From the IMG/VR virus record IMGVR_UViG_3300024308_000304: 23,363 bases of DNA. One strand, 5' to 3'. Position 1 is the first letter of the stretch. Each line of letters opens with the position of its first letter. The position numbers were made by a program, and so were the translations under genes. This DNA is from an uncultured virus (IMG/VR IMGVR_UViG_3300024308_000304). Lineage: Duplodnaviria; Heunggongvirae; Uroviricota; Caudoviricetes. The notes beneath the pieces were generated by a model that saw only the letters and a list, made by a program, of their open reading frames with translations, had not been told where the DNA came from and did not search any database. This document shows positions 1-23,363 of the stretch, in pieces.

Positions 1-1
1 A

Positions 2-136
2 GATAAACGTTCAAAAAATCGTGCTGTTAAAAAAATTGAATCATATGATATATTCAATTTACCAGAAGAAAAAGATTTTATTTATTTTTATAGAGAGAAA
101 GAAATTAAGGAGGCAAAAGATAGAGGCGAATTTTAA
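2..136 (+). CDS. 3' end of a hypothetical protein (partial, begins before window)
   Basis: Frame 2 is open from base 2: DKRSKNRAVKKIESYDIFNLPEEKDFIYFYREKEIKEAKDRGEF*, TAA at 134-136, followed by a terminator hairpin at 152-171. Confidence 0.7.
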   Translation, partial: DKRSKNRAVKKIESYDIFNLPEEKDFIYFYREKEIKEAKDRGEF

Positions 137-151
137 TAAACATAAAAAATT

Positions 152-171
152 AAAGAGCCGTGAGGCTCTTT
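152..171. terminator. Bidirectional intrinsic terminator
   Basis: AAAGAGCC-GTGA-GGCTCTTT hairpin with A-run before and T-run after, between convergent stops (136 and 172). Confidence 0.85.
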
Positions 172-1332
172 TTATTGTGATTTTAATTCTTTTAATTCAA
201 TATCTCTTTGAGATTCCATAATATAAACAAGGTTTTCTTCAAATGGAATACCAATATAGTTATTATTTTGATTTTTAATTATTTGATAAGGACAACTACT
301 TTCAACATTATAATAACTGTTAAAAGATGTTTCTCTATCAAGCAGCTTTGAAAGAATATCTTCAATAATAGGATCATCTTCTGGAATGTCTAAAAATATT
401 TTTGAAAGTCTATTTCCCTCTAAATAGACAACTAAATCAGGATCTTTAACAGAATTTTCTTCTTGTTTTGTTAAAAACTCAACTTTATCAGGCAGGATAA
501 ATGCAATTTGAGTAGCTAAAGAATTAACATAAAGATCTAACGGAGCCATTCTAATTATTGAATTAAGAATAGACTTCATTTCTATGTTTTTTTCTTCTGG
601 CAAAAACTCGATGTCAGGTTTATTGCTATACCCCATTCTATATTTAGAAGTTGCACAATAAAAAGAATCAAATTTGTTAACAAGAGATGATATAGCTGGC
701 ATATAGAAATCTTCATCATTCATATTCTTAATTATATTTTTATAAACCATATAAAAATCACGCCAAAAAATAGGGATTAATAAAATTTCTTTGATAAGAT
801 CATTAATCGTAATATTTTTAAATTTAACATCTATATAGGTTTCTTCATGATTTTCTGAGGTGGGCATCATTTTTATACGAAGTATTTGATATGTATCAAT
901 ATTTTTTAATTCTACTGTTTCTGGTAATACATGAATGTTTTCTTTAAAATATATATTTCCATTATTAATTTCAGTAATTAAAGATGGTTGGTTCTTTTTC
1001 CAATAATTATTCAATGTATCATCTGCTTTTGATGGTAATGGGTGATGATGACTAAAAGACTTGCTTGATAACAAAAAAGCAGTCGTAGAAATAGTCGGAC
1101 GATTTAGATGGCTATTGAAATAATTTTGAAAATTAGTAATCCATTCTCTCAAATGAACGGTATAAGGAGCATCGGTCAATAAATTAGCCTTGAATAAATC
1201 AATAAATGTCTGCCACTGATTAATTGATTCAGTAATGCTTTCTTTTATATCAGGTATAAAACCATCCCATCGAGTGTACAATTCTATATAATCATCATAT
1301 TCTTGTATTCTGGTGGTTGCTCGTGTTCCCAT
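172..1332 (-). CDS. Hypothetical protein, MGTR...RWDG N-terminal family; paralog of 1334..2440
   Basis: 386 aa ORF with GGAG upstream; start is 1 nt from the upstream stop (likely coupled). Colinear similarity to the next ORF (MGTRATTRI/MGTSAVTRI, TRWDG, SFSHHH/SFNHHH, FWRD, ESQRDIELK/ESQRELELK). Confidence 0.85.
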   Translation of the reverse strand: MGTRATTRIQEYDDYIELYTRWDGFIPDIKESITESINQWQTFIDLFKANLLTDAPYTVHLREWITNFQNYFNSHLNRPTISTTAFLLSSKSFSHHHPLPSKADDTLNNYWKKNQPSLITEINNGNIYFKENIHVLPETVELKNIDTYQILRIKMMPTSENHEETYIDVKFKNITINDLIKEILLIPIFWRDFYMVYKNIIKNMNDEDFYMPAISSLVNKFDSFYCATSKYRMGYSNKPDIEFLPEEKNIEMKSILNSIIRMAPLDLYVNSLATQIAFILPDKVEFLTKQEENSVKDPDLVVYLEGNRLSKIFLDIPEDDPIIEDILSKLLDRETSFNSYYNVESSCPYQIIKNQNNNYIGIPFEENLVYIMESQRDIELKELKSQ

Positions 1333-1333
1333 T

Positions 1334-2440
1334 TTATTTTAACTCCAATTCTCTTTGTGATTCAAAAACTTTTACAATAGACTCTTCATAAGGTATCATT
1401 ACGTAGCCATTATCATAGTTCAAGCTAAAATCAGTGGATGCTGAACACTTATTATATTGAGTGTATTCAAGTTCTCTTTTAAACCATTCTTCTTCAATTT
1501 CTTTTTGCAATTCTGATGACATGTATGTCCCAATTGTTGTTAATCTTTTATCAACCAAGTCAATCATGAAACTTGGGGTGTATTCAGCATTCATTTCGGC
1601 TGTTGTAAGAGGTTCAACTTTACCCGGAAACCGCAACATCAAATGAGTTAAAAATGCTGATGAATACATATCAAAAGGAATTAGAGCAATCAACTCTTCA
1701 ATCAAATCATCTTTATACTCATTCAACCTTTCTGGCGTCAATTCTTGTTCTTGGTATCGACCATAAGCACTATAATCTTTAGATGGTATGTAAAACATAT
1801 TCAATTTACGAGCGAGTTTGTAAATACAATCAGAAATAAAATTATTTTCTTTTTTAGATGGACGATGGTTGATAATTTTTATGAAAGAATACAAATCCCG
1901 CCAGAACAAAGGCATTAAAAAAATCTCTTTCAAAAATAGATCCTTATCAATTCCCTTTAATTTAAAATCAAGTATCCCACTATTTGTTGTATGAATACTG
2001 ACGATACAGTATTCAGAACTAACAGGTTTACTTGAATACAATGGTTCATGATCTGAACTATTTTCTTTACAAATGATATTATTATCACTGATATTTGCAA
2101 TAAGATCAGGCATATCCACACCATAGTGATCCTCGTGTGGTTTTAAAATATGATGATGATTAAAAGAACGTCCAGAATACAGCATTGCTGTACTTTCTAA
2201 TGTAGGATTCTTACGATGATTATCAACTACATCTTCTAAATCATCAAGCCAAGATAGAAGTCCAGTAGTACCTTTATAATCATTTTGAATAGCCAACCTT
2301 AACCGATCTATAGAACATTTCCAATCATCAGCTAAATTAACTAAATGTTCTGACATAATTTCAAAAACTCCATCCCATCGAGTATGAAATGAAATATAAT
2401 CATAATCTTTGCAAATACGAGTAACTGCTGAGGTGCCCAT
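1334..2440 (-). CDS. Hypothetical protein, paralog of 172..1332
   Basis: 368 aa ORF with GGAG RBS and consensus promoter; full-length similarity to the downstream ORF. Confidence 0.85.
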   Translation of the reverse strand: MGTSAVTRICKDYDYISFHTRWDGVFEIMSEHLVNLADDWKCSIDRLRLAIQNDYKGTTGLLSWLDDLEDVVDNHRKNPTLESTAMLYSGRSFNHHHILKPHEDHYGVDMPDLIANISDNNIICKENSSDHEPLYSSKPVSSEYCIVSIHTTNSGILDFKLKGIDKDLFLKEIFLMPLFWRDLYSFIKIINHRPSKKENNFISDCIYKLARKLNMFYIPSKDYSAYGRYQEQELTPERLNEYKDDLIEELIALIPFDMYSSAFLTHLMLRFPGKVEPLTTAEMNAEYTPSFMIDLVDKRLTTIGTYMSSELQKEIEEEWFKRELEYTQYNKCSASTDFSLNYDNGYVMIPYEESIVKVFESQRELELK

Positions 2441-2464
2441 ATGAATATCTCCAATTTGGGCAAT

Positions 2465-2493
2465 ATTATATTAAATATAGGCTTTAAAGTCAA
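2465..2493 (-). promoter_or_regulatory. sigma70-type promoter TTGACT-17-TATAAT
   Basis: -35 at 2488-2493 (contains the uvsE TGA stop), -10 at 2465-2470. Confidence 0.85.
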
Positions 2494-3503
2494 GATAAGT
2501 AATTGTTGTAATACTCAATGACAGCTAAGTTTTTTGATTTAACTTCAAACATAATATCAAAATTTTCTAAAAATTGTTTAGCATATAAATTTGACCAATC
2601 GTTCCACATATAATCACTGTGTGCATATAAATCTTTCTTATTTACTACTTTGAGTAATTCTGGAATTTTTAATTTATCTGTTTTATTGAATCCTAAATCT
2701 TGCAAGAATTCTTTTGATTGAGAATAATGCATTGTAGGTCTTACTCCACGCCAACTGTCTATTACTTTTTTAATGCGATCATCATTAATGTCAATATAAT
2801 CATTTTCATTAATCCAGCAATGATGTATATCCAAAACAACAGGGGCTAAATCAGCAGTTTCCAAAACAGAATTCAACCCATATTTTTTCTCTTCATTTTC
2901 AAACGTAATGATATTTTTAGCTGTTGTACTTAATTTGTTGAACATAGCTCTAATCCCTTCTGGGCCTGATGCACCTGAAATATGTACATTACACTTAAAA
3001 TCTTGAAAACTAACTCCATAGCCCATCATACGAGCCATATCAGCATGATATTCAAACTCTTCAATGCTCTTTTTAACAATATCATCAGAATGAGAAGCCA
3101 ATACACAAAATTGCCCCGGATGAAATGACAAACGAATATTATTAGTTCGAGCAAAGTGACCAATAATAGAAAATTTAGATTCCATCAAATCTTTAAATTC
3201 AGAGAGTGTATAAAGAAATTTCCATTTTGGATGGCTATATAAAGGCAATATATCACTACTGATACGATACATATGTAATGCAGAATCAAGCGTAGTAACA
3301 TAGCGAAGAGAGTTTTGTATTGAATTTAAATTATGTTCAACAACTTCATAAAGTCGTTCAGTTGCTACATCTAAATGAACACTACTCATCCACTTAGCTG
3401 TCACTGTTCTGGTATTGAATGTGCGTTCAATATTTTCTATTTCTTTTTTAGACAAACTTCTATCATTATGCATGTATTTACAAGCAAAACCTAATCTAAA
3501 CAT
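2490..3503 (-). CDS. uvsE: UV DNA damage repair endonuclease (UvsE/UVDE family)
   Basis: Motifs RLGFACK, YRISSDILP, RLSFHPGQFCVLAS, EFEYH, NVHISG, ENEE, LDIHH, HYSQS, AHSD, MFEVKSKNLA. Start moved to ATG 3503 (AAGAGGG RBS), 337 aa. Confidence 0.93.
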   Translation of the reverse strand: MFRLGFACKYMHNDRSLSKKEIENIERTFNTRTVTAKWMSSVHLDVATERLYEVVEHNLNSIQNSLRYVTTLDSALHMYRISSDILPLYSHPKWKFLYTLSEFKDLMESKFSIIGHFARTNNIRLSFHPGQFCVLASHSDDIVKKSIEEFEYHADMARMMGYGVSFQDFKCNVHISGASGPEGIRAMFNKLSTTAKNIITFENEEKKYGLNSVLETADLAPVVLDIHHCWINENDYIDINDDRIKKVIDSWRGVRPTMHYSQSKEFLQDLGFNKTDKLKIPELLKVVNKKDLYAHSDYMWNDWSNLYAKQFLENFDIMFEVKSKNLAVIEYYNNYLS

Positions 3504-3525
3504 ATAATGCCCTCTTGATGAAGAC

Positions 3526-3553
3526 ATTATATATTATAGATAGCGAATTTCAA
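3526..3553 (-). promoter_or_regulatory. sigma70-type promoter TTGAAA-16-TATAAT (uvsE)
   Basis: -35 at 3548-3553, -10 at 3526-3531, upstream of the RBS for ATG 3503. Confidence 0.55.
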
Positions 3554-3563
3554 ACAATACTCA

Positions 3564-4292
3564 TTAGCGATTATTCATTGCTTCTGAAAAGCTTTTATGA
3601 CTTGCCAATGTCAAAATAGAGAGCTTAATCTCTTTCAAGCATGGATAGGCACATTTATAATCATCACCTTTCTCTATAAACTTTGGCATTAGCTCATAGG
3701 TATAATTAGAAACACCACAATCTAAAGACTGTTCGATAAGCTGAACAATAAAGTCAATGTTTTGTTGTTCAAACGCCATATATTTTTCATCATCTTCATC
3801 AAGAGTTTTGAAGTTTTCAAGAAATTTTTTATGACGATGATCAATCATATCACAGTAAGCATTATATTCATCTAAATTACGCCAACTTGATGGTTTGGGC
3901 TTTGAATTGGATGACGGCAGAATACTCATAGTAATCTCTAGATTTGGTGTAAAACCAACATTATGTGTACAATAGATACCATTTTCATCAAAGATCTTAT
4001 CAAGTTTATTATAAATGCCTTGAATATAACCAGAAACCTTACTGAAATTCATATCTTCGCTTTCTTGAGATACTTCAAGCTCTCTAATACGAGAATTTAG
4101 CTTTCTGATAGTATCAACTTCATTGAAACGAACCCCTAAGTCAATTAAAGCTGATTTCATGCTGCTATGATTACTCTTCATCATATCAAGAGTTTGCTCA
4201 TCAAAGTTACGCCCACTTAGAAGAGACAAAAATAGAGAATTCATCTCAAGGTATTTCTTAATTGCATTTTCTTTAAACTCGTGTTCATTCAT
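3564..4292 (-). CDS. Hypothetical protein
   Basis: 242 aa ORF, AAGGA RBS, overlaps upstream gene end by 8 nt. Confidence 0.8.
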   Translation of the reverse strand: MNEHEFKENAIKKYLEMNSLFLSLLSGRNFDEQTLDMMKSNHSSMKSALIDLGVRFNEVDTIRKLNSRIRELEVSQESEDMNFSKVSGYIQGIYNKLDKIFDENGIYCTHNVGFTPNLEITMSILPSSNSKPKPSSWRNLDEYNAYCDMIDHRHKKFLENFKTLDEDDEKYMAFEQQNIDFIVQLIEQSLDCGVSNYTYELMPKFIEKGDDYKCAYPCLKEIKLSILTLASHKSFSEAMNNR

Positions 4293-4935
4293 GGTTAGAT
4301 TCCTTATTTAGTTCTTCATTGTAAGTCTTTTGAATATTAATTCGCATAGTATCTTGTTTGTTAACAGTACATTTATAACGGAATCTATTTTTTTGGAATG
4401 CATTAAAGTGATCATAATCAATGCCTTCTAACAAATACTCATTTTTAAATGTGACTGATAATTGATTGTCTGTTATACTTAATTGATCAATATCAACTTG
4501 AAAAACCCTTCTAAGACTATGACTGGATAAAATGTTATTATGATCATTATTACGAAGATAATCAAAAAAATCTTGTCGATATTTTTCAATAATAGATTCA
4601 ACTTGAGGATCAGTAATCATAATGTTAAGGCCAATTTCAACAGCATGCAAATATTGCGAACTTATATTATAATTCTTGATAAAAAGACTACGAGACTGTG
4701 CAACATCTTGTAAACCATACTTTAATAAAATCTGATTTCCATAAAGTTTTGAGTTATCAGGGTAATTGAAGTAGTCAACAATTTTTTTAATATTACTTGG
4801 GCTTGAAATAAAATACTCATCCCTGATTTTATCTAATGTATTATAAAACGGCATCAAGAATCCAAATATTTTTTCATCTTCAAAATATTCTATGTCCATT
4901 AGAGATGGCATTTTATGTAAGAGATTGATGTGCAT
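4285..4935 (-). CDS. Hypothetical protein
   Basis: 216 aa ORF, AAGGAG RBS at 4942-4947, consensus promoter upstream. Confidence 0.8.
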   Translation of the reverse strand: MHINLLHKMPSLMDIEYFEDEKIFGFLMPFYNTLDKIRDEYFISSPSNIKKIVDYFNYPDNSKLYGNQILLKYGLQDVAQSRSLFIKNYNISSQYLHAVEIGLNIMITDPQVESIIEKYRQDFFDYLRNNDHNNILSSHSLRRVFQVDIDQLSITDNQLSVTFKNEYLLEGIDYDHFNAFQKNRFRYKCTVNKQDTMRINIQKTYNEELNKESNHE

Positions 4936-4959
4936 TAAATGCTCCTTTAAAGTAGAGCA

Positions 4960-4988
4960 ATTATATAATAAAATAAGAAAAGAGTCAA
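4960..4988 (-). promoter_or_regulatory. sigma70-type promoter TTGACT-17-TATAAT
   Basis: -35 at 4983-4988, -10 at 4960-4965. Confidence 0.85.
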
Positions 4989-5010
4989 CAATGTTATTGA
5001 AGACAAAAAT

Positions 5011-5030
5011 AAAGCCTCTTGAGAGGCTTT
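5011..5030 (-). terminator. Intrinsic terminator
   Basis: AAAGCCTC-TTGA-GAGGCTTT hairpin directly after the stop of 5029..5424, followed on the minus strand by ATTTTT. Confidence 0.8.
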
Positions 5031-5424
5031 AAATTGAAATCATTTCACCAAGCATAATGTCATCATCAGAAATTACAACTTCTTCTGCAAAGTCTCGACC
5101 TTGAGCAATAATAACTTCTTCCACAATTAAAAGTAATTTAAGAAATCCTTTTTCAATAAAACGTTTGTTATGTTTATTCATAAGAACATAGAAACCTTCA
5201 TCTGCATCTTTAATACCTTTTTGCAAATCTTTACTTTTGAGTGATGATACAGAAACTCTATTTTGAAGATTCTTATGTTTGATTACAAACAGATAATCTG
5301 GATTTTTCTCAACAATTTTTTCTTTTACACGAATTACAAGTTGCTTATAAAATGTACGACGATTGATTTCCATTTGTTTCTTAGTTACTTTTTTTGGCTT
5401 TTTAGCTACAGTTTCTGAGGTCAT
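5029..5424 (-). CDS. Hypothetical basic protein with acidic/EMISI C-terminus
   Basis: Start moved to ATG 5424 (AAGGAG RBS); the track's TTG start is the promoter -35 box. 131 aa. Confidence 0.8.
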   Translation of the reverse strand: MTSETVAKKPKKVTKKQMEINRRTFYKQLVIRVKEKIVEKNPDYLFVIKHKNLQNRVSVSSLKSKDLQKGIKDADEGFYVLMNKHNKRFIEKGFLKLLLIVEEVIIAQGRDFAEEVVISDDDIMLGEMISI

Positions 5425-5446
5425 TTTTCTCTCCTTTCTTGATAAT

Positions 5447-5475
5447 ATTATACCAAAAAAGTTAGAAAAAGTCAA
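5447..5475 (-). promoter_or_regulatory. sigma70-type promoter TTGACT-17-TATAAT with extended -10
   Basis: -35 at 5470-5475, TGG-TATAAT with -10 at 5447-5452. Confidence 0.85.
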
Positions 5476-5510
5476 TTAAATTATGACTTTAAAACCTCTC
5501 TAATATGTTG

Positions 5511-5539
5511 ATTTTAAAGCATTTTTTTATTATTGTCAA
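5511..5539 (-). promoter_or_regulatory. Second (tandem/orphan) promoter TTGACA-17-TAAAAT
   Basis: -35 at 5534-5539, -10 at 5511-5516. Confidence 0.65.
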
Positions 5540-5544
5540 CTATT

Positions 5545-6156
5545 TTAAAAATATTTATGAAGCCCCTGAATGATTACCATTATCAACATAATAGACACCA
5601 ACCAAATGCTTACATTTTTACACATAGATTTCAATGCTTCTTGATTCATGATTTTTTCTAATTCTTCTTGTAGATTTTGTGAAACTAATTTCACATTATT
5701 TTCAAACTCATTAGAAAATTTAGAACTTAAAGTGGGTTCAGCAATGTGGACTAAAGAATATAAACCAATTTCGCCAGAAACTTCGTATGTCTGGTCTTTT
5801 TCATTTTCAATATAGCTCAAATTTTGAACAAAATTGCAAGATGAATTCTTCAATAACTCTGAAAACTCAAATTCGGCTTCTTCTTTATTTAAGCAATCAG
5901 ATATTTTAAATGGTTTTATGAATTCTATTTCATAGTCTTCATGATCTTGAGAATTGATAATTTCTTTGAAAGGAAGCGTCTTATAAACAGAAAGCTCACT
6001 GACAGACACCGCAACATCGTCATGAAGCTCAAGAGAAAGGTATCGACCTTTTTCAAACATTGATGGTAGTTTAACTTTTTTTATAGATTTGTGTCTAATT
6101 GTTTCAATAGAATGAAATCCATCTTCAAATCCAATAACTTTCCCTGTGATTGTCAT
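5545..6156 (-). CDS. Hypothetical protein with C-terminal transmembrane anchor
   Basis: 203 aa; hydrophobic segment VSIWLVSIMLIMVIIQGL near the C-terminus; AAGGT RBS. Confidence 0.8.
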   Translation of the reverse strand: MTITGKVIGFEDGFHSIETIRHKSIKKVKLPSMFEKGRYLSLELHDDVAVSVSELSVYKTLPFKEIINSQDHEDYEIEFIKPFKISDCLNKEEAEFEFSELLKNSSCNFVQNLSYIENEKDQTYEVSGEIGLYSLVHIAEPTLSSKFSNEFENNVKLVSQNLQEELEKIMNQEALKSMCKNVSIWLVSIMLIMVIIQGLHKYF

Positions 6157-6179
6157 GATATTTTACCTTGTTTTTTGGA

Positions 6180-6207
6180 ATTATAACAAGGTAATAAACA
6201 GTTTCAA
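6180..6207 (-). promoter_or_regulatory. Promoter TTGAAA-16-TATAAT (extended -10) embedded in a 10-bp inverted repeat
   Basis: -35 at 6202-6207, TGT-TATAAT with -10 at 6180-6185; inverted repeat arms at 6163-6172 and 6185-6194. Confidence 0.65.
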
Positions 6208-6214
6208 TAACAAG

Positions 6215-7075
6215 TTATCGTTTTTTTCCTTGCAAGCCACCTGTATGGCATAAAATAAGGGTTTTATCATGAAACATTTCTTTTTCTACCATATCAAAAA
6301 ATGCATAAAACATTTTTCCACTGTAGACAGGTTCAATTTCGAAACCATATCTGTTTTGAAAATCTTCAATAAAACTATTTAATACCTCATTTGATTTTGC
6401 ATAACCACCAAAATGATAATCACTCACAATATCAAACTGAGACTTATCAGAAAATGATGTTAAAGTATTAACAATATCTGGTTCAGTTCCTTTCAAAACA
6501 TTGACAGCATAAACCAATTCATTGCTTAAAAGGTTAGCATTAATGCCCGAAACAGTGCCTGCTGAGCCACAAGGCACAAAGATGCCGTCAAAAGTAACTT
6601 CATCTCTAATCTCATCTAACATATCTTTAAAGCCATCAATAGCAAATAGAGTTGTACCACCTTCTGGAACAACATAAGCATTATTATCTTTCATCAATTG
6701 ATTAATATAGTCATCATTATAACGTTTCTTGTATTCATCACGAGAAACAAAACGAAGTTCCATCCCATTCTCTTGTGCAAAAATCAAAGTTGAGTTTAAT
6801 GGTTTACTGGCAAGTTCCTCACCCCGAATAATACCAATCGATTTGATACCTAATTCTTTACAAGCATAAGAGAATGCATGAATATGATTAGAATAAGCAC
6901 CACCAAATGTAACAGCAGTATCAAAACCCAATGATTTAATATGCTTTAAAAGATAATGGCATTTACGCCATTTATTACCAGAAATAAAAGGATGAATGAG
7001 ATCATCTCGTTTTACATAAACATTAAGATTGTATTTTTGAAAGAGTGGGTGTTGGATTTTTTGAAGTGGACTCAT
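6215..7075 (-). CDS. PLP-dependent D-cysteine desulfhydrase / ACC deaminase family enzyme (desulfhydrase-type residues)
   Basis: KRDDLIHPFISGNKWRK (PLP lysine), TFGGAYSNH, PEGG, GSAGT, EPVYSGK, HTGGLQG. Start moved to ATG 7075 (AAAGG RBS), 286 aa. Confidence 0.88.
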   Translation of the reverse strand: MSPLQKIQHPLFQKYNLNVYVKRDDLIHPFISGNKWRKCHYLLKHIKSLGFDTAVTFGGAYSNHIHAFSYACKELGIKSIGIIRGEELASKPLNSTLIFAQENGMELRFVSRDEYKKRYNDDYINQLMKDNNAYVVPEGGTTLFAIDGFKDMLDEIRDEVTFDGIFVPCGSAGTVSGINANLLSNELVYAVNVLKGTEPDIVNTLTSFSDKSQFDIVSDYHFGGYAKSNEVLNSFIEDFQNRYGFEIEPVYSGKMFYAFFDMVEKEMFHDKTLILCHTGGLQGKKR

Positions 7076-7104
7076 ACGACTATCGCCTTTAAATTTAAAA
7101 AGCA

Positions 7105-7133
7105 ATTATATCATAATTCATCGTCTTCATCAA
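7105..7133 (-). promoter_or_regulatory. Promoter TTGATG-17-TATAAT (extended -10), overlapping the upstream gene end
   Basis: -35 at 7128-7133 inside 7111..7647; TGA-TATAAT with -10 at 7105-7110. Confidence 0.7.
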
Positions 7134-7647
7134 TAAGATAAAAGGTTTCACTCTTTAAAGTTCTCAATAATTCTGTCCAATCTTTCATCTCTTCTGGTAG
7201 TGTTTTAGAATCATTTTCAAATAAAAATTCCATATTTCTAATATAGTTATTTGATTTTATTTTAGTTGTTAATTCAGACACAATCATTAAAACGTCATTC
7301 AATCTATTAGAATTGTAATGTAACTGCTCATTGTATATATCCTGTAAAATACTGTCTATGTCAAAAATAAGCATGTATTTAACACTTTCTTCATCAATTT
7401 TAGTATATTCGAATATACAATTCTTTTTTAATGAAACAGTCATTCTTTTTCTAAAGTTATGTAATCTTGTAAAATAAAAATCGTAGTCTTTCAGTTCTGG
7501 GATTTTTTTATCCAAAATTTCTTTAGGGTCGTCCATCCATTCTTCTAATGTAGAATGAAGTAGACTTTCAGCCTGTTCCTTAAAATAACGGTAAGGAATA
7601 ATTTTGCGGCTAACAGATGATAGTGAAATTACAAATTTATTAGTCAT
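7111..7647 (-). CDS. Hypothetical protein
   Basis: 178 aa ORF, AGGA RBS, candidate promoter TTGACA-16-TAACAT at 7673-7700. Confidence 0.8.
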   Translation of the reverse strand: MTNKFVISLSSVSRKIIPYRYFKEQAESLLHSTLEEWMDDPKEILDKKIPELKDYDFYFTRLHNFRKRMTVSLKKNCIFEYTKIDEESVKYMLIFDIDSILQDIYNEQLHYNSNRLNDVLMIVSELTTKIKSNNYIRNMEFLFENDSKTLPEEMKDWTELLRTLKSETFYLIDEDDEL

Positions 7648-7718
7648 GGAATTATCCTAATTTAGTGATAATATGTTATCTAAAAATGTGGGTTTGTCAA
7701 TGATCAGGAGTAATAGAT

Positions 7719-7747
7719 TTGACTTTTTATTATTTTAAAAGTATTAT
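7719..7747 (+). promoter_or_regulatory. Promoter TTGACT-17-TATTAT (divergent pair with 7673-7700)
   Basis: -35 at 7719-7724, -10 at 7742-7747, GGAGGT RBS at 7761-7766. Confidence 0.8.
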
Positions 7748-7769
7748 ACAGCAAACTATTGGAGGTAAT

Positions 7770-8525
7770 ATGTATAAAAGAATTCTTACTAGTGTGATTG
7801 CTGGTCTTTGTGTTATGACGGCTGTTGCAGATGAAAAAGTACCACAAAAAAACGAAAAAGAACTTGTAGTAGAAGCTGAAAATAAAGTTGACCTTACTTA
7901 TGAAGATTTAAAGTTAGGCGATGTAAAACATTTAAAACTTATTGCTGACTATGGAAAACTTACACCAAGAAATAAAAATGAAGAAAAACCAAATGATGTA
8001 TTATATACTACATTTAAAGACTATTATGATATCTTACTAAAAAGTGGACAACTATCAGAGAAAGACAGAATTGCATTTGCTAAATTAGATTTAGATATTA
8101 AAGTAATTGAAATGAAAAACCAAATGTATAGAGAAAATAAACGTGCCCTGTTCATTGATACGACAAAAGAAGAAATAAACACAGAATGCTTTAACAGAGT
8201 TTATTATAACTTCAAAACATGTTTCGATTATGGGTTCGGAAAAGTATATTCTATACAAAATACAGAAGAAAGAGACAGTCCTAAACAAGCTGAAAATGAA
8301 GCAGATAAAATTATAGAAGAACTTAAATCAAGGGGCTTCAAGAAAGATAGTGGTTTCTATGTTAAAGGAGATCTAAAATATGAATTGAAAACCAATGGAA
8401 CAACATTGGAAACATTCATGACTAAAACATCTCTTGAAAATGATAAAAAGTTACGTTTGAAAGAATTAAAAGAATTGAGATACAAAAAAACAATTCAAGA
8501 TCATTTAAAATATTTAGAACAATAA
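7770..8525 (+). CDS. Secreted/periplasmic hypothetical protein with Sec signal peptide
   Basis: Start moved to ATG 7770 (GGAGGT RBS); MYKRILTSVIAGLCVMTAVA|DEK has basic n-region, hydrophobic h-region and A-x-A site; 251 aa. Confidence 0.82.
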   Translation: MYKRILTSVIAGLCVMTAVADEKVPQKNEKELVVEAENKVDLTYEDLKLGDVKHLKLIADYGKLTPRNKNEEKPNDVLYTTFKDYYDILLKSGQLSEKDRIAFAKLDLDIKVIEMKNQMYRENKRALFIDTTKEEINTECFNRVYYNFKTCFDYGFGKVYSIQNTEERDSPKQAENEADKIIEELKSRGFKKDSGFYVKGDLKYELKTNGTTLETFMTKTSLENDKKLRLKELKELRYKKTIQDHLKYLEQ

Positions 8526-8528
8526 TAT

Positions 8529-8550
8529 AAAAGCCACTGATGTGGCTTTT
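8529..8550. terminator. Bidirectional intrinsic terminator
   Basis: AAAAGCCAC-TGAT-GTGGCTTTT between convergent stops at 8525 and 8551. Confidence 0.88.
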
Positions 8551-10578
8551 TTATATTTTTAATTTACTTTTATTTTCTTTCTTTAAATCAAATAAATCAT
8601 TAAATGAAATTTCTTTTTTATTAAGATAGCTATTTCTTCTAAATGCGACTTGTATATTAGTTACAATTGCATCTTTTGCTTTAAATTCATAAACACATAA
8701 TTTCATATTATTCTTTTTAAAGTTTTCAATTTCTTTCAAAGAGAACCAATTTTCAATTTGAGTTTTATTAGTGAATCCAAAGATATATTTTTCTTTATAA
8801 TTCCTTCTCATCAATCCTTTACCTTCTGTGTCAATAAATAGAGTTGATATTTCTCTATCGGCAGTAGGTTCTTTTCTTTGAGAGTAATTAAAAATTTGAT
8901 ATACATCTTCATCCATTAAAGTTTTTCCATCGATATCACTCTTGTAAGGTCCACGACCATCTTCCATCTCAAAACGATAAGCTTTAATGACATCATTATT
9001 CTTTGGAATGATAAACTCATTGTCAGTTAAATAATCATATAATGCATGATAACTAAATTCTTTAAGGTAATCATCACTCCCATATTTATGTGATATTTGC
9101 ATATTTAGTTTAACAGCATGATAAAGGTCTTCTTCTTTATCAGAATCTAAAACACCAAATTGCTCTTCAACAAAACTTTTAACTTTTTCAAATAAATCAT
9201 TTATTTCATAGTCATCTTGATATGCTGGTGGAACAGAAAATGCCAAATTGGTATGATGAAAACCATATTGTAAGAAGTAGTCTAATGAATTATTACCTTC
9301 ATCTTTCAAATAACAGTGCTGAATAAAATCTTTTCTTGTCTCAAAAAACTGTTGTTTATCCTTGATGATATCCTTATAAGTTATCATTAATTCTTCTTTA
9401 AAGGCTTTGACTAATAACGCAGGTTTATCAGAATCAAATAGTTCTTCTTGCTGAATCATAGGGTTCTTTAAAATAACTTTTTTGTAAAAAGAATTAAATA
9501 TTTTATCAGAATATTCATAAAGTTTATTCTGAGCAACAAAACCATAAAGATCATAAAACATATCTTTTTCAACTTTAGTGTAATATATTCTTTTATCTTT
9601 ATTGTCTTTACGTAATGAATCCATTAAATTATATTTTTGAACACAATCATGAAGTAAAAAGAAGTCTTTTTGTAAATTCCCATTTTCTATAATACTATTG
9701 ATTACTGCTAAATAGTTATTTTTATTACGAATAGAAGCTTTTAAAGAAATGTCACGAACTTCACTTGCAAGATCATGCATGATTACAGAGCCACCAGAAT
9801 ACTTGTTATCATGTTTCACATAAATCCATGAAACATCATTATGTCCTATATCTGTATTTGCCGTCATATAAGAAGGACTAATATATTTAAAGCTAAGCTC
9901 ATTTGCTATAAACGACGTTTTTTTATAAAACTCTTTTTCTTTACCATTAAATTCTGGATAAGGGTTTATTATCGTATCTTTGATTTTATCATAATGATCT
10001 GAAAAATTAACATCATGCATAATTTCTATTTGTTGTTCTTGACCTAACTTTTCATGAAGTAAACTTTTAAGTGATTTAGAAGCTACATTATATTGATATG
10101 ATTTGGCATAATCAGATAAGAAAAAATCAGCTTTTAGTTGATTGTCAGAATCAGTTAAAAAAGAGTCTACAATATGACAGGAATCAAAATATTTTCTACG
10201 TCTAGTAAATTTACTTTCATTTGGGTCATAAATTAGTTCACCCACTTTTTCTGCTAACAGATTAAGTGGTTCAAAAAGCTCCAGACCATACTTTTCTTCA
10301 AGCTCTTGAACGCCATCACTATCAATATAAAGGTTATCTAAAATATTATCATCAGGATTGTATTTCATTACATAATGATCAACATCTTTTAATTTAGCCA
10401 GAGAATAATTACCTTCAGTATACTCTTTAAAAAAACCACTGTTCAAAAAATCAACTGTAATTCTTTGTGCTGAGTTATAATCTTCTGTAGTAAGTATACC
10501 TGTCTGTTTGTATTTAAATGAAAGTAAATCTAAAAATAAAAAATCATGCTGACTTTTAAACATATTAAGTATGGACAT
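8551..10578 (-). CDS. Large hypothetical protein; possible degenerate GNAT-like middle domain, C-terminal YRxE-GxGPY domain, Lys-rich tail
   Basis: 675 aa ORF; C-terminal YRFEMEDGRGPY...FGFTNKTQIENWF...YEF...QVAF; ends KKENKSKLKI. Domain calls are inference. Confidence 0.8.
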   Translation of the reverse strand: MSILNMFKSQHDFLFLDLLSFKYKQTGILTTEDYNSAQRITVDFLNSGFFKEYTEGNYSLAKLKDVDHYVMKYNPDDNILDNLYIDSDGVQELEEKYGLELFEPLNLLAEKVGELIYDPNESKFTRRRKYFDSCHIVDSFLTDSDNQLKADFFLSDYAKSYQYNVASKSLKSLLHEKLGQEQQIEIMHDVNFSDHYDKIKDTIINPYPEFNGKEKEFYKKTSFIANELSFKYISPSYMTANTDIGHNDVSWIYVKHDNKYSGGSVIMHDLASEVRDISLKASIRNKNNYLAVINSIIENGNLQKDFFLLHDCVQKYNLMDSLRKDNKDKRIYYTKVEKDMFYDLYGFVAQNKLYEYSDKIFNSFYKKVILKNPMIQQEELFDSDKPALLVKAFKEELMITYKDIIKDKQQFFETRKDFIQHCYLKDEGNNSLDYFLQYGFHHTNLAFSVPPAYQDDYEINDLFEKVKSFVEEQFGVLDSDKEEDLYHAVKLNMQISHKYGSDDYLKEFSYHALYDYLTDNEFIIPKNNDVIKAYRFEMEDGRGPYKSDIDGKTLMDEDVYQIFNYSQRKEPTADREISTLFIDTEGKGLMRRNYKEKYIFGFTNKTQIENWFSLKEIENFKKNNMKLCVYEFKAKDAIVTNIQVAFRRNSYLNKKEISFNDLFDLKKENKSKLKI

Positions 10579-10632
10579 GGTAGATATAATGTTAATATAC
10601 TTATTATATCATTTTCTTATACTATTTGAAGA

Positions 10633-11202
10633 TCAGTTTTTTATCAATTGTATAATTTGATTTTCATTGAAATTGCTACGCTTAAAATTGGAATTACTCG
10701 CAACAAGTACCTGAATAAATGTATTATTTAACTGTTCTTTTATAAAATCTAAACGAACAGATGAAACATTGTCATCTAAATCTATAATTATGTTTGTTTT
10801 CATAGGGTTTTTACTGTCCCAAGTTTCAAGTTTTTTAATAACCTTATCAACGGACAAATAAGTATCATTGCCATCAAAAGCCATGTTGCTGATATAATAA
10901 TTAATACAAACAGGATAGCGATGGAAGATTTCCTTGAACTCTCTATGCTCATATTTAACAGGTATACGTGTATTAATTTGTGGATTTAATCTAACTCTCA
11001 TCTTTCTACTTAGTTGTTCGATTTGCATAAAATAATTAAACCAATCAATATTATTCTTAGAAGATAGTGGATCAACATTGCCTGAAATAACTACTGTATA
11101 GAATGAATCTTGTCCAATCAATATAAATTCTTCAAGCTTTAATAAAAAGTCTGAAATATTATCATAATCATCATAATTTATTTCAATAATAGATCTATTC
11201 AT
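10633..11202 (-). CDS. Hypothetical protein
   Basis: 189 aa ORF, AAGGAG RBS, candidate promoter TTGATA-16-TACACT at 11223-11250. Confidence 0.8.
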   Translation of the reverse strand: MNRSIIEINYDDYDNISDFLLKLEEFILIGQDSFYTVVISGNVDPLSSKNNIDWFNYFMQIEQLSRKMRVRLNPQINTRIPVKYEHREFKEIFHRYPVCINYYISNMAFDGNDTYLSVDKVIKKLETWDSKNPMKTNIIIDLDDNVSSVRLDFIKEQLNNTFIQVLVASNSNFKRSNFNENQIIQLIKN

Positions 11203-11253
11203 AAAAAATTCTCCTTTTTAATAGTGTAATAGATATTCTTTTAATATCAACAA

Positions 11254-11275
11254 AAAAAGACCAGGTGGTCTTTTT
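11254..11275 (-). terminator. Intrinsic terminator
   Basis: AAAAAGACC-AGGT-GGTCTTTTT hairpin downstream of 11296..11547. Confidence 0.8.
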
Positions 11276-11295
11276 CTTTATATCTAATTGTTAAA

Positions 11296-11547
11296 TTATG
11301 GCTTCATAGATTTATAAGATATTTGTGATGCATCTATATCCAATTTTTTCATATTTTCTGTTGCATTAGTAAACTCAGAAACAGCATTCTTATCAATTCT
11401 TACACTGTTAATAATTTCTCCTTGTAGAGCATTCATTGCTTTTAGACTTCTTTCTTGATATTGTGCAAAGACTGATAAATCAACATCAGACAAACTATCA
11501 GTCACTTCAATAGTAGGAAGTGTATTATTACCATACTGTGCTTTCAT
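11296..11547 (-). CDS. Small hypothetical protein with KSMKP tail
   Basis: 83 aa ORF with AGGT RBS, TGC-TATAAT upstream (-10 at 11580-11585) and its own terminator. Confidence 0.75.
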   Translation of the reverse strand: MKAQYGNNTLPTIEVTDSLSDVDLSVFAQYQERSLKAMNALQGEIINSVRIDKNAVSEFTNATENMKKLDIDASQISYKSMKP

Positions 11548-11674
11548 GTTATAAAACCTATTATTATTCTTTAATACTTATTATAGCATAATTAAAAAAT
11601 AAACAAAATTACTCTAATAATCTTTATAAAAATCGAGACTGTAGTATAATATATAAAAACATATACAAAAAAAC

Positions 11675-12871
11675 ATGTCACCATTAGTAAAATTTGAAGA
11701 AGATATTATTCGAGCTTATCAATTAGTTAATGGAAACTTTAATTCCATTAACGATAGTTTGTTCTACCAGTTAAATAAAGAATTAACACCTTTCCTTAAA
11801 GATTTACTTAACTCTTATTATTTTGAAGACGATTTTAAAGCTGAAATTAAAATTAAAAATGATGACTATGTTATAAATTATCATGAAATAGAAAACTGTA
11901 AACCATTTTTAGACCTTGATTACCTTAAATATGATGACAAACCAAATGTTGATTACCATATTGAAGTAGATGAAGAAAAATTAATAGAAGCTTTGAAGAA
12001 AATAGATCCAATCTACGAATTAATTTATGAAGATTCACCTGTTAAACAAAAATTAAACTTAGTGAATAAAAAAGAATTAGAATTTAAAACTATTTATGTA
12101 AATCATGAGAATATAAGAGAAGTATTTGCTGAACTACACAGTATCGGTTTATATGAAAAGAATTGGAATAAACATCAATCATATCAAGTGATAAGGAATT
12201 TGCAAGAAAATTTATCCGAATTAAACAAATTAGATTTCATCAATTTGGAATTTAATGTTAATAGAACATTCATAATAGCTCACAATAAACATCAGATAGC
12301 TGGAGTTTCATGTATCGCTAATTATAGTATGTTTGATACAATGGATGACAAAAAATATTTTGCAAGAAAAAATATGGCCTATTCAAGTTATGTAGCTGTT
12401 GCATCTCAATTTAGAGGCAATGGATTAGCAGTCGAACTAATGAAAAAAACTTTTGATTATGCAAAAGAAAATAATAAAATAATGATTCGTTCAAAATCAA
12501 CCTTTGATGGCAAATCATTTTTAGAAGAAAATGTTGATAAATTAATGTTGAAGATAAAAGATACAGCTATTGTAAATTCAAGAGACGAACATTGGTTGAA
12601 TGGATTTTCAAATTTAATAAGGTCAATAAAATCAGATGAAGAATATAATCTTTTCTATGAAAAATTAAAACCTGTTTTATTGAACATATCTACATTATCA
12701 ATAGAAAATGAAAAACAATGTGAAATGTTAGGAAGTGATTATGAACAAAGATCAAAAATAACAGAAGATTGTAGCAAAGTTATAGAGAGTATAATAAAAA
12801 ACTTCCATGAAGAATTTGAAATGGATAAATTGTCTATGAAATCAGTCAAAAATAAAATAAAAGTTAAATAG
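11675..12871 (+). CDS. GNAT-family N-acetyltransferase with long N-terminal extension and Lys-rich tail
   Basis: Acetyl-CoA motif A YVAVASQFRGNGLAVELMKKTFDYAK, preceded by FIIAHNKHQIAGV strands; 398 aa; ends KSVKNKIKVK. Confidence 0.8.
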   Translation: MSPLVKFEEDIIRAYQLVNGNFNSINDSLFYQLNKELTPFLKDLLNSYYFEDDFKAEIKIKNDDYVINYHEIENCKPFLDLDYLKYDDKPNVDYHIEVDEEKLIEALKKIDPIYELIYEDSPVKQKLNLVNKKELEFKTIYVNHENIREVFAELHSIGLYEKNWNKHQSYQVIRNLQENLSELNKLDFINLEFNVNRTFIIAHNKHQIAGVSCIANYSMFDTMDDKKYFARKNMAYSSYVAVASQFRGNGLAVELMKKTFDYAKENNKIMIRSKSTFDGKSFLEENVDKLMLKIKDTAIVNSRDEHWLNGFSNLIRSIKSDEEYNLFYEKLKPVLLNISTLSIENEKQCEMLGSDYEQRSKITEDCSKVIESIIKNFHEEFEMDKLSMKSVKNKIKVK

Positions 12872-13169
12872 ATTTAAAGTGGTTTATAATGTTTTTTGCT
12901 GATAAATAATGTTGGTGCATGATTTGAATTTTAGCTTTATCTTTTTCATGAACAATATCATCAAACTTATTGTTGAGATAATTTTTTAACAAAATAATGT
13001 AGTTATCATTAATAAATATAATATCATCTAAAGCTTTCGCACCTTTATTTTGAAGAATGAATTGTGATTTGATCTCTTTTAAATCATGAGCAGTAGTATT
13101 TAATCTAATCAACAGTTCATGAACTTTATTCATATATTCAAAATTATTATTTGTCATCATCGTCATCAT
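12864..13169 (-). CDS. Hypothetical helical protein
   Basis: About 101 aa; GAGG before a cluster of ATGs (exact start uncertain); stop overlaps the GNAT gene end by 8 nt. Confidence 0.65.
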   Translation of the reverse strand: MMTMMTNNNFEYMNKVHELLIRLNTTAHDLKEIKSQFILQNKGAKALDDIIFINDNYIILLKNYLNNKFDDIVHEKDKAKIQIMHQHYLSAKNIINHFKSI

Positions 13170-13311
13170 ATTCCTCTACATCATCATATGGATTTTTTTT
13201 ACTTACAATATCAAAGCTAACACCATTTACTCGTTCGTCAAATCTGTTCCAATCTTCATTGCTACAGCCTTGCAAAAATAATAGTACAAAAAAACAAAGA
13301 TATTTAAACAT
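13147..13311 (-). CDS. Small lipoprotein (54 aa), not in ORF track
   Basis: Manual translation MFKYLCFFVLLFLQG|CSNEDWNRFDERVNGVSFDIVSKKNPYDDVEEYDDDDDK*; lipobox LQGC after a hydrophobic core; fills an otherwise empty gap. Confidence 0.75.
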   Translation of the reverse strand: MFKYLCFFVLLFLQGCSNEDWNRFDERVNGVSFDIVSKKNPYDDVEEYDDDDDK

Positions 13312-13361
13312 GAGAATGATAGATAGTTAATGTATATATTGTATTATATTTCAAAAAAAAC

Positions 13362-13862
13362 TCAAATTTTATACATAGAGATCATTTCATATAAACTATC
13401 ATCCATTTCATCAATACTAAAAGATTTACCATACATATCTTTTAATAATGGCAGAATAAAATGAAACTTCATAAACTTATCAACATGATTAACTATATCT
13501 TCTAATTTATCACTTTTACAAGAGAAAAAAGAATATGGAACCTCACATGTTTCAGTTTTAATCCAACCAAGTTCTAAATATCCCTTCAGTCTGGAATATC
13601 TAAAGGTGAAATTTTTTACTGAATGAGTGTTTAATTTAATAGAAACCTTCATAGATTCATAAGCTCGACTACCAGTAGGACAACTATCTACTATAGATAT
13701 ACTTGCTGCAATATCATTAAATCTATTGGTGGTTTTCATAGAAAAACTATCAAATGTGAAGGTATCTGAAATATCTTTACCTTGATAAAGATATAAATAT
13801 TTCAAAATAACCTTAACTATTCTATAATAATCTTGATAAGGATCTTTATTACATATATCCAT
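13362..13862 (-). CDS. Hypothetical protein, shared C-terminal module family
   Basis: Start moved to ATG 13862 (GGAG RBS), 166 aa; ends KDMYGKSFSIDEMDDSLYEMISMYKI. Confidence 0.8.
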   Translation of the reverse strand: MDICNKDPYQDYYRIVKVILKYLYLYQGKDISDTFTFDSFSMKTTNRFNDIAASISIVDSCPTGSRAYESMKVSIKLNTHSVKNFTFRYSRLKGYLELGWIKTETCEVPYSFFSCKSDKLEDIVNHVDKFMKFHFILPLLKDMYGKSFSIDEMDDSLYEMISMYKI

Positions 13863-13884
13863 GATAGACTCCAATTGATAGACT

Positions 13885-13913
13885 ATTATACCATAATATT
13901 AAAAATTATTCAA
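13885..13913 (-). promoter_or_regulatory. Promoter TTGAAT-17-TATAAT (extended -10)
   Basis: -35 at 13908-13913 overlapping the last codons of 13906..14697; TGG-TATAAT with -10 at 13885-13890. Confidence 0.75.
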
Positions 13914-14697
13914 ACTTAAACATTTGCATAACTTCAAATGTTTCATCATTCACATCTTCAAAATTAAACGAACCATATAGGTCCAGCATAGGCTTATAAT
14001 AGTAACTTGATTTAAAAATAATATCTTTCAAAAATTCATGAATATCCTCTTCTGTCTCAAGATATACACATGCACCCTTTGTTCTTTTATCATTTACTCT
14101 TACATAATAATTATAATCTTTATCATTAGGGATAACATATAATTTAAGAACATGTTTGCTACGAGTAGGTAAACGAATTGAAAATCCCAATTTCAATTCT
14201 TTTTTATTGGTTACAAATAATTGAATTCCATTATCCAAAGACATAGAATAAGTATTATTTTTCTTCCAATTGAAATCATTTTGTACTCTATAATAATTAG
14301 AAGATAAATAATCCATAAGATCATTAAATGTTATAAAATGTGGTACACTATCTAAATTAAGCTTCAATTTAGCCATGTTAATGAAATAAGTATTAATAAT
14401 TCTAAATAAAAATTTCAAATCTGGTAATATAAAAGGTCTTTTTCTAAAGTATTCAAATTTTTCTCTGTAGATATTAAAACAATCTTTTTCTGAGTCAAAA
14501 GACTTTATCAATGTTCCATGCTTATCATAAATATCAAAATGTTCAATATCAGAAAAATTACCCAAATAACCAAGAGTAGAATTATATCGCTGGTCGTTGC
14601 TTTTTAAATATTTTAATTTATTAGCCTGAATATTCCAGTCATGAAACCCTTCAATATCTTTAATTTTAAATGATTTTAAACTATCACCCTTTAACAT
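13906..14697 (-). CDS. Hypothetical protein, shared C-terminal module family
   Basis: 263 aa, GAGGA RBS; ends LDLYGSFNFEDVNDETFEVMQMFKFE. Confidence 0.8.
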   Translation of the reverse strand: MLKGDSLKSFKIKDIEGFHDWNIQANKLKYLKSNDQRYNSTLGYLGNFSDIEHFDIYDKHGTLIKSFDSEKDCFNIYREKFEYFRKRPFILPDLKFLFRIINTYFINMAKLKLNLDSVPHFITFNDLMDYLSSNYYRVQNDFNWKKNNTYSMSLDNGIQLFVTNKKELKLGFSIRLPTRSKHVLKLYVIPNDKDYNYYVRVNDKRTKGACVYLETEEDIHEFLKDIIFKSSYYYKPMLDLYGSFNFEDVNDETFEVMQMFKFE

Positions 14698-14754
14698 AAA
14701 TTATCCTCAATTTAACATAAGGATATCAATAAAAATAAAAATCTCAATAGTGTA

Positions 14755-14783
14755 TTGTCTGTTTATTTCTAATATGCTAATAT
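14755..14783 (+). promoter_or_regulatory. Promoter TTGTCT-17-TAATAT (extended -10)
   Basis: -35 at 14755-14760, TGC-TAATAT with -10 at 14778-14783. Confidence 0.6.
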
Positions 14784-14806
14784 AAAAGAAAATAATGAGG
14801 CTCATT

Positions 14807-15184
14807 ATGGATTTTTTTGACAAAGAACTATTTGAAAAAGATCTACGCTCAATAGCTTTATGGCTAAATGTTGAGAGTATAGAGCATATAGACATAACAT
14901 TGTCTAAAATGAGCCTATCCAATTTTGCAAATCAAATTACAGAAATGGAAAAATCCTACCCAGAATTCCCCAAAGAAAAAGAAAGAACTCAACGTATCTA
15001 TAATAAATTGAAAAAAGGCGAAGCTCCACTTCCAATCTTTATACAGAATGGTGATGAAAACAATTTCATTATGGAAGGTCGTCATAGAATTGTTGCGTTC
15101 AAATGGCTTGGTCTTGAAGAAGTCATTGTTGCTAAAGTTCAAGAAAAAACATTAGAACTAAAAGTTAAATTAAAACCTTTTTAA
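14807..15184 (+). CDS. Stand-alone ParB/Sulfiredoxin-like domain protein with Lys-rich tail
   Basis: PLPIFI...IMEGRHRIVAFKWLG matches the ParB/Srx GxHR motif; no HTH. Start moved to ATG 14807 (GAGG RBS), 125 aa; ends LKVKLKPF. Confidence 0.75.
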   Translation: MDFFDKELFEKDLRSIALWLNVESIEHIDITLSKMSLSNFANQITEMEKSYPEFPKEKERTQRIYNKLKKGEAPLPIFIQNGDENNFIMEGRHRIVAFKWLGLEEVIVAKVQEKTLELKVKLKPF

Positions 15185-15213
15185 TTGAATTAATTTGAAT
15201 TAAATGTTATAAT
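15185..15213 (+). promoter_or_regulatory. Promoter TTGAAT-17-TATAAT (extended -10)
   Basis: -35 at 15185-15190, TGT-TATAAT with -10 at 15208-15213; TTGAATTAA is directly repeated at 15185 and 15195. Confidence 0.75.
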
Positions 15214-15236
15214 CACTAAAATTTATGAGGCTGATT

Positions 15237-15917
15237 ATGGAAGAATGTTTTAATATCCCCTTGGACATGAATAATGAAAATGCTATTCTTTTTATTGTCA
15301 CAATGTGTAGATATATTGGGCTTAGAGTCAAAGATGCAGATATTGAATTAATGCCAAAAAATGACGATTTTTTATATTACAAAATTAATGGTATAAATAG
15401 TGGAAATGTACACATTAGTCATATTGAAAAACATAAATCATTAGTATGGAATATAAACATTTATGATGCAAATGGTCAAAATGACTTTTTCAAACGTATT
15501 ACTTGCTCTTATTATGCTACTGTTATTAGTGATGTAAGAGAGATCCATGAATCATGGGTTTTGAGTCCTAAGAAAAATGGAACTAGGAAACAAATTATTT
15601 TCTCAAAAATTAATGATAAAGTTGTGAAAGCAGAAGCCAAAACATTATCATATTACACCACTAACGCAAATAAAAATGTTGGTGCCATTATTGTTACACC
15701 CAGTGAAGATGAAGATATTGACCTTATTAAAACAAGCCCTGAAAAGCTTACTAATCTTAAATATATCTCAAATTTATTAAAGTTAAGCTATTATTCTTAT
15801 ACTGCTACTAATGTATATAAAGAAATTTTTGGAAGCATAGAAGTTTTGAATACATTAAATAAATATGAAAAAGAAATAGATAACTACTTATTAATATTTG
15901 AAAGCTACGAAATATAA
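15237..15917 (+). CDS. Hypothetical protein, shared C-terminal module family
   Basis: Start moved to ATG 15237 (GAGG RBS), 226 aa; ends KEIFGSIEVLNTLNKYEKEIDNYLLIFESYEI. Confidence 0.8.
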   Translation: MEECFNIPLDMNNENAILFIVTMCRYIGLRVKDADIELMPKNDDFLYYKINGINSGNVHISHIEKHKSLVWNINIYDANGQNDFFKRITCSYYATVISDVREIHESWVLSPKKNGTRKQIIFSKINDKVVKAEAKTLSYYTTNANKNVGAIIVTPSEDEDIDLIKTSPEKLTNLKYISNLLKLSYYSYTATNVYKEIFGSIEVLNTLNKYEKEIDNYLLIFESYEI

Positions 15918-15930
15918 GGAACCATAAATT

Positions 15931-16563
15931 ATGGCTATTATTCTTAAAAAATTAAACCATATTAAAATGGCTCAAGATAAATTAATGAAATTAATATCTA
16001 TTGCTCAAGAAAAAATTGAAACATCAGAAAATGGTGAAATTAGTGTTCACAATCAAAATAATTCAAATTATTTGTTAAGACAGAATTCTAAAGATTATGC
16101 AACAATAACTGTCATAAAATCGGGTAATAAAATAATAGGATACATGATTAAACATGATAGTTATGGAACATCAAAAATAGCATGCCCTCATCAGTATACA
16201 ATTAATGTTGATCATAACTTTAAAATAACGTCTGAAAGCTGGCATACACTGATATTTGGACCTTTTACTGAGTTTTCTTTTTCATTAAGTATTAATTACA
16301 GATTATCAAAGAATGAACTTCACTTTTCAGTAGATCAATACAATGATGAAAAAATAGATAAAATAAAAAATAACTATTTTTCAACTGATAGATTAGACTT
16401 ATTATTGTTAAAGGATTTTCAAAAAAAGATATTTTTAAGTTATGTCTCATTTAAAAATCCAAAGTTGGTTGAAGAGGTTTTTAACACTGATGATTTTGAA
16501 AAAGCATTAAAACATGAATTATTTGATGAAAACATAGATGTATTAAGAATGTATCAATTTTAA
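15931..16563 (+). CDS. Hypothetical protein, shared C-terminal module family
   Basis: 210 aa, AAGGA RBS; ends EEVFNTDDFEKALKHELFDENIDVLRMYQF. Confidence 0.8.
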   Translation: MAIILKKLNHIKMAQDKLMKLISIAQEKIETSENGEISVHNQNNSNYLLRQNSKDYATITVIKSGNKIIGYMIKHDSYGTSKIACPHQYTINVDHNFKITSESWHTLIFGPFTEFSFSLSINYRLSKNELHFSVDQYNDEKIDKIKNNYFSTDRLDLLLLKDFQKKIFLSYVSFKNPKLVEEVFNTDDFEKALKHELFDENIDVLRMYQF

Positions 16564-16641
16564 AAATTAAAATTTGCATTCTATTTTTAGTATTTATTAC
16601 TATTCATGGTATAATAATAAAAAATATACTGAAAGAAAGAT

Positions 16642-18141
16642 ATGTCAAATATAAATAAAATTAAAGAATTGCATAATAACTTTAAAGAAAATATAGAAAC
16701 ATCAGAAACATTTGAGCACACTAAAGGACTATTACAAGATTTTGGTAATTACTTAAACAAGCACAAACAAATGTTTTATGTGCTACTTGGTGCTACAGCC
16801 ATGAACATAGCAGCACAAGCTGCTGAACCAATTATTAAACAATACCAAGCATCAGAATTTTCTCAAATATACAAAAGCGATGCATCTGAATTAACTTTGG
16901 AAGATTCATTAATGAATTTTAAAAAAGAAGTTGATATGGGAAATAATGTCACAAATAGTGCTTTTGCTCAACATCAGAATGCTCAAATAATGAATGAAGA
17001 TCTTGTAAAAGATATCATGAATATGAAAGTTGGTGAAACGATATTTGTAAAAAACCCATTCTGGACTAATAGTGTTATTGAATTAAAAATAGATAATGAA
17101 GTTGAAAGTATGATGTATGCCTCAAATTATGAAGCCCATAAGCATCAAATTAATGAATTCAATTCTTCTATGATAGTTGACTATACAAATCCAGTAATAA
17201 AGTTCAATCCTGATAACATGAAAGAATATTTGGACAACTTTGCTAATGCACAAACTGAACAACAAAAAGTTGATTATACGAAGTTTGTTTTATATCATGA
17301 AGCCGCACATGCAACCAGAAGGCAATCTGAACATTTGGATGCCAAAGCATATGAAAACATCACTGTACTAAAGAAAGAAATACAATCAGATGTTTCAGCT
17401 ATGATGCTATTAGGACACGAATCTAGAGATTTAAAAAATTTCAATGAAAACATTGATATGATTATAAAAACTAGATTAACTGTTTTAGAATATGATTCAG
17501 ATCATAATACAACGTATGCAATGATAGAATTAAAGAACGCAGTTAATAACAATCCAGAATTGCTGAATATGAAGCCATCAAACATTACTGAATTTGCATA
17601 CTTATTCAGTGAGAAGATTTCTCAAGCTAATTTCAATAATGAACCAGTTGTTAAAGACTTGTTAAGTTCTATTCCAAAAGATAAGGAGTCCTTATTGAAT
17701 GAAGCCAAGGAAGGTAAAAATATGGAATATATGAATTATTATGCTGGTAAAATATATAATAAAGGTATATATGCATTTAATTTAAAACGATTCTTGCAAC
17801 CGGGCTTTGAACATAGAACAGATAAAATATTTGAGAACATTGAATCTACAATAAACAAAGACATACGACATGATGATTTTGTAGCTTTTACATTTATAAA
17901 AAACAAAAAAGAATTTGATTCAACACCAATGACTGCTGATCAATTTTTAACTAAAATGCAAAATGATTTAACTAAAAAAGCAGAGAATGATCCAGTAATT
18001 ACAAAAGATATGGTATCAATGTTAAAAGCAAAGATAAAAATGGATGAAATGGATTATAACGTTGCAGATATACAAAACTTAGTAAATCAAGTCAATAGCC
18101 ATAAAAAGATATCAAAAAATAACATAAAATTTGAAATATAA
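16642..18141 (+). CDS. Putative zinc metallopeptidase-like (HExxH) protein with N-terminal hydrophobic segment and Lys-rich tail
   Basis: FVLYHEAAH (HEAAH at 17296-17310) followed by KKEIQSDVSA (candidate third-ligand ExxxD); hydrophobic MFYVLLGATAMNIAAQA; 499 aa; ends KKISKNNIKFEI. Confidence 0.65.
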   Translation: MSNINKIKELHNNFKENIETSETFEHTKGLLQDFGNYLNKHKQMFYVLLGATAMNIAAQAAEPIIKQYQASEFSQIYKSDASELTLEDSLMNFKKEVDMGNNVTNSAFAQHQNAQIMNEDLVKDIMNMKVGETIFVKNPFWTNSVIELKIDNEVESMMYASNYEAHKHQINEFNSSMIVDYTNPVIKFNPDNMKEYLDNFANAQTEQQKVDYTKFVLYHEAAHATRRQSEHLDAKAYENITVLKKEIQSDVSAMMLLGHESRDLKNFNENIDMIIKTRLTVLEYDSDHNTTYAMIELKNAVNNNPELLNMKPSNITEFAYLFSEKISQANFNNEPVVKDLLSSIPKDKESLLNEAKEGKNMEYMNYYAGKIYNKGIYAFNLKRFLQPGFEHRTDKIFENIESTINKDIRHDDFVAFTFIKNKKEFDSTPMTADQFLTKMQNDLTKKAENDPVITKDMVSMLKAKIKMDEMDYNVADIQNLVNQVNSHKKISKNNIKFEI

Positions 18142-18145
18142 AAAT

Positions 18146-18167
18146 AAAAGACCTCGAAAGGTCTTTT
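18146..18167. terminator. Bidirectional intrinsic terminator
   Basis: AAAAGACCT-CGAA-AGGTCTTTT (UUCG loop on the minus strand) between convergent stops. Confidence 0.88.
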
Positions 18168-18607
18168 TAATTTTGTAATTGTTGCACATATGTAAGAATA
18201 CCATTTTTAATAACTAAATCTTCAAATATATAATTATCTCTTGATCCTTTTCTAACATAAGGTTTATTATTAGTGTAATAATCATCCATAGAATGAAACA
18301 CATATTCAATAAAATCGTATCCGTCACTGTCAAAAAATGTAATTCTAATATTTGATTCATTATAGCTATAATGTTTAAATAAACTTGATGATTTTAATAC
18401 TTCATCTTTAAAATCTTCAAAGATTTTATCCAATATATTCGAATCTTTTGTTTTTATTGTCATTTTTAATTTAGCTAAAAAAAGAAATCTTTCAATATTA
18501 ATCTCTTTTTCAAGACCAGTAATAATAGTATCTAATTTTTCAATTGAACCATTCCAACCATCTATTGATAATTGATCTTTTAATTTTTCAATATATTTCT
18601 TATCCAT
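18167..18607 (-). CDS. Hypothetical protein
   Basis: 146 aa ORF, GAGGA RBS. Confidence 0.78.
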   Translation of the reverse strand: MDKKYIEKLKDQLSIDGWNGSIEKLDTIITGLEKEINIERFLFLAKLKMTIKTKDSNILDKIFEDFKDEVLKSSSLFKHYSYNESNIRITFFDSDGYDFIEYVFHSMDDYYTNNKPYVRKGSRDNYIFEDLVIKNGILTYVQQLQN

Positions 18608-18629
18608 ATTATTTTCCTCAAATAATTAT

Positions 18630-18657
18630 AGAATAGTGTAAAGAAACACTAAGTCAA
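18630..18657 (-). promoter_or_regulatory. Promoter TTGACT-16-TATTCT with palindromic spacer
   Basis: -35 at 18652-18657, -10 at 18630-18635; TAGTGT-N6-ACACTA at 18634-18651. Confidence 0.6.
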
Positions 18658-18671
18658 TTAGTATTTCTTTA

Positions 18672-20102
18672 TTATGCTTTAAAAGTTAAAATAGGACTAA
18701 ATTTTGCAATTACAGAAACTGTTTTTTCATCAACTTGTGACTGAATAACTGGTCCTATTTCTTTATAAGCTGCTGGTGCTTCTTCAATCATACGTTCTTC
18801 TTTCAAAGTAATACATTCTACTTTATCAAGCCCCAGTATGCTTTTGTCTTTACGAGCTTTAAAAGAAATCTCATTACGTGAGATACTTCTACCAGCACCA
18901 TGACTTGCAGAACTTAACCAGCTTTCATTACCAAGGCCACTTAATAAGTAGCTATCATGTCCCATACTACCCGGAATTAACAAGTCTTGTCCTGCATAAG
19001 CTGGTGTTGCACCTTTTCTATGTACATTACCAATTGCTTCTTTCAAAACAATATTGTGTGGAACATCTACAACTAATGGACAATCTAAATCCCCAAATAC
19101 TTCTTTAGTACGTTGACGAACTAATTCAGCAATCAATGCTCTATTCAATGTAGCATAATGTGCAGCACTGTGCATCGCCATCAAATATTCATCAGCTAAT
19201 TCGCCTAATACTGGAAATATTTTACTGTCTGGATGTTTATGCCCTACTGGCCATTGTTGTTTTGCTTTATCCGCCCATCTTGAGCCAACATAGAAACCAA
19301 CATCACGAGAACCAGTATGAATCATTACAACTAACTGCCCAACTTTAAGACCATATTCATAAGCTTTTTGTCTGTCAGTGATTTCAGTAATCACCTGAAG
19401 TTCACAAAAATGATTACCACCACCAAGAGTTCCCATTGAAGGATCTCTTAATAAATCTCGACTCATATTCTGTAATGCTTCTGGTGCATAATTAGAATTA
19501 CCTTTTTCAAACGCTGATGTGTGCAGTCTGGATAATTCATTTTCAATTTGAAGATAATCTATTTTATCGAAAATACCTTCTTTTTTAGACTTATTCATCA
19601 CTTCAAAAAAATCGCCAACACCATTATCAAACAATGCTTTCATTGCATGAGGTGTAACTGGAATATTTCTTGTACCTTCTAATAAATCACCTTTAAGTTT
19701 CTTTACCCATACATCTTTATTAGCCATGAACTTATCATAGGTTAAGTCTAGTTTATGCAATCGCATTCCACAGTTTATATCAGTGCCAATAGCTTGTGGA
19801 ATAACCATGTCATGGGATGTTACAACAACACTACCTACTGGAATGGTGCTGCCAGTATGGAAATCTGGAGTTGCACATGAGCATTTAACATGCCCGCCAT
19901 CAGGATGTTGTATTCTTGCAAAATCCATTAGCTGATGAATTGCTTTTTCTTCAATAGCAAAGTTTTCAGGCAATAGTATTTTACTTTCGAGATTAGCATC
20001 ATTAACTGATTTAATACTCAAAACATTATTATTTTCTCTATCAATATTCAAACCACTTTTCAGTAGTTTTTGTTGAATTCTTTTAAATGGTATTTTTTTC
20101 AT
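18672..20102 (-). CDS. rtcB: RtcB family 3'-phosphate/5'-hydroxyl RNA ligase
   Basis: Motifs PDFHTG, IGTDINCGMRL, GTLGGGNHFCE, HTGSR, HRKGATP, PGSMG, SASHGAGR (guanylylated His), EEAPAAYK; 476 aa. Confidence 0.95.
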   Translation of the reverse strand: MKKIPFKRIQQKLLKSGLNIDRENNNVLSIKSVNDANLESKILLPENFAIEEKAIHQLMDFARIQHPDGGHVKCSCATPDFHTGSTIPVGSVVVTSHDMVIPQAIGTDINCGMRLHKLDLTYDKFMANKDVWVKKLKGDLLEGTRNIPVTPHAMKALFDNGVGDFFEVMNKSKKEGIFDKIDYLQIENELSRLHTSAFEKGNSNYAPEALQNMSRDLLRDPSMGTLGGGNHFCELQVITEITDRQKAYEYGLKVGQLVVMIHTGSRDVGFYVGSRWADKAKQQWPVGHKHPDSKIFPVLGELADEYLMAMHSAAHYATLNRALIAELVRQRTKEVFGDLDCPLVVDVPHNIVLKEAIGNVHRKGATPAYAGQDLLIPGSMGHDSYLLSGLGNESWLSSASHGAGRSISRNEISFKARKDKSILGLDKVECITLKEERMIEEAPAAYKEIGPVIQSQVDEKTVSVIAKFSPILTFKA

Positions 20103-20203
20103 GATTCTGGCCTACTTTTATTTAGATAAATTTGTTGCTCGGAAGAAATCCGATAATTTTATCTTTCCGAATCAGCAGCCAGCCATAAGGAAGGAATGAA
20201 CAT

Positions 20204-20232
20204 ATAATAACATCTGCCGGAGCAGATGTCAA
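20204..20232 (-). promoter_or_regulatory. rtcB promoter TTGACA-17-TATTAT with perfect 8-bp inverted repeat in the spacer
   Basis: -35 at 20227-20232, -10 at 20204-20209; ACATCTGC-N4-GCAGATGT at 20210-20229. Confidence 0.8.
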
Positions 20233-20239
20233 TTAGTAT

Positions 20240-22291
20240 TTAATGTAAAGTAGTTGAATGAGAAATATAGCCATCGTCTAAATAATCGATAATATAAACA
20301 TCATTAGATTCATTAAATTGTGATGCATCCATTAATAAATCCTCCATAAATTTATAAATTTTTCTTACATTAAGAATTTTTTCATGAGCAAATGCATTAG
20401 CAATAGATTTTAAACCAATTTCATTGATTTCAACTAAATCAAAGATCGAATCTTTTTTCAATTGTGAATAAATACTTTTAATAATAGCTGGTAATTCTTC
20501 TTCTCTAGGAGATTTAATAGTAAAAACTCTAAATCTATTTATTATACCTTTATCAATGTTCTCTAATGAATTTGCAGTAGCAATATAGTTGACATAACTA
20601 AAATCAAAAGACACAGAGAAAAAGTTTTCATAAAAGTCTTCAGCACTTCGTTGTTCTAATAAATCATATAATGGAGCCATTATTCTTCCATTAGCATTTC
20701 CTGTCACTACTTTATCCATTTCCTCCAAAACAATAATAGGATTATAGCATTTGTTTCTTATCACTGTTTTAGAAACAAAACCCGGCTGACCAGTGTTCCA
20801 AAGAGAAGTTGAACCAGCAATTTCTGATGGTGTGGTCATATTCCCAATATTAACTGCATTCATATAAATATTAAAAATATTATTTATCTCATCTATGAAA
20901 GCACTTTTACCTATTCCATTTTTCCCAAGTATTAAAATAGGTTTAAAGTTTAATACTCCATTCTTTCTAATATTCATTTTTAAACAAATTTCTAAATAAT
21001 CAATTATTTCATAAAAATGAGGATAATTTATTTTAAGTTCCTTTACCTTATCTAATAGAGAGCAGTCAACAGTTAATGGTTTAAGATAACTAAGTATATG
21101 CAAATATGATTCATTTCTATAAGTTGCTTGTTCTGATGGATAACGATTATTATTTAAAATTTTCTTATAATTTCTATGAATTTCTTTATTTTTAAAAAAA
21201 CTATTAATATATTTCTCAACTTCCTTGTCATTGTATATATCACTAAGAGCCTCTTTTAAATAGTATTTTTCTTCCAATAAAATATGTTCTTCATAAGGTA
21301 ACGGATACAAACATTGTTGTTTAATAGACCTTAAATTGGGTGTTGATACTTGCGTTAAATTTTTTGAAACTGTTTTTTCACTTATAATATCATTTACTAT
21401 TTCATTCAAATAATTGTCATCACTCAATTGTCCATCTATTGAACCATCTTCAAAAAGGAATTCAGCAGTATTAAAAATAGATTTTTTAAATTCTTCTAAT
21501 ATACTAATGAATGCCAATAAATCTGCTGCAATTACAGGTTCAAAAGATTGTATGAAAGAAAGTTTGTTAATGTCTAATAAAGTAATTTCTTCAATAATAT
21601 AATTATTTAAAGACACTTCATCAGTCTTTTTACTAATAAAATTTAAATAATAACGTTCTATGTCATAAAGAAAATTAGACAAATCTTTGAAGTTGAAATG
21701 ATTGTCAATAAAGAAATCTTTATTAATGTTTGCAATATTATCACGCAATGATAGCTTGTCAGAAAAGAGCACTACTTCTTCAAGAAATTTTATATAACTT
21801 TTAACAACAATAGAAGCCATATTATTTTGTTCATTAGGTAACATACTTAGACAATAATAAGAAATAAGATGTGTACTGTCAGATTCATTATTTTGTTCAA
21901 TATATTTTGACATATGAGGCGATTTAAGGAGTTGAAAATAAACAGATAATATTTCATTGTATGAGTTAAAATCTTGTCTATTAATAATGTTTCTGACTTT
22001 TGGAATAATTAATTTGTTTTCGTATAGAGATCCTATTAAATAAAAAATATTGACTAATTTTTCAATATATGAATCTTTATCAATATCAGAGAACCCAAAA
22101 TATGTGAAAGTGTGATTATTTAAATCGCCTAATTCTAAAGCTAAATCTGTTGGTATAGGAATAGGGAAACTAAAAGATCTTTTATTATTTTGGATATCTT
22201 TAATTTCAATAAGTCTAAAAACACCAGTATCATTTGAGTTTTCTAAAATAAGTCTTAATGGACATATATTAATATTGGATTCTGTTTCCAT
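20240..22291 (-). CDS. Lon-type AAA+ ATPase lacking the protease domain, long unique N-terminus
   Basis: Walker A GKNGIGKS, Walker B IVLEEMDK, Lon-like NPIIVL, LYDLLE..F.ENF, YIATAN (sensor I), NRF (Arg finger); protein ends shortly after the AAA module; 683 aa. Confidence 0.82.
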   Translation of the reverse strand: METESNINICPLRLILENSNDTGVFRLIEIKDIQNNKRSFSFPIPIPTDLALELGDLNNHTFTYFGFSDIDKDSYIEKLVNIFYLIGSLYENKLIIPKVRNIINRQDFNSYNEILSVYFQLLKSPHMSKYIEQNNESDSTHLISYYCLSMLPNEQNNMASIVVKSYIKFLEEVVLFSDKLSLRDNIANINKDFFIDNHFNFKDLSNFLYDIERYYLNFISKKTDEVSLNNYIIEEITLLDINKLSFIQSFEPVIAADLLAFISILEEFKKSIFNTAEFLFEDGSIDGQLSDDNYLNEIVNDIISEKTVSKNLTQVSTPNLRSIKQQCLYPLPYEEHILLEEKYYLKEALSDIYNDKEVEKYINSFFKNKEIHRNYKKILNNNRYPSEQATYRNESYLHILSYLKPLTVDCSLLDKVKELKINYPHFYEIIDYLEICLKMNIRKNGVLNFKPILILGKNGIGKSAFIDEINNIFNIYMNAVNIGNMTTPSEIAGSTSLWNTGQPGFVSKTVIRNKCYNPIIVLEEMDKVVTGNANGRIMAPLYDLLEQRSAEDFYENFFSVSFDFSYVNYIATANSLENIDKGIINRFRVFTIKSPREEELPAIIKSIYSQLKKDSIFDLVEINEIGLKSIANAFAHEKILNVRKIYKFMEDLLMDASQFNESNDVYIIDYLDDGYISHSTTLH

Positions 22292-22315
22292 GAAGCTCTC
22301 CTTAATTATCTATCA

Positions 22316-22343
22316 AGAATACTATTTAAAAGAAAATAGTCAA
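22316..22343 (-). promoter_or_regulatory. Promoter TTGACT-16-TATTCT
   Basis: -35 at 22338-22343, -10 at 22316-22321, AAGGAG RBS at 22298-22303; same boxes and spacing as 18630-18657. Confidence 0.65.
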
Positions 22344-22365
22344 TAAATAATCAAGAAGGAAACAT

Positions 22366-22710
22366 TCAAGAATAGTGAGTAAATATAAATAATTGTGGTT
22401 TTATTTCATCTACTGATAAACTGAATTTTTCGCTTAATTCTTTAACAAGAGCTTTGTCTTCAAAAAGAGACTTATCAATAGCAGTCATTGATATGCCTTC
22501 GAATTCATTTGTCTTTTTTATAAGCCTACCAATGATTGCATATTTATTTGACATTCCATCAAAAACAACAACTATATCACCATTTCTATTTTTTCTATGA
22601 CAATAATCACTGTGTACATCATAATTCTCTTCAATGTTATACTTTTCTTGATAATCTTTTCCATTTAAGCTTACACCATATATGATATAATGTGTTTCTT
22701 TAACTGACAT
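22366..22710 (-). CDS. Hypothetical protein (phage-like, DGM motif)
   Basis: 114 aa, AGGAG RBS; YIIYGV...VFDGMSNKYAIIG. Confidence 0.8.
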   Translation of the reverse strand: MSVKETHYIIYGVSLNGKDYQEKYNIEENYDVHSDYCHRKNRNGDIVVVFDGMSNKYAIIGRLIKKTNEFEGISMTAIDKSLFEDKALVKELSEKFSLSVDEIKPQLFIFTHYS

Positions 22711-22724
22711 ATCTATCTCCTATT

Positions 22725-23363
22725 TTAAATATTCAACATTGGTAAGACTTTCGAGTCTTGAATTCTTAATTCATCAATCATTATGTTAAGCTTTTTAGCT
22801 CCATAAATTTCCAAAAATCTTAATTTAAATGATTGCCAATGCTCTGTCAATATTCTTTTTTCACCTGCAGCTGTATAATTATAATACTGTGGTCTTTTAA
22901 CTATCTGTCCATTATCATGTTCAATATAAATATGGTATTTAACTTTAAAATAATTTAAATCCGAAAGTTCAGTTTGATAGTTCAAATCTGTTATATGATC
23001 ATTAAAATTAACATTTTGCATTTTCATTAGCTCAGAAAAACAAAATGAATTTTGAGATGTACCACCTAAGCAAAAGGCTTTAAGGAATTTAAGATCTTCC
23101 ATTATACTAATAAAATCTTCTTTTATATCTACAATAACTTTAGTTTTGAATATGAATGATAATTGATTTAAAGACATCAGATCTTTAGGAATTAAATTTG
23201 AACGTGTTAAATTAGCTGATCCATTTAAAATATAATAAGTTAAAACTTGATTTTTATGAATTATTTTAATATCAATATTTCCACTACCATTAATACTTTG
23301 ATTAATGTGTTCAATATGATAACGATTATCAATTAAACTACGAACGAGTTCTTTATCTATCAT
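22725..23363 (-). CDS. Hypothetical protein, shared C-terminal module family (start at window edge)
   Basis: 212 aa open to the last base (ATG at 23361-23363; true start may lie beyond); ends LEIYGAKKLNIMIDELRIQDSKVLPMLNI. Confidence 0.75.
   Translation of the reverse strand: MIDKELVRSLIDNRYHIEHINQSINGSGNIDIKIIHKNQVLTYYILNGSANLTRSNLIPKDLMSLNQLSFIFKTKVIVDIKEDFISIMEDLKFLKAFCLGGTSQNSFCFSELMKMQNVNFNDHITDLNYQTELSDLNYFKVKYHIYIEHDNGQIVKRPQYYNYTAAGEKRILTEHWQSFKLRFLEIYGAKKLNIMIDELRIQDSKVLPMLNI

Follow-up and report, generated by a model that had tools for sequence, protein, structure and literature searches.

The window, that is, the whole stretch of 23,363 nucleotides analysed here (IMG/VR record IMGVR_UViG_3300024308_000304), encodes six ORFans for which the initial annotation proposed a common C-terminal module, and a Lon-type ATPase:

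5029..5424, minus strand: basic ORFan of 131 aa with Met tail (tail codons ~5029-5070; rank 3 of 27 by the tail profile described below)
13362..13862, minus strand: ORFan of 166 aa, predicted helix, five-stranded beta-meander and long helix, then Met tail (~13362-13403)
13906..14697, minus strand: ORFan of 263 aa with Met tail plus one extra residue (~13906-13950)
15237..15917, plus strand: ORFan of 226 aa with variant tail, Ser for Met (~15876-15917; rank 2 of 27)
15931..16563, plus strand: ORFan of 210 aa with Met tail (~16522-16563; rank 1 of 27)
20240..22291, minus strand: Lon-type AAA ATPase without protease domain (TIGR00763 covers residues 429-653 only)
22725..23363, minus strand: ORFan of 212 aa with Met tail (~22725-22766)

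The six ORFs and the C-termini quoted for them were all found where the initial annotation had placed them, on both strands and with differing codons. The 13362 gene probably starts at 13862, which gives 166 residues and matches two close homologues. The 22725 gene may be longer, because its start codon sits at the window edge; three tail proteins from related elements align to the last ~40 residues of its product. The Met is retained in the 13906 orthologue (26-28% identical) and the tail in the 15931 orthologue (24-26% identical). The 15237 protein had been counted as a member, which agrees with its rank, but its tail is a variant that lacks the Met, and two orthologues have Ala at this position (-4). 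The 5029 protein had been listed as a weaker case. It is a full member, and its orthologue in a related element (G001, below) is a syntenic tail protein of 124 aa that is 41% identical and has kept the tail.

Orthologues of window genes lie on contigs of 1,859,102, 1,858,324, 1,851,360, 1,843,594 and 1,539,155 bases. As a reference we used G001, a 181-kb piece (204 ORFs) of a related 1.86-Mb AT-rich element. GC content is 24-36% per kb in the window and 29-34% in G001, which also has 25 tRNA calls in two blocks. A jumbo-phage origin was considered and rejected: over 20,375 bases the IMG/VR 'provirus' matches a locus on a 1.86-Mb contig at 100% identity, and no phage record is close. Phage structural genes were found neither among the 27 window ORFs (Pfam, PHROGs) nor among 190 G001 ORFs (Pfam), within the ~10% of the replicon that was read; the PHROGs scan of G001 covered its tail-carrying ORFs. 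The window appears to belong to a 1.5-1.9 Mb AT-rich megaplasmid-like element resembling the pMEGA megaplasmids of Enterobacteriaceae (Guitor et al., bioRxiv 10.1101/2025.09.30.679422 = PMC12633466). As far as the accessible text of that report goes, the two have in common a megabase size, ~26-31% GC, tRNA genes arranged in blocks by amino acid, genes for pilins, translation and Clp proteins, large multicopy families and a gene content that is mostly hypothetical. The report describes >300 alpha-solenoid genes (~20% of pMEGA4), whereas the expanded family here is based on beta-meanders where modelled. Window positions 172-4170 had no blastn match in complete E. coli genomes, and RtcB shows 69-70% identity to Pseudomonas copies. 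The main text on pMEGA describes no tail motif, since 'terminal' and 'terminus' occur zero times in it. The motif was likewise not found in the literature searched, which left most subscription papers outside and covered the pMEGA supplement in part; that supplement may bear on novelty.

In G001, 46 of the 204 ORFs have Met at -4 compared with 5.6 expected, which puts the tail on a larger scale than the initial annotation had described. In 89 unrelated loci the count was 26 of 1437 ORFs against 29 expected; only nine of these loci are below 36% GC, and they give 3 of 136. In the G001 tails the conserved core covers the last ~11 residues (phi-x-phi-phi-[E/D]-M-phi-x-I-COOH), and the terminal residue is Ile in 29, Phe in 7 and Val in 4 of 47 tails. 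This 47-member set was chosen by the motif, with three borderline Met-less rows left out, one of which has a signal peptide and one a Pfam phosphatase domain. The upstream [YF][GN] element of the consensus given in the initial annotation is not general, being present in 9 of 47 G001 tails versus 10.8 in control windows; the Gly at this place is invariant within the 13362 family.

Using a 13-column profile built from 36 G001 tails, with eight window orthologues or look-alikes excluded from training, we found that the six named ORFs occupy ranks 1 to 6 of the 27 window ORFs (chance 3.4e-6). Shuffled window proteomes gave on average 0.25 and at most 3 matches at the six-ORF threshold (2000 trials), and none of 56,712 internal 13-mers attained the lowest score of a training tail. 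The C-termini are therefore alike beyond chance, as had been claimed. When the Met column was omitted, the 13362 protein dropped to rank 9 and one non-member climbed to rank 4. The maximum score of a 40-column tail profile is 29 bits. In one tail family, Met stands at -4 in 27 of 28 full-length relatives that are 15-87% identical; these were retrieved by a full-library search of a six-gene family with a profile that included the tail. In the 13362 family Met is at -4 in 14 of 14 sequences, and Met(-4) and Ile(-1) are invariant in 16 aligned sequences that are 19-95% identical to the 13362 protein. Overall similarity is hardly higher in the tail: identity over the last 12 positions is 25-50% in five window/G001 orthologue pairs, versus 26-41% for the bodies, and in the 13362 family tail entropy equals body entropy. 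The fixed positions of the tail are few. Leu, Ile or Phe seldom stand in for the tail Met, a pattern that would be unlike that of a plain buried core position.

The tail is carried by 32 sequence-unlinked groups among 53 proteins, in line with the proposal of a constant element that sits on many unrelated bodies and at C-termini only. Ordinary full-length paralogy is not what the sequences point to: profile-profile probabilities between families were <2% in five of five comparisons, and no cross-family match at E<1e-3 was left once the last 15 residues had been removed. A Pfam family (E<=1e-4) was assigned to 0 of 47 G001 carriers compared with 50 of 142 other ORFs. Tail proteins gave no informative match in Pfam, PHROGs, NCBIfam, the ESM Atlas or PLSDB plasmids. 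Signal-peptide-like starts, called by a crude rule, occur in 0 of 47 carriers and 18 of 135 others (p 0.004). The tail is detachable: in one paralogue that matches over the full body (E 1e-13), the last ~33 residues, and hence the tail, are missing. Conversely, the tail is appended to five multi-pass membrane proteins of G001, after the last predicted membrane segment, and to a fusion protein of 492 aa in which a stretch (residues 105-256) matches phage proteins at up to 56%; a sequence search of the PDB gave no informative match for the latter. Tail genes tend to lie in tandem, with 25 adjacent pairs in G001 versus 11.9 expected. Their density is 26 per 100 kb in G001, or about a quarter of the genes in 181 kb; extrapolation at constant density gives roughly 400-480 per element. 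Giant AT-rich plasmids consist mostly of hypothetical genes, and one tail puts about a quarter of the sampled genes into a single class.

Structure models were obtained for two families (of the 32 groups) that are unrelated in sequence, and both have the same order of helix, beta-meander and long helix. The 13362 model has a pLDDT of 66.5 and a pTM of 0.66; in the monomer model of the other family, tail residues 231-260 have pLDDT values of 87-95. Searches of the PDB and BFVD gave no informative fold match, an absence that does not show a new fold, and Foldseek gave no match at E<=0.001 for the modelled tail proteins. The weak matches of the two models were to an FP domain, Med17C and capping protein (best Z 6.6). 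Both models align with residues 15-150 of the FP-domain chain 4ouh_A (Z 5.8, rmsd 4.6, 108 aligned; Z 4.4, rmsd 5.5, 101 aligned). Z values under 8 may reflect merely a common arrangement of elements. A beta-rich zone at -100 to -60 distinguishes 50 tail proteins from 133 others (p 7.5e-5 to 4.4e-3). The bodies had been described as unrelated, which holds by sequence; given the common element order and the class-wide beta-rich zone, they are not freely unrelated. The common unit may be a domain of 100-140 residues rather than the tail alone, and the layout common to the two models suggests that many carriers may form one hyper-diverged superfamily.

The best reading, which we consider quite possible if a little short of probable, is that the tail serves as a docking tag for a single partner in the cytoplasm. 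One protein architecture would have expanded to probably several hundred genes on the 1.5-1.9 Mb megaplasmid-like element, each member having a fast-changing body, a long helix and a small helical knob whose end reads phi-x-phi-phi-[E/D]-M-phi-x-I and leaves the carboxylate free. The body of the two modelled members would be a beta-meander between helices, a surface type used for protein binding. All members would be read by the same cytoplasmic protein, whose pocket would accommodate the Met and the terminal Ile, and the bodies would bring different targets to this protein, as an adaptor or sensor repertoire. This goes beyond the observed motif, terminal position, scale, conservation, detachability and lack of signal peptides by three conditional steps, namely that one partner reads the tail, that the bodies bind targets and that the partner is an unfoldase. 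Much of the hydrophobic pattern of the tail may be self-packing, because the monomer model folds the tail with high confidence. The common layout of the bodies can explain a common end by descent alone, which is a point against a docking tag, as are the small number of fixed tail positions, the rank changes seen once the Met column is omitted and the choice of the 47-member set by the motif itself.

Phage T4 gp43, gp55 and gp33 end in C-terminal clamp-binding peptides. The arrangement suggested here would be comparable in that unrelated proteins of one replicon have a common hydrophobic end proposed to plug into one hub; it differs in its motif and in involving dozens to hundreds of proteins rather than a few. 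Poxvirus ANK/F-box proteins (PRANC) are substrate adaptors for protein destruction, and the part of the literature consulted (PMC4353913, PMC9414399) describes, as here, many paralogues on a mobile genome that combine a variable binding region with a constant C-terminal one. The carriers have no ankyrin or F-box Pfam match, however, the models are beta-meanders, and the setting is a bacterial one with no ubiquitin ligases; the likeness is one of analogy only. By that analogy one could envisage, as an unlikely form of the docking-tag reading, a bacterial F-box-like repertoire: several hundred fast-evolving soluble or membrane-anchored binders would plug by a Met-Ile helix into one element-encoded machine (e.g. 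ClpAP), so that the plasmid recognises, removes or redirects proteins of the host, phages or rival plasmids.

The initial annotation had named the Lon-type ATPase as a local candidate for the common partner. Its residues 1-420 have only two homologues, neither listed on a long contig, in a word-based search that scored 7998 candidates and may miss distant homologues. In addition, the 181 kb of G001, with their 47 tails, contain no match to the ATPase. This narrow distribution makes the ATPase unlikely as a universal partner. G001 positions 121545-123821 encode a diverged ClpA (TIGR02639, E 4e-235, below the curated cut-off) that is 39-43% identical to cellular ClpA of several gammaproteobacteria and contains a Gly-Ile-Gly-Phe loop, which we take to be the ClpP-docking element. 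By analogy with known Clp systems, the element's own ClpA would be the best named candidate for the tail reader, better than the Lon-type ATPase, although improbable in itself; the reader could also sit in the ~90% of the replicon outside the stretch read. Clp adaptors include ClpS and MecA; no known adaptor family was matched by the window members in Pfam, PHROGs or NCBIfam or by the G001 members in Pfam or PHROGs. According to the parts of the reports at hand, Clp-family N-domains bind single helices in a groove, as in ClpV-TssC (PMC5048182), and a phage adaptor for ClpC exists, SPO1 Gp53 (PMC6873191). The tail proteins would resemble these cases in that docking on a Clp ATPase takes place through a short helix or small domain, and in that mobile elements can supply adaptors, the encoded ClpA being shown for G001 only. 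Unlike the tail proteins, the adaptors in these accounts are single and have no common C-terminal motif, and the TssC/VipB helix is N-terminal. Should the reader be an unfoldase, bacteria would have here a modular system for targeting proteins on a large scale, which might be used as a programmable degradation tag.

Alternatively, the tail may be a structural remnant, the last helix of the knob of one ancestral domain, kept for folding or for homo- or heterodimers with no outside reader. We regard this as unlikely, if a serious contender. The same element order in two unrelated families, their joint alignment to 4ouh_A, the beta-rich zone, the tandem clustering and the well-folded tail in the monomer model all argue for it. 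Against it stand the failure of profile-profile comparison and of cross-family matching without the last 15 residues; moreover, a constant distance to the C-terminus in all 32 groups is not what plain packing would produce, and neither the membrane proteins nor the 5029 protein, with its 131 aa, offer much room for a full body. Even if merely structural, the tail defines a very large, unannotated protein superfamily.

A rather less likely alternative is that the tail is a hydrophobic-type export signal for a conjugative T4SS coupling protein, with the cargo injected into recipients or neighbours. T4SS signals are, in the accessible part of PMC10025392, C-terminal and of two types, positively charged and hydrophobic. 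Two classes of tails on the element fit these types, basic tails being found in 11 of 182 G001 ORFs versus 1.0 in controls. The tail resembles C-terminal signals of the VirB/D4, Dot/Icm and XVIPCD kinds in its terminal position, its many unrelated cargoes, the conjugative-type replicon and the hydrophobic end. Vir/Dot/Icm machinery on pMEGA megaplasmids (as outlined in bioRxiv 10.1101/2025.09.30.679422), a PilS-type pilin in G001 and the lack of signal peptides are also consistent with export. Xanthomonas XVIPCD is described in PMC10025392 as a conserved domain of ~120 residues that has a Gln-rich tail and follows a toxin domain; by contrast, no Pfam family scores above its cut-off for the 6 window and 47 G001 members, and their tails are not Gln-rich. 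ART-PolyVal, HipA-like, GNAT and ParB-like proteins, according to the part of PMC5512222 consulted, are kinds delivered with DNA by such elements, yet here they end basic and without the Met tail. The carriers, one fusion excepted, include no recognisable toxins or enzymes. The tails are not basic (Lys+Arg 8% of the last 10 residues versus 21% in other ORFs) and have a near-fixed Met at -4. No E-block, the pattern EExxE, is evident: EExxE-like sequences occur in 1 of 47 tails and 2 of 135 others, and Glu at -20 to -8 makes up 9.7% in tails versus 8.5% in others, with Asp+Glu raised to 21% versus 14%. No T4SS gene was found in the 181 kb plus 23 kb read, and a folded knob is unlike T4SS signals, which are usually loose. 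If a coupling protein did read the tail, the latter would represent a conjugative export signal of a new kind and serve an unusually large set of cargo proteins.

It is very unlikely that the tail is a degron through which ClpAP, Lon, FtsH or Tsp would rapidly turn over its carriers (for instance, immunity or antidote proteins with a short life). A hydrophobic free C-terminus, the element-encoded ClpA and a weak fold likeness of the 13362 body to the immunity proteins TriTu and Rv3902c (Z 5.6, rmsd 4.1 and 3.5) would fit. However, the tail is modelled as packed helices whereas C-terminal degrons are usually unstructured, and the element's regulators and enzymes are without it.

A DNA-level or translational cause, with the Met codon as the start of a four-codon minigene or as part of a repeated DNA signal, is largely refuted and has hardly any probability left: although selection on DNA and on protein is indistinguishable at the Met position, because Met has one codon, a Shine-Dalgarno-like sequence precedes 0 of 43 tail ATGs versus 63 of 1125 internal Met codons, and there is free variation in the stop codon and in the codons at -1, -6, -7 and -9; the minigene was rejected on these grounds. 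No DNA repeat joining the six ORFs was present among the 20 largest of 48 direct-repeat families, and sigma-70-type patterns showed no enrichment in front of tail genes. The hexamer TGAAAT occurs upstream of 14 of 47 tail genes versus 7 of 135 others; as a common promoter it was rejected, since in at least 8 of the 14 cases (judged by eye) it represents the Glu-Met codons of the preceding gene's tail.

The six window ORFs starting at 5029, 13362, 13906, 15237, 15931 and 22725 had been proposed in the initial annotation to share a C-terminal module, and all six quoted C-termini were verified as given. The last ~11 residues form a tail of the pattern phi-x-phi-phi-[E/D]-M-phi-x-I-COOH, with Met at position -4. 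In G001, a related 181-kb IMG/VR record, Met occupies position -4 in 46 of 204 ORFs (≥60 aa, ATG start, shadow frames removed; 5.6 expected) and positions -5 to -3 in 54, against 12.5 ± 2.7 at internal offsets (maximum 19). With a profile of the six window tails, 39 of 195 G001 C-termini from outside the main syntenic block (the 5029 orthologue still included) scored higher than 99% of the internal controls. The reverse profile, built from 36 G001 tails after removal of 8 orthologues or look-alikes of window proteins, ranked the six ORFs 1 to 6 among the 27 of the window. Shuffled window proteomes (n = 2000) yielded at most 3 profile matches. Met(-4) combined with a hydrophobic last residue was found in 41/182 G001 ORFs of ≥100 aa and in 7/1437 from 89 unrelated loci; most of these controls are GC-richer, and the nine below 36% GC gave 0/136. 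Lack of C-terminal enrichment over shuffled AT-rich proteomes had been named as a refutation of the module; profile ranks, shuffles and unrelated-locus counts all show enrichment, and the refutation therefore fails.

The 47 G001 members considered below were selected with a rule and by visual inspection. Three borderline rows that lack the Met were dropped (one of them has a signal peptide, another a NIF phosphatase domain), and two rows were added. In 43 aligned tails the information lies mostly within the last 11 positions, which are hydrophobic at -9 (81%), -7 (93%), -6 (98%) and -3 (74%) and acidic at -11 (49%) and -5 (56%). Met stands at -4 and Ile, Phe or Val at -1, the Met and the last columns being partly fixed by how the set was selected. 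None of 56,712 internal windows reached the score of the lowest training tail. When the full-length relatives of a tandem six-gene family were aligned (36 matches among 1.84 billion representatives minus 8 short or spurious), 27 of the 28 had Met(-4), as did 14/14 relatives of the 13362 protein. Thus, the distance of the motif to the C-terminus is fixed. The upstream [YF][GN] consensus initially described did not hold across G001 (9/47 versus 10.8 in controls); within the 13362 family its Gly is invariant.

The carriers are 124-492 aa long (median 252) and often tandem, with 25 adjacent pairs where 11.9 are expected (reached in 0/5000 permutations). Without their last 35 residues, 53 tail proteins (two later-dropped rows included, the two later-added ones not) fell into 32 unlinked groups. 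Among 16 family profiles stripped of the last 15 residues there were no cross-family matches below E 1e-3, and profile-profile comparison gave probabilities <2% in all five pairs. A Pfam family (E ≤ 1e-4) was assigned to 0/47 carriers and to 50/142 other ORFs (hand count), and 1/47 had a PHROG match; the carriers were not named in any family library, fold library or atlas searched. By a crude rule, signal-peptide-like starts occurred in 0/47 carriers (1/48 if the dropped row is counted) versus 18/135 others. Five carriers span the membrane several times, and their tail lies beyond the last predicted membrane segment; the basic stretch that follows this segment in three of them points to a cytoplasmic tail. 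Two G001 genes show that a member can lose its tail and that body plus tail can join other domains:

L023:13353-14831, 492-aa fusion of an N-terminal GNAT-like motif (by eye), phage domain phrog_21276, body and Met tail
L019:3968-4681 (G001 79968-80681), tail-less paralogue that matches positions 1-236 of the 269-position profile of the six-gene family (E 1e-13)

The phage domain (function not assigned) is 54-56% identical in phages XacN1 and Stenotrophomonas CM1, and the body behind it is weakly like another tail family (E 0.0024). The paralogue ends in a Lys-rich stretch, without the Met knob; a switch between two tail classes, or a truncation, is possible.

We tentatively read the tail as a docking tag for a common partner, which falls a little short of an even chance. 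The near-invariant Met and terminal Ile at a fixed distance from the carboxylate, the occurrence of the tail on soluble and membrane bodies alike and its absence from exported proteins and known enzymes would be expected of a peptide that a single cytoplasmic pocket recognises. The bodies have diverged down to ~25% identity between elements (RtcB 87%, UvsE 62%). Such fast drift would be compatible with variable binding surfaces, but other hypothetical window genes diverge equally fast (26-59%). That the tail proteins form an adaptor repertoire for one machine, as first proposed, is doubtful; if true, it would be categorically new for bacteria. The suggested local partner is unlikely:

Window 20240-22291 (-), Lon-type AAA ATPase whose AAA module follows an orphan region of 400 residues and has Glu-Glu in the Walker B motif position

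Its residues 1-420 match two homologues (99% and 51%), neither on a long contig among the matches listed; several plasmids encode related ATPases that likewise lack the protease (25-33% across the AAA part). The best candidate seen is the ClpA of G001, since Clp-family N-domains are described as binding single helices in a groove (PMC5048182) and a phage-supplied ClpC adaptor is on record (PMC6873191).

The model of the six-gene family (34 sequences; pLDDT 89.9, pTM 0.87) shows two alpha/beta units. The second is built from helix 93-109, four strands, long helix 202-235 and three short helices (239-243, 247-251 and 254-260), and the motif lies on the third of these. The 13362 model (16 sequences; pLDDT 66.5, pTM 0.66) runs through helix 8-26, five strands, long helix 120-144 and terminal helix 155-164. 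Foldseek returned no match at E ≤ 0.001 for the models. Weak structural alignments (Z 4.4-6.6) link the two models to one set of templates: FP domains (4ouh_A, 4l9c_A), Med17C and capping protein. Scores in this range may reflect a common arrangement only. Strand-forming residues are more frequent 60-100 residues before the end in 50 tail proteins than in 133 other proteins (p 7.5e-5 and 4.4e-3, from tests of eight zones with three measures). The second refutation named at the outset, that the proteins are full-length homologs of one known fold, is therefore partly borne out by the shared layout, the common weak templates and the strand-rich zone: many tail proteins may form one hyper-diverged superfamily, but they are not ordinary paralogues of a known family.

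A structural or dimerising remnant is a rather unlikely reading of the Met tail, and a conjugative export signal an improbable one. Hydrophobic and basic C-terminal signals are both described (PMC10025392), and the element has a second class of genes with basic tails; the Met tail itself, however, fails the E-block and basic-residue tests. The second class carries Lys-rich tails ending Lys-hydrophobic-Lys-Ile/Pro, a candidate conjugative co-transfer signal:

Window 8551-10578 (-), Lys-tail gene
Window 11296-11547 (-), Lys-tail gene
Window 11675-12871 (+), Lys-tail gene
Window 14795-15184 (+), Lys-tail gene
Window 16642-18141 (+), Lys-tail gene
G001 18135-19943, 21560-23623, 74214-75401 and 177565-178833, Lys-tail examples

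A strict Lys-tail rule holds for two of these five window genes and for 11/182 in G001 (1.0 in controls). Only 2/11 Lys-tail genes have a Shine-Dalgarno site, versus 113/171 others (p 0.002). By eye, the class includes GNAT, ParB-like, HExxH, ART-PolyVal and HipA-like proteins.

A degron is very unlikely. A DNA-level cause is hardly credible: codons vary at every degenerate tail position, and a ribosome-binding site precedes the tail ATG in 0/43 cases (5.6% of internal Met codons).

C-terminal tags shared by several proteins, like expanded families on giant replicons, are already known in kind. What is new, as far as testable, is the motif itself, the number of genes that bear it and its confinement to ORFans that are not exported: the motif was not found in the literature searched, the main text on the pMEGA megaplasmids (bioRxiv 10.1101/2025.09.30.679422) never uses 'terminal', and PLSDB plasmids contained no relative of the two tail proteins tried.

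The window has 24-36% GC per kb, high coding density (code 11) and genes for UvsE, a D-cysteine-desulfhydrase-like PLP enzyme, GNAT, a ParB-like protein, RtcB and the Lon-type AAA module without protease domain. G001, reached via RtcB (87% identity), has the same gene order; over the homologous region 20/27 window ORFs match it at E ≤ 0.01 (hand count), including five of the six tail genes. G001 is labelled 'provirus' in IMG/VR and is a slice of a 1,859,102-base metagenome contig; a third relative, L027, has the same gene block. Tail-protein orthologues lie on contigs of 1.84-1.86 Mb, and a 1,539,155-base contig carries a protein from the 90% cluster closest to the 13906 protein. These contigs, at least five (1.54-1.86 Mb), point to a clade of giant AT-rich elements not described before, with Pseudomonadales possibly as hosts. 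G001 encodes tRNA synthetases, GAPDH, TrxB, ClpA, PilS pilin, OmpA proteins, RNA-repair and ADP-ribosyltransferase genes and two tRNA blocks; Pfam found no capsid, terminase or tail genes in the 181-kb slice.

L019:1614-3500, Leu tRNA block, one call with irregular anticodon loop
L023:4104-6247, Ala/Arg/Met tRNA block, one call with irregular anticodon loop

Judged from the slices covered, the element resembles the pMEGA megaplasmids. RtcB (window 18672-20102, -) is 87% identical to G001 and 69-70% to Pseudomonas chromosomes. It is far better conserved than its neighbours and, at 36%, higher in GC, suggesting that it was gained from a host more recently. Two further genes have one G001 orthologue (30-34%):

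Window 172-1332 (-) and 1334-2440 (-), a tandem pair of paralogues that match no family

Their products share a similar N-terminal Met-Gly-Thr stretch with a conserved Thr-Arg-Trp-Asp-Gly, which we take to be reminiscent of an N-terminal nucleophile hydrolase.
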